A stretch of DNA of 42,202 nucleotides from Thiohalobacter sp. (GTDB lineage Bacteria > Pseudomonadota > Gammaproteobacteria > Thiohalobacterales > Thiohalobacteraceae): positions 1-42,202 of the forward strand of contig JALWSQ010000229.1 of assembly GCA_026993645.1 (NCBI GenBank), in the 5' to 3' direction. The translations under genes and the position numbers were made by a program. This document shows positions 1-42,202 of the stretch, piece by piece (within the stretch, counting starts at the first letter, position 1; the number at the start of each line of letters is the position of its first letter). Under the pieces are notes generated by a model, which ran no database searches, was not told where the DNA came from, and saw only the letters and a list, made by a program, of their open reading frames with translations.

Positions 1-350
1 AGGGCTATGCCCATCCACGCCGGTTCGGACTGGCCTGCCACCTGGGGGTGGTCACCGGCATCCCCAGCATCGGCGTGGCCAAGAGCCGTCTCATCGGTTC
101 GGCGCCGGAACCGCCACAGATCCGCGGCGCCTGGACCCCGCTGCGGGACGGAGACGAATGCATCGGCGCCCTGCTGCGCAGCCGGCCCCACACCCGTCCC
201 CTCTATGTCTCCATCGGTCACCGCGTCTCCCTGCCCACGGCGGTGGAGCTGGTCATGCGCACCGTCCGCCGCTACCGCCTCCCCGAAACCACCCGCCAGG
301 CCCATCACCTGGCCTCGGTCACCCGCCTGAGGCCGGGCGCGCCGGCTTGA
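1..350 (+). CDS. nfi: Endonuclease V, 3' portion (5' end outside window)
   Basis: The frame starting at nt 3 is open from the window edge. Translation [32 protein letters not shown]...[12 protein letters not shown] matches the conserved endonuclease V core (HPRR.G.A.H.G, GVAKS, S.GH). Stop is at 348-350. Confidence 0.85.
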
Positions 351-601
351 AAAACCGCCACCGGGAACCCATTCCCTGCCTTGAGTTCCAACTGAACAGA
401 CCGACCCCTTCGACCGTTCCCGCGCACCCCGCGGCAGAGCGGAAAACATCCGCCGGATCATGTGGTTGAAATACCTGGCTCAGCCGCATGGCCCGCCTTC
501 CCGGGGCAGCTGGCTAACGAATCCCCAGCCGGGGCCGATACCGAAGAGGAGGCAGGAGGTGATCGAGCCAGAATGGGCCAGGCCCTGAGAGGAGCGTCAT
601 C

Positions 602-817
602 ATGACCCTGATCATCGACACGACCCGCTACGAGATCCTCTACCGGGATCCGCCCGCTACGGACCGGCCGGAATCCCCGTTGCCGCCCGCCGACCCCCTG
701 CCGGATACCGGCCTCCGGATCCAGGAGAGGGAGCATCGGCAACCGGAGCTGCCGCCCTGGCTCGAGCCCGAAACCGACCTCGACGACCTCATCGACCGGA
801 TCGAACGGCGGCACTGA
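602..817 (+). CDS. Hypothetical small acidic, Pro-rich protein (71 aa)
   Basis: ATG is preceded by GAGAGGAG with a 7-nt spacer. Third codon positions are almost all G/C, as in neighbouring real genes. I recognise no family. Confidence 0.45.
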   Translation: MTLIIDTTRYEILYRDPPATDRPESPLPPADPLPDTGLRIQEREHRQPELPPWLEPETDLDDLIDRIERRH

Positions 818-827
818 GGCACGGCGG

Positions 828-1658
828 TCACCGCCAGCCCCACTCATTCCCCCATCTGCAGCAGGGCACCCCGTCGGCGCGCGCTCTGGAACGCATACAG
901 GAACACCCCGCCCCCACCACCAGGTAGACCAGGTTGAGCAACACCGCGTCACGGAAGCGGTCGGGATCCGCATGGCCGCTGAACATGACCGCCCGCATGC
1001 CTTCGAACACATGGGTGGAGGGCAGCATCAGTGCGACCGGCTGCAACCAGTGAGGCAGCACGGACACCGGGTAATAGATCCCGCTCAGGGGGGCGATGGC
1101 GAAGATGGCCACCCAGGCCAGGCTCTCCGCCCCCAGCCCGTAGCGCAACACCAGCGCGGCCACCAGCAGCCCGATGGACCAGCCCATGACGATGAGGTTG
1201 GTGAAAAACCCCAAAAGGGGCAGCCCGAGCCCAAAAATGGAGAAATGGAACAGCGGGATGGCCAGCAGGGCCGCCGCACCGACACCGATCAGGGTCCGGA
1301 CCAGGCTGATCAGCAGCAGTGCCAGCACCAGCTCGTAGGGACGCAGCGGCGCGACGAACAGCTGTCCCAGGTTGCGCGAATAGAGTTCCTCGAAGAACCC
1401 CAGTGACACGCCCAGCTGGCCGCGGAACAGGACGTCCCACAGCAGCACGGCGCCCAGCAGGGCCCCGGATGCCTGGGCCAGCCAGCTGCTCTGGGTGCGG
1501 AAGAACTCGGAGATGAATCCCCAGAGCACCAGCTGCACCGTGGGCCAGTAGAACAGTTCCAGCAGGCGCGGTCCGGAACTGCGCAGCAGGTACAGGTAGC
1601 GCAGCGCCATGGCGGCCACCCGGCGCGCGGAGAAGAATTCAGTGAAGGGAGGGTTCAT
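828..1658 (-). CDS. ABC-2 type transporter permease
   Basis: 276-aa polytopic hydrophobic protein (about 6 predicted TM stretches) with the N-terminal RRV.A.ALRYLYLLRSS.PRLLELFYWP pattern typical of ABC-2 permeases. It overlaps the upstream ATPase gene by 20 nt. Confidence 0.85.
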   Translation of the reverse strand: MNPPFTEFFSARRVAAMALRYLYLLRSSGPRLLELFYWPTVQLVLWGFISEFFRTQSSWLAQASGALLGAVLLWDVLFRGQLGVSLGFFEELYSRNLGQLFVAPLRPYELVLALLLISLVRTLIGVGAAALLAIPLFHFSIFGLGLPLLGFFTNLIVMGWSIGLLVAALVLRYGLGAESLAWVAIFAIAPLSGIYYPVSVLPHWLQPVALMLPSTHVFEGMRAVMFSGHADPDRFRDAVLLNLVYLVVGAGCSCMRSRARADGVPCCRWGNEWGWR

Positions 1659-2400
1659 CTGCCGTCCCGGCCGCCTGGCCCTCGTAGCGGGCGATGTCCA
1701 GGAAGACCTGTTCCATGTCGGCGCGACCGTAGCGCGCGATCAGGGCCGCGGGCGTACCCTGGTCCACCAGCCGACCCGCCCGCAGCATGATGACCTGGTC
1801 GCACATCCGCTCCACCTCCGGCATGTTGTGGGATGCCAGCAGCAGGGTGGCCCCGCGCTGTCGCTGGTAGTCCAGCAGGTAACCGCGGATCCGGTCCGCC
1901 GTGTCGGGATCCAGGGAGGCCGTGGGTTCGTCCAGCAGCAACAGCTCCGGCTCGTTGAGCAGGGCCTTGGCCAGGGCCACCCGGGTACGCTGGCCCGCGG
2001 ACAGGCTGCGGTAGGGCCGTCCCATCAGCCCCTCGATGTCCAGCTCGGCGGCCAGCCGCTGGAGTCGCCGGCCAACCCGGGGCACGGCATACAGGTGGGC
2101 ATAGACCCGCAGATTCTCCGCCACCGTCAGGCGCTGCGGCAGATCGACGTAGGGCGAGGAGAAATTGAGCCGCGGCAGGGCATGATAGCGATGGGCGAGC
2201 ATGTCCACCCCCAGTACCTCGATACGGCCCCGGGTGGGAATCAGCAGGCCCAGGAGCATGGACAGGGTGGTGGTCTTGCCGGCACCGTTGCCGCCCAGCA
2301 GGGCACAGACCGAGCCCCGGCGCACCTCGAAGTCGAGGCCGTCCACCGCCAGCACGGACTCGTAACGCTTGGTCAGGTCACGGACCCGGATGGCGGTCAT
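1639..2400 (-). CDS. ABC transporter ATP-binding protein (ABC-2 exporter type)
   Basis: Starts MTAIRVRDLTKRY. Has Walker A GGNGAGKTT, signature LSAGQRTRV and Walker B LLLLDEPTASLD. I set the start at ATG 2400, not the 547-aa ORF start. ATGA overlap with the upstream BASS gene. Confidence 0.9.
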   Translation of the reverse strand: MTAIRVRDLTKRYESVLAVDGLDFEVRRGSVCALLGGNGAGKTTTLSMLLGLLIPTRGRIEVLGVDMLAHRYHALPRLNFSSPYVDLPQRLTVAENLRVYAHLYAVPRVGRRLQRLAAELDIEGLMGRPYRSLSAGQRTRVALAKALLNEPELLLLDEPTASLDPDTADRIRGYLLDYQRQRGATLLLASHNMPEVERMCDQVIMLRAGRLVDQGTPAALIARYGRADMEQVFLDIARYEGQAAGTADEPSLH

Positions 2401-3320
2401 GCGTCCTCCAGCCGGCGCCGTGCCCAGTGGCCCGCCAGCACGGCGCCCGAGAGATTGTGCCAGATGCTGAACAGGGCGCCCGGCAGGCTGGCCAGGGCCG
2501 AAAAATGCTGGGCGGCCAGCACCACGGCCAGGCCGGAATTCTGCATCCCTACCTCGATGGCCAGGGTCCGGGCCTCGCGCCGGCTGCGCCGCGCCAGCCG
2601 GGCCAGGCCATAGCCGGCCCCCAGTCCCAGCAGGTTGTGCGCCATCACCGCCACCAGCAGCAGCGGGGCCACCGCCGGAAAGCGGTCGTGGTTGAGCGCC
2701 GTGATGATGGCGATGATGACCACGATGGCCAGCACGGAGATCAGGGGGAACAGGTGCTTGAGGGGATGCAGGCGATCGTGCCAGAGCCGGTTCAGGGTGA
2801 CCCCGGCGGCCACCGGCAGCAACACCACCTTGACGATGCTCCAGAGCATGCCCAGAACCGGCACCGGCACCCGGTGGCCGACGTAGAACCAGGTCAGCAG
2901 GGGCGTCATGAACACGGCCAGCAGCGTGGACAGGGTGGTCAGGGTGATGGACAGGGCCACGTCCCCTCGCGCCAGATAACAGACGACATTGGAGGCGGTG
3001 CCGCCGGGACAGCTGCCCACCAGCACCAGGCCGGCCAGCAGGGCCGGTGGCAGCCCCAGCATCCGGGCCACCAGCCAGCCCGCCAGCGGCATGATCAGGT
3101 ACTGCAGGCCGACACCCAGGGCGACGGCGCCGGGCCGGCGCAACACCTCGGTGAAATTGGCCGGGGTGAGGGTCATGCCCATGCCCAGCATCACCAGGCC
3201 CAGCAGGGGCACGATGGTCGGCCGCAGGCCGACCAGGGGTTCCGGCCAGATCCAGGCCAGCAGCGCCCCCAGCAGGGCCCACAAGGGGAACAATGCCGTG
3301 ATCCGAACCATTGCGTTCAT
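2397..3320 (-). CDS. Bile acid:Na+ symporter (BASS/SBF) family transporter
   Basis: 307-aa polytopic membrane protein with SBF-like motifs (GLVLVGSCPGGTASNV, EVGMQNSGLA). ATGA overlaps at both ends. Confidence 0.9.
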   Translation of the reverse strand: MNAMVRITALFPLWALLGALLAWIWPEPLVGLRPTIVPLLGLVMLGMGMTLTPANFTEVLRRPGAVALGVGLQYLIMPLAGWLVARMLGLPPALLAGLVLVGSCPGGTASNVVCYLARGDVALSITLTTLSTLLAVFMTPLLTWFYVGHRVPVPVLGMLWSIVKVVLLPVAAGVTLNRLWHDRLHPLKHLFPLISVLAIVVIIAIITALNHDRFPAVAPLLLVAVMAHNLLGLGAGYGLARLARRSRREARTLAIEVGMQNSGLAVVLAAQHFSALASLPGALFSIWHNLSGAVLAGHWARRRLEDA

Positions 3321-4189
3321 TCAGTGAGCCCCTGGAATCCCCACTGGCCGCACTTGCGGCCCGCCAGCCGGCAGGCCGACTCTAGCGCCTCGTCCAGGGG
3401 CCGTCCAGCCAGCCGCCCATGGACGAGGGCGGCATTGAAGACATCGCCGGCCCCCAGGGTATCCACCAGCACCGGCGGCGGACTGGCCGGCGCGAACAGG
3501 GTCCCGCCACCAGCCGGCCAGGCCCAGGCGCCCTGGTCGCCCCAGGCAAGCACCAGGTCGGCGGCCGGCGCCCGCTTCCGGGCCCAGGCCGCCAGCTGCT
3601 CCGGCCGGTCGAAGCCGCGGCATCGGGCGAAGGCGCGGGAGAACAGCAACAGGTCCGCCAGCGGCAGCAGCCGCTCGATACCGGGGCGGTCCTTCTCCAC
3701 CTCCAGCGACAGGCCGGGCGGCGCGGCCTGACGGCGCACCCATTGCAGCATGCCGTGGGTCTCGTCCGGCTGGCGGCCTTCGAAATGGATCCAGTCGTAG
3801 GCAGTCGGCGACTCGCGCTGCAGGTCGGCCAGTCCGAGCTCGGGACAGTCGCGGTAGTGGACGATGGTGCGGGATCCGCTTGCCCGGCCAAGCCAGATGG
3901 AGGACAGGGGAGCACGGGCCCCGGCCACCCGGCGGCAGGCGGGGGACAGGCCGATGCCGGCCTCGCGCAACCGGTCCTCGATCCAGACGCCATCGGCATC
4001 CGCTGGCAGGACGCCGGCCCAGTGACACCGGTGCCCGAGCAGGGCCAGCACCTCCAGCAGGTTGGCGGCATTGCCGCCCCGTGCCCGGCGCAGGTCCTGG
4101 GCCCGCTGCTCGCTGTCCTCGACCGGATAACGTGGGAGTGAAAAGATCAGGTCGATGGTCGCCACACCGACCCCCAAGACCCTGGCCAT
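3317..4189 (-). CDS. PfkB-family carbohydrate kinase (ketohexokinase-like)
   Basis: N-terminal VGVATIDL and GGNAAN motifs plus C-terminal DTLGAGDVFNAAL, the PfkB signature (DT.GAGD). 290 aa. Confidence 0.85.
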   Translation of the reverse strand: MARVLGVGVATIDLIFSLPRYPVEDSEQRAQDLRRARGGNAANLLEVLALLGHRCHWAGVLPADADGVWIEDRLREAGIGLSPACRRVAGARAPLSSIWLGRASGSRTIVHYRDCPELGLADLQRESPTAYDWIHFEGRQPDETHGMLQWVRRQAAPPGLSLEVEKDRPGIERLLPLADLLLFSRAFARCRGFDRPEQLAAWARKRAPAADLVLAWGDQGAWAWPAGGGTLFAPASPPPVLVDTLGAGDVFNAALVHGRLAGRPLDEALESACRLAGRKCGQWGFQGLTE

Positions 4190-4266
4190 GACCCGCCGCC
4201 TCGCTGGATGGGAGGCGGTATCTTATCAGGGCAGGGACCCGGTGCGGACCGACGGCCGGCGGGGGA

Positions 4267-7200
4267 CTAGTTGGCGGGCGGGGTCGCCCTGGCCGGACCG
4301 GCACCGGGGGCGCCAGCCACGGACCCGGCGGCCAGGGGCAATGCCGGTAACTGCCAGCCGAAGCGGGGTGCCGCCCAGTAGGCGGCCGCCACCGCCGCCG
4401 CCCCCAGCAGGAGGCCACCCAGCATGGCCCCCAGCAGGCCACCGGCCCGTCCGGGCCGACGCGGCTCGACCCCGTCCCCGGGCGCGACCGGCACGGCCGG
4501 ACTCCGATCGGCGCGCAGGCTGTCCAGTTCCTGCTGCAACTGCGCCAGGTTCTCCTCGTCCCCGGCCGGAGCGGGCGGCTCCGCGGTGACCGGCGGGGTC
4601 GCCGGCGCCTCCTCCCGGGCCGTGGCCCGGAGCCGGGCCAGCTCCTCCCGCGCCTCCTCCGCCTGCAACCGGGCCTCGTTCAGCAGCAGTTCCAACCGGG
4701 CCACCCGTTCGTCGTGGGCTGCCGCCGGCACCGGGGACCTGACCGCCTGTTCCGACCGCAGGCGCGCGATCTCCGCCTGCAGCGCCTGCACATCGGCGGT
4801 GGTGACCGTCCGCAGCTGTTCCAGCTCGGCCTCGTACACGGCCCGGTCCGCCTCGGCCTCCTCTCGCACTCGGGCCAGGGCGGCCTGCAGGGTATCGCGC
4901 TCCTGCTCCACGGCCGCCACGCGGGCACGCAATGCCTCGGTCTCGGCGCCCCCGTCCTCGGCACTGGCCGTCGCGGCCGCGACCTCGGCCTGCAGCCGGG
5001 CCAGCAGCTCGGCCTTCTCCTGCTCGAACCGGGCCTCGGCCGCGGCCTGGGCGCTGGCCATGTCCTGCACCCGCTGTGCCTGTTCCGCCAACGCCGCCTG
5101 CAACTGTTGCCGTTCCGCCTCCCATGCCTGGCGTGCCTCCTCCAGGGCGGCGGCCGCCTGGTCCCGTGCCTCCGTCGACACGCCCAGTGATTGCTCCAGC
5201 GCTTCGATGCGCTGGCGGCTTTCCTCCAGCAACGCCTCGGCGGCGGCCCGGTCGTCATGCAGGGCCTCGGCGCTGGATTCGGCCCGTTCCCTGGCCGCTG
5301 CCAGTTCGGACTGCAGCTGTGTGTTTTCCTCACGGGCCTCTGCCAATGCCTGTTCCAGTCGCTCCAGGCGTCCCGCGAGTTCGTCGTTGTCCTGGCGGAT
5401 CCGCGCGGTTTCCTCCTGCGCCGTGGCCAGTGCCCGTTCCGCCTCGGTCCGGGCCTGTCGGGCCTCGGCCAGCTGCCGGTCCTGGTCGTCGCCCTGCTGC
5501 CGCAGGGCATCGCGCTCGGATTCCAGCTGTTCCACCTTCTGCTGCAAGCCACCCAGGCTGTCCCGCAGCTCACGGGCCTGCTGCTTCATCTCGTCCAGGC
5601 GCCGCTCCAACCGCTCCGCCGTCTCCCGCGCCTCGGTGGCCGCCCGGCCCTCGCTGGCCGCGGATTCGACCGCCCTGTCCCGTTCCTGGCGCAACCGGGC
5701 CAGCTCGGTGGCCGATTCCTCGGCCGCTGTCTCCAGCGCGTCGACCCGCTGTTCCCACTGTCGGCGCGCGGCCTCCTGTTCGGCGGCAGCCTGTTCCCGT
5801 TCCGCCTGCCACTGGCTGGCGGTGGCCTCCATCTCGGCCTGCAGCGTTTCCAACCGTGCCTCCAGGGCCTGCCGCGCCTCGGTGGCAACAGCCAACGCCT
5901 CCTCCAGGCGCTTCCCTTCGTCGCGCTGGGAATCCAGTTCGGCCCGCAGGTGGGCGGTCTGTTCGTCCAGGTCCAGGTCGCGTTCCGCCAGGTCCCGCTG
6001 CAGCGTGGCAAGCTGTTGCTCCAGGGCCTCGATACGTGCCTGCCCCTCGTGCGCCTCGGCGGCCAGGCGCTCCCGCGCCGCCTCGCTTTCCGCCAGTTGC
6101 GACCGCACCGCCTCCAGCGCCTCCAGGTGCTGACCGTCCCGTGCCTCTGCACCGGCCAGTGCCTGCCGCAATTCTTCGATGCTGGCCTCGTCGTCCGCCA
6201 GGCGCGCCCGGGCCGCCTCGGCCTGGTCACGGAAACCGGCGGCCGCCTCCTCGGCGGCCTCCAGCCGTTCCCGCAGGGCCTCGCGCTCGGCTTCGAGGGC
6301 CTGGCGTTGCCGGGCCGATTCCGCTTCGGCCGCCTCCAGCCGCTGGGTCAGCCGGTCGCGTTCCTCCTGCCAGCCACGCTCGGCGGCCGCGAGCGCCGCT
6401 CCGGCTTCTTCCCGAGCCTCGGCCAGCTGGTGTTCCCGGTCCCTGAGCGCCGCGTTCAGGCGTTCCTGCTCGGCGAGGACGGTATCACGTTCCGACTGGA
6501 GGGACTTCACCTGCGCCTCCAGCGCCTCCACCCGGGCATGCGCCGCCTCCTGGGCACCTGCGTGCGTGCTGCCCAGCGCCTTCAATTCCTCCTGCAACCG
6601 GGCATTGGTCTCCTGCTTCTCGAGCAACCGCTGTTCCAGCGCCTCCATGGCATCGCGCGCCGTCTCCATGTCCTGGAACACGGCCTCGGAACGGGCCCGC
6701 GCCTCGGCTTCGGCCTCCCGCGCGGCCTGTACTTCCGCCTCCAGGGCCTGGATCCGCTCCAGGTGTTCCGCCACCTGGGCCTCCAGTTGCGACGTCTCCT
6801 GAGCCGGCATGGTCACCACGGCGGCGGTCGCAGGCGTCGCCGTGGCAGCCGGTGGCTCGGGGACGGTGCCCGGCTGACTGCCCTCGAGGACCTCAGGCGG
6901 AACGGCGGCGAGACCCTCCCGCAGCAGGCAGACGTCGAAACCACCCTCGCTGAGCACGAAGGCCGCGGTGGCACTCCGGCGACCGGTATCGCAACAGACG
7001 ACGTAGGGCCGGTCGGGATCCAACCGCGCCATCTCGTTACGCAGGGCGGACAGGGGCAGGTTCAGGGCGCCGGGCAGGTGGCTGTTCTCGAACTCCCCCG
7101 GCAGGCGGACGTCCAGGCACTGGCCGCCCTGCTCCAGGATGTCCTGCATCCCGGGATAGTCGACCTCCCGCAGCAGGGGCTGCTGCAACAGTTCGGCAAA

Positions 7201-7950
7201 GTCCTTCTTGGCCAGCCGCATCAACACTCCATCGGTGGCCATGGTGACGGTGGCATTGCGCTTGGCATCGGAGACCAGGGCATCCTCACCGAAGGCATGG
7301 CCCTGCCCCAGCTCCGCCAGCAGTACCTCCTTGGCCTGGGGTGCGGGCCGGCGCGAGACCAGGGCCCGTCCCGACTTGATGATGTAGAAATAATCGCCCT
7401 CGTCACCCTGGCGAATCACCACCTCACCGGCACTGACGGGGACCGACTCCATGGTCATCAGCAGCTTCTGGATATTGGCCGGTGGCAGCCGCCGCACGGC
7501 ATCGGACTGGAGCAGCCGTGTCATCCAGTCCTCGTCCTCCTCCTCATTGATCTCCGCCACCTCGTAGCCGGCGGACTGGTCCCAGGTGAGCATGATGTCG
7601 AGCAGGCCCGAGTCCACCCGTGCGATGAGGCTGCGGGTGCGGGCCACGGCGGTGAGGTCCCGTGGCTGACGGTGGGCGAGGGGATGCCAGGCCAGATCGC
7701 TGCCAGCCTTGACCCGGGTGGTGGCACCGTCGGCCGCCACCAGATCGATCTCGCCCTCGAGCAGGTAGACGGTCTGGTTGTCACGCTGGCCGATGCGGAA
7801 GATGCGGCCGCCGGCCTTGATTTCCTCGATCCGCGCCTGCCGCGCCACGTCGCTGAAATGCCCCGGCGACAGGGCATTGAGGGGAACGAACCTCTGCAGG
7901 ATCTTGAGATCGATGATCTTCTTTGCCGCACCCATACGCCCGCCAACCAT
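4267..7950 (-). CDS. Membrane-anchored protein: two cyclic-nucleotide-binding domains, rhodanese domain, about 750-aa coiled coil, C-terminal TM helix
   Basis: The second cNMP domain has a canonical cassette (FGEDALVSDAKRNATVT). Rhodanese region LDVRLPGEFENSHLPGALNLP...VVCCDTGRRS. Then a long A/E/R/Q/L heptad-like stretch and the TM segment GGLLGAMLGGLLLGAAAVAAAYWAA (nt 4369-4443). Start is uncertain: ATG 7950 (GGGAAACAGG upstream), 7935 or 8004. Confidence 0.85.
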   Translation of the reverse strand: MVGGRMGAAKKIIDLKILQRFVPLNALSPGHFSDVARQARIEEIKAGGRIFRIGQRDNQTVYLLEGEIDLVAADGATTRVKAGSDLAWHPLAHRQPRDLTAVARTRSLIARVDSGLLDIMLTWDQSAGYEVAEINEEEDEDWMTRLLQSDAVRRLPPANIQKLLMTMESVPVSAGEVVIRQGDEGDYFYIIKSGRALVSRRPAPQAKEVLLAELGQGHAFGEDALVSDAKRNATVTMATDGVLMRLAKKDFAELLQQPLLREVDYPGMQDILEQGGQCLDVRLPGEFENSHLPGALNLPLSALRNEMARLDPDRPYVVCCDTGRRSATAAFVLSEGGFDVCLLREGLAAVPPEVLEGSQPGTVPEPPAATATPATAAVVTMPAQETSQLEAQVAEHLERIQALEAEVQAAREAEAEARARSEAVFQDMETARDAMEALEQRLLEKQETNARLQEELKALGSTHAGAQEAAHARVEALEAQVKSLQSERDTVLAEQERLNAALRDREHQLAEAREEAGAALAAAERGWQEERDRLTQRLEAAEAESARQRQALEAEREALRERLEAAEEAAAGFRDQAEAARARLADDEASIEELRQALAGAEARDGQHLEALEAVRSQLAESEAARERLAAEAHEGQARIEALEQQLATLQRDLAERDLDLDEQTAHLRAELDSQRDEGKRLEEALAVATEARQALEARLETLQAEMEATASQWQAEREQAAAEQEAARRQWEQRVDALETAAEESATELARLRQERDRAVESAASEGRAATEARETAERLERRLDEMKQQARELRDSLGGLQQKVEQLESERDALRQQGDDQDRQLAEARQARTEAERALATAQEETARIRQDNDELAGRLERLEQALAEAREENTQLQSELAAARERAESSAEALHDDRAAAEALLEESRQRIEALEQSLGVSTEARDQAAAALEEARQAWEAERQQLQAALAEQAQRVQDMASAQAAAEARFEQEKAELLARLQAEVAAATASAEDGGAETEALRARVAAVEQERDTLQAALARVREEAEADRAVYEAELEQLRTVTTADVQALQAEIARLRSEQAVRSPVPAAAHDERVARLELLLNEARLQAEEAREELARLRATAREEAPATPPVTAEPPAPAGDEENLAQLQQELDSLRADRSPAVPVAPGDGVEPRRPGRAGGLLGAMLGGLLLGAAAVAAAYWAAPRFGWQLPALPLAAGSVAGAPGAGPARATPPAN

Positions 7951-8138
7951 CCTGTTTCCCTGCCACCTGCCCGGACGGCACCGTCCCATACCCCTTGCCG
8001 GCACCGGGTTTGCCGACGGTGGCCTGCATTGCCCGCCCCCAGGCCAGCCGTTAACATCCGGTCTATCGGCGGCACGACAACGATCCTTGAACCCGTGGCC
8101 GACGTCCGCCCCCCGGGCCTAACTCACTGGAAAAACGA

Positions 8139-8591
8139 ATGAAGCAGGTACGATCCTTCGCGACACCGGAGGCTGCGGAAGCCGCCTTCTACCAGGCCAT
8201 GGCCGAGGCCGACTACGCCGGCATGCAGGGGGTCTGGGCGGCCATGGATGAAATCGTCTGCGTGCATCCCGGAGGACCGAGATTGACCGGTGCCTCGGTG
8301 CTCGAGAGCTGGCGCGCCATCTTCTCCAGAGGCCGGGGGATTCCGGCCACGCCACAGGCGGTCCATCGGCTGCAGACGGATGAACTCGCGGTGCACTCCC
8401 TGCTGGAACTGGTCCCCAAGGGTGACGGCAGCGGGTACTACCCGCCGGTCATCGTCACCAATGTCTATCGCCGTACCGAGAGCGGCTGGCGCATGGTGTT
8501 GCACCATGCCCACATGAACCCACGCCCGGAGAACGAAGGCGGCGAAGTGCATGAGGACACGGCGGAGAAGCCGGGACCGCGCCTGCACTGA
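8139..8591 (+). CDS. NTF2-like / SnoaL-like (DUF4440-type) protein
   Basis: 150 aa. The pattern ATPEAAEAAFYQA...VCVHPGGPRL.G...SWR.IF...TNVYRRTESGWRMVLHHA is typical of YybH/DUF4440 NTF2-fold proteins. Confidence 0.75.
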   Translation: MKQVRSFATPEAAEAAFYQAMAEADYAGMQGVWAAMDEIVCVHPGGPRLTGASVLESWRAIFSRGRGIPATPQAVHRLQTDELAVHSLLELVPKGDGSGYYPPVIVTNVYRRTESGWRMVLHHAHMNPRPENEGGEVHEDTAEKPGPRLH

Positions 8592-8745
8592 ATTCCGAAT
8601 ACGGGACGATTTTCCCTTCCAGCGCAGTGCCGGCAACGGAATGGTCACAGGAAACGACGCTATTTCCAGCACAAAAGGCTTCCCATACGAAAATATTGTG
8701 CTATCTTTAGCGCCGTCGATCTCACCTGAACAGAGGAGTCTGTTG

Positions 8746-9114
8746 ATGGCTGCCAGAAAGAAAGCCGCAAAGAAATCCGCCAAGAAGAAAGCTGCCGTGA
8801 GTGCAGCGAAGAAGCCCGCCACCAAGGCCGATACCCTCAACTTCATCGCCAACGAAACCGAGCTGTCGAAGAAGGACGTCGCTGCCGTGTTCGACGCCCT
8901 GTCGAAGTACATTCGGCGCCAGCTCAACAAGCGTACCGGTCCGGGTTTCTACACGGTACCGGGGCTGATGAAGATCAAGGTGGTACGGAAACCGGCAACC
9001 AAGGAACGCAAGGGCATCAATCCGTTCACCGGGGAAGAGACCATCTTCAAGGCCAAGCCGGCCCGCAACGTGGTCAAGATCACCCCGCTCAAGGGTCTGA
9101 AGGAAATGGTCTGA
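8746..9114 (+). CDS. HU-family DNA-binding protein with Lys/Ala-rich N-terminal tail
   Basis: GAGGAG lies 7 nt upstream of ATG 8746. The N-terminus MAARKKAAKKSAKKKAAVSAAKKPATKA is followed by an HU fold (LSKKDVAAVFDAL...GINPFTGEE..FKAKPARNVVKITPLK). Confidence 0.85.
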   Translation: MAARKKAAKKSAKKKAAVSAAKKPATKADTLNFIANETELSKKDVAAVFDALSKYIRRQLNKRTGPGFYTVPGLMKIKVVRKPATKERKGINPFTGEETIFKAKPARNVVKITPLKGLKEMV

Positions 9115-9141
9115 ACCTGGCCACCGGGCGCGGACCGAAGC

Positions 9142-9172
9142 GGCCCACCCCCTGCCGGGGTGGGCCGTTTTT
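9142..9172 (+). terminator. Rho-independent terminator after the HU gene
   Basis: Perfect 10-bp stem GGCCCACCCC/GGGGTGGGCC with a 5-nt loop, followed by G and TTTTT. It sits between the convergent HU and TerB-like genes. Confidence 0.65.
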
Positions 9173-9186
9173 CGTCGGGCAGGGTA

Positions 9187-9666
9187 TCAGATGCCGGTCG
9201 TGGAGCCGTCCCCGCCCAGCACCCGGTGCTTGATGCGGATGAGATCGGCGTGGGACAGGTGCAGCAGATCGGCCAGCTTGCGCACCAGGTATTCCTCGTA
9301 CTTGTCCAGCTGCCCGTCGCTGAAGGCGACCTCCCACAGGTAGCCCAGCAGCCGCAGTTTCTGTTCCCGGTCCAGCCGCCGGTCCAGCAGATGGGTGAAC
9401 TCGAACAGGGACACCGCCTGTTCCCGCGCCGTCTCGCCCAACGCCTGGATCGCCTTGGCCTCGGTGGCATCCAGGCCGAATTCCCGGCGCAACAGCTGGG
9501 CGACCCGCTGCCGCTCCTCCGCCGTCGCCGTCGCATCGGCATGGACCATCTCGGCCAGCAAGGCCGCGGCGGCCACCTTCAACGCGTGCCCCTCGTCCCC
9601 ACCCGCCGCAGATGCCTCCGTCCCCGGCAGCAGGCCCTCGAACAACCTGCGCATGGATTGCAACAT
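9187..9666 (-). CDS. TerB-family (tellurite-resistance TerB / DjlA N-domain-like) protein
   Basis: MLQSMRRLFEG...AAAALLAEMVHADATATAEERQ...LLGYLWEVAFSDGQLDKYEEYLVRKLADLLHLS shows the two-repeat TerB pattern. I chose ATG 9666 (GGGGAG upstream); ATG 9681 is an alternative. Confidence 0.75.
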   Translation of the reverse strand: MLQSMRRLFEGLLPGTEASAAGGDEGHALKVAAAALLAEMVHADATATAEERQRVAQLLRREFGLDATEAKAIQALGETAREQAVSLFEFTHLLDRRLDREQKLRLLGYLWEVAFSDGQLDKYEEYLVRKLADLLHLSHADLIRIKHRVLGGDGSTTGI

Positions 9667-9746
9667 CACCTTACTCCCCATTTCAACTGGAAAACGCTGC
9701 GGTCGGCTGAACCGGGCCCGCCACAACAATGCCAGTAGCAGACATC

Positions 9747-10418
9747 CTAGCGCCTCGTCACCCGGAAGGCATGGCCCTCGAAGGAGAAGACCGCGCCGGT
9801 GGGCGTGATGTGCAGCAGGCGCAATCCGGACGGCAGGCGATCCCCCTCGCGGTACTTGCGCAGGGCGACCAGGATGAAACGCCGTTCCGGCCGTGGGGCA
9901 TAGACATGGACGTCCATGGCGGGGGGGGCGATGCGAGCGCGCAGAGAGGCCGGCAATTCCCTGTACAGCGGCACGGCGACCGGAGCAGGGGCATTCGCGG
10001 AGGGTGACGGCAGCGCTGGCCGCCGCCGGGCCGGCACGGGGGCCGGAACCGCTGCCGGCCGGGCCCGGCTGGCCACCCGCTTCCCGGACGAGGATGGCAC
10101 CGCCGCATCCGCCGGCGCGGGGCGCCTCACGGCAGGCGGCCGGTGCGAAGCCGGGCGCACCAGCGGTGGCGGATGCCCGGGGACAGCGGGCACGGCCGGC
10201 ACCGCCGCGGTCACCGGGACATGCCGGGCCTCCGGCGCCCGGGGGCGCAGGAACAGCACCGCCAACAGGACCAGGTTGGCGACCACCGCCGCCCCGAACC
10301 ACCAGCGCCAGCGCGTCCCCCGGGAGACAGGTTCCGGTGGCGCAGTGGTGGGATCCGGCACCTGGCCCTGGCGCCGTTCCCGCTCGGATTTCTTCAATGC
10401 CTCGAGAATGTAGGACAT
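9747..10418 (-). CDS. gspB: Type II secretion protein B-like (GspB/ExeB)
   Basis: MSYILEALKKSERER N-terminus, one TM (WWFGAAVVANLVLLAVLFL), a Pro/Ala-rich linker and a C-terminal GspB-type domain (LPASLRARIAPPAMDVHVY...). Its start overlaps the exeA stop by 1 nt. Confidence 0.75.
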   Translation of the reverse strand: MSYILEALKKSERERRQGQVPDPTTAPPEPVSRGTRWRWWFGAAVVANLVLLAVLFLRPRAPEARHVPVTAAVPAVPAVPGHPPPLVRPASHRPPAVRRPAPADAAVPSSSGKRVASRARPAAVPAPVPARRRPALPSPSANAPAPVAVPLYRELPASLRARIAPPAMDVHVYAPRPERRFILVALRKYREGDRLPSGLRLLHITPTGAVFSFEGHAFRVTRR

Positions 10419-12229
10419 CAGGCCCCCTGGTGTCGCCGGGCGGCACGGTCGAGCAGTCTCGGACCCTTCTCCCCGACCACCCGCAGGTTGAGACGAATCA
10501 GGGTCTCCGGTCCCGCGACCCCGTCCACGCGCAATCCCTGGGCGGCCTGGAACCGGCGCACCGCCGCCTCCAGCGGCGGGTCGAAGCGATCCCCCGTCGC
10601 GGCCAGCGGCAGCCCGCTGGCTGCCAGGTGCTGGCGTAACCAGCCCACGGCCGGTCCCTGGTCACCCAGGCGCAGCCGGCTGACCTGGACCGGCGGCCGC
10701 CACAGCAGGATGAACTCACCGTCCCAGGCCGCCGTCAGCTGGTCCAGCGGCAGGCTGACCGCCTTGCCCGCCACCTGCATCCGGACCCGGCCGTCATCCA
10801 GGCCGCGCAGCAGGCAGGGGATGCGCTGGCCATCGGCCCGCTCCAGCCAGACGATGGCCGGCCGGTCCAGGCGCCGCAACTGGGCCAGGGTGCCGCGATA
10901 ATGGTAACAACGCAGGCCCGCGGCGGCCGCCTGGCGGCAGGGGTCCAGCGGATCGTTGAGCAACAGGGGTACCTGCCACAGGCGGAACAGGGCCTGCCAG
11001 GCCAGGAGGCTGCCGCCCTCGGCATCGGTACCCGCCAGCAACCGGGCCAAGCGCGGGGTCGGCGGCGGCGCCACCGGCGCGGCAGGCGCGGCCCGCGCGG
11101 ACAAGGACGCGGCACCAGCGGCAGGCACCGGAACCGTCGGGGAAACCGCTCGGGGTGGCCGCGCACCGCCCGTCTCCTGTGCCGGCGAAACGGCGGTCGC
11201 GGTCTTCCCCGTCGGCGCAGGGGGCACCGCCAGGGTCCGGGGTTCCTGTCCCCGGCCAGCGGCCACCTCAGGGGCCCGGGTCCGGGACGTTTGTGCCGCC
11301 GGCGGCGGGTGCCAGGCCGACTGACGCAGGAGCAGCAGGCTCAGGGCCAGGATCGCCAGGGCCATGCCCAGTCCCCACACCGGCCGCGCACGGCGGCTGC
11401 CCGCCGTGGTCCCGGCGTGGGGCAACACCTCCGCCGCCGCACGCCGGACGATGGTGGGATTCACCCGCGGGCGGTTGGCCGAATAGGCACCCAGCAGGGC
11501 ACGATCACAGAGGATGTTGACCAGGCGCGGGATGCCACCGGTGAGGCGATAGACCTGATTCAGGGCGGCGCGGGTGAACAGGCCCTGCCGCGGGTCCGCC
11601 CCGGCCACCGCCAGCCGGTGCTCGACATAGGCCCGGGTCTCCGCCGCCGACAGGGCACCCAGGTGATAGCGGGCCGTGATGCGCTGTGCCAGCTGGCGCA
11701 GATCCCGCCGGCCGAGCAGGTCGCGCAGCTCGGGCTGCCCCACCAGGATGATCTGCAGCAGCTTGTGTTCCGCCGTCTCCAGGTTGGTCAGCAGGCGTAC
11801 CTGTTCCAGCACGTCGGCCCCGAGGTTCTGGGCCTCGTCGATGATGACCACGGTGCGCCGGCCGCGGGCATGGTTCTCCAGCAGGTGGCGGTTGAGGCAA
11901 TCGGTCAGGGTCTTGATGCTGGCGACGTCGCGGGGATAGTCGACACCCAGCTCGTCGCACAGGGTGGCCACCAGTTCCAGGCTGCTGAGGCGGGGATTGA
12001 GGATGAGGGCGACATCCACGTCCTCCGGCAGCTGTTCCAGCAGGGCCCGGCACACCGTGGTCTTGCCGGTCCCTACCTCACCCGTCAGCTGGACGAAGCC
12101 ACCACTGACCCGTACCCCGTACAACAGGTGTGCCAGCGCCTCCCGGTGCCGCTCGCTCAGGAAGAGATAGCGCGGGTCCGGGGTGATGGCGAAGGGGCGG
12201 CCATGCAGATGAAAGTATTCCTGGTACAA
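10418..12229 (-). CDS. exeA: ExeA/GspA-type AAA ATPase with C-terminal peptidoglycan-binding domain
   Basis: MYQEYFHLHGRPFAITPDPRYLF, Walker A GEVGTGKTT, Walker B VVIIDEAQ, one TM segment, and a C-terminal PG_binding_1-like LGDQGPAVGWLRQHL...FQAAQGLRVDGVAGPETL. Confidence 0.9.
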   Translation of the reverse strand: MYQEYFHLHGRPFAITPDPRYLFLSERHREALAHLLYGVRVSGGFVQLTGEVGTGKTTVCRALLEQLPEDVDVALILNPRLSSLELVATLCDELGVDYPRDVASIKTLTDCLNRHLLENHARGRRTVVIIDEAQNLGADVLEQVRLLTNLETAEHKLLQIILVGQPELRDLLGRRDLRQLAQRITARYHLGALSAAETRAYVEHRLAVAGADPRQGLFTRAALNQVYRLTGGIPRLVNILCDRALLGAYSANRPRVNPTIVRRAAAEVLPHAGTTAGSRRARPVWGLGMALAILALSLLLLRQSAWHPPPAAQTSRTRAPEVAAGRGQEPRTLAVPPAPTGKTATAVSPAQETGGARPPRAVSPTVPVPAAGAASLSARAAPAAPVAPPPTPRLARLLAGTDAEGGSLLAWQALFRLWQVPLLLNDPLDPCRQAAAAGLRCYHYRGTLAQLRRLDRPAIVWLERADGQRIPCLLRGLDDGRVRMQVAGKAVSLPLDQLTAAWDGEFILLWRPPVQVSRLRLGDQGPAVGWLRQHLAASGLPLAATGDRFDPPLEAAVRRFQAAQGLRVDGVAGPETLIRLNLRVVGEKGPRLLDRAARRHQGA

Positions 12230-12361
12230 GAATCCACCTCGGCAAGGGACCGGACAGGCAGGCTGCCGCGGCCGGGATCCCCTGCTAGCAGGGCCCCTCG
12301 GCGCCCATTTGTCAAGACTGCACAGTCGATCAGTATCGTCTTATACTCTAATCGAGTAGCT

Positions 12362-12406
12362 GGCCCGGGTATGTCGAAATATCTTACAACTTTACATTCC
12401 CGGGCC
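12362..12406. repeat. Inverted repeat in the AT-richer exeA upstream region
   Basis: GGCCCGGGTATG (12362-12373) and CATTCCCGGGCC (12395-12406) are complementary at 11 of 12 positions, separated by a 21-nt AT-rich spacer. Confidence 0.5.
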
Positions 12407-12594
12407 CGCGCCTCGGCCGGCTGCTGAATGCAACCCACTGTTTTGCCGGCATGCCACCCCGCGGCACAGGCCTTGCTAGTGTATAGAACAAGGACTGCCG
12501 CGAAAACAGGCACAGCATGGAAGAAGGCTGGCCGCCAACCCGTCTTCCTGGTTGCGGCCGACAACAACAGGCTTGCGTCGAGAGGTAATGTCCA

Positions 12595-12768
12595 ATGAAT
12601 ACGTCGGTAAGAAAGGAGATCAAGGGGCAGCGGGTCACTGCCCGGCCGGTGTTCAAGGGTGGCGTCCGTCCGGCCTACTGGCTGGGCGCGGTCAACGACC
12701 ACACCCTGCCGCGTGTCTTCCCCAGCGCCCTGGACGTGTTCCGGTTCGTGGAACAGCAGCAGCATTGA
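12595..12768 (+). CDS. Hypothetical small protein (57 aa), below the ORF-track cutoff
   Basis: ATG 12595 has GAGAGG 9 nt upstream. Translation is MNTSVRKEIKGQRVTARPVFKGGVRPAYWLGAVNDHTLPRVFPSALDVFRFVEQQQH. By hand count 47 of 56 codons end in G/C, like genuine genes here. I recognise no family. Confidence 0.4.
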   Translation: MNTSVRKEIKGQRVTARPVFKGGVRPAYWLGAVNDHTLPRVFPSALDVFRFVEQQQH

Positions 12769-12792
12769 GCGGGATACGGCGCGGAGTCATGG

Positions 12793-12812
12793 ATTCCCGC
12801 CTGCGCGGGAAT
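12793..12812. repeat. REP-like palindrome ATTCCCGC-CTGC-GCGGGAAT
   Basis: Perfect 8-bp arms with a 4-nt loop. This ATTCCC...GGGAAT palindrome type resembles intergenic REP/dRS3-like repeats in other proteobacteria (from memory). Only one copy is in this window. Confidence 0.5.
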
Positions 12813-12823
12813 GGCGGGGGTTT

Positions 12824-12855
12824 CCTCACCCTTCACCCCTTGCCCCTCACTCACC
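12824..12855. repeat. Degenerate heptamer tract (CCTCACC CTTCACC CCTTGCC CCTCACT CACC)
   Basis: Period-7 C-rich repeat, related to the CCCCTCA heptamers at 39014-39035. Confidence 0.45.
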
Positions 12856-12887
12856 GATGCGCACGGCCCTTCAGGCCTTTGCGCATC
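12856..12887 (-). terminator. Nested hairpin downstream of the alpha/beta-hydrolase gene (no U-tract)
   Basis: GATGCGCA (12856-12863) pairs with TGCGCATC (12880-12887). An inner GGCC-CTTCA-GGCC hairpin lies within. The structure is 28 nt past the hydrolase stop on the minus strand, and no T-run follows it. Confidence 0.3.
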
Positions 12888-12914
12888 CTACAGCCGCTCA
12901 CACCTTGCCTAGGG

Positions 12915-13541
12915 TCAGTCGATGTGTTCCAGCAGCAACTGCCGCAGCAGGTTGAGCCGGCCATGGAAGAAATGACCGACGCCGTCCGGCGTGACCAGCC
13001 GGGGCGGCGGCCGCTGACGCCCGGCCCAGTCCAGCACCGCTTGCGGTGAGACCACCTCGTCGTCCCACCCCTGGATCAGCAGCCAGGGGCAGTCCGGCCC
13101 CCGCGGCGTGGCCCGCTCCGACCCGGCCAGCAGGCGAACCGCCGGTGCCACGGTGATCAGGCGGGCCGGTGCCTCCTGCCGCGCCGCGCGCCAGGCGATG
13201 GCACCGCCGAAGGAGAACCCGGCCAGCCACAGCGGCAGCCCGCTCAACCCCGGCTGCGCACCCGCCCAGCGGCGCACGGCGGCCAGATCCTCGGTTTCCC
13301 CCCGACCCTCGTCGTAAACGCCTTCACTCGCCCCCACGCCGCGGAAATTGAAGCGGATACTCGCCAGCCCCCGTTCACGGCAGGTCCGGGCCAGGTAGTC
13401 CACCACCTTGTTGCGCAGGCTGCCACCGTACAACGGATGGGGATGGCACAGGACCACCACCGCCCTGGGCGCCGTCCCCGCGGGTGGCTCCAGCAACAGT
13501 TCCAGCGCCCCCGCCGACCCTGCGACGAACCGCCGTCCCAC
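12915..13541 (-). CDS. Alpha/beta-fold hydrolase (COG2945-like)
   Basis: 208 aa with VVLCHPHPLYGG..RNKVV, a nucleophile-elbow-like GFSFGG and a C-terminal HFF. GTG start lies 3 nt after the nrdJb stop. Confidence 0.8.
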   Translation of the reverse strand: MGRRFVAGSAGALELLLEPPAGTAPRAVVVLCHPHPLYGGSLRNKVVDYLARTCRERGLASIRFNFRGVGASEGVYDEGRGETEDLAAVRRWAGAQPGLSGLPLWLAGFSFGGAIAWRAARQEAPARLITVAPAVRLLAGSERATPRGPDCPWLLIQGWDDEVVSPQAVLDWAGRQRPPPRLVTPDGVGHFFHGRLNLLRQLLLEHID

Positions 13542-13544
13542 CGG

Positions 13545-14234
13545 CTAGCCGCACTTGGAATCGCCGCAGTTGAGGCAGGTCATGCAACCATCCATCTGCA
13601 CCACGGCGCGGGTCTGGCACTTGGCGCAGAGCTGGGCCCCGGCCGGAAAATCCCCCTCGGTCCCGGTGGCCGCGTCGCCCTGCACCGCCTCGTACTGGGC
13701 CCGCTTCTCCTCCACCAGCCTGCGCTGATGCTCGTCCAGACCCTCGTCCTGCAGCATGCCGATCATGCGCAGGTGGTACTCGATGGCATCACCGATCTCG
13801 GCCACCAGCGACGGCATGTAGCGGCCGCCCTTCTTGAAATACCCCCCCTTGGGGTCGAACACCGAGCGCAGCTCCTCCACCAGGAAGGTGACGTCACCGC
13901 CCTTGCGGAACACCGCCGAAATGATCCGGGTCAGGGCCACGATCCACTGGAAGTGGTCCATGTTCTTGGAGTTGATGAAGATCTCGAACGGCCGGCGCAG
14001 CTCGTGCTCGGTGCCGGGATTGAGCACGATGTCGTTGATGGTCACATAGAGCGCATGCTCGGACAGCGGGGTCTTGATCTTGTAGGTGGAGCCCAGCAGT
14101 ATCTCCGGCCGCTCCAGCTTCTCGTGCAGCTGGACCACCTTCTCCTCCGCCGGCGCGGTCGCTGCCGGCATCTCCTCGGCCTCGTCCCGGGCCACGCTGT
14201 AGCCGACTATCTTCCTGTCGATCCTGATCGCCAT
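13545..14234 (-). CDS. nrdJb: Class II (adenosylcobalamin-dependent) ribonucleotide reductase, small C-terminal polypeptide
   Basis: 229 aa: GSTYKIKTPLSEHALYVTIND...PFEIFINSKNMDHFQWIVALTRIISAVFRKGG, with a C-terminal Cys cluster CAKCQ...CMTCLNCGDSKCG. GGAG lies upstream of ATG 14234, and the start is 21 nt after the nrdJa stop. Confidence 0.85.
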   Translation of the reverse strand: MAIRIDRKIVGYSVARDEAEEMPAATAPAEEKVVQLHEKLERPEILLGSTYKIKTPLSEHALYVTINDIVLNPGTEHELRRPFEIFINSKNMDHFQWIVALTRIISAVFRKGGDVTFLVEELRSVFDPKGGYFKKGGRYMPSLVAEIGDAIEYHLRMIGMLQDEGLDEHQRRLVEEKRAQYEAVQGDAATGTEGDFPAGAQLCAKCQTRAVVQMDGCMTCLNCGDSKCG

Positions 14235-14255
14235 CTCGATGTCTCCGTATTCGCG

Positions 14256-16409
14256 TCAGAACTTGCCGTAATAGCCTTCCTTCAGGGCATCGTAGAGATT
14301 GGCCGCGGTGTGCGTCTCACCGTCGTATTCCACCTCCTCGTTGCCCTTGACCTCCAGCCGGGAACCATCCTCCAGCTCGAACACATAGGTGGTGTTCTCC
14401 AGGTCCCGTTCCTTGACCAGCACCCCCTGGAAGGCCTCGGGATTGAAGCGGAAGGTGGTGCAACCCTTGAGCCCCTGCTCGTAGGCATAGAGATAGATGT
14501 CCTTGAATGCCTCGTATGGATAGTCCGTGGGCACGTTGGCCGTCTTGGAAATGCTGGAGTCGATCCACTTCTGGGCCGCCGCCTGGATGTCCACGTGCGC
14601 CTTGGGCGTGATGTCGTCCGAGGCGACGAAATAGTCCGGCAACCGGCTGCGTTCGTCCTCCGCCCCCGGCATGGCGTCCGGGTTCACCCGCTCGCGGTAG
14701 GCCAGCAGTTCGTAGGAATAGACATCCACCTTCTCCTTGGTCTTGCGCCCCTCCCGGATCACGTTGCGGAAGTAATGGTGTGCGAACGAGGGCTCGATGC
14801 CGTTGCTGGCGTTGTTGGCCAGCGACAGGGAGATGGTACCGGTGGGCGCGATGGACGAGTGGTGGGTGAACCGGGCGCCCTCCTCGGCCAGCGCCGCCAC
14901 CAGCTCCGGTTCCACCTGGGCCAGCTGTTGCATGTACCTGCTGTAGCGGGCATGGAGCACCTTGCCCGGTACCCGGTCCCCCGGCTTCCAGCCATCGGCC
15001 CGCATCTCGGGCCGCCGGGCCAGCATCTCCTCGGTGACCACGAAGGTCTCCTCCATGATGGGGGCCGGCCCCTTCTCCCGCGCCAGTTCCAGTGCCGTGC
15101 GCCAGCCCTGGACCGCCAGCTCCCGCGCCACCCGCTCGGTGAACGCCAGGGACTCCGGCGAACCATAGCGTTGCCGCAACAACGTCAGCGCCGACCCCAG
15201 GCCCAGGAACCCCATGCCGTGCCGCCGCTTGCGCAGGATCTCGTCGCGCTGGCCATCCAGTGGCAGGCCGTTGATCTCCACCACGTTGTCCAGCATGCGG
15301 GTGAAGATGGCCACCACCTCGCGGAACCGCGCCCAGTCGAACCGCGCCCGGGCGGTGAAGGGTTCGAGCACGAAGCGGGTGAGGTTCACCGAGCCGAGCA
15401 GGCAGGAACCATAGGGCGGCAGCGGCTGTTCCCCACAGGGGTTGGTGGCGCGGATGTTCTCGCACCACCAGTTGTTGTTCATCTCGTTGACCTTGTCGAT
15501 GAGGATGAACCCGGGCTCGGCGAAATCATAGGTGGAGGCCATGATGACATCCCACAGGCGCCGGGCCCGGATGGTGCGATAGATGCGGCAGGCCACCTCG
15601 CCGCGGTCGTTGGTGATGTAGCCCTCGCGGGTGGGCCAGCGCCGCCACACCACCTGGTCCGGATCGTCCAGCGCCAGCCCCTCCATCTCCAGCTCGGTCC
15701 GGGTCAGGGGGAAGGCCAGCTGCCAGCGTTCGTCCGCCTTCACCGCCTGGATGAACTCCTCCGTGATCAGCAGCGACAGGTTGAACTGGCGCAGCCGGCC
15801 GTCCTCGCGCTTGGCGCGGATGAAGTCCATCACGTCCGGGTGACCGATGTCGAAGGTCGCCATCTGCGCCCCGCGGCGGCCACCGGCCGAGGAGACGGTG
15901 AAACACATCTTGTCGTAGATGTCCATGAAGGACAGGGGTCCCGAGGTATAGGCCCCGGCCCCGGCGACATAGGCCCCGCGCGGGCGCAGGGTGGAGAACT
16001 CGTAGCCGATACCGCAGCCGGCCTTCAGCGTCAGTCCCGCCTCGTGGACCTTCTCCAGGATGTCATCCATGGAATCCCGGATGGTGCCGGAAACGGTGCA
16101 GTTGATGGTCGAGGTGGCCGGCTTGTGTTCCCAGGCCCCGGCATTGGAGATGATGCGCCCGGCCGGGATGGCCCCCTGGCGCAGGGCCCAAAGGAACCGC
16201 TCGTACCAGTGGGCCCGCTTCTCCTCCGTCTCCTCCACCTCGGCCAGGGCCCGCGCGACCCGGCGGTAGGTCGCATCGATATCGGCATCCACCGCCTCGC
16301 CGGTCTTGGATTTGAGGCGGTACTTCGTGTCCCAGATGTCGGCCGAGGCCGGCTGCAGGGGGATGTCCGCCGGGGTATCGCTCACTGCCTCCAAGTGGAT
16401 GCTGTTCAT
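14256..16409 (-). CDS. nrdJa: Class II (adenosylcobalamin-dependent) ribonucleotide reductase, large polypeptide
   Basis: RNR catalytic-core motifs INCTVSG, GGRRGAQMATFDIGHPDV, ATNPCGEQPLPPYGSCLLGS and SSIAPTGTISL. I chose ATG 16409 (MNSIHLEAV) because AGGAGG lies 5 nt upstream. Confidence 0.92.
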   Translation of the reverse strand: MNSIHLEAVSDTPADIPLQPASADIWDTKYRLKSKTGEAVDADIDATYRRVARALAEVEETEEKRAHWYERFLWALRQGAIPAGRIISNAGAWEHKPATSTINCTVSGTIRDSMDDILEKVHEAGLTLKAGCGIGYEFSTLRPRGAYVAGAGAYTSGPLSFMDIYDKMCFTVSSAGGRRGAQMATFDIGHPDVMDFIRAKREDGRLRQFNLSLLITEEFIQAVKADERWQLAFPLTRTELEMEGLALDDPDQVVWRRWPTREGYITNDRGEVACRIYRTIRARRLWDVIMASTYDFAEPGFILIDKVNEMNNNWWCENIRATNPCGEQPLPPYGSCLLGSVNLTRFVLEPFTARARFDWARFREVVAIFTRMLDNVVEINGLPLDGQRDEILRKRRHGMGFLGLGSALTLLRQRYGSPESLAFTERVARELAVQGWRTALELAREKGPAPIMEETFVVTEEMLARRPEMRADGWKPGDRVPGKVLHARYSRYMQQLAQVEPELVAALAEEGARFTHHSSIAPTGTISLSLANNASNGIEPSFAHHYFRNVIREGRKTKEKVDVYSYELLAYRERVNPDAMPGAEDERSRLPDYFVASDDITPKAHVDIQAAAQKWIDSSISKTANVPTDYPYEAFKDIYLYAYEQGLKGCTTFRFNPEAFQGVLVKERDLENTTYVFELEDGSRLEVKGNEEVEYDGETHTAANLYDALKEGYYGKF

Positions 16410-16530
16410 CACGCCTCCTGTTCCCTGTGATCCCTGGCAGGTCACCGGGCACTCCCGGCCATGCCTGCCACTTTGCGCGTCACCCGCCCCTTCCCCTGTC
16501 GCCGGGGATCGGGGTCTGACCTGGATGAAG

Positions 16531-16546
16531 ACACAAGATATTGTGC
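16531..16546. promoter_or_regulatory. NrdR box (second, imperfect)
   Basis: ACACAAGATATTGTGC compared with the published NrdR consensus acaCwAtATaTwGtgt. It lies just downstream of the candidate nrdJ -10 element. Confidence 0.55.
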
Positions 16547-16556
16547 CTGGACCTCA

Positions 16557-16585
16557 AGGCTAGTCTGCCCGCCAGAGACTGTCAA
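16557..16585 (-). promoter_or_regulatory. Candidate sigma70 promoter for nrdJab
   Basis: The minus strand reads TTGACA (16585-16580), a 17-nt spacer, then TAGCCT (16562-16557). An AT-rich phased tract lies immediately upstream. Confidence 0.35.
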
Positions 16586-16598
16586 GGTTTTTTAAGTT

Positions 16599-16624
16599 AT
16601 TGTTTTATATTGTTTTTAATTGTT
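16599..16624. repeat. Three ATTGTT direct repeats with exact 10-bp phasing
   Basis: ATTGTT occurs at 16599, 16609 and 16619 within ttATTGTTTTatATTGTTTTtaATTGTTcc. The unit resembles an NrdR half-site (ATTGTGT) and occupies the UP-element position of the candidate nrdJ promoter. Confidence 0.5.
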
Positions 16625-16660
16625 CCTCTTGAAAATCATCGGCTTCCGCCCTGGATCAAA

Positions 16661-16682
16661 GAAACACAATATATTGTGTTTC
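16661..16682. promoter_or_regulatory. NrdR box (perfect 22-bp palindrome)
   Basis: GAAACACAATATATTGTGTTTC. Its core ACACAATATATTGTGT matches the NrdR consensus at every specified position. It lies in the nrdJ/hsp20 divergent region. Confidence 0.75.
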
Positions 16683-16704
16683 TGATATTGCTCCACGCCA
16701 CCGG

Positions 16705-16736
16705 CCCTTGATCCGGTGATCCTCTGTGCCCATATA
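16705..16736 (+). promoter_or_regulatory. Sigma32 (RpoH)-type heat-shock promoter for hsp20-cbpA-cbpM
   Basis: CCCTTGATC (-35, TTGATC at 16708-16713), a 14-nt spacer, then GCCCATATA (16728-16736). The consensus is CTTGAAA-N13-15-CCCCATnT. It sits about 50 nt upstream of the hsp20 ATG. Confidence 0.55.
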
Positions 16737-16787
16737 TCTGCCCATCGACAAACACTTCGTTGAACAGAACAGGCAGGAGAGAGACCG

Positions 16788-17243
16788 ATGAGCATGGTAC
16801 GTTACGAACCCTGGAGCCTGCTGAACCAGCTCCAACGCGAGATCGACCAGATCTTCAATGCCCCCGCGGCCCGCAAGCCGGGCAACGGCGACGGCTCCAA
16901 CGTGACTGCGGCCGACTGGGTACCGGCGGTGGACATCCGCGAGGAGCCCGACCGCTTCGTCATCCATGCCGATGTGCCCGGTGTCGCGCCCGAGGACATC
17001 GAGGTGAACATGGAGAACGGCGTCCTCACCATCCGCGGCGAACGCAAGGACGACAGCGAGGAGGAAAAGGAAGGCTACAAGCGCATCGAGCGGGTGCGCG
17101 GCACCTTCTTCCGCCGCTTCAGCCTGCCGGACACCGCCGATGCCGAGCAGATCAGCGCCAAGGCCCGCAACGGGGTACTGGAGGTGGTCATCCCCAAGCA
17201 GGCGCAGGTCCAGCCCCGACGCATCCGGGTGGAGGGGGAATAA
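16788..17243 (+). CDS. Hsp20/alpha-crystallin family small heat-shock protein (IbpA-like)
   Basis: AGGAGAGAG RBS. Alpha-crystallin domain: WVPAVDIREEPDRFVIHADVPGV..EDIEV....GVLTIRGER...ERVRGTFFRRFSLP...NGVLEVVIPK. Confidence 0.93.
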   Translation: MSMVRYEPWSLLNQLQREIDQIFNAPAARKPGNGDGSNVTAADWVPAVDIREEPDRFVIHADVPGVAPEDIEVNMENGVLTIRGERKDDSEEEKEGYKRIERVRGTFFRRFSLPDTADAEQISAKARNGVLEVVIPKQAQVQPRRIRVEGE

Positions 17244-17302
17244 GGCGCGGGGCCGGCCCCCGTCCCCACCCCGGCCTGCGCCGGTTCTGAACGGGAGACG
17301 AC

Positions 17303-18283
17303 ATGGAATTCAAGGACTACTACCAGATCCTGGGCGTTTCCCGTGACGCCACCCAGGATGAGATCAAGCGGGCCTACCGCAAGCTGGCCCGCAGGTATCA
17401 TCCGGACGTCAGCAAGGAACAGGACGCCGAGACCCGGTTCAAGGAGGTCAACGAGGCCTACGAGGTCCTCAAGGATCCGGAGAAAAGGGCCGCCTACGAC
17501 CAGCTCGGCGCCCAGTGGCGGGCGGGGCAGGAATTCCGGCCACCACCGGACTGGGATGCCGGCTTCGAATTCACCGGTGGAGATTTCACCGGTGCCGACG
17601 CCAGCCGGTTCAGTGACTTCTTCGAATCCCTGTTCGGCCGGGGCAGCCCCTTCACCCACACCGGAACCGGCCGCCGCGGGCACCGGATGCGCATGCGCGG
17701 GGAGGATCACCATGCCAAGATCCTCATCCGCCTGGAGGACGCCTACCACGGCGGCCAGCGCAGTATCAGCCTGCGCCACCCCGAGCTGGACCAGCGCGGG
17801 GCGGTGGTCTACCGCCAGCGCAACCTGAACGTGCAGATCCCCAAGGGCATCACCGCCGGCCAGCAGATCCGGCTGGCCGGCCAGGGCGGGGCCGGCGTCA
17901 ACGGTGGACCCAATGGCGACCTCTACCTGGAGGTGGAGTTCGAGGCCCACCCCCTGTTCACGGTGGACGGGCGCGACGTCACCCTGTCGTTGCCCGTCAC
18001 GCCCTGGGAGGCCGCCCTCGGGGCCCGGATCGAGGTGCCGACCCTGGGTGGACCGGTGGATCTCAAGATCCCGCCCGGTTCCCAGACCGACCGCAAGCTG
18101 CGCCTGCGCGGCCGCGGCCTGCCCGGGCGTGGGCGCCAGGCGGCGGGCGACCAGTACGTGGTGATCAAGATCATGACGCCACCCGCCCGCAGCGAAACGG
18201 CGCGCAGCCTGTATCAGCGCATGGCGCGGGAACTGGCCTGGAATCCACGGCAACGACTGGAGCAGTACAGTGGTGCAGCCTGA
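17303..18283 (+). CDS. cbpA: Curved-DNA-binding protein CbpA (DnaJ-class co-chaperone without zinc finger)
   Basis: J-domain DYYQILGVSRDATQDEIKRAYRKLARRYHPDV, a Gly/Phe-like region, and C-terminal DnaJ_C repeats (GEDHHAKILIRLEDAYHGG...GDLYLEVEFEAHPLF). No CxxCxGxG zinc finger is present. Confidence 0.9.
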   Translation: MEFKDYYQILGVSRDATQDEIKRAYRKLARRYHPDVSKEQDAETRFKEVNEAYEVLKDPEKRAAYDQLGAQWRAGQEFRPPPDWDAGFEFTGGDFTGADASRFSDFFESLFGRGSPFTHTGTGRRGHRMRMRGEDHHAKILIRLEDAYHGGQRSISLRHPELDQRGAVVYRQRNLNVQIPKGITAGQQIRLAGQGGAGVNGGPNGDLYLEVEFEAHPLFTVDGRDVTLSLPVTPWEAALGARIEVPTLGGPVDLKIPPGSQTDRKLRLRGRGLPGRGRQAAGDQYVVIKIMTPPARSETARSLYQRMARELAWNPRQRLEQYSGAA

Positions 18284-18617
18284 GACCCATCCCCTGCAGG
18301 GCATCCTGCTCGACGAGGCCTGCGAGTTCAGCCTGCGCGAGCTGGCCACCGCCTGCGACACCAGTGCCGAGATCCTCATCGCCATGGTCGAGGAAGGCCT
18401 GCTGGAACCGCGGGGGGTGGATCCGCGCCGCTGGCGGTTCCCGGCCGAGGCCCTGGTGCGGGCCCGCACCGCCCTGCATCTGCAGCGGGACCTGGGCGTG
18501 AATCTCGCCGGGGCTGCCCTGGCGGTGGACCTGCTGGAGGAGATCCGCCGCCTGCGACGGCGCCTGCAGGTGCTGCAGACCGCCCTGGAGCACCATGTCA
18601 GCGAGCTCAAGTGGTGA
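18270..18617 (+). CDS. cbpM: Chaperone-modulatory protein CbpM (MerR-like)
   Basis: Lies immediately after cbpA and overlaps it by 14 nt (GTG start). FSLRELATACDTSAEILIAMVEEGLLEP...RARTALHLQRDLGVNLAGAALAVDLLEEIRRLR follows the CbpM pattern. Confidence 0.8.
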   Translation: MVQPETHPLQGILLDEACEFSLRELATACDTSAEILIAMVEEGLLEPRGVDPRRWRFPAEALVRARTALHLQRDLGVNLAGAALAVDLLEEIRRLRRRLQVLQTALEHHVSELKW

Positions 18618-21600
18618 GGCGGCGGTAGATATCGGAAACCTTGAGCGGCAGCTTGCGCACCTCGTCCACCAGGGTATAGCCCACCGCCCCGTACATGTGC
18701 GGCAGGTAGTCACGGGCCTCGGTGTCGATGGTGATGCAATAGGGATGGATGCCCTGCTGCTTGATCTCGATCAGGGCCTTGCGGGTGTCCTCGATGCCGT
18801 ATTCGCCGCGGTAGCTGTCGTAGTCGTCGGGCTTGCCGTCGGACAGGGTGATCAGCAAGCGGGTGCGCGCCTCGATCTTCGCCAGCATTCCACCCAGGTG
18901 GCGGATGGCCACTCCCATGCGGGTGTAGTCGCGGGGCTCGATGCCGCTGATGCGGGCCCGCACCGCCTCGTCGTAGGGTTCGTCGAAGCGCTTGACCCGG
19001 TAGACCTCGCAGCGCTTGCGGGTCATGCCGGAGAAACCATAGATGGCATAGCGGTCGCCCAGGGTCTCCAGTGATTCGCTGAGCAGCAGCAGGGCCTCGC
19101 GCTCGGCGTCGTTGATCCAGCCCTTGGTGGAACCGCTCATGTCCACCATGAACATCACCGCGATGTCGCGCTCCACCTTGCGCATGCGGGTGAACAGGCG
19201 GTCGGTCATCTCCATGCCGGCACAGACGTCTGCGTGGGCCTCGACCAGGGCGTCGATGTCGATGTCGTCGCCGTGGGGTTGCTTCTTCAGCAGCCGTTCC
19301 TCGCCGCGCAAGGCCTCGAACACCCGCCGCAGGCTCTTCACCAGACCGCTGTAGCGGGCCAGGGTCCGCTGGGCGAAATCGTCGTGGCGCGGTGTCACCT
19401 CCAGCTCGCGCAGGACCGTCCAGTTCTTGCGGTAGTGCTGGCGCTCGTAGTCCCACTCGTTGTAGTGGAAGGCACCCTCCTCGTGGTAGGTGCCCTGCCA
19501 TACGCTGGTGGCATCCTGGGCCTCGCCCGCCGGCACCCCGGCGTAATAGGCACCGGGCCCGGCCGCCTGCAGGTAGTCCTCGGGGATCTGCCCCAGGTCC
19601 TGGAGTATGGACATCATGGTCCCGCGCACATCGTCGGGCGGGGCCAGGGGCTTGCCGTCCAGGGTGATCTCATAGGCCACGCCGTCCGGGGCCTCGGCAT
19701 CCGCCACCTCGCGCAATCCCAGGCGCTGCGCCATGGACCGGGCCTCGTCGGGGTCGTCCCCGGCCTGGCCATCGCGCGCCGCGGACTCCAGCCGTGCCAG
19801 GTTGTCCTGCCAGCGCAGCAGGGCCACGCGAAACGCCTGGCGGTCCCGTTCCAGCCGGGCCGTGCGTGCCCGGGCCACCGCGTCCGGCTGGATGGTCCCC
19901 ATGTAGCAGAGGGGCGGGGGCAATGGCGCTGCCGCCAGCCGCTCCAGCCAGCGCAGGCTGTCACCGACCCCGGCCCCCGGCCGGGCCAGCGCCCGGGCCG
20001 CCGCCTGCCAGGCCTCCGGCAACGCGGCCGGGCCGTCGAGCCGTGCCGCCAGATCGGCCATGCGGCGGGCCTCGCCGGGCAGGGTACGCGCGATGCAGGC
20101 CGCCAGGCGCAGTTGCTCCAGGCGGTGGAAGCGGGCCAGCCGGTCCCGGTCCGCCCCCTCCAGCACCGCCAGGGCCTCCGCCCGCCAGGTGCCGAACCAG
20201 GTCTGGGCCCACTGGTGGACCACCATGGCGCGGTAGAGGGCGAAATTGTCGGCCCGCTCGGAACAGCGGTTGACGACCGGGGGCAGGAACAGGCTGTCGG
20301 TGTCCGTATAGGGTACCTCGGCGGCCTCCACCCGCAGCCGCCGCCCGTTCAGCCCCTGGACGAAGGCCTCCAGCACCGGGGCCGTGTCGGCCAGGGCCAC
20401 CGCCTGGCCCCCGGTGTGCACGAACTCGGCAAAATGGCCGACCTCGCGCAGGGCGGCGATGCCGGCATGGAGCCCCCGGGTGTCGAAGGCATCCATGGCA
20501 TGGATGAGCCAGGCCTCGACCCCGTCCAGGTCCATGCGCTCCAGCGCCTCGGCGGCGAAGGCGGCGAACTGGTAGGCCATCTCGGAATTGGTGTGGGCGG
20601 TGACCTCGACCCAGTGCAGGATGAAATCCTGCTGCTCGCGGGCGAACTCCGCCAGCCGGCGAGCCGGACCCGCCGCCGTGCGGCGCGAGGACAGCACTGC
20701 GTCCAGGGGCACGTCCAGGCGGGCCTCGATCTGTTCCGCCGTCAGGGGCACCTGGCGCGCGTCACCCAGCAGGCGGTCGGCGGACTCGTCGTACCAGCGC
20801 GCGGCCACCCCCGCGGCCAGGCGCCGGCCGTCGGCCGTCTCCAGCCCCACCTGCAACGCCTCCACCTTGCGTCCGGGCAGGGCATCCCGCAGCAGCTGCG
20901 CCAGGCTGGATTCACTCCAGGAACCGGGGCGGATGGCCAGCCAGATGCCCCGGCACTGGTCGCTGACCAGCTGTGGCAGCCGCTTGGCCAGCTTGGCCAG
21001 GTCCACGGCGATGTCCCAGGAACGGTGATGCGGACCGCGACCGATGAAGGGCGGGGTGACCACCACCAGGTCGAACCGCTGCCGGGCGCGGATGGCCGCC
21101 TCCACGTAGGCCAGCCCGTCCTCCTGGACGAACTCGACGTTGTCCCGGCCGACGTTGGCGGCGGCCCGGTCAAGCACGTCCGCGTCCGCGTCCACGTGTA
21201 CCACCGTCGCCCCGGCGTTCAGGGCGCAGGCGGTCACCAGGCCCTCGCCGGCGAACAGGTGCAGGACCCGGATCTCGTCCATGTGATAACAGCCCGCCAG
21301 CCGTTCCTGCGCCCAGCGACCGCAGAGCAGCTGCTCCGGCTTGAGCCCGATGCGCCCGTCCGCATCCAGCCGGCAGTGGAAGGGAATCCCGTCCAGCGCG
21401 AACACCCAGTGGCCGGGCAGGCCCTGGCGCCGCGGTGCCCAGTGCCCGCCCTCCACGCCTTCCTGGACGTAGGTCCAGTCGGCATCCCAGTGCCGCAGCC
21501 GCCGTGCCCCCTCGGCCCAGCGCCAGGGTCGTTCCACCACGAAGGAACCGAACCGCTCCAGGCAGCGACCGCGGCCGAAGTCGAGCAGCTCGTACTCGTC

Positions 21601-21636
21601 GGCGGGGGTCTGCAGGAAGAGGGGCTGGCTGTCCAT
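18607..21636 (-). CDS. CbbO/NorD-type VWA protein with in-frame N-terminal SAM-methyltransferase-like module (1009 aa)
   Basis: aa 1-285 resemble a small class I MTase (YELLDFGRGRCLERFG, VLHLFAGEGLVTACALNAGATVVHVDA, DLVVVTPPFIGRG). aa 300 onward resemble CbbO (SSRRTA..., QQDFILHWVEV, NSEMAYQF). The C-terminal VWA has MIDAS VDMSGST (nt 18610-19170). There is no stop between the modules. Confidence 0.8.
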   Translation of the reverse strand: MDSQPLFLQTPADEYELLDFGRGRCLERFGSFVVERPWRWAEGARRLRHWDADWTYVQEGVEGGHWAPRRQGLPGHWVFALDGIPFHCRLDADGRIGLKPEQLLCGRWAQERLAGCYHMDEIRVLHLFAGEGLVTACALNAGATVVHVDADADVLDRAAANVGRDNVEFVQEDGLAYVEAAIRARQRFDLVVVTPPFIGRGPHHRSWDIAVDLAKLAKRLPQLVSDQCRGIWLAIRPGSWSESSLAQLLRDALPGRKVEALQVGLETADGRRLAAGVAARWYDESADRLLGDARQVPLTAEQIEARLDVPLDAVLSSRRTAAGPARRLAEFAREQQDFILHWVEVTAHTNSEMAYQFAAFAAEALERMDLDGVEAWLIHAMDAFDTRGLHAGIAALREVGHFAEFVHTGGQAVALADTAPVLEAFVQGLNGRRLRVEAAEVPYTDTDSLFLPPVVNRCSERADNFALYRAMVVHQWAQTWFGTWRAEALAVLEGADRDRLARFHRLEQLRLAACIARTLPGEARRMADLAARLDGPAALPEAWQAAARALARPGAGVGDSLRWLERLAAAPLPPPLCYMGTIQPDAVARARTARLERDRQAFRVALLRWQDNLARLESAARDGQAGDDPDEARSMAQRLGLREVADAEAPDGVAYEITLDGKPLAPPDDVRGTMMSILQDLGQIPEDYLQAAGPGAYYAGVPAGEAQDATSVWQGTYHEEGAFHYNEWDYERQHYRKNWTVLRELEVTPRHDDFAQRTLARYSGLVKSLRRVFEALRGEERLLKKQPHGDDIDIDALVEAHADVCAGMEMTDRLFTRMRKVERDIAVMFMVDMSGSTKGWINDAEREALLLLSESLETLGDRYAIYGFSGMTRKRCEVYRVKRFDEPYDEAVRARISGIEPRDYTRMGVAIRHLGGMLAKIEARTRLLITLSDGKPDDYDSYRGEYGIEDTRKALIEIKQQGIHPYCITIDTEARDYLPHMYGAVGYTLVDEVRKLPLKVSDIYRRLTT

Positions 21637-21668
21637 GGGGATTTCGCGCCGCGTGGCGCCGCGGGGGC

Positions 21669-22481
21669 TCAGAACAGGGAGGCGCTCAGCTCGTTCACCG
21701 CCACCAGCATCTCCGGGTCGTCGGTGAGGGCCTGGGCGATGGCGTTGCGGCAGGCGATCACCGGCTCCACCCCGGAGACCATGAGCTTGGCGGCGTGCAC
21801 CAGCAGGCGGGTGCTGGCCCCCTCGTCCAGGCCGCTGCCCTTGAGGTTGCGCGTCATCTGGGCGAAGCGAACCAGCTGAGCGGCGGTGTCGGCATCCACG
21901 CCGCTCTCGGTGGCGACGATGCGCGCCTCCAGCTCCGGGGCCGGGTAGTCGAAGGCCAGGGCGACGAAACGTTGACGGGTGCTCTGCTTGAGATCCTTGA
22001 GCACGCTCTGGTAACCGGGATTGTAGGAGATGGCCAGGCAGAATTCGGGGGGGGCCTGGAGGATTTCCCCCAGCTTTTCCATGGGCAGCACCCGCCGGTC
22101 GTCGGCCAGGGGATGGATGACCACGGTGGTGTCCTTGCGCGCCTCCACGATCTCGTCGAGGTAGCAGATGGCGCCGCTGCGCACCGCCCGCGCCAGGGGG
22201 CCGTCCACCCACCGGGTCTCGCCGCCGGTGACCAGGAACCGCCCCACCAGGTCCGAGGCGGTCAGGTCGTCGTGGCAGGAGACCGTGATCAGCGGCCGGC
22301 CCAGGCGCCAGGCCATGTGTTCCATGAACCGGGTCTTGCCGCAGCCGGTCGGCCCCTTGAGCAGGCAGGGCAGCCCGTTGCGGAACGCCGCCTCGAACAC
22401 GGCGATCTCGTTGCCCTGCGGCTCGTAGTAGGGCTCCTCGGTGATGAAATACTCTTCCGGCTTGAGTGCGTGCGCCTTCAC
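21669..22481 (-). CDS. CbbQ/NorQ/NirQ-family MoxR-type AAA+ ATPase
   Basis: [46 protein letters not shown] (Walker A), Walker [11 protein letters not shown], and a CbbQ-like C-terminus. I chose GTG 22481 (GGGGA 6 nt upstream), which gives 270 aa, the usual CbbQ length. The longer ORF-track start is rejected. Confidence 0.9.
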
Positions 22482-22560
22482 GGTCTGTCCCCTGTCCCCG
22501 TCCCGCCCAAGGTACCGCCCCCACTGCGCCGGGGCAACATGCCCCAGGGACCCTGGAGGA

Positions 22561-22589
22561 TATATATCCATTCTATTTATACATTCGAA
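22561..22589 (-). promoter_or_regulatory. Candidate sigma70 promoter for cbbQ
   Basis: The minus strand reads TTCGAA (22589-22584), a 17-nt spacer, then TATATA (22566-22561). Both hexamers lie inside perfect palindromes (TCGAAATTTCGA, GGATATATATCC). Confidence 0.35.
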
Positions 22590-22887
22590 ATTTCGATGCC
22601 ATGTACCCCGTTTGGCAGGTAGCGCCCACCGGGCCGAGCAGGTATCTTTTGCAGGCTGCGCGCGGGGCGTCCCCTGCAACGGCTGCCCCATTCGCCCGCC
22701 GGCCCGCCCGTTCACCGGGCCGGGAGACCCGCGAGAATACTTGACGAAATCGGTCAGGTCCAACGACGTCGGTCGCGCGGGCAGGCCTTGCAGCACCGGA
22801 TTGCCCGGTGGGCGCGGTGGCGGCATCCCGCCCGCACCCCCGGAACCAGGGCTTTCAGAGTCAGCATCCTAGACGGAGGACCATCTA

Positions 22888-24174
22888 ATGTCGGAGGTAA
22901 TCGCAACCAACCAGACGATCCTGGTGGTGGGCGGAGGGATCGCCGGGATGACCGCCGCACTCGAGGCAGCGGAGTGCGGCAAGCAGGTCATCCTGGTGGA
23001 GAAGAATCCCTCCGTCGGCGGCCGCGTCGGTCAGCTGTACAAGTACTTTCCCAAGCTGTGCCACCCCAAGTGCGGCCTGGAGATCAACCTGCGCCGCATG
23101 AAGGCCAACCGCAACCTGCGGCTGCTGACCATGACCGAGGTCACCGCGGTCACGGGCGAGGCCGGCAACTACCAGGTCAGCCTCCGCACCCAGCCCCGTT
23201 ACGTCACCGAGAACTGCACCGCCTGCGGCGAATGCGCCCGGGCGGTGGAGGCCGAGTTCGACAACGAGCACAACTTCGGCCTGGGCAAGCGCAAGGGGGC
23301 CTACCTGCCCTACAGCCTGGCCTATCCCATGCGCTACGTGCTGGATCCGCGCATCATCGGCACCGACGATGCCACCCGGGCCAAGGAGGCCTGCAAGTAC
23401 GACGCCATCGACCTGGACATGCAGCCCCAGGAGACCCAGATCACGGTCGGCGCCATCATCTGGGCCACCGGCTGGCGCCCCTACGATGCCGCCCGTATCC
23501 AGCCCTACGGCTACGACCGCTTCGCCAACGTCATCACCAGCGTGGAGTTCGAGCGCATGGCCGACCCCCATGGCCCCACCGGCGGCAAGCTGTTGCGGCC
23601 CTCGGACGGCAAGGAGGCCAAGAACGTGGCCTTCATCCAGTGCGCCGGCTCGCGCGACCGCAACCATCTCAAGCACTGCTCGCGCATCTGCTGCATGGCC
23701 ACGCTCAAGCAGACCACCTATCTGCGGGACAAGTACGGCGACGACTTCAAGGCGTCGGTCTACTACATCGACATCCGCGCCATCGACCGTATCGACGATT
23801 TCTACCAGAAGGTGCGGGCCGATGAGAACGTCAGTTTCATCAAATCCAAGGTGGCCAGCATCACCGAAGACCGGGAGACCGGCAATCCGGTGCTGAACGG
23901 CGTGGATACCGAGGGGTATCACCGCTACAGCAACCCCCACGACCTGGTGGTCCTGGCCATCGGCATGGAGCCCAGCGTACCGGCGGGGGAATTTCCCGTC
24001 GACGTGGTCCTGAACGAGGAGGGCTTCGTCCAGCAGGACGAGGCCAACGGCGCCTTCTTCGCCGCCGGCTGCTCGTCGGACGCGCTGGACGTGAACCGGG
24101 CGGTGCAGAACGCCACCGCCAGCGCGCTGCGTGCCATTCAGGTTGTTAACCGGGTTGCCGGAACGGAGGTCTGA
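22888..24174 (+). CDS. qmoA: QmoA-like HdrA-family flavoprotein
   Basis: GGAGGA RBS. FAD fold ILVVGGGIAGMTAALEAAECG. The HdrA/Qmo-type motif FPKLCHPKCGLEIN is present, and there are no ferredoxin Cys clusters. qmoB follows directly. Confidence 0.85.
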   Translation: MSEVIATNQTILVVGGGIAGMTAALEAAECGKQVILVEKNPSVGGRVGQLYKYFPKLCHPKCGLEINLRRMKANRNLRLLTMTEVTAVTGEAGNYQVSLRTQPRYVTENCTACGECARAVEAEFDNEHNFGLGKRKGAYLPYSLAYPMRYVLDPRIIGTDDATRAKEACKYDAIDLDMQPQETQITVGAIIWATGWRPYDAARIQPYGYDRFANVITSVEFERMADPHGPTGGKLLRPSDGKEAKNVAFIQCAGSRDRNHLKHCSRICCMATLKQTTYLRDKYGDDFKASVYYIDIRAIDRIDDFYQKVRADENVSFIKSKVASITEDRETGNPVLNGVDTEGYHRYSNPHDLVVLAIGMEPSVPAGEFPVDVVLNEEGFVQQDEANGAFFAAGCSSDALDVNRAVQNATASALRAIQVVNRVAGTEV

Positions 24175-24176
24175 CC

Positions 24177-26429
24177 GTGTCTGAAGCCAAGATTGGAGCC
24201 TATATCTGCAAGGGGTGTGGCCTGGGCGACCGCCTGGACACCAGCCAGCTGGTCACCATCGCCGAGCGCGAAGGCAAGGCCGCCATCGCCCGCGAGCACG
24301 ACTTCCTGTGCTCGGAGGCCGGCGTCCAGATGATTCGCGACGACATCGCCAACGAGGGCGTGAACCGGGTGGTCATCGCCGCCTGTTCCCGCCGCGCCAA
24401 GACCGACGCCTTCGACTTCGACGGCGTCTGCATCAACCGCACCAACCTGCGCGAGGGGGTGATCTGGGTCCGGCCCGACACCGACGAGGATCGCGAGACC
24501 ACCCAGGAGATGGCGGCCGACTACGTGCGCATGGGCTGTGCCGAGATCAAGCACATGAACCCGCCCACCCCGAACGAGAAGACCGATGCCAGCAGCCGCA
24601 TCCTGGTGGTGGGCGGCGGCATCTCCGGCATGACCGCCGCGCTGGAGGCGGCCCGCGCCGGCTACCCGGTCACCCTGGTGGAGAAGAGCGGGCAACTGGG
24701 TGGCGTCGCGGCCGAGCTGGTCAAGCGGGTGCCGGAACGGGCCCCCTATGCCGACCCGGAGGATACCGGGGTGGCCGCGCTGGCCGCCGAGATCGAGGCC
24801 AACGAGCTGATCGAGGTCTGCCTCAACTCGACCCTGGCGCGGACCTCGGGGGCCCCCGGCTGCTTCTCCGCCGACATCGCCACCGAGTCCGGCACCACCC
24901 GCACCGAGAACTTCGGGGCCATCATCCAGGCCTCGGGCTTCAAGCCCTACGATGCCAGCCAGCTGCCCGAGCTGGGCTATGGCAAGACCCCCGACGTGGT
25001 CGACCAGATGGGACTGGAGGCGCTGGTGCGCGCGGCCGGTGACGGCCCGGTCAAGCGCCCGTCCGACGGCAAGGAGGTGGAGCGGGTGCTGTTCGTGCAG
25101 TGCGCCGGCCAGCGCAGCCAGAAGGAGGGCCACCTGCCCTACTGCTCCGGCCACTGCTGCCTGACCTCCATCAAGCAGGCGATGTACTTCAAGGATCGCA
25201 ACCGCGACATCGACACCGAGATCCTGTACACCGACCTGCGCACCCCGGGCGCCCCGGGCGAGGACTTCTATCGCAGCGGCCAACAGAAGGGCATCACCTT
25301 CGTCAAGGGCGTGGTCGAGGACGTCGCCAGCAGCGGCAACGGCGCCAAGGTCAAGTACAAGGACATCATCCTGGACGAGACCATCGAGCGCGACGTGGAC
25401 CTGGTGGTCCTTGCCACCGGCATGGTGCCCAACTCCGGCGTCGACATCGAGGCGGTATCCGCGCCCAACGTAGAGGGCGCGGAGGACGATGCCGGGGACA
25501 ACGGTGGTGACAGCGTGGAGATTCCGGTGGAATCCATCCTCAACCTGACCTATCGCCAGGGCAAGGACATTCCCCAGCTCAAGTACGGCTTCACCGACTC
25601 CCACTTCATCTGCTTCCCCTACGAGTCGCGCCGTACCGGCATCTATGCCACCGGCCCCGTGCGCCGGCCCATGGACATGATGTCGGCCATCGAGGATGCG
25701 ACCGGTGCCGCCCTCAAGGCCATCCAGGCGGTGGAGAATGCCAAGCTGGGCCGGGCCGCGCACCCGCGCTCGGGTGACCTGTCCTTCCCCAGCTTCCGCA
25801 AGGAGGGCTGCACCCAGTGCAAGCGCTGCACCGTGGAATGCCCGTTCGGCGCCATCGACGAGGACGAGCAGCGCTATCCGCAGTTCAACGAGTCCCGCTG
25901 CCGCCGCTGCGGCACCTGCATGGGCGCCTGCCCGGTGCGGGTGATCTCGTTCGAGAACTACTCGGTGGACACCGTCGGCCAGCAGATCAAGAACGTGGAC
26001 ATCCCCGACGAGTTCGACGAGAAGCCGCGCATCCTGGTCCTGGCCTGCGAGAACGATGCCTACCCGGCGCTGGACATGGCGGCCCAGAGCGGCCAGCAGT
26101 ACAGCCAGTGGGCACGCGTCATCCCCGTGCGTTGCCTGGGTTCGGTCAACACCATCTGGGTGACCGATGCCCTGAACAGCGGCTACGACGGCGTCGTCCT
26201 CATGGGCTGCCAGAAGGGCGAAAACTACCAGTGCCACTTCGTCAAGGGATCGGAGATGGCCCATTACCGCATGAGCAAGATCGACGACACCCTGTCGCAG
26301 CTCAATCTGGAAAAGGAACGGGTGGCAACCTACGAGGTCGCCATTACCGACATCGAACGCGCGCCCGGGCTGATCAACGAGATGGCCGAAACCATCGACA
26401 AGATCGGCATGAGCCCATTCAAGTTCTAG
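24177..26429 (+). CDS. qmoB: QmoB-like HdrA-family flavoprotein with 2x[4Fe-4S] and MvhD-like C-terminal domain
   Basis: GTG start lies 2 nt after the qmoA stop. N-terminal CKGCG, FAD fold ILVVGGGISGMTAALEAARAG, ferredoxin motifs CTQCKRCTVECP and CRRCGTCMGACP, and an MvhD-like ILVLACENDAY...RCLGSVN...GCQKGENYQCHF. Confidence 0.85.
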   Translation: MSEAKIGAYICKGCGLGDRLDTSQLVTIAEREGKAAIAREHDFLCSEAGVQMIRDDIANEGVNRVVIAACSRRAKTDAFDFDGVCINRTNLREGVIWVRPDTDEDRETTQEMAADYVRMGCAEIKHMNPPTPNEKTDASSRILVVGGGISGMTAALEAARAGYPVTLVEKSGQLGGVAAELVKRVPERAPYADPEDTGVAALAAEIEANELIEVCLNSTLARTSGAPGCFSADIATESGTTRTENFGAIIQASGFKPYDASQLPELGYGKTPDVVDQMGLEALVRAAGDGPVKRPSDGKEVERVLFVQCAGQRSQKEGHLPYCSGHCCLTSIKQAMYFKDRNRDIDTEILYTDLRTPGAPGEDFYRSGQQKGITFVKGVVEDVASSGNGAKVKYKDIILDETIERDVDLVVLATGMVPNSGVDIEAVSAPNVEGAEDDAGDNGGDSVEIPVESILNLTYRQGKDIPQLKYGFTDSHFICFPYESRRTGIYATGPVRRPMDMMSAIEDATGAALKAIQAVENAKLGRAAHPRSGDLSFPSFRKEGCTQCKRCTVECPFGAIDEDEQRYPQFNESRCRRCGTCMGACPVRVISFENYSVDTVGQQIKNVDIPDEFDEKPRILVLACENDAYPALDMAAQSGQQYSQWARVIPVRCLGSVNTIWVTDALNSGYDGVVLMGCQKGENYQCHFVKGSEMAHYRMSKIDDTLSQLNLEKERVATYEVAITDIERAPGLINEMAETIDKIGMSPFKF

Positions 26430-26438
26430 GAGCCGGTT

Positions 26439-27065
26439 ATGAGCGACTACAACCAGCAGATGATCGAGCAATTCCGTGGCAACTTCCTCAAGGAGGTGGA
26501 ATCCAACGTCGAGGAAGGCGAGTGGGTCAAGATGTGCATGCAGTGCGGCGTCTGTTCGGGCTCCTGCCCGTTCGGCCCCCACTGGGCACACCCGCCGCAG
26601 GAGATCTTCATGATGATCCGGGAAGGGGAACGCGAGCAGGTGCTCACCTCCGACTCCATGTGGATGTGCACCTCCTGCTACAACTGCATCGTGCGCTGCC
26701 CCCGCGGCCTGCCCATCACCCACATCATGCATGGCCTGGCCACCTACGCCAAGCGCCTGGGCCTGGCACCCAAGGAACAGCCGACCGCCAAGTTCGCCCA
26801 GCTGTTCTGGGACAACCTGACCAAGACCGGCCGGGTCAACGAGCTCAAGCTGGGGCTGGCCCTGTACTTCATGAACGGCTTCAGCGAGGGCATCAAGACC
26901 TCGCTCAAGATGAAGGACATCGGCCTCGGCATGTGGAAGACCAAGCGGCTCAACCCCATGGAGATGGTGGGCGGTCATTCCTGCAAGGACACCAAGGGGC
27001 TGCAGGCCATCCTGGCCAAGGCCCAGGAAATCGAGGACGCCAAGATCGGCCGGTCTGGCGCCTGA
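26439..27065 (+). CDS. hdrC: HdrC-like iron-sulfur subunit
   Basis: Two CxxCxxCxxxCP-type clusters (CMQCGVCSGSCP, CTSCYNCIVRCP). It sits between qmoB and the hdrB-like gene. Confidence 0.85.
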   Translation: MSDYNQQMIEQFRGNFLKEVESNVEEGEWVKMCMQCGVCSGSCPFGPHWAHPPQEIFMMIREGEREQVLTSDSMWMCTSCYNCIVRCPRGLPITHIMHGLATYAKRLGLAPKEQPTAKFAQLFWDNLTKTGRVNELKLGLALYFMNGFSEGIKTSLKMKDIGLGMWKTKRLNPMEMVGGHSCKDTKGLQAILAKAQEIEDAKIGRSGA

Positions 27066-27075
27066 GGAGAATCCC

Positions 27076-27975
27076 ATGGCTAAGAAATCCTACTCGTTCT
27101 ACCCCGGATGTTCGTCCCAGAAGGCGGCCTCCGCATCGAACTACCTGACCTCGGTACAGAGCATGTGTGATGTCCTGGACGTGGAACTCAACGAGATCCC
27201 GGACTGGAACTGCTGCTCTGCCTCCATCGGCTATGCCGGCGGCGGCGAGCTGCCGCGGCTGGCCCTGTCGGCCCGCAACATGGCCCTGTCCGAGCAGGCC
27301 CACCCGGGCCAGGACATCGTCGCCACCTGTGCCGCCTGCTGGCTCGCGACCAAGGAGACCCAGGAGCGGCTGCACGCCGACGAGGAACTCATGAAGGAGA
27401 CCAACGAGGCCCTGGCCGCGGCCGGGCTCCAGGTGAAGGCGGACCAGAAGGTGCGCCACATGGTCGAGGTGCTGATCGAGGACTTCGGCTACGAGGAGCT
27501 GGGCAAGCCGGTCAAGAAACCCCTGGAAGGCATCAAGATCGCCGGCTATGTCGGCTGCCAGACCAACCGCCCGTTCGGGATCGCCGGGGAATCCTTCGAG
27601 AATCCCAAGTATCTCGACAAGCTGGTGGAGACGCTGGGGGCCGAGCCCTGCGAGAACTACGAGAAGAAGGTCCAGTGCTGCGGTGGCGCACTGGCCTTCA
27701 GCGAGCCGGAGAAGAGCCAGGAGTTGATCAAGGGCATCATCGAGTCGGCCTACGACAACGGGGCCGAGCTGATCGTCACGCCCTGCCCGGTCTGCCAGAT
27801 GAACGTGGAGGTCTACCAGGACCAGATCAATGCCAAGTACGGCACCAAGTTCAAGATGCCGGTGGTCTACTACAGCACCCTGATGAGCGTCGCCTACGGC
27901 AAGTCGCTCAAGGAGGCGGGCCTGGACGGCCAGGTCATCCGGGCCAAGCAGTTGGAGGAAATCGCCAAGAAGTAG
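27076..27975 (+). CDS. hdrB: HdrB-like subunit with two CCG domains
   Basis: YPGCS...WNCCSA...CAAC and GYVGCQ...VQCCGG...TPCPVCQ match the duplicated CCG-domain pattern of HdrB. Confidence 0.88.
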   Translation: MAKKSYSFYPGCSSQKAASASNYLTSVQSMCDVLDVELNEIPDWNCCSASIGYAGGGELPRLALSARNMALSEQAHPGQDIVATCAACWLATKETQERLHADEELMKETNEALAAAGLQVKADQKVRHMVEVLIEDFGYEELGKPVKKPLEGIKIAGYVGCQTNRPFGIAGESFENPKYLDKLVETLGAEPCENYEKKVQCCGGALAFSEPEKSQELIKGIIESAYDNGAELIVTPCPVCQMNVEVYQDQINAKYGTKFKMPVVYYSTLMSVAYGKSLKEAGLDGQVIRAKQLEEIAKK

Positions 27976-28002
27976 GCAGCGGCCTGGCGGCAACGACCAC
28001 GG

Positions 28003-28030
28003 GAACCCCTCGCACGAGGGGTTCTTTTTT
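28003..28030 (+). terminator. Rho-independent terminator after hdrB
   Basis: GAACCCCTCG-ca-CGAGGGGTTC followed by TTTTTT, 27 nt after the stop. Confidence 0.75.
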
Positions 28031-28060
28031 GCTTGCCCGTACCGGTCCCGGTATCCAGAC

Positions 28061-28093
28061 AAAAGGAGGGGCGGCACCAGGTGCCGCCCCTCC
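28061..28093 (-). terminator. Rho-independent terminator after fba
   Basis: On the minus strand, the GGAGGGGCGGCAC/GTGCCGCCCCTCC stem is followed by TTTTGT, 27 nt after the fba stop. Confidence 0.7.
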
Positions 28094-28120
28094 CGTCGTG
28101 GTAGGCCGCCCGGAGCGGGT

Positions 28121-29185
28121 TCAGCTCACGCGCGGGTCCAGTTCGCCGGCGGCATAGCGCTGGACCATCTCCTCCAGGCTGATGCAGCGCAGCTTGCCGG
28201 CCTGGCCGCAGGTCCCGAAGGCCTCGTAGCGCGCCTTGCAGATCCCCTTCATGGCATCCTTGGCCGCCTTCAGATACTTGCGCGGATCGAAGTTCTTGGG
28301 GTTCTCGGCCAGGTGCTTGCGGATGGCGCCGGTACTGGCCATGCGCAGGTCGGTGTCGATATTGACCTTGCGCACCCCGTGCTTGATCCCTTCCTGGATC
28401 TCCTCCACCGGCACGCCATAGGTCTCGCCCATGTCACCGCCATGGCTGTTGATGATCTCCAGCCAGTCCTGCGGCACGGAGGAGGAACCGTGCATCACCA
28501 GATGGGTATCGGGGATGCGGGCATGGATCTCCTTGATGCGGTCGATGGCCAGGATCTCTCCCGTCGGTGGCCGGGTGAATTTGTAGGCGCCATGGGAGGT
28601 GCCGATGGCGATGGCCAGGGCATCGACCTGGGTCTTGCGGACGAAGTCCGCGGCCTGGTCGGGGTCGGTCAGCAGCTGGTCCTTGGTCAGCTTGCCCTCG
28701 GCACCGGAACCATCCTCCTCGCCGGCCATGCCGGTCTCGAGCGAGCCCAGGCAGCCCAGCTCGCCCTCCACCGAGACACCGCCGGCATGGGCCATCTCGG
28801 CGACGCGCCGGGTCACCTCCACGTTGTACTCGTAGCTGGAGGGCGTCTTCATGTCCTCCATCAGCGAGCCGTCCATCATCACCGAGGTGAAGCCGAGCTG
28901 GATGGACCGCAGGCAGACGCCGGGCGAGGCCCCGTGGTCCTGGTGCACCACGATGGGGATGTGCGGCCATTGCTCCGACGCGGCCTTCATCAGGTGGTAG
29001 AGAAAGGGGGCCCCGGCATAGGACCGGGCACCGGCCGAGGCCTGCACGATCACGGGGCTGTCGGTCTCGTCCGCCGCCTCCATGATGGCGTGCATCTGTT
29101 CCATGTTGTTCACGTTGAAGGCCGGAACGCCGTAGCCGTTCTCGGCCGCATGATCGAGCAGCTCACGCAGGGAAATAAGCGCCAT
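28121..29185 (-). CDS. fba: Fructose-1,6-bisphosphate aldolase, class II (Calvin-cycle/CbbA subtype)
   Basis: [30 protein letters not shown]...VHQDHG...[12 protein letters not shown]...[12 protein letters not shown]. 354 aa. Confidence 0.95.
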
Positions 29186-29292
29186 ACTGGTTCTCCTTGG
29201 GAATGGTCATCTCTCTGGATGCGGCCCGGCGCTGGCCCCGGCCGCTTCCGGTTCGTTGTACGACAATTCGTTACCGCCGGCCGGCGGCGCCC

Positions 29293-30747
29293 TCAGTCGC
29301 CCCGGGCCGGCAGTTCGTGCTCTCCCACCCGGATGATCTTCATGGCGTTGGTGCCACCATGCACGCCGGCGAGATCCCCCTTGGTGATGATCACCAGGTC
29401 CCCGTCCCGCACCGCGCCGCGCCGCATCAGCTCGTCGATGGCCTCCTTGTTGACCCTGGGATGGTCGGTGGTGGTCACGTCGAAGCTCACCGGGTAGACC
29501 CCACGATAGAGCGTTACTTTTCTACGCGTCTCCACGTGACGCGTCAAGGCGTAGATGGGGATGCCGGAACTGATGCGCGACATCCACAGCGGCGTGGCGC
29601 CGGATTCCGTCAGTGCGGCGATGGCCTTCACGCCCAGGTGGTTGGCCGTGTACATGGCTGCCTTGGCGATGGCCTCGTCGATGCGGTTGAATTGCAGGTG
29701 GGTGCGCCGCTCCACCGCCATGGCGGTGCGCTGGCGTTCCGCGCCCTTGCAGATGCGGTCCATGGCCTCGACCGCCTTGGCCGGGTACCGCCCGGCCGCC
29801 GTCTCCGCCGACAACATCACCGCGTCGGTGCCGTCGATCACCGCGTTGGCGACGTCGAATACCTCGGCGCGGGTGGGCAGGGGGCTGTCCACCATGGATT
29901 GCATCATCTGGGTCGCGGTGATCACAACCCGGTCGTGGTGGCGGGCGATCTGGATGATCCGCTTCTGCACCGCGGGCAGCTCGGCGTCACCGATCTCCAC
30001 GCCCAGGTCGCCACGCGCGATCATGACCGCGTCGGCGGCATCGACGATCTCCTCGATGTTCTCGATCGCCTCGGCCCGCTCGATCTTGGCGATGATGCCC
30101 CCATGGCCGCCGGCCTCGCGCAGCAGGTCGCGGGCCTCGAAGATGTCGGCCGCCGAGCGCGGAAAGGAGACCGCCAGGTAGTCCGCCTGCATGGCGGCGG
30201 CACTGCGGATGTCGGAGCGGTCCTTGTCGGTCAGGGCGCGTGCCGACAGGCCGCCGCCCTGGCGGTTGATGCCCTTGCTGTTCGAGAGCACCCCGCCCAC
30301 CACCACCCGGCAGACGATCTCGCTGCCGGAGACATCCTCCACCCAGAGGACGATCTGGCCATCGTCCAGCAACAGGGTGTCACCACGGTGTACGTCCTCC
30401 GGCAGCTGCTTGTAGGTGATGCCCACCCGCTCGCGGGTGCCGGCATCGGCCGGGAGGGTCGCATCCAGCACGAAGTGCGCCCCCTCCTCCAGCTCCACCC
30501 GGTCAGCATCCCGGAAACATTCGATGCGGATCTTGGGGCCCTGCAGGTCGGCCAGCACGCCCACCTGGCGGCCATGGGCCCGGGCCCGGTTGCGCACCGT
30601 CTGCGCCCGCTCCAGGTGGTCCTCTGCCTGACCATGGGAGAAGTTCACCCGCACCACGTCGACCCCGGCCTGGATCAGGGCATCCAGCACCTTGGGGTCA
30701 TCGGTCGCCGGCCCGAGGGTGGCAATGATCTTGGTTCGTCTCAGCAT
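29293..30747 (-). CDS. pyk: Pyruvate kinase
   Basis: MLRRTKIIATLGPAT...VRVNFSHG...DLQGPKIR...MIARGDLGVEI...VITATQMMQSM. 484 aa. Confidence 0.95.
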   Translation of the reverse strand: MLRRTKIIATLGPATDDPKVLDALIQAGVDVVRVNFSHGQAEDHLERAQTVRNRARAHGRQVGVLADLQGPKIRIECFRDADRVELEEGAHFVLDATLPADAGTRERVGITYKQLPEDVHRGDTLLLDDGQIVLWVEDVSGSEIVCRVVVGGVLSNSKGINRQGGGLSARALTDKDRSDIRSAAAMQADYLAVSFPRSAADIFEARDLLREAGGHGGIIAKIERAEAIENIEEIVDAADAVMIARGDLGVEIGDAELPAVQKRIIQIARHHDRVVITATQMMQSMVDSPLPTRAEVFDVANAVIDGTDAVMLSAETAAGRYPAKAVEAMDRICKGAERQRTAMAVERRTHLQFNRIDEAIAKAAMYTANHLGVKAIAALTESGATPLWMSRISSGIPIYALTRHVETRRKVTLYRGVYPVSFDVTTTDHPRVNKEAIDELMRRGAVRDGDLVIITKGDLAGVHGGTNAMKIIRVGEHELPARGD

Positions 30748-30807
30748 GGTCTCCCGAACGGTGGCCGGCGGTCCGCCGGGGCACCCCCGGCGACCGCCGC
30801 CCCGCCC

Positions 30808-31989
30808 TCAGCCCTTGGCGCGTTCCTGGAGGATGGCCACCGCCGGCAGCTTCTTGCCCTCCAGGAATTCGAGGAAGGCACCGCCGCCGGTGGAGATGTA
30901 GGAAATGCGATCCGCCACGCCATACTTGTCCACGGCTGCGAGGGTATCACCTCCACCGGCAATGGAGAAACCCCCGGAGTCCGCGATGGCATGGGCCAGG
31001 GCCTCGGTTCCCTTGCCGAACTGGTCGAATTCGAACACGCCGACGGGGCCATTCCAGACGATGGTGCCGGCGGACTTGAGCATCTCGCCGTAACGGGCCG
31101 CCGTCTCGGGGCCGATGTCGAAGATCATGTCGTCGGCGGCGACCTCGTCCACCTTCTTGACCGTGGCCACGGCGCTGTCCGAGAACTCCTTGCCCACCAC
31201 CACGTCGGTGGGGACCGGGATCTCCCCGCCCTTGGCCCGCGCCGCCTCCATCAGCCGCCTGGCCTCGGGAACCAGGTCCTCCTCGTACAGCGACTTGCCC
31301 ACCGGGTGGCCAGCGGCGGCGATGAAGGTATTGGCGATGCCGCCCCCGGGGATGAGCTGGTCCACCACCCGCGACAGTGCATCCAGCACCGTCAGCTTGG
31401 TAGACACCTTGGAGCCGCCGACGATGGCCACCATGGGCCGGGCCGGATCGTCCAGGGCCTTGCCCAGCGCCTCCAGCTCCGCGGCCAGCAGCGGGCCGGC
31501 GCAGGCCACCGGCGCGAACCGGGCCACGCCGTGGGTGGAGGCCTGGGCCCGGTGGGCGGTGCCGAAGGCATCCATCACGAACACGTCGCACAGGGCGGCA
31601 TAGGCCTTGGCCAGATCGTCGTCGTTCTTCTTCTCGCCCTTGTTGAAACGCACGTTCTCCAACAGTACCACCTCGCCCGCGTCCAGCGCGGGGGCCTGGT
31701 CGAGGTAGTTCTGCACCAGCCGGACCTCGCGGCCGAGCAGTTCACCCAGCCGGTCGGCCACCGGCCGCATGGAGAATTCCTCGGCGTACTCACCCTCGGT
31801 GGGACGCCCCAGGTGGGACATGAGCATGACCCGGGCACCGGCCTGCATGGCATGCTCGATGGTCGGCAGGCTGGCACGGATACGCTTGTCCGAGGTCACC
31901 CGGCCGTCCTTGACGGGGACGTTGAGATCCTGCCGGATGAGCACCCGCTTGCCGGCGAGATCCAGGTCGGTCATCTTGATCACTGACAT
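30808..31989 (-). CDS. pgk: Phosphoglycerate kinase
   Basis: [25 protein letters not shown]...LMSHLGRP...GGSKVSTK...[14 protein letters not shown]. 393 aa. Confidence 0.95.
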
Positions 31990-32101
31990 GATCCACTCCT
32001 AAGTGACAAAAGCCTCTGCACCGGCGGGAACGGTGCCGCGCGGCGGCGCACACGGCGCCACCGCGCAAACACCCTGCCGGATCCCGTTGGCCGTGGCCGC
32101 C

Positions 32102-33115
32102 TTACTTGGCGTTCATCAGCGCAATGGTGGTATCCAGCATGCGGTTGGAGAAGCCCCACTCGTTGTCGTACCAGGAGCAGATCTTGAACAGCTTGCCGTC
32201 GATGGTCCGCGTCAGGGTGGCGTCATAGGTGGAGGACACCGTGGTGTGGTTGAAGTCCACCGACACCAGCGGCCCGTCGTTGTAGGCCAGGATGCCCTTC
32301 AGCTCGCCCTCACTGGCCGCCTTGAGGATGTCGTTGATCTCCTCGACCGAGGTGTCCCGCGCCGGCTCGAAGCTGAGGTCCACCACCGACACGTTGATGG
32401 TCGGCACCCGCACGGCGAAGCCATCCAGCTTGCCGTTGAGTTCCGGCAGCACCAGACCCACCGCCGCCGCGGCACCGGTCTTGGTCGGGATCATGGACTG
32501 GGTGGCGCTGCGCGCGCGGCGCAGGTCGGAGTGATAGACGTCGGTCAACACCTGGTCGTTGGTGTAGGAATGGATGGTGGTCATCAGGCCACGCACGATG
32601 CCGATCTTGTCGTGCAGAGGCTTGACCAGGGGCGCCAGGCAGTTGGTGGTGCAGGAGGCGTTGGAGATGACGGTGTCCGACGCCTTCAGGGTATCGTGGT
32701 TGACGCCATAGACGATGGTGGCATCGACGTCCTTGCCGCCGGGGGCGGAGATCACCACCTTCTTGGCACCGGCGGTCAGGTGCGCCGAGGCCTTCTCCTT
32801 GGTACGGAACAGGCCGGTGCATTCCATCACCACGTCGATGCCCAGCTCGCCCCAGGGCAGCTTGGACGGATCCCGTTCCGCCACCACGCGGATGCGGTCG
32901 CCATTGACCACCATGCTGTCGCCATCGACCTCGACGCTGCCGCCGAACTTGCCATGCACCGTGTCGAAGCGGGTCAGATGGGCATTGGTGTTGGCATCAC
33001 CCAGGTCGTTGATGGCGACGATCTGGATCTCGTCGGTACGGCCGGCCTCGTACAGGGCCCGCAGGACGTTGCGGCCGATACGGCCGTACCCGTTGATTGC
33101 AACCTTGATTGCCAT
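32102..33115 (-). CDS. gap: Glyceraldehyde-3-phosphate dehydrogenase
   Basis: [19 protein letters not shown]...[12 protein letters not shown]...[11 protein letters not shown]. 337 aa. Confidence 0.95.
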
Positions 33116-33191
33116 TGTGTTACTCCCTTGGTTCTCGCTCAGTGAATTCGGGGGTGCCCGGCCCGCATCGGCCGGCCGGGCGCCATGATCG

Positions 33192-35186
33192 TCAGAACAG
33201 CGCCTCGGCCGTCTTCACCACGTTGTCCACGGTGAAGCCGAAGTATTCGAACAGGGCGGGGGCCGGTGCCGACTCGCCGAAGCGGGTCATGCCGACGATG
33301 CGGCCCTCCAGCCCCACGTACTTGCGCCAGTAGTCGCTGATACCGGCCTCGATGGCCACCCGCCGCCGGACCGCGGACGGCAGCACGGATTCCCGGTAGG
33401 CCGCGTCCTGGGCATCGAACCGGTCGGTCGAAGGCATGGACACCACTCGCACCCGCCGGCCCTTGGCGCTGAGTGCCTCGGCCGCCGCCATGGCCAGGGC
33501 CACCTCGGAACCGGTGGCGATGAGCAGCAGTTCCGGCTCCCCGTCGCAATCATGCAGCACGTAGCCGCCGCGCTCGATGGCGGCCAGCTGCTCCGGCGTG
33601 CGCGGCTGCGGATCCAGGTTCTGGCGGGTCAGGATCAGGCAGGTGGGGCCGTCGCTGCGCTCGATGGCCATCTTCCAGGCCACTGCCGTCTCCACCGCAT
33701 CCGCCGGCCGCCACAGCGACATGTTGGGGATGAGACGCAGCGAGGCGACGTGTTCGATGGGCTGATGGGTGGGACCGTCCTCGCCCAGGCCAATGGAGTC
33801 ATGGGTGTAGACGTGGATCACCGGCAGCTTCATCAGCGCGGCCATGCGCACCGCATTGCGGGCATAGTCCGAGAACACGAGGAAGGTGCCGCCATAGGGC
33901 CTGAAGCCGCCATGCAGCGCCATGCCGTTCATGATGGCCGACATGCCGAACTCGCGGACGCCGTAGTGGATGTAGTTGCCGTCGGCATCGGTATTGCTGA
34001 TGGACTTGCTGCCCTTCCAGTTGGTGTTGTTGGACCCGGTCAGGTCGGCGGAACCACCCAGCATCTCCGGCAGCATGGGCGCATAGCCGTTGATGGCCGC
34101 CTGTGATGCCTTGCGTGTGGCCACCGCCTTGTTCTCCGCCACCACCGACTGCACGAATTCCGCCGCCTTCTGCGCCCAGTCGGCCGGCAGCTCACCCGCC
34201 ATGCGGCGCTCGAACTCGGCGGCCAGGTCCGGGTAGGCGGCCCGGTAGGCGGCGAAACGCTCGTTCCACTCCGCCTCCCAGCGCGCGCCCTTGTCCCGCG
34301 CATCCCAGCCGGCATAGATCTCGTCGGGAATCACGAACGGCTCGTACTTCCAGCCCAGATTCTCCCGCGCCGCCGCGATCTCGTCCTCGCCCAGCGGGGC
34401 GCCGTGACAGTCGTGGCTGCCGCACAGGTTGGGGGCGCCGTAGCCGATCACCGTCTTGCAGCAGATCAGGGAGGGCTTGTCGTTGACCGAACGCGCCTCC
34501 TGGATGGCGCGCTCGACCGCCTCGGCATCATGGCCGTCCACGCCCCGCACCACGTGCCAGCCGTAGGCCTCGAACCGCTTGGGTGTGTCGTCGGTGAACC
34601 AGCCGCTGACGTGGCCGTCGATGGAAATATCGTTGTCGTCGTAGAAGCAGATCAGCTTGCCCAGCCCCAGGGTGCCCGCCAGCGAACAGGCCTCGTGGGA
34701 GATCCCCTCCATCAGGCAGCCGTCACCGAGGAAGACATAGGTGTAGTGATCGACGATGTGATGACCCTCGCGGTTGAACTGGGCGGCGAGGACCTTCTCC
34801 GCGATGGCCATGCCGACGGCGTTGGTGACGCCCTGTCCCAGGGGACCGGTGGTAGTCTCCACCCCGGGGGTGTAGCCGTACTCGGGGTGGCCGGGGGTCT
34901 TGGAATGGAGCTGGCGGAAGTTGCGCAGATCGTCCATGGACAGATCGTAGCCCGTGAGATGCAGCAGGGAATAGATCAGCATGGAACCATGGCCATTGGA
35001 CAACACGAAGCGGTCGCGGTTGGGCCACTTGGGGTTGGCCGGGTTGTGGCGCAGGTGGTCGTTCCACAGGACCTCGGCGATGTCCGCCATGCCCATGGGC
35101 GCGCCGGGATGGCCGGACTTGGCCTTCTGCACGGCGTCCATACTCAGCGCCCGGATGGCATTGGCTAGTTCTCTGCGCGAAGGCAT
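33192..35186 (-). CDS. tkt: Transketolase
   Basis: Starts [32 protein letters not shown] at ATG 35186 with AGGAGAG upstream. Contains GDGCLMEG and [16 protein letters not shown] motifs. The ORF-track N-terminal extension is rejected. Confidence 0.95.
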
Positions 35187-35469
35187 AGGTCTCTCCTGTA
35201 TTCGCTGAAAGATTCCGTTGTGTGCTGTATGCGTATCCGTCACGCCCACCGGCCCGCATGCCCCCCTGCCGGTGTCCGGCGCCCGCCTGCGTCCTGCCGC
35301 TGGCGCCCCGACGCTCGGTCGCCCATGAATTGAGGTTCACGGCGCGCTGTGCCGGCAGCCCCCGCGGCGGCACCGGCAACGGAGCCGGCAGGACACCCGG
35401 GGGATACCTGGACTCCGTGCTGAAATTCGGCTGCGCCCGGCCCCGGGACCCGGATGACGGGCCCTGCCG

Positions 35470-35485
35470 GCGCTCGATCGAGCGC
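35470..35485. repeat. Perfect 16-bp palindrome GCGCTCGATCGAGCGC in the tkt upstream region
   Basis: Read directly from the sequence. On the plus strand it is followed by GCTATTTTC. No gene ends next to it on that strand. Confidence 0.5.
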
Positions 35486-35584
35486 GCTATTTTCACCCAG
35501 AAGGTCGGACGTCGCAACACTGGGGGCTTCCGCCACCCCGGTGGGCCGACCAATAGACGATGTTTATGGGTAATTCAACTATGC

Positions 35585-36151
35585 TTATACCGACTCGGGC
35601 TCGCGCCACTTGATGGAACAGCCGATGCTCGGGATCTGCTGCTCCGGCCCCCGCCCCGTGCGCGCCACCTGGACCATGGCCTCGAACAGCTCCCGCCGCG
35701 CGTCCGGGGGTGCCGTCTCCTTGCGGCTGGCATCCAGCCGGCCCCGGTACTGGAGTTCGAGGTCCGCGTTGTAGCCGAAGAAATCCGGTGTACAAACAGC
35801 ACCATAGGCCCTGGCTACCGCCTGGGTCTGGTCCCACAGGTAGGGGAAGGGGAAATCGTACTCGCGGGCGACCCGCTGCATGTTCTCGAACGAATCCTCG
35901 GGATATTCCGTGGGATCGTTGGACATGATCGCAACGCTGCGGATGCCGTAATCCAGCAGTTCGCGGGTATCCCGCACCAAGCGTTCGCGGATGGCCTTGA
36001 CGTAGGGGCAGTGGTTGCAGATGAACATCACCAGCAGGCCCTTTTCTCCGCGACAGTCCTCCAGGGTCCAGATCCTGCCATCGGTGCCGGGCAACCGGAA
36101 ATCGATGGCCGGCTTGCCGAATTCACAGACGGGGGTCTCGAGACTCACCAT
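35585..36151 (-). CDS. Thioredoxin-fold thiol:disulfide oxidoreductase (AhpC/TSA-redoxin-like)
   Basis: GKPAIDFRLPGTDGR...LLVMFICNHCPYVKA contains a CxxC motif, followed by SNDP..YPEDSFENM...FPFPYLWD. Confidence 0.85.
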   Translation of the reverse strand: MVSLETPVCEFGKPAIDFRLPGTDGRIWTLEDCRGEKGLLVMFICNHCPYVKAIRERLVRDTRELLDYGIRSVAIMSNDPTEYPEDSFENMQRVAREYDFPFPYLWDQTQAVARAYGAVCTPDFFGYNADLELQYRGRLDASRKETAPPDARRELFEAMVQVARTGRGPEQQIPSIGCSIKWREPESV

Positions 36152-36312
36152 GACAATTCACCTCAGTTTCAAGAGCGGGGCATCGCCGGGGGAACTATAC
36201 TGTGCCGGCGCCGGCGCACCAAGCCGTCTCGCACCGTACGCCATTCTCTGCTAGAGTTCGGGGTTCGTTTCCGGCGTCTCCAACAAAGCATACCCGCATA
36301 CGGAACCCTGCC

Positions 36313-37488
36313 ATGACCGAAAGCTTCCTGTTCACCTCCGAATCCGTCTCCGAGGGCCACCCCGACAAGGTGGCCGACCAGATCTCCGACGCCGTGCTGG
36401 ACGGCCTGCTGGAACTCGACCCCACCTCCCGGGTGGCCTGCGAGACCCTGGTCAAGACCGGCATGGTGCTGGTGGCGGGCGAGATCACCACCGATGCCTG
36501 GCTCGACATCGAGCGGGTGGTGCGCCACACGGTGCGTGACATCGGCTACAACAGCTCGGACATGGGCTTCGACTGGGAATCCTGTGCCGTGATCAGCGCC
36601 ATCGGCAAGCAGTCGCCGGACATCGCCCGCGGCGTGGACGAGAGCGAGGAGCATGAACAGGGCGCCGGCGACCAGGGGCTCATGTTCGGCTACGCCACCG
36701 ACGAGACCGACGTCTACATGCCCGCGGCCATCACCTTCGCCCACCGCCTGGTGCAGCGCCAGGCCGAGGTACGCAAGGCAGGCACGCTGCCCTGGCTGCG
36801 CCCGGACGCCAAGAGCCAGGTCACTCTGCGCTACGAAAACGGGCGCCCGGTGGCGGTGGATGCCGTGGTGCTGTCCACCCAGCACGACCCGGAGGTGGAC
36901 AACCGCGCCCTGCGCGAGGCGGTCATGGACGAAATCATCCTGCCCATGCTGCCGGCGGAATGGATCACCCGCGACACCCGGTTCTACATCAATCCCACCG
37001 GCCGCTTCGTCATCGGTGGACCGGTCGGCGACTGCGGGCTCACCGGGCGCAAGATCATCGTCGACACCTATGGCGGCATGGCACGCCACGGCGGCGGCGC
37101 CTTCTCGGGCAAGGATCCGTCCAAGGTGGACCGGTCCGCCGCCTATGCCTGCCGCTACGTGGCCAAGAACATCGTGGCGGCAGGGCTGGCGGAACGCTGT
37201 GAGATCCAGGTGTCCTATGCCATCGGCGTGGCCGAACCCACCTCCATCAGCGTCAACACCTTCGGCACCGGCAAGCTGGCGGACAGCCGCATCGTGGAGC
37301 TGATCCGGGCCCACTTCGATCTCCGGCCCAAGGGACTGATCCGCATGCTCGACCTGCTGCGGCCCATCTACCGCGGCACCGCGGCCTATGGCCACTTCGG
37401 GCGCGAGGAACCCGAGTTCACCTGGGAGCGCACCGACAAGGTGGCGGACCTGCGGGCCGACGCCGGCCTGCCGGAACACGCCGCCTGA
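36313..37488 (+). CDS. metK: S-adenosylmethionine synthetase
   Basis: [30 protein letters not shown]...[12 protein letters not shown]...[20 protein letters not shown] set the start at ATG 36313. Confidence 0.95.
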
Positions 37489-37541
37489 ACGGTCGGCGCA
37501 ACGAGGAGCGGAACAACGCAAACCACTGAGGGGAAGAACGG

Positions 37542-38960
37542 ATGGCGACACGAGCCGCAGAGACATTGAACCCGGATTGCAAGGTGGCGGATATCGGCCT
37601 GGCCGAGTGGGGCCGCAAGGAGATCACCATCGCCGAGACGGAGATGCCCGGCCTGATGGCCCTGCGCCAGAAATACGCGGCGGACCAGCCGCTGGCCGGC
37701 GCCCGCATCGCCGGCAGCCTGCACATGACCATACAGACGGCGGTGCTGATCGAGACCCTGGTGGCCCTGGGCGCCGAGGTGCGCTGGGCCTCCTGCAACA
37801 TCTTCTCCACCCAGGACCATGCCGCCGCGGCCATCGCCGCCCGCGGTATCCCGGTGTTCGCCTACAAGGGCGAGAGCCTGGACGAGTACTGGGCCTTCAC
37901 CCACCGCATCATGGAATGGGCCGACGGCGGCACCCCCAACATGATCCTCGACGATGGCGGTGACGCCACCCTGCTGATCCACCTGGGCAGCCGGGCGGAG
38001 CAGGATCCGACCCTGCTGGACAACCCCGGGAGCGAGGAGGAGGTCGCCCTGTTCAGCGCCATCCGGACACGGCTGGCCGAGGATCCCCACTGGTACTCCA
38101 ACATCCGCGACCGGATCCGCGGCGTGACCGAGGAGACCACCACCGGCGTCCACCGCCTGTACCAGATGGAGGAGCGGGGCGAGCTGCCGTTCCCCGCCAT
38201 CAACGTCAACGACTCGGTGACCAAGTCCAAGTTCGACAACCTCTACGGCTGCCGCGAGTCGCTGGTGGACGGCATCAAGCGCGCCACCGACGTGATGATC
38301 GCGGGCAAGATCTGCGTGGTCCTGGGTTACGGTGACGTGGGCAAGGGCTGCGCCCAGTCGCTGCGTGGCCTGGGGGCCACGGTCTGGGTCACCGAGATCG
38401 ACCCCATCTGCGCCCTGCAGGCCGCCATGGAGGGTTATCGCGTGGTCACCATGGAGGAGGCGGCACCGCTGGCGGACATCTTCGTCACCGCCACCGGCAA
38501 CTACCACGTCATCCAGCACGACCACATGGCCGCCATGAAGAACGAGGCCATCGTCTGCAACATCGGCCACTTCGACAACGAAATCGATGTGGCCAGCCTG
38601 CGCAACTACACCTGGGAGAACATCAAGCCCCAGGTCGATCACGTCGTCTTCCCCGACGGCAAGCGCATCATCCTGCTGGCGGAAGGCCGGCTGGTGAACC
38701 TGGGCTGTGCCACCGGCCATCCCAGCTTCGTCATGTCCAATTCCTTCACCAACCAGGTACTGGCCCAGATGGAGCTGTTCAACCACCCGGAGAACTACCA
38801 GCGCCGGGTCTACGTGCTGCCCAAGAAGCTGGACGAGGAGGTGGCCCGCCTGCACCTGGACCGTATCGGGGCCCACCTGTCCCGGTTGCGGCCGGACCAG
38901 GCCGAGTACCTGGGCATCCCGGTGGATGGCCCCTACAAGCCAGACTACTATCGGTATTGA
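37542..38960 (+). CDS. ahcY: Adenosylhomocysteinase
   Basis: [27 protein letters not shown]...[12 protein letters not shown]...[18 protein letters not shown]...[10 protein letters not shown]...YYRY at the C-terminus. 472 aa. Confidence 0.95.
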
Positions 38961-39035
38961 GTGAGGAGTGAGGAGTGAGGCGTGAGGAGTGAGGAGGGTA
39001 TTCCCCTTCCTAACCCCTCACCCCTCACCCCTCAC
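38961..39035. repeat. Heptamer tandem repeats forming a long imperfect hairpin (ahcY-metF spacer)
   Basis: Five tandem GTGAGGA/C units (38961-38995) face three CCCCTCA units (39014-39034). By hand alignment about 19 of 22 positions are complementary, with one mismatch per heptamer. Confidence 0.7.
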
Positions 39036-39043
39036 TATATTTC

Positions 39044-39889
39044 ATGGAATCGCAGAAGAGACGCCCGCGGGCCTACAGCTTCGAATTCTTTCCGCCCAAG
39101 ACCGACGAGGGCCGGACCCGGCTCCAGGCCGTGCTCGCGGAACTGGGGGCACTGAAACCCGCCTTCTTCTCCGTCACCTTCGGTGCCGGCGGCAGCACCC
39201 AGGAAGGCACCTTCGAGACGGTGCGGGCCATCAGCGCGGCCGGCCACGAGGCCGCCCCGCACCTGTCCTGCATCGGCTCGACCCGGGAGAGCATCGCCGC
39301 CATCCTCGACCGCTACCGCGAGGCGGGTATCCGCCGTATCGTGGCCCTGCGCGGCGACATGCCCTCGGGCATGCACGAACCCGGTGCCTTCCGCCATGCC
39401 AACGAACTGGTCGGCTTCATCCGCGAGCACACGGGGGATCACTTCCACATCGAGGTGGCCGCCTATCCCGAATTTCATCCCCAGGCACCGGACGCCTGGC
39501 GTGACCTGGACAACTTCCGGCGCAAGGTCGAGGCCGGGGCCGACAGCGCCATCACCCAGTACTTCTTCAATCCCTACGCCTATTTCCACTTCATCGACAG
39601 CTGCGAGCGGCGGGGTATCGACATCCCGGTGGTGCCGGGCATCATGCCCATCACCAACCATGCCCAGCTGGCCCGCTTCTCCGATGCCTGCGGGGCGGAG
39701 ATACCGCGCTGGATCCGCAAGCGGCTCGAGGCCTACGGCGACGACCTGGCCTCGCTGCGCGCGTTCGGCACCGAGGTGGTGACCGAGCTCTGCGCCATCC
39801 TGCTGCAGGAGGGGGCACCGGGGCTTCATTTCTATACCATGAACCGGGCCGAACCCACGCTGGCGATCTGGCACAACCTGGGGCTCTGA
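39044..39889 (+). CDS. metF: 5,10-methylenetetrahydrofolate reductase
   Basis: YSFEFFPPKTDEG...FFSVTFGAGGST...APHLSCIG...VALRGD...AAYPE.HPQA. 281 aa. No obvious SD precedes ATG 39044. Confidence 0.92.
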   Translation: MESQKRRPRAYSFEFFPPKTDEGRTRLQAVLAELGALKPAFFSVTFGAGGSTQEGTFETVRAISAAGHEAAPHLSCIGSTRESIAAILDRYREAGIRRIVALRGDMPSGMHEPGAFRHANELVGFIREHTGDHFHIEVAAYPEFHPQAPDAWRDLDNFRRKVEAGADSAITQYFFNPYAYFHFIDSCERRGIDIPVVPGIMPITNHAQLARFSDACGAEIPRWIRKRLEAYGDDLASLRAFGTEVVTELCAILLQEGAPGLHFYTMNRAEPTLAIWHNLGL

Positions 39890-39903
39890 CCCGCGGCGCC
39901 ACC

Positions 39904-40635
39904 ATGCGCATCCCGCGCCTCCGCTGCACCGCCCTCGCCGAACCCGGCACCCGGCTGGCACTGGATGCCGAGGCCAGTCACCGGATCCTGCGGGTCCTGC
40001 GCCTGGCACCAGGCGCCGAGGTCGTGCTGTTCGACGGCAGCGGCATCGAGGCCCGGGCGCGGCTGGCCTCCCTCGACCCGGCCGGCGTCGACCTGGAGAT
40101 CCTGGAACGGCGACCGGGCCTGCCCCCGTCCCCGCTGCGCGTGACCCTCGTCCAGGGCCTGGCGCGGGGCGAGCGCATGGACTACAGCATCCAGAAGGCG
40201 GTGGAACTCGGGGTGGCGGCCATCCAGCCGCTGCTCACCCGCTACAGCCAGGTGCGGCTGCGGGGGGAGCGCCTGGAGCGACGCCTGGCGCACTGGCGCG
40301 GCATCGTGGTCGGGGCCTGTGAACAGTGCGGGCGCAGCGACATCCCGCCCGTGCATCCGCTGTTGCCCTTCGATGCCTGGCTGGAACAGACCGGCACACC
40401 GGGGTACTACCTGGATCCGGCCGGCCGGGTGCCGCTGGCGGAGGCCGGCGACCCGCCGCAATCGATCGACCTCCTGATCGGGCCGGAGGGCGGGCTGGCG
40501 ACGGAAGAGAGGGAACGGCTGCAGGCGGCGGGCTGGACCGGGCTGCGCCTGGGGCCGCGCATCCTGCGGACCGAAACCGCCGGCATCGCTGCCCTGGCGG
40601 GGATGCAGCTCCTCTGGGGTGATCTCGGCGGCTGA
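39904..40635 (+). CDS. rsmE: 16S rRNA (uracil1498-N3)-methyltransferase RsmE
   Basis: MRIPRL..., H.ILRVLRL..G..V.LFDG, a SPOUT-type C-terminus LLIGPEGGLATEE and LGPRILRTETAGIAAL. Confidence 0.9.
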   Translation: MRIPRLRCTALAEPGTRLALDAEASHRILRVLRLAPGAEVVLFDGSGIEARARLASLDPAGVDLEILERRPGLPPSPLRVTLVQGLARGERMDYSIQKAVELGVAAIQPLLTRYSQVRLRGERLERRLAHWRGIVVGACEQCGRSDIPPVHPLLPFDAWLEQTGTPGYYLDPAGRVPLAEAGDPPQSIDLLIGPEGGLATEERERLQAAGWTGLRLGPRILRTETAGIAALAGMQLLWGDLGG

Positions 40636-40638
40636 GCC

Positions 40639-41100
40639 TCAGGCCGCGGAATCCCGGCTGCCGAGGAGATGGCGTTCCAGGGCAGACAGATCGGGCAGCA
40701 GCACCCGTTGCCCCTGGTAATCCAGGGTCAGGCCCGCCCCCGGTATCCCGTCCCCGGCGGGCGTCAGGGCGCCTTCGACCACCCGCTCCAGCCGCGGCGG
40801 CGCGGCCACCACCAGGGCATAGAAACCGGGCGACATCCGGCCGGACAGGGTGTTCATGACCAGCACCGTCACCGGTCCACCGGGGACATGGAAGGTCGCG
40901 CCCTGGTAGCGCTCCAGCGCCACCACCGGCAGCGCCAGGCCACGCCATTGCAGGCTGCCCACCAACCAGTCGGGATCACCCTCGGCCCAGGCGACCTCTG
41001 CCTGCGGCACCACCTCGGCCACCGCCACGTTGGGCAGCAGAAGCTTGCCCTCCTGCAACTCGACCACCAGGCTCTGTACCGCATCTCTATCTGTCGACAT
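40639..41100 (-). CDS. CheW-like coupling protein (ChpC/PilI-like)
   Basis: 153-aa single CheW-like domain (LLLPNVAVAEVV...WRGLALPVVALE...VLVMN). It follows the cheB-like gene. Confidence 0.8.
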   Translation of the reverse strand: MSTDRDAVQSLVVELQEGKLLLPNVAVAEVVPQAEVAWAEGDPDWLVGSLQWRGLALPVVALERYQGATFHVPGGPVTVLVMNTLSGRMSPGFYALVVAAPPRLERVVEGALTPAGDGIPGAGLTLDYQGQRVLLPDLSALERHLLGSRDSAA

Positions 41101-41127
41101 TCCGGGTCCTCTCCATCGTCCTTTGTT

Positions 41128-42117
41128 TCACGCGCCGGCGGTCACCGGCTGCAGCTCGGCGACCAGCTGTCTCGCCAGTTCCTCGGGTGTACCGGAACGG
41201 GACACGAGACCCGCACGGCGTACCGCGTCCGGCATGCTGCCGATGGCAGCACTGGCGCTGTCCTGGGCCCAGACCAGGCCACCGTGGTCGCGTAGCACCC
41301 GGGCCCCGCGCAGGCCGTCCTGGCCCATCCCGCTGAAGACGATGGCCCCGGCGCCGGCCCCGTAGCACTCGCCGACCGTCGCGAAGACATCGTCGATACT
41401 GGGCCGCAGGGATCCCGCGGCCGGCTCCGCCGCCAGCTGGATCTCACCCGCCGGCGTCAGCCGGAAAGACCGGTCCACCGGTACCACCAGGACCTCTCCC
41501 ATCCGCAACCGTTCACCCGGGCTGGCCGCCCGCACCGGAAGCGCCGCATCCCGGCCGAGCTGTTCCACCAACAGGGGCAACATGCCGGGTCCCATGTGCT
41601 GGGCCAGGATGAATCCGGCCTCCACTGCCGCCGGCAGCCCGCCCAGGAAGCGGGTCAGGGCATCCGGCCCGCCGAGGGAGGCCCCCAGTGCCCAGACCCG
41701 GGGTGATCCCTCCGCATGCCCCGGTGTCAGGGGTCTCGCCAGGGTAGCCGGGCCTTCCCCTTCCCCCGCCGACCTGGTCACCCCGGGGCCCGCCACCCGG
41801 GCCAGTGCGTCCAGCTTGCGGGCCATGATCCCGTGCCAGTCCATCTCCGCCCGCACCGGTCCCTCGTTGAACAGCACCGGGCAGGGCGCCTGACGCAGGA
41901 GCCGTTCACACTGGTCCACCCCGCCACTCAGGGCGGGCAGGTCCACCAGGATCAGGTCCGCCGGCCTGGCTCCCAGCCGTTCCGGATCGAAACCCGCCAG
42001 CGCGCCGTCCCAGACGACCTCCAGCCCCCGTTGCCCGGCCAGCGCCCGTTGCAACGCCGACCGACGCTCGGGATCGTCCGCCAGCAGGGCCACGTGCAGC
42101 GGGGCGCGTTCAGGCAT
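41128..42117 (-). CDS. cheB: Protein-glutamate methylesterase CheB/ChpB (REC + CheB_methylest)
   Basis: Receiver-like N-terminus (LLADDP, LILVDL). The methylesterase domain carries the catalytic residues in context: ALGASLGGPDAL (Ser), LAQHMGPG (His), SGMGQDGL (Asp). Confidence 0.88.
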   Translation of the reverse strand: MPERAPLHVALLADDPERRSALQRALAGQRGLEVVWDGALAGFDPERLGARPADLILVDLPALSGGVDQCERLLRQAPCPVLFNEGPVRAEMDWHGIMARKLDALARVAGPGVTRSAGEGEGPATLARPLTPGHAEGSPRVWALGASLGGPDALTRFLGGLPAAVEAGFILAQHMGPGMLPLLVEQLGRDAALPVRAASPGERLRMGEVLVVPVDRSFRLTPAGEIQLAAEPAAGSLRPSIDDVFATVGECYGAGAGAIVFSGMGQDGLRGARVLRDHGGLVWAQDSASAAIGSMPDAVRRAGLVSRSGTPEELARQLVAELQPVTAGA

Positions 42118-42202
42118 GGACCGCCCGTTGCTCGAGCATTTCGCGTATCAGGGCCAAGAGTTCGTGCTCCTGGTAGGGCTTGCCCAGGTATCGGTCGACA
42201 CC
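42110..42202 (-). CDS. 3' end of a receiver-domain protein, probably the C-terminal REC of a CheA/ChpA-type hybrid kinase (rest outside window)
   Basis: The minus-strand frame is open to the window edge: GVDRYLGKPYQEHELLALIREMLEQRAVHA*. D.YL.KP is the receiver beta5 signature. Its stop overlaps the cheB start (ATGCCTGA). Confidence 0.6.
   Translation of the reverse strand, partial: GVDRYLGKPYQEHELLALIREMLEQRAVHA

Follow-up and report, generated by a model that had tools for sequence, protein, structure and literature searches.

A Thiohalobacter protein with a predicted tandem cNMP-binding and rhodanese head, a long helical stalk and a C-terminal membrane anchor

A small regulatory or binding head is combined with a long coiled coil and with attachment to a membrane or the cell envelope in Caulobacter PodJ and TipN, Myxococcus FrzS and AglZ, and the golgins. 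PodJ is built of a cytoplasmic coiled coil, one TM helix and a periplasmic domain; FrzS and AglZ carry a sensor-like head on a long coiled coil, and the golgins are eukaryotic and tail-anchored. CbpA of P. aeruginosa, a bacterial cAMP receptor outside the CRP family, reportedly has a degenerate cNMP-binding domain (CNB) in front of a canonical one and is said to localize to the pole in a cAMP-dependent manner; to our knowledge, it has no rhodanese domain, coiled coil or membrane anchor. In Pycsar effectors, a cNMP-binding domain is joined with TM helices.

We analysed a 42,202-nt stretch of Thiohalobacter sp. DNA (contig JALWSQ010000229.1, hereafter the window), in which the first-pass annotation had singled out a long reading frame. 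The longest ORF, 4267..8004 (-), would be opened by a GTG at 8004 and encode 1245 aa. The N-termini of homologues (M-x-A-A-K-K) align with an ATG at 7935, where the window protein begins with MGAAKKIID, and this codon is most likely the start, giving a product of 1222 aa (Table 1). The gene is real and intact, since its domain scores lie far above the Pfam cut-offs and the same product is found in an independent assembly: the Logan contig of SRR13853571 is 99.98% identical to window positions 3750..9036 across 5287 nt, and exactly the same 1222-aa protein was called on it independently. The frame had been taken to be coding and uninterrupted, and both points hold, the domain matches being confined to this frame and the relatives being syntenic. 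The region has a GC content of 72-76%, and the long antisense ORFs that had been pointed out over the gene are indeed present (983, 569 and 504 aa).

Table 1. Positions of the gene, of the predicted segments of its product and of the adjacent gene in the window
Feature	Residues (aa)	Position (nt)	Strand	Basis and remarks
Complete CDS	1222 + stop	4267..7935	(-)	ATG at 7935; ORF list, homologue starts, independent assembly
CNB-A	~10-121	7573..7908	(-)	cNMP-binding fold, degenerate cassette AGSDLAWHPLAHRQPRDLTAVA; Pfam, AF2, Foldseek
Acidic inter-domain linker	122-136	7528..7572	(-)	EINEEEDEDW region; pLDDT <50 at aa 121-135
CNB-B	137-252	7180..7527	(-)	canonical cassette FGEDALVSDAKRNATV, aa 215-230; Pfam, conservation, PDB phmmer
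Rhodanese domain	256-345	6901..7170	(-)	loop C315-D-T-G-R-R-S321; Pfam, NCBIfam, conservation
Pro/Ala/Thr-rich flexible linker, head to stalk	346-377	6805..6900	(-)	Pro positions; unstructured, pLDDT <50
Helical, predicted coiled-coil stalk	378-1108	4612..6804	(-)	composition, periodicity, AF2
Membrane-proximal region	1109-1163	4447..4611	(-)	Pro-rich spacer, short helix, Pro-rich spacer, basic cluster EPRRPGR; sequence, AF2
Single TM helix	1164-1189	4369..4446	(-)	GGLLGAMLGGLLLGAAAVAAAYWAAP; Kyte-Doolittle 19-residue mean 2.1
Short extracytoplasmic tail	1190-1222 (33 residues)	4270..4368	(-)	ortholog comparison
PfkB-family sugar kinase gene, directly downstream		3317..4189	(-)	Pfam PfkB 9.2e-28

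Judged by its sequence, the N-terminal head is a PKA-regulatory-subunit-like cNMP tandem followed directly by a rhodanese domain, and it is predicted to be cytoplasmic. The two cNMP-binding domains proposed earlier were recovered as two stretches above the gathering threshold of PF00027 (96.9 bits, Pfam cut-off 27.5). CNB-A was modelled by AF2 as a beta-sandwich plus helix with a pLDDT of 80-93, and Foldseek aligned it to the tandem CNB domains of PKA and PKG regulatory subunits. Its cassette AGSDLAWHPLAHRQPRDLTAVA lacks the Gly-Glu pair and contains an insertion, and no canonical phosphate-binding cassette was found in this domain when 63 homologues were compared for conservation, Q90-P91-R92 alone being conserved. 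The cassette of CNB-B, FGEDALVSDAKRNATV, in contrast, holds both the Gly-Glu pair and the phosphate-contacting Arg, and F215, G216, E217, A219, L220, R226, N227 and A228 are invariant in the 63 sequences, in agreement with the earlier view that only the second cassette (FGEDAL..RNAT) is canonical. The best Pfam stretch for CNB-B covers aa 190-275 of the 1245-aa ORF, that is, 167-252 in the numbering of the 1222-aa product, and its best PDB matches in phmmer are PKG and PKA CNB domains. No HTH (the CRP/FNR C-terminal DNA-binding domain) occurs among the Pfam matches of the window protein. The rhodanese domain exceeds the threshold of PF00581 (51.4 bits, cut-off 22.2; 1.6e-13), and the Cys in VVCCDTGRRS had correctly been recognized as retained: the catalytic-type Cys315 (codon nt 6991..6993) begins the six-residue active-site loop, in which C315, D316, G318, R320 and S321 are invariant among 63 homologues. 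The AF2 model of the whole head (pLDDT 79, pTM 0.40) matched the tandem CNB structures of PKA RI-alpha and PKG with an E of about 1e-18 in Foldseek. More than 7800 proteins matching the 350-aa head were retrieved by a word-indexed search and 1414 family representatives at E<=1e-30 by an exhaustive one; as far as these matches indicate, the head of ~350 aa is a single conserved unit that defines a large family.

The stalk is predicted to be helical and amphipathic over ~730 residues. A, E, R, L and Q account for 76% of aa 396-1130, and Pro is absent for 690 aa (378-1067). Its hydrophobicity follows a 3.5-residue period, with a mean local power of 0.67 versus 0.14 for local shuffles (z 20.8) by a custom test (neither COILS nor MARCOIL) in which period 3.5 is inseparable from 3.6; periods of 3.0, 4.0 and 5.0 gave no signal in the stalk, and the head exhibited no 3.5-residue periodicity (z -0.3). 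Single-sequence AF2 predicted seven helices of 77, 139, 154, 154, 70, 68 and 38 residues, separated by six breaks of 4-6 residues each that mostly contain Gly. The stalk has 17 Gly, and the longest run without Pro and Gly is 88 aa. The first-pass annotation had described ~750 aa of uninterrupted coiled coil with a span of ~100 nm. The helical character, the heptad-type periodicity and the long Pro-free region agree with a coiled coil, but because of the 17 Gly and the six predicted breaks the word "uninterrupted" is not established, and neither is the 100 nm figure, which presupposes an extended and unbroken coiled coil. The stalk model has low confidence (pLDDT 63, pTM 0.28) and gave no Foldseek match below an E of 0.3, and no significant internal repeats were found in the window stalk. 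The SMC/Rad50 profile TIGR02168 matched with 61 bits (cut-off 567) and within the coiled-coil region only; with neither an ABC ATPase head or hinge nor a full-length profile match, an SMC/Rad50 identity was rejected, and the weak matches to SMC and Rad50 arm profiles are probably an effect of composition only.

Comparison of the relatives suggested what such a stalk might be for. In the orthologs, roughly 640 to 1090 residues lie between the head and the TM helix, the stalk sequence is barely conserved, and the stalk of one ortholog contains a fresh 225-bp tandem repeat in 4.2 copies. On these grounds we read the stalk as a spacer. Stalk length changes of this kind, when uncompensated, would be easy to tolerate for a parallel in-register homodimer.

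The Pro-rich spacer and the single C-terminal TM helix that had been proposed are both present. Two Pro-rich spacers (aa 1109-1126 and 1144-1163) precede the TM helix, with a short helix between them (aa 1127-1143, AF2), and the predicted TM segment is the only part of the 1222 aa in which the Kyte-Doolittle 19-residue mean is at least 1.6. Inspection of the sequence revealed three Arg within the seven residues before this helix and a single Arg directly behind it, an arrangement consistent with an N-terminus-in topology, and the N-terminus itself, MGAAKKIIDLKILQRF, is not hydrophobic by eye. The window protein is predicted to be an inner-membrane protein anchored by its C-terminus.

The closest relatives, which come from Thiohalobacter, Thiogranum and numerous metagenomic clusters (among them Thiohalobacter sp. 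L001, Thiogranum L003, L005 and L008, and P0121-P0123), appear from their domain matches to be chiefly giant proteins with a head, a coiled coil and a TM helix, usually followed by a periplasmic FGE-sulfatase-like domain. In the source annotations, family members are called just "CRP-like cAMP-binding protein" or "cyclic nucleotide-binding domain-containing protein". The first-pass annotation did not recognize a described family, and a full-text literature search likewise found no paper describing one; the protein is, however, a member of a large conserved gammaproteobacterial family and not an isolated oddity. The giant orthologs share the head with the window protein (55-63% identity, with the same CNB-B cassette and rhodanese loop). 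They too have a Pro-rich linker and a stalk several hundred residues long, and their Gly/Ala/Leu-rich TM segment with its aromatic end occupies the corresponding position. They differ after the TM helix, where the 33-residue tail of the window protein, which has no Pfam match to PF03781, is replaced by roughly 330-380 aa of linker plus FGE-sulfatase domain (PF03781, 5.9e-54 in L001). The nearest relatives, L002 and L004, are also without this domain, a short hydrophobic stub being left. Of the closest 147 representatives, 66 keep the FGE-like periplasmic domain and five are sensor-less tail-anchored forms (P0182, P0190, P0208, P0244 and P0256); elsewhere in the family the head occurs alone or with short tails.

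The conserved gene neighbourhood consists of pfkB downstream and of HU, TerB and a GspA-like ATPase upstream, and the order pfkB, HU, TerB, AAA_22 gene is common to the orthologous loci, whose proteins show 55-59% identity to the window protein. The position of pfkB is conserved in 11 loci with long forms. In the window, the PfkB gene follows the stop codon at a distance of just 77 nt, and no terminator-like site was found in this gap; no specific NCBIfam equivalog was found for the kinase. Since the TM helix agrees in position and composition and the Thiohalobacter and Thiogranum loci are syntenic, we regard the window protein as the syntenic (positional) ortholog of the head/coiled-coil/TM/FGE giants, one that lacks the periplasmic domain.

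The first-pass annotation had offered two readings of the function, a head kept at a distance from the membrane and a polar or cytoskeletal scaffold, and both are still speculative. We tentatively favour a reading in which the protein acts as a tether or scaffold, its head, responsive to cNMP and capable of persulfide or sulfur relay, being carried by a long membrane-tethered dimeric stalk. The stalk would pair as a parallel homodimeric coiled coil and, as a spacer or tether of variable length, link the head to its membrane anchor. CNB-B would bind a cyclic nucleotide, most likely cAMP, with movement of its C-terminal lid helix. This helix may continue straight into the rhodanese domain, so that binding could gate either the docking of a partner or the accessibility of Cys315, the putative carrier or relay of a persulfide. 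With a pTM of 0.40, the model does not place the head domains reliably relative to one another, so that we only infer this coupling of CNB-B to the rhodanese domain. On the favoured reading, the protein would presumably be neither a transcription factor nor a channel nor a kinase regulator. CNB-B has R-N-A-T where well-studied cAMP and cGMP sites have R-[AST]-A-T, which speaks against this reading, as does the lack of a pathway-indicating gene among the conserved neighbours (the PfkB kinase, a SnoaL-like and an HU-fold protein).

It is possible, if somewhat unlikely, that the protein is instead a polar or cytoskeletal landmark similar to PodJ, TipN or FimV/HubP, in which the coiled coil would self-assemble as a membrane scaffold and the head would recruit or release clients on cAMP, while in the orthologs the periplasmic domain would anchor the scaffold to the envelope. 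The plan of the orthologs resembles that of PodJ, and the order of degenerate and canonical CNB resembles that reported for the polar, cAMP-dependent CbpA, but profile searches detected no homology to PodJ, TipN or FimV, and the likeness to CbpA is by description only. Short-form family members adjoin pilZ in about 42 loci, which would suit a polar role; this adjacency is, however, convergent, lies within a housekeeping cluster (holB, mltG, fabF) and is missing from the window.

The geometry of the stalk can be read differently too, in a way compatible with either a tether or a landmark function. The six breaks and the equal lengths of neighbouring helices (154/154 and 70/68, split by the 4-6-residue loops) also fit a stalk that doubles back on itself where its breaks contain Gly, forming antiparallel helical bundles such as those of spectrin, EzrA or SMC arms, which speaks against the favoured reading; the result would be a compact membrane-proximal rod of ~20-40 nm as opposed to a 100 nm tether, bringing the head far nearer to the membrane. 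The SMC and Rad50 arm matches point the same way, for what a probable composition effect is worth. We consider such folding unlikely, as stalk length is free to vary among orthologs, one of which has a recent uncompensated tandem duplication, the AF2 model that suggests it is of low confidence and without structural matches, and an ABC ATPase head or hinge is absent.

That the orthologs are outside-in receptors, with the FGE-like domain sensing a ligand and the coiled coil signalling to the head, and the window protein a decaying form left without its sensor, seems improbable: the periplasmic domain is kept in many close representatives, but a variable and poorly conserved signal wire of 640-1090 residues is implausible, heads exist alone or short-tailed, sensor-less tail-anchored forms recur, and the window gene is intact with every head motif conserved. 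We dismiss as highly improbable both an unstructured low-complexity annotation artefact, which the GC-rich sequence with long ORFs on both strands might suggest and which is contradicted by the periodicity (z about 21), the AF2 helices, the frame-specific domain matches and the conserved synteny, so that the earlier view of this region as coiled coil and not disorder is upheld, and a Pycsar-type anti-phage effector, in which a cNMP-binding domain and TM helices likewise occur together and which is contradicted by PADLOC, with compositional coiled-coil matches to JetC and LmuB only and no Pycsar model, and by the adjacent genes (PfkB, SnoaL-like), none of which is a cyclase.

Among known systems, the PKA and PKG regulatory subunits resemble the window protein in having two consecutive cNMP folds, with a canonical second cassette, and they are its best PDB matches in both sequence and structure. 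Unlike in PKA and PKG, CNB-A is degenerate and the tandem is followed by the rhodanese domain, the coiled coil and the TM helix; no counterpart of their docking/dimerization domain, inhibitor sequence or kinase partner was detected in the window protein. The single-domain rhodaneses PspE and GlpE share the rhodanese fold and a loop of the C-x-x-G-x-R/Q-S type, but their NCBIfam matches are partial (28-32 bits, far under the equivalog cut-offs of 102-126), and the window rhodanese is joined to cNMP sensors and a stalk. CbpA (PA4704), for which PMC11139211 cites Endoh & Engel 2009, is similar by description, in the degenerate/canonical CNB pattern only. No homology to PodJ, TipN, FrzS, AglZ or the golgins was detected in the sequence, and the head domains are different; what the window protein has in common with them is the design principle.

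In the ORF listing, the longest reading frame covering the gene begins with GTG and would encode 1245 aa; because of the upstream sequence, and because the homologues all begin with M-x-A-A-K-K, we placed the start at the ATG at position 7935, which gives a product of 1222 aa. An exact-sequence look-up showed that the identical 1222-aa product is called on three contigs, whereas the protein-cluster collection contained no exact match. One of the three contigs, from the Logan assembly of run SRR13853571, differs from window positions 3750..9036 at 1 of 5287 bases and carries the same product, so the gene is intact and not interrupted on resequencing, an outcome that the first-pass annotation had considered. 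The same annotation had warned of long antisense ORFs, and this warning was well founded. The gene contains three such ORFs (983, 569 and 504 aa); the codon-position GC bias of the longest (0.32) is nearly level with that of the true frame (0.35), and its translation gives tblastn matches in 54 related loci, which result from the conservation of the sense gene.

The window protein contains the cNMP_binding and Rhodanese domains as defined in Pfam, key motifs included: cNMP_binding scored 96.9 bits over two stretches (cut-off 27.5) and Rhodanese 51.4 bits (cut-off 22.2). Other weak Pfam matches were rejected as coiled-coil noise. Among the NCBIfam models, PspE and GlpE gave partial rhodanese matches, and neither the head nor the PfkB kinase encoded downstream has a model there. 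We aligned the first 356 residues of the window protein with 62 homologues. The residues F215-G-E-x-A-L and R226-N-A in the second cNMP domain (CNB-B) are invariant and form a canonical phosphate-binding cassette; the rhodanese loop C315-D-x-G-x-R-S is invariant too. The first domain (CNB-A) has AG[ST]D.A..P.A.QQPR in place of the cassette, which lacks the Gly-Glu yet is itself highly conserved. The earlier description of the head, with two cNMP domains of which only the second has a canonical cassette and with the rhodanese Cys retained, was therefore correct. The AlphaFold2 model of the head, run with this alignment, was confident for each domain (mean pLDDT 79), with an uncertain arrangement between domains (pTM 0.40) and a disordered acidic linker (aa 121-135). 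In both Foldseek and PDB sequence searches, what matched best were the tandem CNB domains of regulatory subunits, namely those of PKA RI-alpha, PKG and their relatives. We conclude that the head consists of a PKA-R-like tandem CNB module and an intact-looking rhodanese domain.

The region aa 396-1130 is composed of Ala (24%), Glu (19%), Arg (12%), Leu (11%) and Gln (9%). It had been described as uninterrupted and without Pro or Gly breaks, which holds for Pro (none between aa 378 and 1067) but not for Gly, of which the same span contains 17; the longest stretch of the stalk free of both is 88 residues. Single-sequence AlphaFold2 (pLDDT 63) predicted helix over aa 378-1108, divided by six breaks of 4-6 residues, mostly at Gly-containing sites, into helices of 77, 139, 154, 154, 70, 68 and 38 residues. 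Fourier analysis over the full stalk gave no information, since register shifts destroy the global phase, and local windows were used instead. The strongly hydrophobic residues showed a pronounced local periodicity of 3.5-3.6 residues (mean local power 0.67 versus 0.14 after local shuffling, z ~21), and the same method detected no signal at other periods in the stalk and none in the head, a result that favours amphipathic helix packing over disorder or a charged single alpha-helix. When Ala was counted as hydrophobic, a crude score showed only patchy filling of the a/d core positions of the heptads, owing to the abundance of Ala. Neither nucleotide tandem repeats nor internal protein repeats were found in the window stalk, Foldseek with the low-confidence stalk model gave no match below E 0.3, and SMC and Rad50 were matched in NCBIfam far below threshold, through the coiled coil only. 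At the standard helix rise of ~0.148 nm per residue, 690-730 stalk residues would span 100-108 nm when fully extended.

Beyond the stalk, two Pro-rich spacers flank a short helix; the second spacer ends in EPRRPGR and leads into the predicted TM segment, which has 33 residues C-terminal to it. A single C-terminal TM helix after a Pro-rich spacer had been proposed, and our coordinates for it agree with the earlier ones. With a gap of only 77 nt between the stop codon and pfkB, there is no room here for a remnant of the FGE-sulfatase domain (Pfam PF03781), which in long relatives would lie on the periplasmic side of the membrane. Alignment of the 240 residues before the TM segment in 89 long forms yielded a weak helix-break-helix motif, LR.EL...A.RLR.EAE (40-70% frequency); it was rejected as a defined module, being weak and poorly matched in the window protein. 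The window protein is real, conserved and anchored in the membrane by a predicted TM segment; between this and the head lie a flexible linker and the long stalk of amphipathic helix.

Features of the window, with positions in nt
Feature	Position	Strand	Remarks
Longest ORF of the window gene	4267..8004	-	GTG start
Window gene	4267..7935	-	ATG start
TM segment	4369..4446	-	aa 1164-1189; Kyte-Doolittle mean 2.1; sole hydrophobic segment of the protein
Antisense ORF	5191..8142	+	983 aa
Antisense ORF	4424..6133	+	569 aa
Antisense ORF	4932..6446	+	504 aa
HU-fold protein	8551..9114	+	Pfam Bac_DNA_binding
GspA-like ATPase	10418..12340	-	640 aa; AAA_22, GspA C39-like and peptidoglycan-binding domains
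ORF overlapping cbbQ	18607..22572	-	1321 aa
CbbQ	21669..22868	-
Heterodisulfide-reductase-like genes adjoining CbbQ	22873..27975	+	FAD oxidoreductases, FlpD/MvhD domain, CCG domain
Central-carbon / Calvin-cycle type genes	28121..35336	-
CheW and CheB	40639..42147	-

A word-indexed search with the head alone retrieved >7800 proteins, mostly either ~350 aa long, with nothing but the head, or 450-620 aa long, with a coiled-coil tail of 100-270 aa in addition. They are named in the sources, where a name is given, 'CRP-like cAMP-binding protein' or 'cyclic nucleotide-binding domain-containing protein'. Many Gammaproteobacteria from marine and sediment habitats carry the head, among them Thiohalobacter, Thiogranum, Woeseia, Steroidobacteraceae and Sulfuriflexus. 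When cluster representatives at 50% identity were searched exhaustively, 1414 proteins were obtained at E<=1e-30. The protein is therefore no singleton, but the earlier remark that the architecture was not recognised as a described family stands insofar as a full-text literature search found no paper describing a cNMP, rhodanese, coiled-coil and TM architecture. Architectures were counted in the 147 closest representatives (P0121-P0267) out of 150 listed. The head is joined to a long coiled coil, a TM segment and an FGE-sulfatase-like domain in 66, and in 1 more without a clear TM; 5 are tail-anchored like the window protein (P0182, P0190, P0208, P0244 and P0256), and in 9 the TM precedes other or partial sequence. 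Coiled coil without TM follows the head in 40 proteins of 400-999 aa and in 2 of at least 1000 aa, and 24 consist of the head only. In two metagenomic proteins, P0188 (3779 aa) and P0189 (2327 aa), the head matched in 12 and 16 separate stretches, and both read as arrays of many cNMP-binding and rhodanese-like repeats. At about 42 short-form loci (e.g. L057, L058 and L059) a 350-aa head-only gene is convergent to pilZ, located ~0.5-3 kb downstream and followed by holB, (tmk), mltG, pabC and fabF; these neighbours look like housekeeping synteny and were rejected as a functional operon.

The nearest loci in reference genomes (55-59% identity) belong to Thiohalobacter, Thiogranum and gammaproteobacterial MAGs and encode proteins of 1296-1805 aa; the C-terminal part of the one from Thiohalobacter sp. 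(L001) matches FGE-sulfatase at 5.9e-54. These loci share with the window a PfkB kinase gene directly downstream on the same strand and, upstream, genes for the HU-fold protein, TerB, the GspA-like AAA_22 ATPase, a hydrolase and ribonucleotide reductase, a common order indicating that the window gene is their positional ortholog. According to a simple head tree and stalk similarity, the closest proteins are those of Thiohalobacter thiocyanaticus (L002, 1350 aa) and MAG NAT125 (L004, 1296 aa). In both, the FGE domain is missing and the C-terminus is a short hydrophobic stub, GGLVAGLFGGRRRREES, whose ~10 hydrophobic residues align with the start of the window TM only, so that they appear to have lost the domain and most of the anchor. 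Among the orthologs, the head-to-TM distance ranges from ~640 to 1090 residues, the stalk sequence is barely conserved, and one locus (L006) has a 225-bp tandem repeat (9769..10717, 4.2 copies, 95% identity) inside the coiled-coil part. The stalk thus has the character of an evolvable spacer, whereas the head is strongly constrained. The L006 reading frame stops at 760 aa, ~2.8 kb ahead of pfkB, probably because of a frameshift in this long-read MAG rather than because the protein is short.

Elsewhere in the window, the HU-fold DNA-binding protein carries a Lys/Ala-rich, histone-H1-like N-terminal extension, AARKKAAKKSAKKKAAVSAAKK, and has counterparts with 61-79% identity in the corresponding place of 11 related loci. 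In NCBIfam, the GspA-like ATPase comes closest to the XrtA/PEP-CTERM system-associated ATPase, with 276.9 bits where the cut-off is 324.5. Since the 1321-aa ORF has no Pfam match and overlaps cbbQ, another frame probably holds the true gene at this place, possibly cbbO. From their N-terminal sequences, by eye, we take the central-carbon genes to encode class II aldolase, pyruvate kinase, phosphoglycerate kinase, GAPDH and transketolase; together with CheW and CheB they are consistent with a chemolithoautotrophic, motile gammaproteobacterium.

Our leading, still tentative, reading is that of a cNMP-responsive, sulfur-relay-capable head on a parallel-dimer membrane tether or scaffold, whose architectural part is much more certain than its functional part. 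The stalk would form a parallel homodimeric coiled coil, a geometry in which uncompensated length changes are readily tolerated. CNB-B would bind a cyclic nucleotide and, because its lid helix runs directly into the rhodanese domain, binding could change the exposure of Cys315 or a partner-binding surface. No surprising mechanism is forced by the results. Taken together, the first-pass annotation was essentially correct in what it described, apart from the uninterrupted, Gly-free stalk, and its interpretation finds partial support. We consider it unlikely that the protein is instead a polar or cytoskeletal landmark resembling PodJ, TipN or CbpA, and slightly less likely again that the stalk is a compact rod, a rival to the tether on geometry only; the predicted helix breaks and the equal length of adjacent helices would also fit such a folded-back, much shorter form. 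An improbable extension of the tether reading, by analogy with golgins, is that a head gated by cAMP and carrying a persulfide reaches as far as ~100 nm into the cytoplasm on the parallel dimeric stalk, where it captures or positions a structure relative to the membrane. In these sulfur-oxidising autotrophs, this could be a carboxysome, a sulfur or polyphosphate granule, or the nucleoid, which in the orthologs the periplasmic FGE-like domain would couple to the envelope. An outside-in receptor that has lost its sensor seems a little more improbable still. Disorder, an annotation artefact or a Pycsar effector can hardly be correct, being contradicted by the stalk periodicity, the AlphaFold2 helices, the neighbouring genes and PADLOC, which returned coiled-coil noise alone for the window protein.

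To our knowledge, few bacterial cyclic-nucleotide receptors are known besides CRP-type transcription factors. The head, composed of a pseudo-CNB, a CNB and a rhodanese domain, is strongly conserved, and in one large clade it is carried on a stalk among the longest predicted coiled coils in bacteria, linked to membrane and periplasm. The role of this protein would reveal what cNMP signalling does in sulfur-oxidising chemolithoautotrophs, and whether long tethers anchored in the membrane, or a sulfur relay under cNMP control, are in use in bacteria. For annotation, 'CRP-like cAMP-binding protein' names hide the distinctive architecture, and the antisense strand yields long, seemingly conserved ORFs.

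Literature searches on FGE-sulfatase with coiled coil and on tail-anchored proteins with cAMP found nothing relevant, and the single paper containing both 'cyclic nucleotide-binding domain' and 'rhodanese domain' was set aside, as unrelated genes were meant. Both cNMP domains and rhodaneses occur around Family 2 encapsulins (PMC8346489), the only loose parallel in these searches, which is neither homologous nor syntenic with the window locus. The window protein differs from SMC/Rad50 in having no ATPase head and from CRP/FNR in having no HTH, and it does not fit the definition of a Pycsar effector. Its likeness to P. aeruginosa CbpA, a protein cited in PMC11139211, is one of general description. 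By homology and synteny it belongs to the head/coiled coil/TM/FGE-sulfatase family and, lacking the periplasmic domain, is a tail-anchored variant of this large, diverse and experimentally uncharacterised group.

Follow-up and report, generated by a model that had tools for sequence, protein, structure and literature searches.

The window, a stretch of 42,202 nucleotides from a Thiohalobacter sp. contig, carries on its minus strand an uninterrupted open reading frame (18607..21636; ATG at 21636, stop codon at 18607-18609; 1009 codons, zero internal stops) that encodes a methyltransferase-like domain, a linker, and a CbbO/NorD-type VWA adaptor in a single protein of 1009 aa. As the initial annotation had read it, this one frame lies directly downstream of a cbbQ/norQ-type gene encoding a MoxR AAA+ ATPase of 270 aa (21669..22481, minus strand, GTG start at 22481; Pfam AAA_5, 1.8e-33, and CbbQ_C, 6e-30), with 32 nt between the cbbQ stop codon and the ATG of the fusion. 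Divergent from this pair, on the plus strand, lie four genes at 22888..27975 assigned with Pfam and NCBIfam: qmoA-like (22888-24174) and qmoB-like (24177-26429) genes for two HdrA-like flavoproteins, the second with an MvhD/FlpD domain, followed by an hdrC-like gene (26439-27065) and an hdrB-like gene with a CCG domain (27076-27975). Together they form a QmoAB-HdrCB (hdrAACB) module.

The N-terminal methyltransferase-like domain

Residues 1 to 283 of the fusion protein (20788..21636, minus strand) have the complete 2IGT/RlmI-like class I methyltransferase fold, which had been proposed from sequence motifs for residues 1 to about 285. In a phmmer search against the PDB, residues 5 to 281 match 2igt_A, a SAM methyltransferase of 332 aa, with an E value of 8e-22, and a Foldseek comparison of the AF2 model with 2igt gives an E value of 1e-23, a TM score of 0.82, and an rmsd of ∼2 Å over 296 columns, a resemblance far above what chance would give. 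The likeness to 2IGT, an Agrobacterium (Atu) SAM-dependent methyltransferase, and to the RlmI/RlmK/RlmO enzymes of PF10672 extends over the whole domain, the N-terminal β-rich part as well as the Rossmann fold, and includes the pattern YELLDFG.G.KLERFG, motif I, and motif II. The 2IGT/PF10672 enzymes are free-standing, whereas the module in the window is fused to a VWA adaptor; unfused orthologues of the adaptor lack it. The AF2 model shows a pLDDT of ∼90 for residues 1 to 285 and ∼85 for residues 300 to 620, falling below 50 at residues 286 to 294; the VWA part (30 to 60) is modelled poorly, and with a pTM of 0.39 the packing between domains carries no confidence. No Pfam methyltransferase model exceeds its gathering score with the fusion protein (the best match, PF10672, reaches 22.7 bits where 27 are required), and the NCBIfam methyltransferase matches all stay far below their cutoffs. 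Free-standing relatives pass the PF10672 threshold, and the subthreshold scores are consistent with a degenerate domain.

The motifs quoted in the initial annotation are all found where it placed them: YELLDFGRGRCLERFG at residues 15 to 30, VLHLFAGEGLV..ALNAGATVVHVDA at residues 124 to 150, and VVVTPPFIGRG at residues 191 to 201. Alignment with fused and free-standing relatives locates the motif I loop LFAGEG (residues 127 to 132; 21241..21258, minus strand), whose G130 and G132 do not vary among fused members and which reads F[AG]YTG in the free-standing relatives, as well as the motif IV position TPPF (residues 194 to 197; 21046..21057, minus strand). Motif II, HVD (residues 147 to 149; 21190..21198, minus strand), keeps its acidic residue in the alignment of 65 fused members, as Asp in 53 and Glu in 12.

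Set against 129 free-standing representatives, the 65 aligned fused members keep the core residues. Another group of residues, near-invariant in the free-standing proteins, is replaced in the fused set: R36, F99-P100-E101, W106, Y130, T131, N161, R168, D173, R180, E181, D194, and P195. At position 194, all 129 free-standing sequences have Asp and none of the 65 fused ones does; Pro, Ser, Thr, Gln, Asn, or His stands there instead. The exchange of the motif IV Asp for Thr, noted at the outset as VVVTPPFIGRG in place of an expected DPP, is borne out, with DPPKFGRG at the matching place of the 2IGT chain, DPP[FY]G[RH]G in the family, and TPPFIGRG in the window protein. The description of the domain as degenerate at motif IV is right about this residue but too narrow, as the degeneracy extends to about 12 family-invariant residues and is graded across the clade. 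These residues were lost gradually after fusion: on the tree, the basal fused protein L024 still has a confirmed DPP, the window protein is intermediate (RKPEGGENEDATPP), and decay has gone furthest in the crown group. Still present in the window protein are R36, P100, E101, N161, D173, and the PP of motif IV; F99, W106, Y130, T131, R168, and R180 are gone, and position 194 is Thr.

The adaptor and its AAA+ partner

The adaptor begins at residue ∼297, a boundary set by the unfused orthologues, which start 5 to 10 residues before the segment PLTAxELEERLD that matches this part of the window protein; in their genes, stop codons occur 5 to 30 codons upstream of the position aligning with residue ∼297. 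The earlier placement of a CbbO-like part from about residue 300 stands; the segments LSSRRTA...QQDFILHWVEV...TNSEMAYQF start near residue 315, and a MIDAS-containing VWA domain is present at the C-terminal end. Residues 297 to 1009 make up a complete adaptor of the CbbO/NorD type whose MIDAS is intact. The CbbO-type body (residues 297 to 720; 19477..20748, minus strand) is mostly helical in the AF2 model and aligns with the N-terminal and middle parts of the unfused orthologues; sequence comparison with NorD finds no likeness to the NorD body in this region. The remainder, comprising the VWA domain, the MIDAS, and a C-terminal tail (residues 721 to 1009; 18610..19476, minus strand), matches the NorD VWA domain 9qhd_G (E value of 9e-52, ∼40% identity), with only residues 721 to 1008, the C-terminal 40% of the protein, aligning, and scores 25.1 bits against a cutoff of 27 with Pfam VWA_2. 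The MIDAS is complete, with DMSGS at residues 832 to 836 (19129-19143, minus strand), T905, and D933 invariant in 65 homologues. Equally invariant is the tail LPLKVSDIYRRLTT (18610-18651, minus strand), which aligns with the NorD C-terminus (...IYR(R/Q)L), the part that contacts NorQ in the NorQD structure (PMC13036017). Another trait of this adaptor family, a VWA "finger" entering the pore, would fall within the part of the AF2 model that has a pLDDT of 30 to 60.

NorQ/NorD from Paracoccus denitrificans and Jhaorihella thermophila (PDB 9qh6, 9qhd; PMC13036017, PMC9976466) shares with the window pair a homologous VWA domain, the MIDAS, and the aligning C-terminus, but the body is unrelated to that of NorD, norCB is not nearby, and NorD has no methyltransferase-like module. 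Against assignment as NorD sensu stricto stand the confinement of the alignment to residues 721 to 1008 and the lack of nor context in the window, whose gene map contains neither heme-copper oxidase nor nor genes. In the working model for NorQD, the N-terminal domain of the adaptor and the MIDAS grip the client, and the ATPase twists the linker (PMC13036017); by analogy, this two-grip, twisted-linker model probably applies to the window adaptor.

Among loci whose upstream sequence reaches at least 1.2 kb, the adaptor gene is preceded by cbbQ in 14 of the 21 fused ones and in 37 of the 48 that are unfused. In one fused subclade, cbbQ is missing from the neighbourhood, and rhodanese and cco genes lie beside the fusion. 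The pair also resembles the CbbQO-type Rubisco activase reportedly described by Tsai et al. (2015 and 2020) from Acidithiobacillus ferrooxidans (Q1O1/Q2O2) and Halothiobacillus neapolitanus, in having a MoxR subunit with AAA_5 and CbbQ_C and in the order Q then O. The CbbO adaptor, of ∼710 to 770 aa, recognises its client at an acidic residue through the C-terminal VWA/MIDAS domain. Likeness to CbbO was judged by length and architecture, and the window protein differs by its extra methyltransferase-like N-terminus of 296 aa.

Age of the fusion and the junction

At least 120 homologue clusters of ∼1005 to 1020 aa cover the fusion at 99 to 100% with 56 to 60% identity, and the species-representative genome collection yielded 29 fused and 53 unfused loci. 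Related genomes have both states, and the unfused orthologues, at 707 to 735 aa, are without the module, in line with the initial annotation, which had described CbbO proteins as lacking it. In the adaptor tree, the fused members form one main clade and a small separate group (L023, L024, and L027); the fusion belongs to one gammaproteobacterial lineage of sulfur oxidisers, relatives of Thiohalobacter and Thiogranum. The dN/dS values are 0.08 to 0.19 for the methyltransferase-like domain, 0.07 to 0.20 for the body, and 0.02 to 0.055 for the VWA domain. Purifying selection acts on the fusion, which is both old and conserved. A locus of Sulfuriflexus mobilis with the same synteny carries a truncated cbbQ relic and relics of the VWA part, and the methyltransferase between them is intact, with DPP. 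Here the outcome is the opposite: the methyltransferase survives and cbbQ and the adaptor have decayed, which shows the enzyme to be independent of the remodeller.

Residues 284 to 296, ESADRLLGDARQV, form a linker (20749..20787, minus strand) with low AF2 pLDDT, the least conserved segment of the fused family. This poor conservation is the sole point in favour of an error in assembly or sequencing, or of a fusion that is recent and neutral, a reading of negligible probability: the same frame recurs in hundreds of independent assemblies, the complete chromosome of Thiohalobacter sp. IOR34 among them, dN/dS is far below 1, and the fused members fall into one main clade and the small separate group on the tree. 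These observations dispose of both the missed stop codon or frameshift and the recent gene fusion that had been considered for the junction. The last linker codon, residue 296, is an in-frame GTG (20751-20749), which sits exactly at the start of the unfused orthologues and could give rise to an ordinary adaptor of 714 aa beside the 110-kDa fusion translated from ATG 21636, the methyltransferase-like part being a facultative extension. The initial annotation had seen this GTG, but its statement that no Shine-Dalgarno sequence precedes it is too strong, because GGGTGA, a weak Shine-Dalgarno-like match, stands 10 nt upstream. Together with the low conservation and low model confidence of the linker, these features speak for two products. 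The evidence for the start-like codon and for the Shine-Dalgarno-like element comes from the window sequence, however, and the methyltransferase-like part has no stop codon of its own and is under the same selection pressure as the body, so the long form must matter. Two products are quite improbable, though compatible with the explanation preferred below.

Gene neighbourhood, client, and role of the module

QmoAB-HdrCB (HdrAACB) is the electron partner of AprBA in sulfur oxidisers (PMC6397845, PMC5944118), and its genes are syntenic with cbbQ and the adaptor in both fused and unfused loci. In Thiodictyon, four unnamed genes separate aprBA from qmoAB-hdrCB (PMC5944118). Where at least 7 kb of upstream sequence is available, qmo/hdr genes, or aprA with a CxxCxxCC gene, lie nearby in 11 of the 14 fused loci and 16 of the 26 unfused ones; 13 of these 40 loci with long upstream flanks have neither qmo/hdr nor aprA. 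Genes run in the order aprA, CxxCxxCC gene, cbbQ, adaptor in L056, L057, L061, L080, and L083, and also in L073 and L079, whose contigs begin inside or past aprA. In the fused locus L023, which is rearranged, aprA and qmoAB-hdrCB have stayed beside the cbbQ and adaptor genes. Across different classes, the pair adjoins either hdrAACB or aprA with the CxxCxxCC gene, two parts of the APS reductase pathway. No aprBA genes occur within the 42-kb window; Thiohalobacter has AprMBA (PMC6504805). No nor genes lie near any member examined. Searches by motif and tblastn found no Rubisco large subunit in 88 related loci (within 10 kb) or in the window, 1.33 Mb in total; by gene association with Rubisco, the adaptor is not CbbO sensu stricto. 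The cbbQ/cbbO label of the initial annotation fits a Q/O-type adaptor beside cbbQ but not the Rubisco link it implies, the neighbours being qmoAB-hdrCB and aprA. Synteny suggests that the client is more likely the dissimilatory APS reductase/QmoAB-HdrCB module than Rubisco or nitric oxide reductase.

The favoured explanation, held with slightly better than even confidence, is that the fused domain is a noncatalytic module for docking or ligand binding, carried by a remodeller with a link to the APS reductase pathway. The gene product is the VWA/MIDAS "O/D" adaptor of a CbbQ/NorQ-type MoxR AAA+ remodeller, and in one lineage of sulfur oxidisers this adaptor gained a complete 2IGT/RlmI-like methyltransferase at its N-terminus. 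Catalytic residues were then lost stepwise, with the glycine loop and the ribose-binding acidic residue of motif II kept, which would leave a putative pseudoenzyme that no longer methylates. Such a pseudoenzyme may act at the N-terminal end of the adaptor as an extra client-docking "leverage point" or as a sensor of an adenosine-containing ligand, the client suggested by the gene neighbourhood being the APS reductase/QmoAB-HdrCB sulfite oxidation module. The original proposal of a new adaptor or substrate recognition domain stays the best reading of a module that is ancient and conserved and has lost catalytic residues. Partial parallels are known. The Mg-chelatase subunit BchD/ChlD and the cobaltochelatase subunit CobT are VWA/MIDAS adaptors with a catalytically degenerate N-terminal domain that work with MoxR-like or related AAA+ motors on tetrapyrrole chelatase subunits as clients; their degenerate domain is an AAA+ module, whereas the one here is methyltransferase-like. 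METTL14 of METTL3-METTL14 likewise retains a class I methyltransferase fold with a degenerated DPPW-type motif IV, the domain being kept for binding and scaffolding, a use putative here. METTL14 binds RNA and has an active paralogue as its partner, whereas the partner here is an AAA+/VWA remodeller, with no known active paralogue in the complex.

Two further readings are each considered unlikely. The domain might still be an active methyltransferase with noncanonical catalytic residues that methylates the client or the Q/O machine during maturation. Many class I methyltransferases function without the motif IV Asp, and activity would agree with the purifying selection on the domain and with its preserved fold, glycine loop, and acidic residue of motif II. 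Moreover, R36, P100-E101, N161, D173, and the motif IV PP leave residual or altered activity possible in the window protein, and the intact DPP of L024 makes it plausible that a fused form able to catalyse existed once or exists today. Set against this are the joint loss of a dozen residues invariant in the 129 free-standing proteins, including D194 and the FPE motif, the failure of every Pfam methyltransferase model to reach threshold, and the free variation at position 194, which resembles relaxed constraint rather than a new catalytic residue. Alternatively, the pair could be a CbbQO Rubisco activase of the ordinary kind whose genes lie apart from those of Rubisco, the added domain helping to dock Rubisco. 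Its domain composition and CbbO-like architecture would suit this role, a Calvin-cycle gene cluster (fba, pyk, pgk, gap, and tkt) lies 6 kb away in the window, and Thiohalobacter has a noncarboxysomal form IA Rubisco (PMC6504805), the type usually served by CbbQO (PMC5248467). The lack of Rubisco large subunits at the 88 loci and the conserved position beside hdrAACB or aprA in different classes argue against it, as does Thiodictyon, which has in addition a distinct CbbQ/CbbO linked to Rubisco (PMC5944118).

A more specific proposal, bolder than the docking or ligand-binding module and accordingly doubtful, is that the subfamily serves a third QO-type client class by maturing or repairing APS reductase/QmoAB-HdrCB. 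The module would have kept the adenosine-binding half of the SAM pocket without the methionine-binding and catalytic half and would gate the ATPase as a sensor of an adenosine ligand (AMP, APS, or SAH) or as a client clamp. The remodeller pair adjoins genes of sulfite oxidation and not those of Rubisco or nitric oxide reductase, the two clients known for such machines; if the proposal is true, QO-type remodellers would have a third client class beyond these two.

Architecture and age of the fusion

The minus strand of the window contains one uninterrupted frame running from ATG 21636 to the stop codon at 18607-18609 and encoding 1009 aa. The motifs that the initial annotation quoted for it are all present in the translation: YELLDFGRGRCLERFG at aa 15-30, the motif I loop LFAGEG at aa 127-132, the HVD of motif II at aa 147-149, TPPF in the motif IV position at aa 194-197, the MIDAS sequence DMSGS at aa 832-836 and an in-frame GTG at 20751 (residue 296). 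The open frame extends upstream as far as 22524, overlapping cbbQ in a different frame, and no start codon lies between the cbbQ stop (21669-21671) and ATG 21636. The cbbQ gene (21669-22481) encodes a CbbQ/NorQ-type MoxR ATPase of 270 aa from GTG 22481, with matches to Pfam AAA_5 (1.8e-33) and CbbQ_C (6e-30).

Sequence and structure comparisons of the N-terminal part show a methyltransferase fold. A sequence search against the PDB matches aa 5-281 to 2igt_A, a SAM-dependent methyltransferase of 332 aa from Agrobacterium, with an E value of 8e-22 and coverage of the whole domain; the DPPKFGRG of 2IGT aligns with TPPFIGRG in the window protein. An AlphaFold2 model built from 65 homologues reaches a pLDDT of ~90 at aa 1-285, falling below 50 in the linker (aa 286-294). 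Foldseek superimposes this model on 2igt (E 1e-23, TM 0.82, rmsd ~2 A), followed by the rRNA methyltransferases RlmI, RlmO, and RlmK. All matches of Pfam and NCBIfam methyltransferase models to the fusion fall under the curated cutoffs. With aa 1-290 as the query, exhaustive HMMER searching gives 1409 relatives (682 with E <1e-10), nearly all of them free-standing proteins of 280-300 aa with 28-38% identity.

In the adaptor part, aa 721-1007 align at an E value of 9e-52 with NorD as resolved by cryo-EM of NorQD (9qhd_G), over the VWA domain. The preceding aa 297-720 form a helical body with a confident AlphaFold2 model which, in contrast to the VWA domain, does not resemble its counterpart in NorD. 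The NCBIfam scan contains no model matching this body, and the hits of a plasmid tblastn search aimed at a characterised CbbO were all NorD-type proteins that match at the VWA domain. Neither the MIDAS residues nor the C-terminal tail vary between the window protein and its homologues. The VWA domain (aa 721-1009; 18610-19476) is the most conserved part of the family, with 79% identity, yet shows the lowest pLDDT (30-60), likely because the 65-sequence alignment varies too little there. The full-length model is poor in the VWA domain and gives no usable inter-domain geometry.

A search of 5.8 billion proteins identifies at least 120 clusters of ~1005-1020 aa with 56-60% identity and 99-100% coverage, including one protein named as Thiogranum longum and others from the complete Thiohalobacter sp. 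IOR34 chromosome. Among the 80 best loci of a one-genome-per-species collection, the orthologues in related genomes are divided, with 29 loci carrying the same fusion and 53 an unfused adaptor. The unfused orthologues have 707-735 aa and 50-59% identity; they begin 5-10 residues ahead of PLTAxELEERLD, which corresponds to window residue 297, and stop codons sit just 5' of their starts. The fused protein thus joins a whole methyltransferase (aa 1-283) to a whole adaptor through a linker of 13 residues. Apparent long N-terminal extensions at three other loci (L048, L051, and L080) hold no extra domains and were rejected as open-frame noise in GC-rich DNA or cbbQ overlap. GTG 20751 coincides exactly with the start position of the unfused orthologues, and GGGTGA sits 10 nt 5' of it (20752-20766); going by these sequence features, internal initiation might conceivably also produce an adaptor of ordinary length.

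A missed stop or frameshift at the junction and a recent gene fusion had both been considered in the initial annotation. The first, like an assembly artefact in general, is ruled out by the conservation of the fused frame in homologues. The second fails on the wide distribution of the architecture and on dN/dS, which indicate an ancient event. In closely related pairs, dN/dS is 0.08-0.19 for the methyltransferase-like domain, 0.07-0.20 for the body and 0.02-0.055 for the VWA domain, so that the constraint on the added domain equals that on the adaptor body to which it is attached. When the adaptor part is placed on a neighbour-joining tree, the fused proteins fall into one main clade and a small second group. 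A conserved, genuine fusion is almost certain. The original description as an in-frame fusion with a degenerate methyltransferase module holds, given the full frame kept in homologues, the match to 2igt_A and the loss of invariant residues.

Stepwise decay and its reciprocal

Aligning 65 fused members to 129 free-standing representatives separates residues of the fold from those replaced in the fused family. Fold-core residues common to both sets include Y15, L17, D19, G21, E27, W50, W66, W77, L125, F128, G132, H147, D149, P196, G199, and W207. Near-invariant in free-standing proteins and replaced in fused ones are R36, F99-P100-E101, W106, Y130-T131, N161, R168, D173, R180-E181, and D194-P195. 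Every free-standing relative inspected contains DPPxxG[RH]G, whereas the 65 aligned fused members have P, S, T, Q, or N at position 194 and in no case Asp; H occurs there in other fused representatives outside that alignment. The degeneracy is therefore real, but the single replaced Asp by which it was first recognised is too narrow a description, the decay being far wider and graded.

This gradation is visible when the methyltransferase-domain tree is annotated with the key sites. The key-site string is RFPEWYTNRDRDPP in the general free-standing family, RYPEW[AG]TNRDRDPP in the sister clade of free-standing enzymes, RHPAWGTNEDRDPP in the basal fused member L024, ...EDQ[QH]PP in the fused members L027 and P0124, RKPEGGENEDATPP in the window protein and, for example, SHGRGGNQVDDPAP in the Thiogranum-like crown group. 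A recheck of L024 confirms that its ORF is fused over the full length and has kept DPP. The family thereby provides a series from enzyme to pseudoenzyme: active-looking free-standing proteins, a fused form with DPP, intermediates such as the window protein, and fully decayed members.

In class I methyltransferases, the acidic residue of motif II binds the ribose, and the methionine moiety and the substrate are enclosed by two other regions, that of motif IV and that of the FPE segment. The fused family retains this acidic residue and the glycine loop of motif I, and its losses fall in the latter two regions. This pattern suggests that an adenosine-containing ligand may still bind to the module, the ancestral catalysis having quite probably been lost.

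The sister clade of free-standing enzymes shares the neighbourhood of the fusion, with degP, hsp20, class II ribonucleotide reductase and the TSCPD gene. Downstream of the fusion, the window (13545-18617) encodes cbpM, the DnaJ-like cbpA, hsp20, class II ribonucleotide reductase and a TSCPD protein; this proteostasis and reductase block, to which some relatives add degP, is kept beside both the fusion and the free-standing clade. The locus of Sulfuriflexus mobilis (L088; AP018725, 9354-11272) has the same downstream synteny and a decayed ATPase-adaptor pair. Its cbbQ relic comprises only residues 168-276, the C-terminal 109 aa; an intact, free-standing methyltransferase of 282 aa with DPPSFGRA is followed by a VWA gene in fragments in two frames. 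Two AT-rich free-standing methyltransferases with 90% mutual identity from one metagenome, ERZ23498525 (L084 57-926 and L085 2273-3178), appear from their ends to have arisen by internal deletion within a fused gene: one terminates in KVSDIYRR, the adaptor C-terminal tail, with an LTT* remnant one base out of frame, and the other in the fusion linker, PLTTTEIEE*LDH, with an in-frame TAA. Such relics next to intact enzymes indicate that enzyme and adaptor were joined or adjacent before the enzyme decayed. The lineages then diverged, keeping the remodeller while the enzyme decayed or losing the remodeller while the enzyme was kept. These two opposite outcomes argue for a non-catalytic role of the module in the fusion.

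Gene neighbourhood and the client

For remodellers of the CbbQO/NorQD-type MoxR/VWA group, Rubisco and nitric oxide reductase are the only two known clients. Divergently from cbbQ, the window carries genes for QmoA-like, QmoB-like, HdrC-like, and HdrB-like proteins (Pfam/NCBIfam; block including cbbQ, 21669-27975). The QmoA-like and QmoB-like flavoproteins are HdrA-related, the latter carrying an MvhD/FlpD domain, and the four genes form an HdrAACB/QmoAB-HdrCB module. In the literature on sulfur oxidisers, this module is regarded as the partner that exchanges electrons with APS reductase (PMC6397845; PMC5944118). The layout recurs in Thiohalobacter and in a contig named Thiogranum longum, and qmoA-qmoB-hdrC-hdrB stand beside divergent cbbQ and an adaptor, fused or unfused, across several sulfur-oxidiser orders (loci including L001, L004, L005, L009, L011-L013, L016, L023, L034, L035, L038, L039, L044, L060, L065, and L081, plus others). 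Among the 40 loci whose upstream sequence reaches at least 7 kb, qmo/hdr genes are nearby in 11/14 fused and 12/26 unfused cases, and 13/40 have neither qmo/hdr nor aprA as a neighbour.

Sulfuricella, Sulfurimicrobium, and related members of a betaproteobacterial group show the order aprA, CxxCxxCC-domain gene, cbbQ, adaptor on one strand with tight spacing, for example at L083 (2996-9099); the others are L056, L057, L061, L073, L079, and L080, where the contigs of L073 and L079 start within or after aprA. The aprA product matches 3gyx_A (E 3e-265), and the CxxCxxCC-domain protein of ~320 aa falls in PF03692, the family to which the flagellin lysine N-methylase FliB also belongs. The rearranged fused locus L023 (38-12949) still groups aprA, the CxxCxxCC gene, cbbQ, qmoAB-hdrCB, and the fusion. 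At L042, the 6 kb separating qmoA from cbbQ hold unrelated genes, not sat-aprBA. One fused subclade of full-length proteins (L002/L014, L003, L006-L008, and L017-L020) has no cbbQ in the available flanks and adjoins a rhodanese gene, ccoS/ccoI, and ccoNOQP-ccoGH.

No Rubisco large subunit was found in the window or in 88 loci (1.33 Mb) by an active-site-motif regex or by tblastn with spinach RbcL, in a data set containing no positive control. The kept qmo-hdr neighbours and the lack of Rubisco beside the pair suggest that the client is neither Rubisco nor nitric oxide reductase. A label that ties this subfamily to either of the two is probably incorrect. The 42-kb window contains no aprBA, and Thiohalobacter has AprMBA elsewhere, as well as a non-carboxysomal form IA Rubisco (PMC6504805). 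For Thiodictyon syntrophicum, a separate cbbM-linked CbbQ and CbbO are reported, and four unnamed genes separate aprBA from qmoAB-hdrCB (PMC5944118). Judged from gene neighbourhood, Apr/Qmo is a tentative client candidate, at slightly less than even chances.

Other clusters of the window are recorded here as observations. Directly after hdrB begins a Calvin-cycle/glycolytic cluster on the minus strand (28121-35249) with class II fructose-bisphosphate aldolase, pyruvate kinase, phosphoglycerate kinase, GAPDH, and transketolase; neither phosphoribulokinase nor Rubisco is encoded in the window. The genes metK (SAM synthetase), ahcY (SAH hydrolase), metF, and rsmE are grouped at 36202-40635, ~15 kb from the methyltransferase-like domain, and this complete SAM-cycle cluster near the fusion is probably ordinary synteny. 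A region with a GC content of 0.72-0.76 (4267-8142) contains a minus-strand ORF of 1245 aa whose sole Pfam matches, cNMP-binding and rhodanese, lie near aa 190-367, the remainder being mostly unannotated; an overlapping antisense ORF of 983 aa has no match.

Possible role of the added module

A structural view of how CbbQO/NorQD-type adaptors hold their clients is only now emerging. For NorQD, the N-terminal domain of the adaptor and the MIDAS have been proposed as two grips on the client, with ATP hydrolysis twisting and stretching the linker between them (PMC13036017). An extra N-terminal domain could add a third contact with the client or bind a small ligand that regulates engagement. Such a non-catalytic docking or sensing role has about an even chance of being correct.

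In the literature searched, no paper describes the fusion architecture, and none links this ATPase-adaptor subfamily, or a need for an ATP-driven chaperone, to the APS reductase/QmoAB-HdrCB pathway. Public databases already list the proteins, to which automatic annotation gives the names "NorD" or "methyltransferase domain-containing protein", each of them misleading. The fusion represents a natural adaptor variant with a well-folded added module whose role is open to deletion testing, and Sulfuriflexus offers the reciprocal case, in which the remodeller decays and the enzyme survives. For sulfur oxidisers, a testable hypothesis follows, namely, that their APS reductase/QmoAB-HdrCB pathway may require an ATP-driven chaperone.
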